Positions 1 through 20,000 of a stretch of DNA of 20,000 bases are shown here, piece after piece. This stretch comes from Chiloscyllium plagiosum (lineage: Eukaryota). The position numbers were made by a program, and so were the translations under genes. How positions within the stretch are numbered: the first letter of the stretch is position 1; every line of letters begins with the position of its first letter. The notes under the pieces were generated by a model. That model did no database searches and was not told the origin of the DNA. It saw nothing but the letters and a program-made list of their open reading frames with translations. Location of the stretch: NCBI RefSeq assembly GCF_004010195.1, contig NC_057755.1, positions 11,246,936 through 11,266,935 of the forward strand. Reading direction: 5' to 3'.

Positions 1-43
1 TCCTTCCGCTCTCCCTGGGTTCAACACCCCCGCGCACACCTTG

Positions 44-925
44 CTAGTTTAAATGCTCCTGAGCAGCTCGAGAAAATCTCTCGACCAGTGTATTCGTCCC
101 CTACCAAATCAGGTGCAAACAACCTTCTTAGACAAGTCACTTCTACTCCAGAAGAGATGCCAATGACACAAAACTCTGAACCCTTCTCCCCTGCACCATC
201 TCCTTCACTACTCCATCCTCGTATTTCCTCGCTCACTCTCTCGTAGCATTGGGAGGTATTTTCACACTGGAGAATTTCCTTCAAAATTTCTGACTAACTT
301 TCTATATTCTCCCTTTTGAATATCATTACTTTCCCTTTCTATGCCACTCGTTCCAATGTGTACATTGAGCTTCTGCTGGTCCCTCTTCCCTTTGAGTACA
401 CTGTGCACTCTCTCGGAGATATCCCTGATTCTGCCACCAGGGAGGCAACACACAATTCTGATTTCTCGCTGCAGAAAACGTCTGTCTGTAAATCTGACTG
501 AATATTCCCCAATCATAAGCGATGACTTGGAACTTGACATAACCTTTGTTACATTAGGGTCAGTCTCGGTACCAGAGACTTGGATTTTCGTACGACGTTC
601 CACCGAGAGTCCATCATCCGTTACATTTCCCAGAACAGAATACTTGTTTGAGATGGGGTTAGCCACAGAAGACTCTTGCACTACCTGCCTCCCTCTCCCA
701 CCTTTCCTGACTGCATCTGTCATTTTCTTCCTTCCTATAAAGTTCAATCATCAAACTCCCTCGCTCATTTAAATCCCTTTTATCTTGTAACTGCTACTCC
801 AAACGATTCATTCGATCTGATATGATTTGCAACTAAAGGCACATTCTGCAGACATAATCTTCAGTAACATGGGGATCTCCATCAACTCCCACATCCAAAA
901 GGGAGAGCACATCCCTCTTTGCTCC
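44..925 (-). mobile_element. Degenerate CR1-clade LINE ORF1 (N-terminal Cys motif/leucine zipper plus SGNH esterase domain)
   Basis: ORF 262..747 reads IGEYSVRFTDRRF...VCCLPGGRIRDISERV...VHIGTSGI, resembling CR1 ORF1 esterase blocks (GDS, CLPGA, HIGTND). 5' of it on the minus strand: CSPFWMWE...DYVCRMCL*LQIISDRMNRLE. It ends ...RFSRAAQEHLN* with TAG at 44-46. Stops and frameshifts are present. Confidence 0.85.
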
Positions 926-1685
926 TGTCCCGATGTGCAAATATGCAACAGAGTCAGGAAGCATCAGTCTGGGTTGTGGCTACCACGGGTGTATTTCTTC
1001 TTGTCCTCACAGGACTGTGTGTTCTCTTTGTGAAACACGAAACTTTGAAAAAGTATAAACGTGCAGTATAAACATTTGAAATTGACTGTTGTTCAAAAGA
1101 TTTTCTTTTCCTGAATTCACTCACTGTTTGGCAAGTGAAGAAAAAAAACTCAAACCAATTGATTAATGTCCCTGCAATTATGTATTTATTCAATGAAAGT
1201 TTGGAACCACATGTCAATAAATCTACTTAATAATTTTTACAAATTTCTGGTTTCAATTTGCAAATAGTCCACCGATTATATTTTCCTTTTGCCTCACGAT
1301 TCGAGCACGCTGATCATTTTAAAGTTTTGAAATATGCTCGTCGCTGAAATGCCATATTCAGTAATTTTGCTGAAAATTGGGAAGGTATTCAGTATTTTTT
1401 GTCTGTATGCTTGCCTTTCAGAATACTCTCTATGGATATAATCGAATCACTAAAAAAATGATTCAATCCATACTTGGTTCACAACGCCTGGATCATATAC
1501 AACTTAATAAAACACAAAATGAAAGCATTCCATATGTAACAGAAGTGCATTGTGACCGTTAATGGCAACATTGCAATCATCTCCTCAATTTCCAAAACAA
1601 TCAACAGCACAGAGGAAATTATTTCCATCATACAAATACAAGGATGGGGCTACTTCGGATGCAGTACCGTGCAAAAGACACATTT

Positions 1686-1888
1686 AGATTCATACAGATG
1701 TACAGCACCGAAACAGACCCTTCAGTCCAACCCGACCATTCCGACCAGTTATCCCAACCCAATCTAGTCCCACCTGCCAGCGCCCGGCCCATATCCCAAC
1801 AAATCCTTCCTATTCATATACCTATCCAAATGCCTGTTAAATGTTGCATTTGTACCAGTCTCCATCACATCCTCTGGCAGCTCATTTC
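1686..1888 (-). mobile_element. HER1/CR1 LINE 3' end fragment
   Basis: cagcaccgaaacagacccttcagtccaac...tccaaatgcctgttaaatgttgca...ctctggcagctcatt is visibly homologous to 3915-4100 and to the reverse complement of 19650-19795. Confidence 0.85.
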
Positions 1889-1924
1889 AAGCTCACGTTG
1901 TGAGAATATTTTGAAAAGAAACGT

Positions 1925-2005
1925 CCATCAGAGGAACAAGTGGAAACCGTTGAGCCCCTTGAGTTTGCTACTCCATTCAAAAGGATCATGGCGGATACTC
2001 TGACT
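1925..2005 (-). mobile_element. Short decayed CR1 3' tail
   Basis: gagccccttgagtttgctactccattcaaaaggatcatggcggat resembles the tail at 2745-2797 (cagcccctcgagcctactccgcc...gaccatagctgac). Confidence 0.55.
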
Positions 2006-2272
2006 CTATTCTCGCGCTCTCCACTTAATTGTGCTGTTGGATTGGTCACCCGAAAACAATGATTAGTTCTGATCACTGTGGGTAATGTATAATCATTGGA
2101 GATGTGGTCACGCAGCAATAACGCTTTTCCTTCCAACATCAGCAGCTCCAATCACAGATCTCACATTCAATTCTGTGAGATCCAAACCCAGTTTGATGAT
2201 CAATTCACTGAACGTTCATTTCGAGCTTATAATGCCCCTGGGTTTAACCAGGGCAGTTAGACAACGTGGATC

Positions 2273-2594
2273 GGGCGTCAGCACAGTGGCTCGGTGGTTA
2301 GCACTGATGCCTCACAGTACCTGGCACCACGGTTTGATTCCACCCTCGTGCCCCTGACTGTGTGGAGATTGTATTTACTCCCCACGTGTGCATGGACTTT
2401 CTCCAGGTGCGCTGGTTTGCTTCCACTGTCCAAAGGTATCCAGTTGGATTGGCTATGCTATTCCTGTTCAGGGTCCTGCAGGTTAGGTTGGTGAGCCATG
2501 GTTATGGACGGTCGGGAATTGGGATGTTTTTCAGAAGTTTGATGCAGACCTTAATGGACTGAATAACGTCTCTCTGTCCTGTACGAATTTCATG
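2273..2594 (+). mobile_element. Diverged full-length tRNA-derived V-SINE (HE1-like)
   Basis: A-box-like tggctcggtgg (2287-2297) and B-box-like ggtttgattcc (2331-2341). Core ctgactgtgtggagattgtatttactccccacgtgtgcatgg is homologous to 8193-8235. CR1-like tail atggactgaataacgtctctctgtcctgta. Confidence 0.85.
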
Positions 2595-2715
2595 CTTTAA
2601 ATAGTTTTTCAACTCAATAGACCACATAATGTCAAAAGGCTCGTCATTTCACGTGAATTTGAGGAAAAGGAGAACGATGGAGTGTGAGGGAGGAGTGGGG
2701 AAGTGACCTGGAACG

Positions 2716-3035
2716 AGAGAACGTAAGAGCAAGGAACAGCATGAGACCATTCAGCCCCTCGAGCCTACTCCGCCGATTTGATATGACCATAGCTGACCTC
2801 ATCTCTGTCTCACTCTCTTGCCTGCCATCCACAACCCTTTAAACTGTTAATTAAAAATGTCTTTGGCCTCAAACCTTTCTGTGACAGAGCATTCCTCAGG
2901 CTCTCCACTCTCTGGGTGAAGTCATTTCTCCCAATCTCAGTCTGCAATAACCTACCCCCCGTATCTTCAGACTGTGACTCCTCTGGTTCCAGACACATCG
3001 CCAGTGATCAGGAACATACTTCCTGCGTTTTGTTC
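2716..3035 (-). mobile_element. CR1 LINE ORF2 C-terminus plus 3' UTR fragment
   Basis: The minus strand encodes LQTEIGRNDFTQRVESLRNALSQK, matching the CR1 ORF2 motif RxxFFTQRVVxxWNxLP. A typical tail lies at 2716-2800. Confidence 0.8.
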
Positions 3036-3059
3036 ACAAATTATCCTCGGATCATTCTT

Positions 3060-3530
3060 CTCAATTCTCTCTCTGTCATCCATGTGGCTCCCTCTTGCTG
3101 TCTTTCCGTCTCTCTCTATCTCCATCTGCTTTACTTTCTCCTTCATTGTCTCTCTCTCTGTTTCTTTTTCTCTCGCTGTGGCGCTGTCTCACTCTCTTAC
3201 ATGCTCCCTCCATCGCAATCTGTTACTTTCCTTTTTCCCTCCCTTCGTCTTTCCCTCACCTCTCCATCCCATCTCCTCTGTGCTCACTCTTGCAATCCAT
3301 CTCTTCTTTCAACTTTCTTTCTTTCATTCATTCGCCTCCTCTGATGCATTCTCTCTATTGCTCTCTCTCTGTCTTACACACACGCACTCTCGTTCTTTTC
3401 CTCCCTTTCTGACTCTCACTCACTACCTCCCTTGTTCTCCCTATCTCTCTCACACACTGTCCTATTCGCTTGTTCTCTTTCTCCCTCTCTTTCTCTCAAT
3501 CACTCTCTCGCTCAATCACTCACGAAACAA
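3060..3530. repeat. CT-rich polypyrimidine low-complexity tract
   Basis: Degenerate (CT)n/(TCTC)n throughout; it generates spurious Ser/Leu-rich ORFs. Confidence 0.9.
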
Positions 3531-3769
3531 ACGTTGACATGTCATGTCAGCAACAGTTGTCGTTGTGAAGCCTTATTCAGAATCTGTCACAGAGTTTTCA
3601 GACTGTTCAGTGGTGTCAGGCCCGAAAGCAAGAACTTATAAAATTGGACAGCATCCTATTCTGGCTTCGAAATTTGTGTTGTCTGAAAACAGAAAAAAAA
3701 ACTGCATTTAATTAACCCCCCTGGATGTGGTGATATACCCCACAAACCTGTGTTTGTCGGAGAGGTGGT

Positions 3770-3905
3770 GTATCTGTGCGTCTGTGTATATTTCTGATTG
3801 GAGGTGAGTGAGAAATGCTCGACAACTCTGTGTGCTTGTGTGAGATTATGTGAATTCATATCAGTGTGTGAGTGCACAACTGAGTGTGTTTGTGTATGTG
3901 TGACA
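3770..3905. repeat. Degenerate TG-rich tract
   Basis: Repeated tgtgtg/gtgtgagtg runs. Confidence 0.6.
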
Positions 3906-4333
3906 CAGATGAGCAGCACAGAAACATACCTTTCAGTCCAACGTCTCCATGCCGATCAGATTTCCACAATTAATATAGTTCCATTGGCCAGCACTTGGCC
4001 CATATCCCTATAAACTCTTCCGATTCAAATATCCATTTTGATTCCTTTTAAATGTTGCAATTATACCAGCCTCCACCACTCCCTCTGGCAGCTCCTTCCA
4101 TAGACGTACCATCCTCTGTGAGACAAAGTTGCCCATTAAGTCCTTCTTAAATCATTCCCCTCCCTCGTTAAACGTATGCCCTCCAGTTCTGGACTGTCCC
4201 ACCCAAGGAAAATGACCTTGTCTATTTACTGTGTCCATGCCCTCATGATTTTATAAACCTCTATAAGGTCACATCTCCGCCTCTGACGCTACATGGTAAA
4301 AATGGAATTGACCAGCCAATTCAGTCTCTCCCT
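3905..4333 (-). mobile_element. 5'-truncated HER1/CR1 LINE (ORF2 end plus 3' UTR)
   Basis: ccctcatgattttataaacctctataaggtcac (minus: DLIEVYKIMR) is homologous to the reverse complement of 19440-19795. Confidence 0.88.
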
Positions 4334-5042
4334 GTGGGTAAACCACTCAGCCACTTTATATCTAACAGACAGAAAAGGTCACCCCGTTCTGTATTCTGTT
4401 AAATCTCAAGAGGCAAAAAACTATTCCAGGTTTCACTATTGAATCTAAATACTAACAATTTATTCATTGCGTTCAACAGAGAGCATTAAAACCACTACTA
4501 CTACCTACTCTTTTCTCTTAAACCTATATTTTATCTCTCACTCTACAATACTGGTCTGATTAAAAATAAACTAATGAAGATTTACAAAAATAAATCTCGT
4601 TTCTAAACCAGTCAGCTGTATAGATTCACCTTTGTAGAGTTTCCTCTGTATTTTCCGATGTCATCGTTTCTTTCAATTACTGCTGCACAACTTTCCTTCT
4701 GGACAGGTACGTTTCAGAGATCTATTTGGCTAGCAGTATGAACTTGCTGGTGCTCTTTGCAGTTGGTCCCATTAACTGTTGAGAATGTCCGGTTTTATAT
4801 CCCAAAACCTCGGATCAATTCATTGGTTTGTTGGCAAATTCAAATTTGATTGGAATTTGGTCTCTGCGGCATAATTTAAACCAGATGGCCAAATACGAAT
4901 TTACTTTTGTACCATGGCAACACAGCACCAGCTATTTGTGTCAACTAAATGTATTTTTTAGTGTTCAGCACACACAATGCTTTCAGTCCTTACCAGCTTC
5001 CTCTCTTTCTTAAATTTACAGTACACCCACATCTTCATAACA
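4333..5042 (-). repeat. 3' LTR of the minus-strand Gypsy element
   Basis: Begins TGTTATGAAG on the minus strand at 5042, next to the PPT. Shares blocks with 6910-7629 (aattcaaaYttgattggaattt, ataatttaaac, tttcttaaatKtacagtRcac, cttcataaca). The far end abuts the LINE at ~4333. Confidence 0.8.
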
Positions 5043-5052
5043 CCACTCCCTT
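5043..5052 (-). promoter_or_regulatory. Polypurine tract
   Basis: Minus strand aagggagtgg immediately precedes the LTR TG. Confidence 0.75.
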
Positions 5053-5214
5053 AAGAAAAAAATGAGCCACCATAATGAAAAGATGGCTTCATTTTTTCTT
5101 TATTCCTCAGCCACATTATCATGACATATTGTCTTTAGTCTATGTTCATGTTAACGTCTTCCCACATAAATATAACATTGAATAGATACCAACCTTATCT
5201 ATAATTTATTGCTA

Positions 5215-5750
5215 TTAAATCCATGACAATGCATCTGTAACTACCATCATATGACTGGCAGCATGTCCAATTTGTAAAGTCTGTGCTTTAAGACCCCAAA
5301 GAAATAGTCTCATATTCCTGTCTTTATGTAATTCCATGAATGTAAGTGGATTGTAATTGGTGTAAACAACCGTCTCTGATACATTGTTTGTCACAGACAC
5401 GTGAAAATGTTGTTAGGGCAGTACCAAGCTCCACAGTTCTCTTCTGTCGTGGAGTATTTCCTCTTGTGGATGTTGAGGTTCTTTCAAAAGTCACCAGTTG
5501 GCAGTTCAATCCCATCATCATCTTCCTGCAGTAGTACAGCTCAAAGTCCTATGCCATTTGCATCAATGTCAACCTCAAACGTTTTTGAAAATATTGGTGC
5601 AGCTGAAACTGGTGTGGTGTTTAATATTGCTTTGAAATGGTGGAATGTCTCCCGGCATTGCTCTGTCCATCAAAATCTTGTGTTCTTTTTCATCAAATTT
5701 GTTGATGGTGTAACTACACTTTTGCAGCTTGGAACATACTTCCAATAGAA
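5215..5750 (-). pseudogene. Gypsy pol remnant: RT connection plus RNase H, at the end of pol
   Basis: Minus translation includes WTEQCRETF...FEVDIDANGIGL*AVLLQEDD...RKYSTTEE...VVYTNYNPLTF...VTDALSWI*. Stops and frameshifts are present. Confidence 0.85.
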
Positions 5751-5859
5751 TCCGCTTCTTCCCAAGAATCGAAGCATCTCTTTCTTTGAGGTGGGTCGTG
5801 GAAATTCCTCGATCTCCTCTGCTTTCACGAGTTCAGTCTTGTTTAAATTTATTACCAGT

Positions 5860-6676
5860 TTTGCTTCTCATAGTCGTTCAAAGTTCCAATCTATCTTTTA
5901 AGCACGCCCCCATCTATCAAAATGACTATGCTTAATTCTTTCGAACTCAACATAAGTCTGACCTGACTCCTTCTTTATGTTTCTGAACCTCTGTCTAGCT
6001 GCTTCTGGTACCATTTAATAACCACTCAACACAACCTGTTTGACCTCTTAATAGTCTCTTGACCCCTCATCTGACAGTGCAGCAAATACCTCACTAGCTC
6101 TGCCTACCGGTTTTGTCACAACTGGCATTCCCAAGAAATTCTCGGACACCTCCATCTTCCTCGTCAGTTTTTCAAATGAACTACAGAAGGCTTCAGCATC
6201 TTTCTCATCAAAATCTGTCGGAGCTTTGACATATTTTTATGTGTCACTACCTTCTCTATTAATCTTCATCCTGTTGACTTGACATTGCTGAATAGGTCGC
6301 AACTTCTCAAGTTCAAATTCTCTCTCATCTTTTGCTCAGCCAAGAACAGTCTCTCTCTCTTTTGCCCGTCTCTCTCTTTTCTCTTTGCCGTTCTCTTTCT
6401 GTCTCCATCGCTCTTTCCTCTCTCTCTGTGTTTATCTTCGAACTCTATTTTCCTGAATTGCAATTTAAGTTTTCTACCACTACTGCATCTGTCTGTTTCT
6501 CTGATATACTTAAATATTTGAGCAATTCCTTTACAATTTCAGCTTTACTTTGATCCTCGGTTAAACTTCTTGGATATTTCTAAAATTATCGCCTTTTCCT
6601 TTCCTTCCAAACCTTCTTGGCAAATTTGAGAATCATCTTCAAATCCCTGAACTTATTTAGCAGTTTTAAGAGCCTT
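5860..6676 (-). pseudogene. Gypsy gag remnant
   Basis: A charged coiled-coil region is followed by SFEKL...VGRASEVFAALSDEGSRDY*EVKQVVLSGY*MVPEAARQRFRNIKKESGQTYVEFERIKHSHFDRW, resembling vertebrate Gypsy gag capsid. Confidence 0.85.
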
Positions 6677-6894
6677 CTCGCTTACTTTTAATTTAATCGA
6701 CCACAGGTTACCTAAATGACACTAATTGTCTCACCTACATTAGAATTGAAGATCTAGGAAACCAACCTGCAAGTGTTTAAATCTACGGGCTTTTTTCTCA
6801 CCCCAAATCTATTCTAATCTGTCCAAATCTCAGACTGGATTTTTCTAAACCTTTTCAAATCATTAATCCGAGACAAAACTGTCCAAACCTCAGC

Positions 6895-6906
6895 GACAAG
6901 TCCCCA
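6895..6906 (-). promoter_or_regulatory. Degenerate primer-binding site, tRNA-Pro-like
   Basis: Minus strand tggggacttgtc, 3 nt from the LTR end, matches TGGGGGCTCGTC at 10/12 positions. Confidence 0.6.
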
Positions 6907-6909
6907 AAC

Positions 6910-7629
6910 TGCTACAACACGGACAACCCCCCTGCTTAATTCAATCGAGTAACACTGGAAAGATTGATCCCATGCGGTAAACTGTGAACATTCGAGAGGC
7001 CAAAAAGTATTTAAAGTAAAAAAAAACAACCTTATTTGTTGAAGTATAACAGAGAATAATTAACTCACAACTATTTACAAACATTTACAAATCTTTGCTA
7101 TCAGCTATGTTTTACTTTCCCTTGTCCAACACTGGTCCGATAAAACCACCGATTAAGATTTAACAACATGTTCAAAGTTCAAAACCAGCCAGCTGTCCAA
7201 TCTTCCCTTCCTCTGTCGTTTCGTTTTCCAGGTCAGTTTCGATGTTCTTCTCTGTGCAAATTCCTTCTTGAGACAGGGACCACTCAGAGAGTTCTTACTA
7301 GTACCTTCCATCTGATGGCCTTTCGACAGTTCTCTCTCAACTGTTATCGTTTCCTTGGTCCTGTACCCCAATACCTCGGATTATGTCATTGGTTTTTATA
7401 TTTTCAATACACTAAATTCAAACTTGATTGGAATTTTTTGTTTGGGTATAATTTAAACTGTTTGGCATATTTCGAAATTGTTTTTGTTTTGTCTCCAGGC
7501 AACTCGCTACACGAGCTGCTGAACTTTAACATGACATTATATCTTGTTGAGAACGCTTGATGCTGTCAGGTAGTTTTTTTAGTTTTTAACTTTCTTAAAT
7601 GTACAGTGCACTTCGACACCTTCATAACA
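6910..7629 (-). repeat. 5' LTR of the minus-strand Gypsy element
   Basis: + strand termini are TGCTACAACAC...CTTCATAACA. Homologous to 4333-5042 and 12875-13326. Confidence 0.82.
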
Positions 7630-8179
7630 AAGCCATTTTCTCCTGCTCCCCTCTCTAGAACAATGAGCACATCCCTGAATACTGCTTGCAAAGCAGAACT
7701 CCAAGGCTGGACACTGCTGGAAGACATATTGCTTTATAACTGTTGTGCTTCTCATTGCTATATCTCTCCAAAAATTAAAATACACAGCACAATTGTTGAG
7801 CTCTTGATAAATCTCAGAGTCTAGAATGCTGACCATCTGATTAAACCAGGTTGCATGAAAGTCTCGCTGATTTTCTCTGCAACATTAATGGAAGTATAGC
7901 TGGATTTTCTTGAACCGTGTCATGCTGAACACAGTGTTAACAGAAGGAATGGGAATAAAATAGGATGATGGATGGAATGGGAGCAAAGCATACTATGCAG
8001 GATTGCTGACCTCAGTGCTGATTCTGGAAGGATGCCACCTTTTAATTCATTCATAGCACACGACCGTCATTGGCTGGGCCCAGCTTTTACTCCGTCTGCT
8101 CCGTCTCTAATTGACCCCCTTGAGAAGTTGAGGTATGCAATTTCCTTCAGCTGCTGCAGACCATGTGGGCCCACAATGC

Positions 8180-8459
8180 CCGCCTCCGGCGACTGACTGT
8201 GTGGAGTTTGCACATTCTCCCCATGTCTGCGTGGGTTTCCTCCGAGTGCTCCGGTTTCCTCCCACAATCCAAAGATGTGCAGGTCAGGTGAATTGGCCAT
8301 GCTAAATTGCCCATAGTGTTAGGTAAGGGATAAATGTAGGGGTATGGGTGGGTTGCGCTTCGGCGGGTCGGTGTGGACTTGTTGGGCCGAAGGGCCTGTA
8401 TCCACACTGTAAGTAATCTAATCTAATCTAATCTAATCTAATCTAATCTAATCTAATCT
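8180..8459 (+). mobile_element. Young 5'-truncated HE1 SINE with target-site duplication
   Basis: Clean V-SINE core (gactgtgtggagtttgcacattctccccatgtctgcgtgggtttcctcc), CR1-type tail and (TAATC)n. AATGC is duplicated at 8175-8179 and 8460-8464. Confidence 0.93.
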
Positions 8460-8462
8460 AAT
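8414..8462. repeat. (TAATC)9 microsatellite forming the SINE tail
   Basis: Nine perfect TAATC units plus TAAT. Confidence 0.97.
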
Positions 8463-8624
8463 GCGCTTAGTGAAGGAATTCCAGGATTTTGACCCAGTGA
8501 TAGTGAAGGAATAGCGACATACTCCTAAGACAAGATGATAAGGGACTTGGAGGGGATTGTTGTGAGTCAGTGGTCAGTCAGTGGAGCAGGGTAGGAATAA
8601 TGGAGCAAGTCCCCTCGTGAATCC

Positions 8625-8740
8625 AAATGCTGCATCTCCCACAATCGCCAGTTTGCGTTGTTGATATCGAACCCGAGACAGATTAAGCTGACTTCTCAAG
8701 TTGACGTAAAGGATCCCACATTTAAGCCAAGCAGGGATTT
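8625..8740 (+). mobile_element. Possible ancient Deu-domain SINE fragment
   Basis: ttctcaagttgacgtaaaggatccca resembles the Deu-domain motif ctctcaggtggacgtaaaagatccca (recalled); heavily diverged. Confidence 0.4.
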
Positions 8741-8894
8741 GGACTTAGGCAACGCTAATGTTCTGACTTATATTTCACTGCCATATGACTTCAATCCTTA
8801 CTGGTAACCCTTCGCAACCCTCTGGAATGAGCCAAATAGGCACTCAGACTTGGAACACAGAGCAAAGCAGTATGTATAAAGGGGCAACTCTGCA

Positions 8895-9552
8895 ACTCTG
8901 TGTGTGTGTCTAAACAGGGGTGTGTGTGTGCTCATTAGCGTATGTGTGTGTGCACAGTTGTGTGCATGTATACCAGGGTGTGAGTCTATGGATGGAGGCA
9001 CGTGTGTACAGAGCTGTGTGTCTGTATGTACAGGAGTGTATGTATGTGTGTACAGGAATGTGTGTGTGTGTGCATGCAATGGCGTTTCAGTGCGTGTGTG
9101 CGTGCACATGCACAAGGGGTTGTTGTGTGTGTACAGGGGAAAATGTGTGTGCACAGTATTGTATGTCTGTGTGTGAACATCTGTGTGTTTGTGTGCAGGG
9201 GTGCACATATGTGTATATATATATGGCTTTGTTTGTGTGTATACAGGGAAGTGCGTGTGTTTACAGGGGCATGAGTGTATCGGAGTGTCTCTGTGTGTGT
9301 ATGGTGGCATGTGTGTGCATTGGTGTAAATCTATGTGCGTATAGGGGAAGGTGTGTGGGTACAGAAGTGTGTATATACAGGGATGTACGCGCGTGTGTAT
9401 CGGGATATGTTGTGTACAGGAACGTTTGTGTGTCTGTGGGTGTGTGTGTGTTTGTACAAGGGTGTATTTGTGTGTGTAAAAGGATATGTGTGTGTACATG
9501 GATGTGTGTGTGTCTGTGTGCGTGTGTACAGGGACGTGTGGATATAGGGGTG
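8895..9552. repeat. TG-rich degenerate minisatellite with recurring GTGTACAGG motif
   Basis: (TG)n runs are punctuated every ~20-40 bp by tacagg/cagggg variants. Confidence 0.9.
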
Positions 9553-9554
9553 TA

Positions 9555-9890
9555 TTTGCCTTTTGCAAACTCGACGTCTAGAGAAAGAAGCAATGATTTT
9601 TCTCGAGGTTTGAATGGAGCAGCTCAGTGCCATGGAACTCCCAACTCCATGCCTGTTTCCCCAGGATGGGGAGATTGAGACATGCATTGTGTGAACCTGG
9701 AATTTCATCCATTGAATTTGGGATGCTGCAATACTAACCAAATCTTGCTGGTCTCCCAGTAGAAAACATCATCTTTTACGTGAGAGTTTTCGACTGACAC
9801 GTGCCAAGATCAAGGAGAAGGTGCTCAGGAACTCACGACAGCTCAGGGCCGTGAGCAGTCCGCAGTCAGGAAAACCCACTGCCTCAATTC
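9555..9890 (+). mobile_element. Degenerate L1/Tx1-like LINE ORF2 C-terminal fragment
   Basis: Across frameshifts it reads FFSRFEWSSSV...LFP...LLVSQ...ESFRLTRAKIKEKVLRNSRQLRA...QSGKPTA, resembling a Tx1-type end I recall as WFLSRFIPSSSV...GLFPG...RNLLVFQ...CRLAHSKVQDYVLRD...QWGKTTV. Confidence 0.6.
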
Positions 9891-10007
9891 GATCTTCCAT
9901 TTTGGAGTGAATGCTGGACCTTCGAGCATCCTCCCAGCTCCGACTAGAATGTATATATTTATTAGCACACTCAGCTAATGTTCCATTTGGATAGAAGCAC
10001 ATGACAA

Positions 10008-10875
10008 GCCATAGGAAATAGGGACAGGAGTTGGCTACTCGGCCCCTTCAGCCTGTCAAGCCTGATGCAACATTCCTTATGTCCACATTCCTGCCCATTC
10101 CCCTTTACTCTCGATCCCCCGACTAATCAAGAATCTGTCTGTCTCAGCCTTTAATATACACAAGGACTCTCCATCCTCATCTCTCTGTGGTAAGGAGTTC
10201 CAAAATATCACACTCCTCTGAGAGGAGAAATTCATCCCCATCTCAGTATTATATTGGTGACCAGAGCGTGCCCTCAGCTCCCAGACTCTCCCATGGGGAG
10301 ACATACACTCTCAGCATTTACCATCGAGCTCCTTCACAATCCGATATATTTCAATGAGGCACATCTCATTCTTACAAACTCCAGTGAGGTGAGTTCCATG
10401 TTTAGCCTTTGATCATAAAACAATCCCTCCATACCAGAAATCATCGTTGTGAACCTTCTGCGAACTGCCTCCAATTAAATCATATATTTCATGAAATAAG
10501 GGAAAGCTGCCCGCAGAGCTCCAGTTGTGGTCTCACCAGCATCTTGTACTGTAGCAGTGAGACTTCTCTCCTCTTCGACTCCAACACCCTTGAAGTAAGG
10601 CCTAATATTTCATGACCCCGTTCCTGAATTGCTGTTGCCCCTGTGCGCTAGCTTTCTGTGGTTCGTGCACAAGTTCCCCCAAGACCCTGTGTGTTGTGTC
10701 GCACTGCTGCTTTTCTTCGTTTCAGCAATAGTTTTCTTTCGTTCTCCTGTCCAAAATGACCTTCACACTTGTCCACTTTATACTCCGTTTACCTACTCTT
10801 TGCCCACTCATTCAACTGATTGATATCTCTCCGTAAGCTGCCTGTACCCCTTTCACAATCTGCCTCGCTACCTTT
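10008..10875 (-). mobile_element. CR1 LINE ORF2 3' part plus tail (resumes at ~11555-11612)
   Basis: ORF 10077..10304 reads TEMGMNFSSQRSVIFWNSLPQR...LKAETDRFLISRGI. The continuation gtcatctgcaaa at ~11565 reads FADD on the minus strand. Confidence 0.85.
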
Positions 10876-11553
10876 CTCTCTCAATGCAAATCTGCAGGTT
10901 GAGTCAACAGTAAGGAATATAAATGCAATGAAGGCATGTATTTTGCGAGGACTTAAATATTAAAGCAGGGATATACCTATGCGGCTCCTTGAGAGTCTGG
11001 TCAGAGGATATTTGGAGTATTGTGCGCAGTTTTGGGCCTATATCTCAGGAAGGGTGTACTGGCCCTGAAGCGTGTTCAGTGAAGTTTCATGAGAATGGTC
11101 CCATGAATGAAAAACTTAACAAATGAAGAAAGTTTGAGGGCTCTGGGTCCATACTCGATGGAAAATAGAAGGATGTGGGAGTGGGAGGGGGAATCTAATT
11201 GAACCATATAGAATAGTCCATGGTGTGGACTGAGTGGATGTTGGGAAGTTGTTTCCATTTTTTGGAGGGATTTGGATCGAGGGCACAGCCTTCGAGTAAA
11301 GGAAAGACATTTTAAATGGAGATAAGGAGTAACATGTTCTTCCAGAGAGTGGTGAATCTCCTGTGAAGGCTGTGGAGACAAGGTCTTTGAGTATATTTAA
11401 AATTGAAATAGATAGGTTCTTGAGTATCAAGGGGATCAACAGTTATGGGGTAAAACGGGAGAATGGGTTTCAGAAACTTACGAGCCATGATTGAATGGCA
11501 ACGCAGACTCAATGGGCTGAATGGCCGAATTTCTGATCCTATGTTTTATGCTC
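10876..11553 (+). mobile_element. CR1 LINE ORF2 3' part plus tail, nested in the opposite orientation
   Basis: ctggtcagaggatatttggagtattgtgcgcagttttgggcc (LVRGYLEYCAQFWA), ttccagagagtggtgaatctc (FQRVVNL), and tail atgggctgaatggccgaatttctgatcctatg. Confidence 0.88.
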
Positions 11554-11654
11554 TGTTTGTGTAAGTCATCTGCAAATTGGGCTCCAGTGCATTTACTTCC
11601 ATCATTAAAGTGAAAATACTCAAGTAGATATTTTGGGAAGTTTTTGTATTATGT

Positions 11655-11815
11655 GCCATGCATGGCCATTGCTTAAGTTCAGTTGGATGGACAGCTGGCT
11701 TGTATTACAGAGTATTGCTAGTTGGAGAGGTTTAAATCCCAGCATGGCTGAGGTGACCTCGAAGGACTCTCTGCACTCTCACCCCTTGCCTGAGGTGTGG
11801 TGTCCCTCAGGTTAC
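11655..11815 (+). mobile_element. Diverged tRNA-derived SINE fragment
   Basis: A-box-like agttcagttgg, B-box-like ggtttaaatccc, and a 3' inverted repeat cctgagg-N9-cctcagg (11789-11811). Confidence 0.55.
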
Positions 11816-11961
11816 TATTTTTACTATTTAGCAACTCAGTATTAACATTAAAACATATTCTATCACAACCGTGTTCTGACACAGTCTTGTTTTTCCCAAA
11901 TTGTAAAAGATCACTTTGAAAATGTTGCAATCCTCATGTCCCTGTGGAGATTTCCAGAGAG

Positions 11962-11968
11962 TATAAAT
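11962..11968 (+). promoter_or_regulatory. Putative TATA box of the GPCR gene
   Basis: TATAAAT starts 78 nt upstream of ATG 12040, in non-repeat sequence. Confidence 0.6.
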
Positions 11969-12039
11969 AATGGGTTTCATTAACTCCGGAGCTGAATTAA
12001 GTTGGATTGTTCATTGAGGCAGAGGAGTGCATTCGGAAA

Positions 12040-12106
12040 ATGCACAGAATAATTCTGATTGCCAACAAAATATATTACGTGATCCTGGCTGTCATTGGTA
12101 TTCCGG
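12040..12106 (+). CDS. GPR139/GPR142-like GPCR, coding exon 1 (N-terminus and start of TM1)
   Basis: ATG has A at -3 and an upstream in-frame TAA (11998-12000). Encodes MHRIILIANKIYYVILAVIGIP plus one G, followed by a consensus donor G|GTAAGT at 12107. Phase 1 matches exon 2. Confidence 0.88.
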
Positions 12107-12244
12107 GTAAGTAGGTGTACACAGAAACTGAGTAAATATGCTGCCATGTTTTTACAGTGGGACTGATACTGTGCACAAACCTTGCTGCAGATACTGCATT
12201 GCTTTTATCGTTTGACGAGTTTTGAGAAAAATTGCAGCTGATGT

Positions 12245-12395
12245 TGAGGTTCTTGATGTAGGTTTGCTTGCTGAGCTGGAAGGTTCATTTTCTGATGTTT
12301 CATCACATTACGAGGTTACACCTTCAGGGAGCCTCCGGATGAAGCTGCGCTGGTGTTTCCTGCTTTCTATGTATATGTTGGGTTCCCTTGGGTTT
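12245..12395 (-). mobile_element. Penelope-like element terminal fragment with decayed hammerhead core
   Basis: Minus strand ctgaagg-tgtaacctcgtaatgtgat-gaaacatc (12294-12327), followed by gaaccttccagctcagcaagcaaacctacatc. Confidence 0.6.
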
Positions 12396-12459
12396 CCAAG
12401 GTTTTTGATTTTTTGATTTATTTCCTTTATTGACTGTTTGATTTCAGTCTCGACCCTCA

Positions 12460-12530
12460 TCTCAACCCTCCTTCTCCTTTGATGCTGCTTGACCTGCCCT
12501 GTTTTTGTCCAGCTCCACACTTTATCAACT
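12460..12530 (+). mobile_element. Single arm of a Penelope-type foldback repeat
   Basis: ctccttctcctttgatgctgcttgacctgccctgtttttgtccagc is homologous to 19933-19976. Confidence 0.65.
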
Positions 12531-12640
12531 TAATGTAGTTTGCGAGATTGTGTTTAGTACAATAATGCATCGTCGAGAACCACTGATGCCCCGTCAGCCT
12601 GAAACAATGTATTCATAACGAAGATAGCTCTGTTAGTTAT

Positions 12641-12860
12641 CAGAAAGAAAAATTGCTGGAGAAACTCAGTAAGTCCAGCAGCAAACGTGGAGAGAAAGCA
12701 TAGTCAACGTCTCGAGTACTTTCTTCAGAACTGACTCTGTTCAACCTGTGAAACATTAACCCTGCTTTCTCTCTCCGCGAGTACTGCCAGACCTGCTGAG
12801 CTTCTCCAGAAATTTCTGTTTATTGCATCAGATCTTCAGCATCAGCACTTATTTGTGATA
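12641..12860. mobile_element. Diverged Penelope-type palindromic element
   Basis: Arms at ~12646-12714 and ~12749-12818 are imperfect reverse complements (ctggagaaactcag / ctgagcttctccag; gagagaaagca / tgctttctctc). Confidence 0.75.
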
Positions 12861-12874
12861 TTCTCTTATAAATC

Positions 12875-13326
12875 TGTTATGACACGGAATAAACCCCTCT
12901 GCTAATTTAAACCCGACTCACAGAGAAACTCACCTCACGCTGTAATCTGTTGAACTTCGAGAGACAAAGAACTATTCTAGAGGTCACAATTAAAAGTAAA
13001 AAAATCAACAATTTCATTCTTCACGTCCAAAAGAGAACTAAGGACAACTACTTACAGCGCATTGCGCTTAAACCTATCTTTTGCCTCCTGCGCTGCAATA
13101 CCAGGTAAATTACAAAACTCTTATGATTTTCAAAAATGCTTAATACAAATTCGATTGGATTTTGGTATCTGGCGCGTAATTGAAATGCATTGGCTGAGTT
13201 TGGATTTGCTATTGTATCTTGGCAACTGCGCTGCATTATTGGCTTTACTGTGAAATTATGCATTTTAAATTCTCTCAGCACAAGCTACGCTTCCTATATC
13301 CGTTCCAGATCCAGTATCTTATAATA
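12875..13326 (-). repeat. Solo LTR, internally shortened, related to the LTRs at 4333-5042 and 6910-7629
   Basis: Starts TGTTATGACAC and ends tcttataata. Shares aaacccctctgctaattt, cttaaacctat, gattggattttggt and tggcaac blocks. No TSD seen. Confidence 0.75.
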
Positions 13327-13354
13327 GTACAGTAAACCCGGTATATGCCACCTT

Positions 13355-14028
13355 TATAGGAGCAGGGAGGTGATGTTGGTACTGTGCACGACCTTGATGA
13401 AGCCACAGCTGGAATACAATGTGCAGTTCTGGTCCCTGCATTATCGGAAGGGTGGGATTGCACTGGAGAGGTTAGCGGTCAGAGGCGATTCACCACAATG
13501 TTGTCTGATATGGAGCGTTTCAACGATGGAGAGAATCTGAATAAATTTGGGTTGTTTACGTTTGACCAGAGAAGGCTAAGCTGGAACTGATAGATGTGTT
13601 TCCCATTCTGAGATTATGGGGATGCTGATGGAGTTTAGATGAATGAGAGGGTTCTGATTGAAATTTACAGAATGCTGAGCGGCCTTGATAGAGTGGACGT
13701 CGAGAAGATGCTTCCAACAGGAGAAGAGATGATTATCTGAGTGCATAGCTTCAGAGCGAACGGACGACTCTTTAAAGAAGAAGAGAAATTGCTTCAACCA
13801 GATGAAAGCAACTCCGTGGGGTGCATTACGCAGAAAGCTGTGGAGACCAAGACACTGATTGTAGGTAGGGCAGACGTAAGATAGGCTCTTAATCAGTGAA
13901 TACATCAAATGATCCAGGGAGAAGCCAAGAGAATGTGATTGAGATACATGTCAGCTGCGATCTTGGAGATGACTCAATAGGCCGAATGGCCTAAATCATC
14001 TTCTTTTCCGTATGGTCTTATGGTCTTA
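13355..14028 (+). mobile_element. CR1 LINE ORF2 3' fragments (probably two pieces joined near 13615) plus tail
   Basis: aagccacagctggaatacaatgtgcagttctggtcc (KPQLEYNVQFWS), ctgattgaaatttacagaatgctg (LIEIYRML), and tail ggccgaatggcc...tatggtcttatggtcttat. Confidence 0.8.
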
Positions 14029-14100
14029 TTGTGCTTTCACATTTTGTGTCATATATAAATTTCTAAATTAAAGGAATATCCAAAATAACAGCATTGGAAC

Positions 14101-14668
14101 CATTAAGGAACCAGGCCAGACCCCTCCTCAAGACATTTTAAGAGGTTAGAGTAGATCCTAACTTTTTCGTATTTTAAAGGCAGCTGCGAGGTGGATATTC
14201 CAGGAGTGATGCAACCACTCGATCAAACCTCTCAGCTTTCAGCAATTTATTTAAACACTACACTAAAACACGAAAAAAGTGGAATTTAAAGTAAATTCAC
14301 TATTGGAAAAACTAACTAACGTGATACAGGAATTTAATAAAGGAGGTGTGCCGATCCAGTCACAACCCATACACGCACCCCTTGGCAAAAAGATTAATTG
14401 AAACACAGATGCCAGAGGGAGCAACATCCAGAGATTTGTCAGAGGGAAAGTCAGTCAGGAATCGTCTGCAGAAGCTTGCAATCTTCCTGAACTCCAGCAG
14501 CTTGTGAGTGTCACAACAAAACCAATCTGGGATTAACCTGAACTGGGGGAGCTGGCCACTCCCCCGCCATTGTTATATCAGGCTCTTTCCAGACTCCTTG
14601 GCACCTCGACCTCTCGTAAAAACAACCCAAGCGCTAAGGAAGCTTGTTAAAATGACAGCACCATCAAA
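14101..14668. repeat. Probable solo LTR of a different family
   Basis: accaggccagacccc...gtggatattccaggagtgatgca...ggagctggccactccc resembles a shark LTR as I recall it; termini are decayed. Confidence 0.45.
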
Positions 14669-15197
14669 GTACTCTATTGTGGTGATCTCCTGTGACAAAC
14701 CTCAATCAGAAAACTCGTCACCACAAGTTCATTTTCTCAGTCAGTTTTGTTTCCATGTTCCTACTGCCCTTTCTTTTATTGAATGACGGGAAAGTGATTC
14801 TGGAATATCTATTTGATACTACCTGCCTCCCTCTGCTCATTTAACATCCCCCTTATGACTGCATACCAAACGTTTGTCTCCCCATCCTATCTGCTCTGGG
14901 ATGTGATCGCTCATCCAGCCCCTCACCCAAGTTTTGCTGTGGTGAGGGGGAGTTCAGGGGATGGGAAGGGTGTTTCGACACAGGATTTGTATTCACGCGC
15001 ATCATCGCTCCACCTCATCCTCTTCTCTTGCCACCACCCACCTGCACAGATCAAACCGAGATCCACTCATACGCTGTTCCCTCCCATGACGGAGGTTCCT
15101 GCTCAGGATTTGTTTCCTTGCATACTCCCAATTTGAATTCTGTCCTACGCTAGGTGAGAGCACCATCCAATCAGTTCAAGCAAGCTTATCAACCTAC

Positions 15198-15450
15198 CTC
15201 TCTGTGTCCCAACTGCCTCTCTCTCTCTCTGACTCTGTTTTTCTCTCTCTCCTTTTCTCACTCTGTCTCTCTCTCCGTCTGTGTCTATCTCTCTCTCTCT
15301 GCAACTCTGTCTCTCATAGTCTCTCTCAGTTTCTCTCTCTGTCTCTCTGTCACGCACTCTCTCTCTCTTCCTCCCTCTCTCTGTCTCTCTCCCTCTCTGT
15401 CTTTTGTTCTCTGTCTCACTGTCTTCCTGTCTGTCTGTCTCTTTCTGAGA
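15198..15450. repeat. (CT)n/(CTGT)n low-complexity tract
   Basis: Near-continuous degenerate CT repeats. Confidence 0.93.
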
Positions 15451-15675
15451 CAGATGTCGGGTGACTCCCTACCCTTATTACGATGTCCAGCAGTAAGTGA
15501 ACTAAGTCTTATCTCATTAACTCTCGGTTTGTCAGATCGGGAATTAGACATGTCTGAGATGAGCCAAAATCTTAAATGTGATGTTTAATTAATTTAAAGC
15601 CACGTGTGTTTTGATACCAAAGGGAATAAGTGACAGTATGTTTGGTTCAAACCTGTTCTCTTCTCTCCCCTGCAG

Positions 15676-16020
15676 TTAATTTAGTGGCTCTCTTGATCTT
15701 GTCTCAGGGAAGGTGTGGCCTGTCCTCCTGCACCACTTGCTACCTGGTGGCCATGGCAGCATCGGATCTGATGGTTCTTATTACAGAGGTTGTACTGAGG
15801 AACATCAATGGCTATTACTTCCCATTATCCTTCTTAGATTTGACTCCATTATGCAGTATAATCTATGTCTTATCAACAGCAGCCACCTCCTGCTCTGTTT
15901 GGTTCACGGTCACTTTCAGCTTTGATCGATTTGTCATTATCTGTTGCCGGAGACTGAAACTTCAATATTGCACAAAGAGAAATGCAGTTGTAATTCTGTC
16001 AACAACCTGCACCCTGATCT
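15676..16020 (+). CDS. GPR139/GPR142-like GPCR, coding exon 2 (TM1 end to TM4), truncated by assembly gap
   Basis: Acceptor ctgttctcttctctcccctgcAG at 15674-15675. Open frame (V)NLVALLILSQGRCGLSSCTTCYLVAMAASDLMVL...TPLC...SVWFTVTFSFDRFVIICC...YCTKRNAVVIL contains TM1 Asn, TM2 Asp, TM3 Cys and a DRF motif. Confidence 0.93.
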
Positions 16021-16520
16021 NNNNNNNNNNNNNNNNNNNNNNNNNNNNNNNNNNNNNNNNNNNNNNNNNNNNNNNNNNNNNNNNNNNNNNNNNNNNNNNN
16101 NNNNNNNNNNNNNNNNNNNNNNNNNNNNNNNNNNNNNNNNNNNNNNNNNNNNNNNNNNNNNNNNNNNNNNNNNNNNNNNNNNNNNNNNNNNNNNNNNNNN
16201 NNNNNNNNNNNNNNNNNNNNNNNNNNNNNNNNNNNNNNNNNNNNNNNNNNNNNNNNNNNNNNNNNNNNNNNNNNNNNNNNNNNNNNNNNNNNNNNNNNNN
16301 NNNNNNNNNNNNNNNNNNNNNNNNNNNNNNNNNNNNNNNNNNNNNNNNNNNNNNNNNNNNNNNNNNNNNNNNNNNNNNNNNNNNNNNNNNNNNNNNNNNN
16401 NNNNNNNNNNNNNNNNNNNNNNNNNNNNNNNNNNNNNNNNNNNNNNNNNNNNNNNNNNNNNNNNNNNNNNNNNNNNNNNNNNNNNNNNNNNNNNNNNNNN
16501 NNNNNNNNNNNNNNNNNNNN
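16021..16520. other. Assembly gap (500 N)
   Basis: Exactly 500 Ns; probably a placeholder size. Confidence 1.
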
Positions 16521-19418
16521 AATGGAGGTGTTGCAGGTGGCACATGGGATACCACTAGGGAGTCACTTAGGAGTGAGAAAAACTCAAGGTAAAAGACAAA
16601 AACATTTTTACTGACCTGGACTGCACACGGATGTAACTGAACTTTGCTAGACATGTCGTACATGTCAGGTAATTGGAAAACCACAGTCAGTAATAAAACC
16701 CGCACCTTTAATACCTATTCCTGCATTTGAGGAACCTTTTTGCAAGAGCCTGCATTGATTTTGAAGGTCCCCCAACCCTAAAACAAAAAGTGGGAATCAG
16801 TATTTGTTAACAATAATGGATGTGTCCACGAGATTTCCAGAGGCCATTCCATGACGCAATATCACAGCTAAAAGGATTGCAGAGAAATTACTCAAAGTTT
16901 TCACAAGGTGCCGACTACTGACAGAAATACAAGAATCAAACTCCTCATTATTCAAAAAAGCTTACGAACAAAACTATTTAAATCTACTACGTACCATCCA
17001 GAATCGCAGGGAACGCTAGAAATGTGGCGTCAGGGATTGAGGATCATGTTGAGGGCTTATAATCAGGATTATCCAGATGATTAGGATAAGGGAGTTCCAT
17101 TTGTGCTTTTCGTGATCAGAGCTGCGCAAATCCGTCGACCAAATACAGCCCATTTGAATTAGTTTATGGACATGAAGTGAGAGAACCACTAAAATTGATG
17201 AAGGAGAAATTGTTAGGTCAGAATTCAGGGACCACATATGGGGACAATGTGTCAAATCTTAGGGAATGATTAAATAGAGCTGGGGAGTTGGCTACACAGC
17301 ATTTATAAGTATCACAGCGTATAACAAAACAGGAAGTGGATAAGAAATCAAAAACTCGCAGTTTAGCGATCGAAGATGAGGTATTAGTGTGACTTCCAGT
17401 AATAGGTGAACCTTGAAAAGCAAGTTTTAGTGGACCTTGTCAAGTCGAAAGGAAATTGAGTGAGGCGAACGATTTGATAGGGACTCCAGACAGGAAGGAA
17501 TCTCACAGAGTGTGTCACGTGAATATGCTCAAAAGGGATTGTAACAGGGAAGGGAAGCAAAAGGAGAAGGTGCTACTGTTTAGAGTGGAGAACCAAGCGG
17601 AGAGGATTCTGAATTGGACATTCCTCAGATTAAATCGGACAATGAGGACGTTGCAAAAATTGGGATAAATTGTTGAGGTACATTCCACAAGAAAATCGAA
17701 ATGACCTGAAGGAATTATTTCAGTCACCTGGGGAGATATGTGGAATTAAGCTGGGACTTACTAACCTAATTGTGCATGATGTAGATATTGGAGATGCTGT
17801 TCTGATCATACAACATCCTTAAGGCATAACCCTCTCTGGTTGGCACAGGTTCAGAAGGAGATTGAACACGCGCTCAATAATCAAAGTGAGTTACAGTGAC
17901 TGGAGCTCACCCACAGTAATGGTGCCAAAACCAGATGGTACCCAACAGTTATGTGTGGACTTTTGCAAAGTCAATGCAGTTACAAAGACTGATGCATATC
18001 CGATTCTGCGTTTGGAAGGCTGTGTTGAGAAGGTGGGACAAGCAGCTTATATTTCTGAGTTGGTTTTGCTCAGAGGATACTGGCGGGTACCTTTGTCTGA
18101 AAGAGGGAAGGCAATTTCAGCTTTCGTAACGCTGAGTGGACTGTAACAGCTTAAAGTCATGCCGTTTGGTATGGAAAATGCGCCGGCCACACTGCAGAGA
18201 TGAAGCAACACAGTCGCTGATGGATTAGCCAACTGTGTCTTATATATCAGCGACCTGGCCATTTTTAATCACGCATGGAAGAAACATTTCCAACACTTAT
18301 CCGACTTGTTTGATCAATGTTGGAAGTCAGGCTTGGGTGATAAACATGGCCTAAATCGAATTTGTGAAGGCCCAGGGTCACCTCCCTGGGCCATGTTATT
18401 GGACATGGGCAAATGGCCCCATGGGATGCCAAAACAAAGATAACTGTAGAGTGTCCCATACTATTGACAAAACAAGCAGGACGACAGTTCCTGGGATTGA
18501 GTGGATTTTATCACATTTGGAAATTTGATAAATTTTAAAAAGTTTAAAATTAGCAGTCTGTAACACGCATGTACGTTACATTGACTATAAGCATGCGAAC
18601 ATGCACAACTACAATCGGTTACAGTCTACGGTACTCCCACCAACAAAGGCCTCCATTTCTCATTCAAGTCTCGACAACGCGTCGGCAATCATGTTTTCCC
18701 GCCCTGGTTACAAATTTTAAACTTTTATCAAATTTGTACCAAGTTTTCGCTCCACTCACTGAATTGCTAAAGAAAGTAAAGAGGTTTTCTTGGATAGCAG
18801 ACTGTCAGAAGGCATTTGATGGTCTGAAAGCTGTGTTCACCCTCGCCCCGGTATTAACCACATTTAATTCCACAAAGCCGTTCAAGGTGGCTATCAATGC
18901 GAGTGATGGGGGTGTTGGTGCTGTGCTTTGCAAGAAGACAAGAAAGTAGAAATACATATTGGGTATTTTTCCCGGAAATTGAACGTTCATCGACAGAAAT
19001 ATTCGACGGTGGAGAAAGAGACTTTGAGCTTGGCGTTGGCATGACAACATTTCAGTGTTTATATTACCAGTAACGGATCTGAATAATCATAACGCACTGA
19101 TCACAACCCATTGAAGTTTGGGGAGAAACTTAAGGATAAAAATGCCAGATTGTTTCAACGAAGCCTCTTGTTACAGCCATCCAATTTGAATAATTGTGCA
19201 TGTGGAAGGACAGGAGAACGTGACTGCCGACACACTGTCCAGGCTGGAATGGGAAATGGAGGCGTTTGGTGGTGGGGAGTACCACAGACTGAAATAGATT
19301 GTAGTTGTGTATGTTTGCAAATTTACAGTCAATGTAACGTACGTGTGTGTTACAAAGTACAAACAAGCTTTTTCAGGGGTTATACAATGAAACCGTCTTT
19401 GGATATTGATCGTTCATT
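16521..19418 (+). mobile_element. Degenerate Gmr1-like Gypsy pol (integrase, RT, RNase H) plus 3' UTR
   Basis: Integrase ~16525-17550: AHGIPLGSHLGVRKT...TCRTCQ, YLLTIMDVSTRFPEAIP, YHPESQGTLE, FSGP...HVNMLK. RT ~17860-18510: WSSPTVMVPKPDG, LCVDFCKVN, MPFGMENAPATLQR, YISD. RNase H ~18880-19250: FKVAINASDGGVGAVL, KYSTVEKETL, TDHNPL, ADTLSR. Confidence 0.93.
18521..18735 (-). repeat. Inverted copy of the element's own pol end/3' UTR, flanked by AT-rich inverted repeats
   Basis: 18559-18699 is the reverse complement of 19213-19354 at about 80% identity by eye. Flanks 18521-18551 and 18713-18735 are inverted repeats. Confidence 0.88.
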
Positions 19419-19800
19419 TGGAGGATCTGGGCTATCGGGAGAGGCTGAACAGGCTGGGGCTGTTTTCCCTGGAGCTTCGGAGGCTGAGGGGTGACATTAT
19501 AGAGGTTTACAAAATCATGAGGGGCATGGATAGGATAAATAGGCAAAGTCTTTTCCCTGGGGTGGGGGAGTCCAGAACTAGAGGGGCATGGGTAAAGGGT
19601 GAGAGGGGACCTAAAGGGCAGCTTTTTCACCCAGAGGGTGGTGCGTGTATGGAATGAGCTGCCAGAGGGTGTGGTGGAGGCTGGTACAATTGCAACATGT
19701 AAGTGGCATTTGGATGGGTATATGAATAGGAAGGGTTTGGAGGGATATGGACGGGGTGGGACCGAAGTTGGACCGAAGGGTCTGTTTTCGTGCTGTAGGG
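19419..19800 (+). mobile_element. 5'-truncated HER1/CR1 LINE
   Basis: LEDLGYRERLNRLGLFSLELRRLRGDIIEVYKIMRG and FFTQRVVRVWNELPEGVVEAGT; tail gttggaccgaagggtctgttttcgtgctgta. Confidence 0.93.
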
Positions 19801-19827
19801 AGAAAAGCGTTGCTGGACCCAAAGAAG

Positions 19828-19994
19828 CAGGGCTGAAAATGTGTTGCTGGAAAAGCGCAGCAGGTCAGGCAGCAGCCAATGAACAGGAGAATCGACGTTC
19901 CTGAAGAAGGGCTTATGCCCGAAACGTCGATTCTCCTGTTCCCTGGATGCTGCCTGACCTGCTGCGCTTTTCCAGCAACACATTTTCAGCTCTG
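19828..19994. mobile_element. Young Penelope-type foldback element
   Basis: Arms 19832-19899 and 19923-19990 are complementary at 65 of 68 positions. Confidence 0.85.
19901..19928 (+). ncRNA. Minimal hammerhead ribozyme-like core
   Basis: CUGAAGA-A-GGGC-UUAU-GCCC-GAAAC-GUC has the conserved CUGANGA and GAAA boxes around a 4-bp stem II. Helix I is weak or absent. Confidence 0.6.
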
Positions 19995-20000
19995 ATCTCC

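Follow-up and report, generated by a model that had tools for sequence, protein, structure and literature searches.

A two-exon class A receptor gene of Chiloscyllium plagiosum belonging to a large chondrichthyan family distantly related to GPR139 and GPR142

The window, a 20,000-nt stretch of the Chiloscyllium plagiosum genome, contains the 5' part of a gene for a class A G protein-coupled receptor (GPCR). Its coding region is divided over two exons and runs into an assembly gap, on the far side of which lies a decayed retroelement. The features, numbered from the first base of the window, are:

11962 to 11967, forward strand: candidate TATA box (TATAAA), 78 nt 5' of the ATG and the sole TATAAA in 11600-12040, its function being putative
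12040 to 12106, forward strand: coding exon 1 (67 nt), encoding a short N-terminus and the start of TM1 and ending at the GxP motif; supported by tblastn, family alignment and family HMM
12107 to 15675, forward strand: phase-1 GT-AG intron (3569 nt) with repeat remnants inside; supported by its splice sites and a junction position common to the family
15676 to 16020, forward strand: visible part of exon 2, encoding the remaining TM1, TM2, TM3 (C3.25, DRF), ICL2 and most of TM4; supported by Pfam, family HMM and relatives
16021 to 16520, no strand: assembly gap of exactly 500 N; the remaining coding sequence, with a median length of 188 codons in relatives, is absent from the window
16521 to 19250, forward strand: decayed LTR-retrotransposon coding region, not part of the gene, beginning mid-integrase directly at the gap

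The ATG at 12040 has an A at -3 and an in-frame stop 14 codons 5' of it. The donor GTAAGT starts at 12107 and the acceptor CAG ends at 15675, pyrimidines making up 18 of the 20 bases directly 5'. Four of the seven AG sites tested in 15600-15720 preserve the open frame, the 15676 site having the best pyrimidine tract; the only other strong tract belongs to an alternative acceptor at 15685, use of which would delete the TM1 Asn. The joined exons form 137 codons without a stop up to the N run. The initial annotation had proposed precisely this arrangement, namely a hidden exon 1 spliced in phase 1 to exon 2, an N-terminus far upstream of the open reading frame call and an open frame up to the gap, and each element was confirmed. 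A 26-bp satellite upstream of the gene was not found in window positions 1-15000 or 9700-12100.

Exon 1 is not a chance open frame, because both exon 1 alone and the whole 137-aa peptide match the zebra-shark (Stegostoma) proteins P0003 and P0004. Exon 1 alone is 77% and 82% identical to residues 1-22 of P0003 and P0004, respectively (tblastn E 7e-6 and 1e-6); the full peptide, exon 1 included, is 82% identical to the zebra-shark proteins, and the exon 2 part 83% identical to P0003. The family HMM scores the window gene at 188.6 bits and aligns its positions 1-23 to exon 1, a match that is weak when taken alone (E 0.39). Moreover, of the 148 named homologues, 142 can be aligned starting at the TM1 Asn. 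Among 40 of these sorted as being without the family-type N-terminus, a few of which do carry a variant of it, identity to the window peptide is found in 3/40 at residue 22 and in 34/40 at residue 23, whose codon the intron interrupts. The alignments thus place the splice junction at the same codon throughout the family, and splicing from 12106 to 15676 itself is predicted.

Exon 2 alone matches Pfam 7tm_1 with 35 bits (cutoff 30.5), and the peptide carries N1.50, D2.50, C3.25 and the D/E-R-Y/F motif of class A GPCRs. The window copy itself shows TM1-4. A predicted model of the relative P0013 has seven TM helices plus helix 8 (pLDDT 85); in a fold search it reached a TM-score of about 0.7 to many class A structures, with GPR139 at rank 5 and not singled out.

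For this copy, 58% of the coding sequence is unseen. The rest of the gene would fit a 500-nt gap in 1 of 101 relatives, and the family HMM has no match in the window 3' of the gap. The retroelement there comprises Integrase_H2C2 (16522-16611; E 4e-4, below cutoff), a weak RVT_1 (17823-18143; E 0.22) and RT_RNaseH (18554-19041; E 9e-12 and 8e-7). As the LTR element is in mid-integrase at the gap edge, either the gap is longer than 500 nt or the gene is cut. It is conceivable, if rather unlikely, that the window copy is a dead or dying duplicate, its frame broken or cut by the retrotransposon within the gap, whatever the rest of the family does. Besides the missing 188 codons, which exceed 500 nt, and the LTR element on the far side, its 20 departures at columns more than 80% conserved point this way: P0003 and P0004 have 13, the median is 5, 3 of 101 relatives reach 20 and 98 have fewer. 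Several of these departures fall in ICL1 and ICL2. The end branch is also longer (0.18 versus 0.035), a rate test fell below 0.05 in 3 of 10 non-independent comparisons, and the close relative P0004, a 210-aa model, diverges from the family sequence some five residues past the same point. On the other hand, the 137 codons contain neither stop nor frameshift, both splice sites and the TATA box are intact, the changes are mostly conservative and 35 of 37 columns conserved at 95% or more are retained. Moreover, scaffolding commonly inserts exactly 500 N as a placeholder. The window copy is probably a working family member. It is an ordinary, incomplete one, and the interest sits with the family.

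By its nesting, family motifs and junction position, the window gene falls within a chondrichthyan expansion named 'probable GPR139' in databases; as judged from sequence, it is one of the paralogues in a large class A GPCR family of chondrichthyans, distant cousins of GPR139/142. The horn shark Heterodontus francisci accounts for 81 of the 148 named clusters, 29 of them on one 74-Mb contig, which is a lower bound. Chondrichthyan names were attached to all 38 matches of one homologue search and to all 120 matches listed of another, and the ten divergent members looked up were chondrichthyan as well (nine directly, one via a cluster member); the full 2611 matches of that second search, which at E 0.001 take in GPCRs of every kind, do not serve as a family size. 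The family spans sharks, rays, skates and one chimaera, and many of its database models are truncated, fused or oddly started. Of the proposal that the gene represents a lineage-expanded chondrichthyan family, the expansion holds and the confinement to chondrichthyans does not, amphibians and a sturgeon having a conserved counterpart. Nor is the family as such hidden: NCBI models many members, and it is the label 'probable GPR139' that conceals them in annotation.

The window peptide groups with P0003 and P0004 (SH-aLRT 100) and with P0005 (94), and the chondrichthyan family, amphibians and sturgeon form one group (99.9); these supports were computed on one fixed topology, and a quick tree of 31 rows was built independently. 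Vertebrate members of the tree fall into three subtypes (coelacanth/teleost; lamprey/anchovy/caecilian; sturgeon/amphibian/chondrichthyan), amphioxus lying outside them. Chondrichthyans are monophyletic to the exclusion of the amphibian/sturgeon clade in FastTree (0.914) but not in IQ-TREE, where two catshark sequences are basal. True GPR139/142 sequences were absent among the homologues returned by word-index and HMMER searches and from the tree, and their distance rests on pairwise bit scores. In the HMMER search the amphibian counterpart gave 21 rows from 21 different species and is apparently single-copy; because this search missed coelacanth and teleost proteins of its own query, no absence in amniotes or teleosts can be read from it.

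Variability was taken as the mean pairwise difference within three sets of positions: 33 set in advance for the pocket (from a generic class A list, placed by sequence), 60 others in the outer half of the TM region and 83 in the inner half. Among 97 shark sequences the values are 0.51, 0.36 and 0.19, respectively (p 0.004), and among 22 paralogues from a single horn-shark contig 0.43, 0.27 and 0.13 (p 0.0025, with 22/22 core-pocket strings distinct), p values that are optimistic because paralogues are not independent samples. In 22 amphibian sequences the pocket is lower (0.04, 0.18 and 0.21; p 0.0003). Sliding the pocket set by one or two positions shows that the pattern peaks at zero shift. 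At the G-protein face, shark paralogues (0.19) and amphibian orthologues (0.21) are conserved to the same degree. A large clustered family with a variable pocket and a conserved signalling face is usual for a chemosensory-type repertoire, and the shark family shows this combination.

These observations lend indirect support, through the pocket pattern, to the chemosensory or nutrient-sensing role suggested in the initial annotation. On balance we favor the view that the shark family is a repertoire of chemical sensors that arose by duplication and pocket retuning of a conserved receptor. The ligand of each receptor would be small and soluble, resembling an amino acid or a short peptide, and would occupy the pocket between TM2, 3, 5, 6 and 7; the receptor would signal via a shared G protein through the conserved DRF, ICL2 and TM5-6 face. 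The ancestor would have been a single-ligand receptor, persisting in amphibians and sturgeon as a single gene without variation; many duplications in cartilaginous fishes followed by retuning of the pocket would have produced sensors for varied, probably external or microbial, ligands.

Variable pockets also fit relaxed constraint or immune and somatosensory roles. A repertoire for internal surveillance, on leukocytes, barrier epithelia or nociceptors and sensing microbial or host peptides in the manner of MRGPRs and formyl-peptide receptors, would show an identical pocket pattern, the molecular mechanism being the same and the cells different. According to PMC8455134, cartilaginous fishes lack MAS1 and related receptors, leaving this role vacant, and PMC11979771 reports that expression of shark OR, TAAR and V2R genes beyond the nose is common. 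As a point against the chemosensory reading, PMC11979771 has no GPCR in the 50 top genes of a catshark brain and olfactory library, a weak result because V2Rs are also absent from that list. However, the characterized receptors nearest to the family are neuronal ones for amino acids and neuropeptides (PMC7318219, PMC8557429), and we regard surveillance as unlikely. We give still less credit to a largely neutral expansion, in which tandem duplication and drift in repeat-rich regions left a redundant pocket under relaxed constraint and no tuned repertoire: the many defective database models and the location of the locus among decayed repeats would suit it, but the G-protein face is as conserved as in amphibians, the pocket exceeds lipid-facing positions in variability, and the family is present across sharks, rays and chimaera.

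In the PDB, the closest sequence match is GPR139, both for the window peptide and for the family profile and every outgroup tested, and the likeness extends to two coding exons, YY..L..G.P.N in TM1, an NPxxY position without Pro, and W6.48. The GPR139 intron presumably lies at the same TM1 codon as in the window gene. GPR139 itself has two exons (PMC7318219). Nevertheless, the initial view that the gene is too divergent to be the GPR139 orthologue is borne out: about 35 of 111 visible residues (~32%) are identical to human GPR139, as against 70% for the zebrafish protein (PMC7318219), and pocket residues are not retained. Against human GPR139 the nearest full-length relative, P0003, reaches 41 bits, versus 138-144 bits against salamander and coelacanth orphans, and amphioxus and coelacanth orphans outscore human GPR139 against the family. 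L-Trp and L-Phe activate GPR139 and GPR142, both class A orphans (PMC7318219; PDB 7vug), and the GPR139 Trp/Phe pocket consists of E3.32, F3.33, H5.43, W6.48, R6.51 and N7.39 (PMC7318219). Only W6.48 is retained in the shark family (94/97), the window peptide having S3.32 and T3.33 in place of E108 and F109. As this pocket is not conserved, the aromatic-amino-acid ligand class hinted at earlier is not transferable. The family further differs in its cysteines in TM3 (97/97), missing from human GPR139 in the alignment, and ECL2 (95/97), in the loss of P6.50 from most members, in a very short N-terminus and in its many copies, on which a single-copy GPR139 orthologue also founders. That the locus is a shark orthologue of GPR139 or GPR142 answering L-Trp and L-Phe is hardly credible, for the PDB match, two exons and database name are already contradicted by low identity, altered pocket, TM3 Cys, closer coelacanth and amphioxus orphans and multiple copies (comparisons covering GPR139).

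Published accounts emphasize that cartilaginous fishes have comparatively few GPCRs and olfactory receptors (PMC8455134, PMC11979771). More tentatively, these fishes, credited with few olfactory-type GPCRs (about 8 OR and 32 V2R in catshark), might own a further, larger family of chemoreceptors that arose independently from an orphan related to GPR139/142, while the invariant single-copy amphibian/sturgeon gene preserves the ancestral ligand. If so, that gene would be a direct route to deorphanizing the family. With its conserved orthologue, Xenopus is a system in which the question can be tested. A family of 81 or more distinct members in a single shark, with pocket-focused variation, would alter the published GPCR count and would supply candidates for sensing many chemicals with few known receptors or for MRGPR-like surveillance. 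No description of it was found in the open literature, covered largely at the level of listings, on GPR210, on GPR139 or GPR142 in sharks or cartilaginous fishes, or on shark orphan GPCR expansion and chemosensing, and the passages of PMC10620051 do not mention it.

Among known systems, the clade of sharks, amphibians and sturgeon probably falls within GPR210, an orphan group beside GPR139/142 with three subtypes seen in coelacanth, gar and fishes according to the relevant passage of Rinne et al. 2019 (PMC6504862). Three vertebrate subtypes also appear in the present tree, alongside which the coelacanth orphan P0256 was recovered; GPR210 is defined by Ensembl ids (ENSLACP00000014196, ENSLACP00000019189, ENSLACP00000015589). 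PMC6504862 contains neither the word 'shark' nor 'cartilag-', and its passage on GPR210 names no amphibian member and no expansion. The amphibian/sturgeon 'probable GPR139' orphan (P0248 of Pleurodeles, P0325 of Xenopus tropicalis, P0349 of Acipenser) forms one clade with the shark family and has its ICL2 and ICL3 motifs in common, but differs in having one row per species, an almost invariant pocket, a retained P6.50, S1.50 and N2.50, and a mean identity with the shark set of 27%. Once the family's own clusters are set aside, the next Atlas look-alikes are the protostome W/Y/F-amide peptide receptors (MIP, proctolin, FMRFamide, myosuppressin), which are sister to deuterostome GPR139/142 (PMC8557429). 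They represent an independent expansion in the same superfamily with endogenous neuropeptides as ligands, and lie outside the chordate clade in the tree if the unassigned outgroups are theirs. No OR or TAAR matches occurred in the Pfam, PDB or Atlas results. Like ORs, TAARs, V1Rs, MRGPRs and formyl-peptide receptors, the shark family combines clustered birth-and-death expansion, a short N-terminus and a variable pocket on a conserved scaffold; it differs from these families in its separate origin and in a coding region split by an intron.

The gene under study is incomplete and belongs to a large expansion, in chondrichthyans, of an orphan receptor related to GPR139/142. Its visible part, in window positions, is made up as follows.

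11962, plus strand: TATAAA
12040, plus strand: start ATG
12040-12106, plus strand: exon 1 (67 nt), placed by homology to the Stegostoma tigrinum proteins P0003 and P0004
directly after 12106, plus strand: donor GTAAGT
ending at 15675, plus strand: predicted intron of 3569 nt, with a pyrimidine tract and CAG at its 3' end
from 15676, plus strand: exon 2, open as far as the N run, Pfam 7tm_1
16021-16520, no strand: run of 500 N

Exon 2 passes the Pfam 7tm_1 cutoff on its own, and exon 1 is 77% identical to P0003 and 82% to P0004. Joined, the exons give 137 stop-free codons, and the entire peptide is 82% identical to both proteins. Among named homologues, 142 of 148 align from the TM1 Asn. The family N-terminus is present in 102 of the 142, with Met1 exactly 23 residues ahead of that Asn in 60, the same spacing as in the window gene. 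The remaining 40 are mostly models built on some different first exon; their identity to the window peptide jumps from 3/40 at residue 22 to 34/40 at residue 23, the codon divided by the predicted intron, and the exon junction is therefore a family-wide trait. Splicing of 12106 to 15676 is predicted from these alignments. The two-exon receptor gene proposed in the initial annotation is real and was read correctly there.

Beyond the break point, relatives carry a median of 188 further residues (range 166-225), which would fit 500 nt in 1 of 101 relatives. No family sequence was found 3' of the gap within the window, and beyond the gap the sequence resumes partway through an integrase that belongs to a decayed LTR element, so that either the N run stands in for a stretch longer than 500 nt or the gene is cut. 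The repeats of the window are the following.

16521-19250, plus strand: decayed LTR retrotransposon, integrase zinc finger ahead of RT and RNase H; Pfam integrase and RT below cutoff
about 5100-6700, minus strand: remnant of another LTR element, in a more advanced state of decay; the ORF list shows gag-like and RT-like pieces
8169-8462: SINE-like repeat with a perfect (TAATC)9.8 tandem-repeat tail
8880-9545: long, degenerate tandem tract rich in GT, lying 2.5 kb 5' of the receptor gene

The domain order at 16521-19250 is reminiscent of Gmr1-type Gypsy elements, and the repeat at 8169-8462 is presumably a shark SINE. Two stretches of the minus-strand remnant gave no Pfam match. Judged by eye and in the ORF list, a stretch of ~170 nt within the RT/RNase H region repeats the LTR element's 3' end almost exactly, in inverted orientation (18555-18700 versus 19200-19400). 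At 19800-20000, a short repeat lies in two adjoining inverted copies; it has relatives in the intron near 12650-12830 and is also translated as the N-terminus of the database model P0007.

The visible part agrees with the family at 35 of the 37 columns that are near-invariant. It departs from the family at 20 columns that are >80% conserved, compared with 13 in its nearest relatives; a count of 20 is reached by 3 of 101 relatives. Its rate is borderline faster (3 of 10 comparisons <0.05). The window copy is probably a working gene. The interest rests on the family, not on the window copy.

All 38 matches of the first homologue search and all 120 listed from the second bear chondrichthyan names, nearly all with the label 'probable GPR139'; ten divergent members were resolved to sharks, skates, rays and one chimaera. 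Clustered at 50% identity, the matches of a full HMMER scan with E no higher than 1e-30 come to 138 representatives. Among the matches listed, Heterodontus francisci (horn shark) accounts for at least 81 of 148 named clusters, at least 29 of them on a single contig, which upholds the suggested lineage expansion. In the database models P0001, P0002 and P0039, the first half of a paralogue is joined to the paralogue beside it, which points to tight tandem arrays and to exon 1 being overlooked by annotation. Because machine annotation already covers many members, the gene is not, as a kind, hidden from databases. The open-access literature searched held no description of the family, and the expansion is apparently undescribed; papers on shark receptor repertoires emphasise small numbers (PMC11979771; PMC8455134).

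The closest partners of the window peptide in the tree are P0003 and P0004 (SH-aLRT 100), and a horn-shark protein joins next (94), which probably places the genome in or near the carpet sharks. Built without true GPR139 and GPR142 sequences, the tree leaves amphioxus outside and divides the vertebrates into three subtypes: coelacanth/teleost (support 100), lamprey/anchovy/caecilian (98.9), and sturgeon/amphibian together with every chondrichthyan member (99.9). The lineage therefore extends beyond cartilaginous fishes, to which the expansion may be confined. A chondrichthyan clade separate from the amphibian gene was recovered by FastTree, not by IQ-TREE. PMC6504862 describes an orphan adjoining GPR139/142, with three subtypes and named GPR210, and makes no mention of shark; our three-subtype group is probably this GPR210.

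The amphibian/sturgeon orphan (P0248, P0295, P0298, P0322-P0342, P0349) has a nearly invariant pocket, and in every amphibian sequence spanning them position 1.50 is Ser and position 2.50 is Asn. It is a conserved and apparently unstudied receptor in its own right.

The amphibian counterpart (21 rows, 21 species) served as a natural control for pocket variability, scored over a generic set of 33 class A pocket positions. With related sequences counted as independent, which makes these statistics optimistic, the mean pairwise difference among shark paralogues (n=97) was 0.51 in the pocket, 0.36 in the rest of the outer TM half and 0.19 in the inner one, versus 0.04, 0.18 and 0.21 among amphibian orthologues (n=22). 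The same pattern is seen in 22 paralogues of one horn-shark contig, whose core-pocket strings are distinct in 22/22, and it weakens when the 33 positions are shifted along the helices. The predicted model of P0013, a relative, is a confident seven-helix bundle about equally like many class A peptide receptors.

This observed pocket pattern is that of a sensor repertoire, a function that we infer. A single ancestral receptor with a fixed ligand would have multiplied in cartilaginous fishes, the duplicated copies being retuned at the pocket and retaining the G-protein face. The cells that use it may be chemosensory, immune or somatosensory; MAS1-related receptors are reportedly absent from cartilaginous fishes (PMC8455134), which leaves room for a surveillance role. 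As for the ligands of a sensor repertoire, relatives are activated by short peptides (PMC8557429) or by aromatic amino acids (PMC7318219), which favours small soluble ligands of like kind as our best guess by analogy; the GPR139 ligand itself cannot be assumed to transfer.

Human GPR139 is the best match among solved structures, with ~35/111 residues identical by manual count, against 70% identity between zebrafish and human GPR139 (PMC7318219), in agreement with the initial view that the gene is too divergent to be the GPR139 orthologue. For P0003 the bit score to human GPR139 is 41; orphans of coelacanth (144), salamander (138) and teleost (129) give more, and amphioxus proteins give 61-73. 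Of the six Trp/Phe pocket residues of GPR139 named in PMC7318219, the family keeps W6.48 only; the window copy has Ser at 3.32 and Thr at 3.33. On the residue identity, the bit score and the lost pocket residues, GPR139 identity was rejected. Compared with human GPR139, the family has a TM3 Cys (97/97) and an ECL2 Cys (95/97) without counterpart in the aligned human sequence, and it mostly lacks P6.50.
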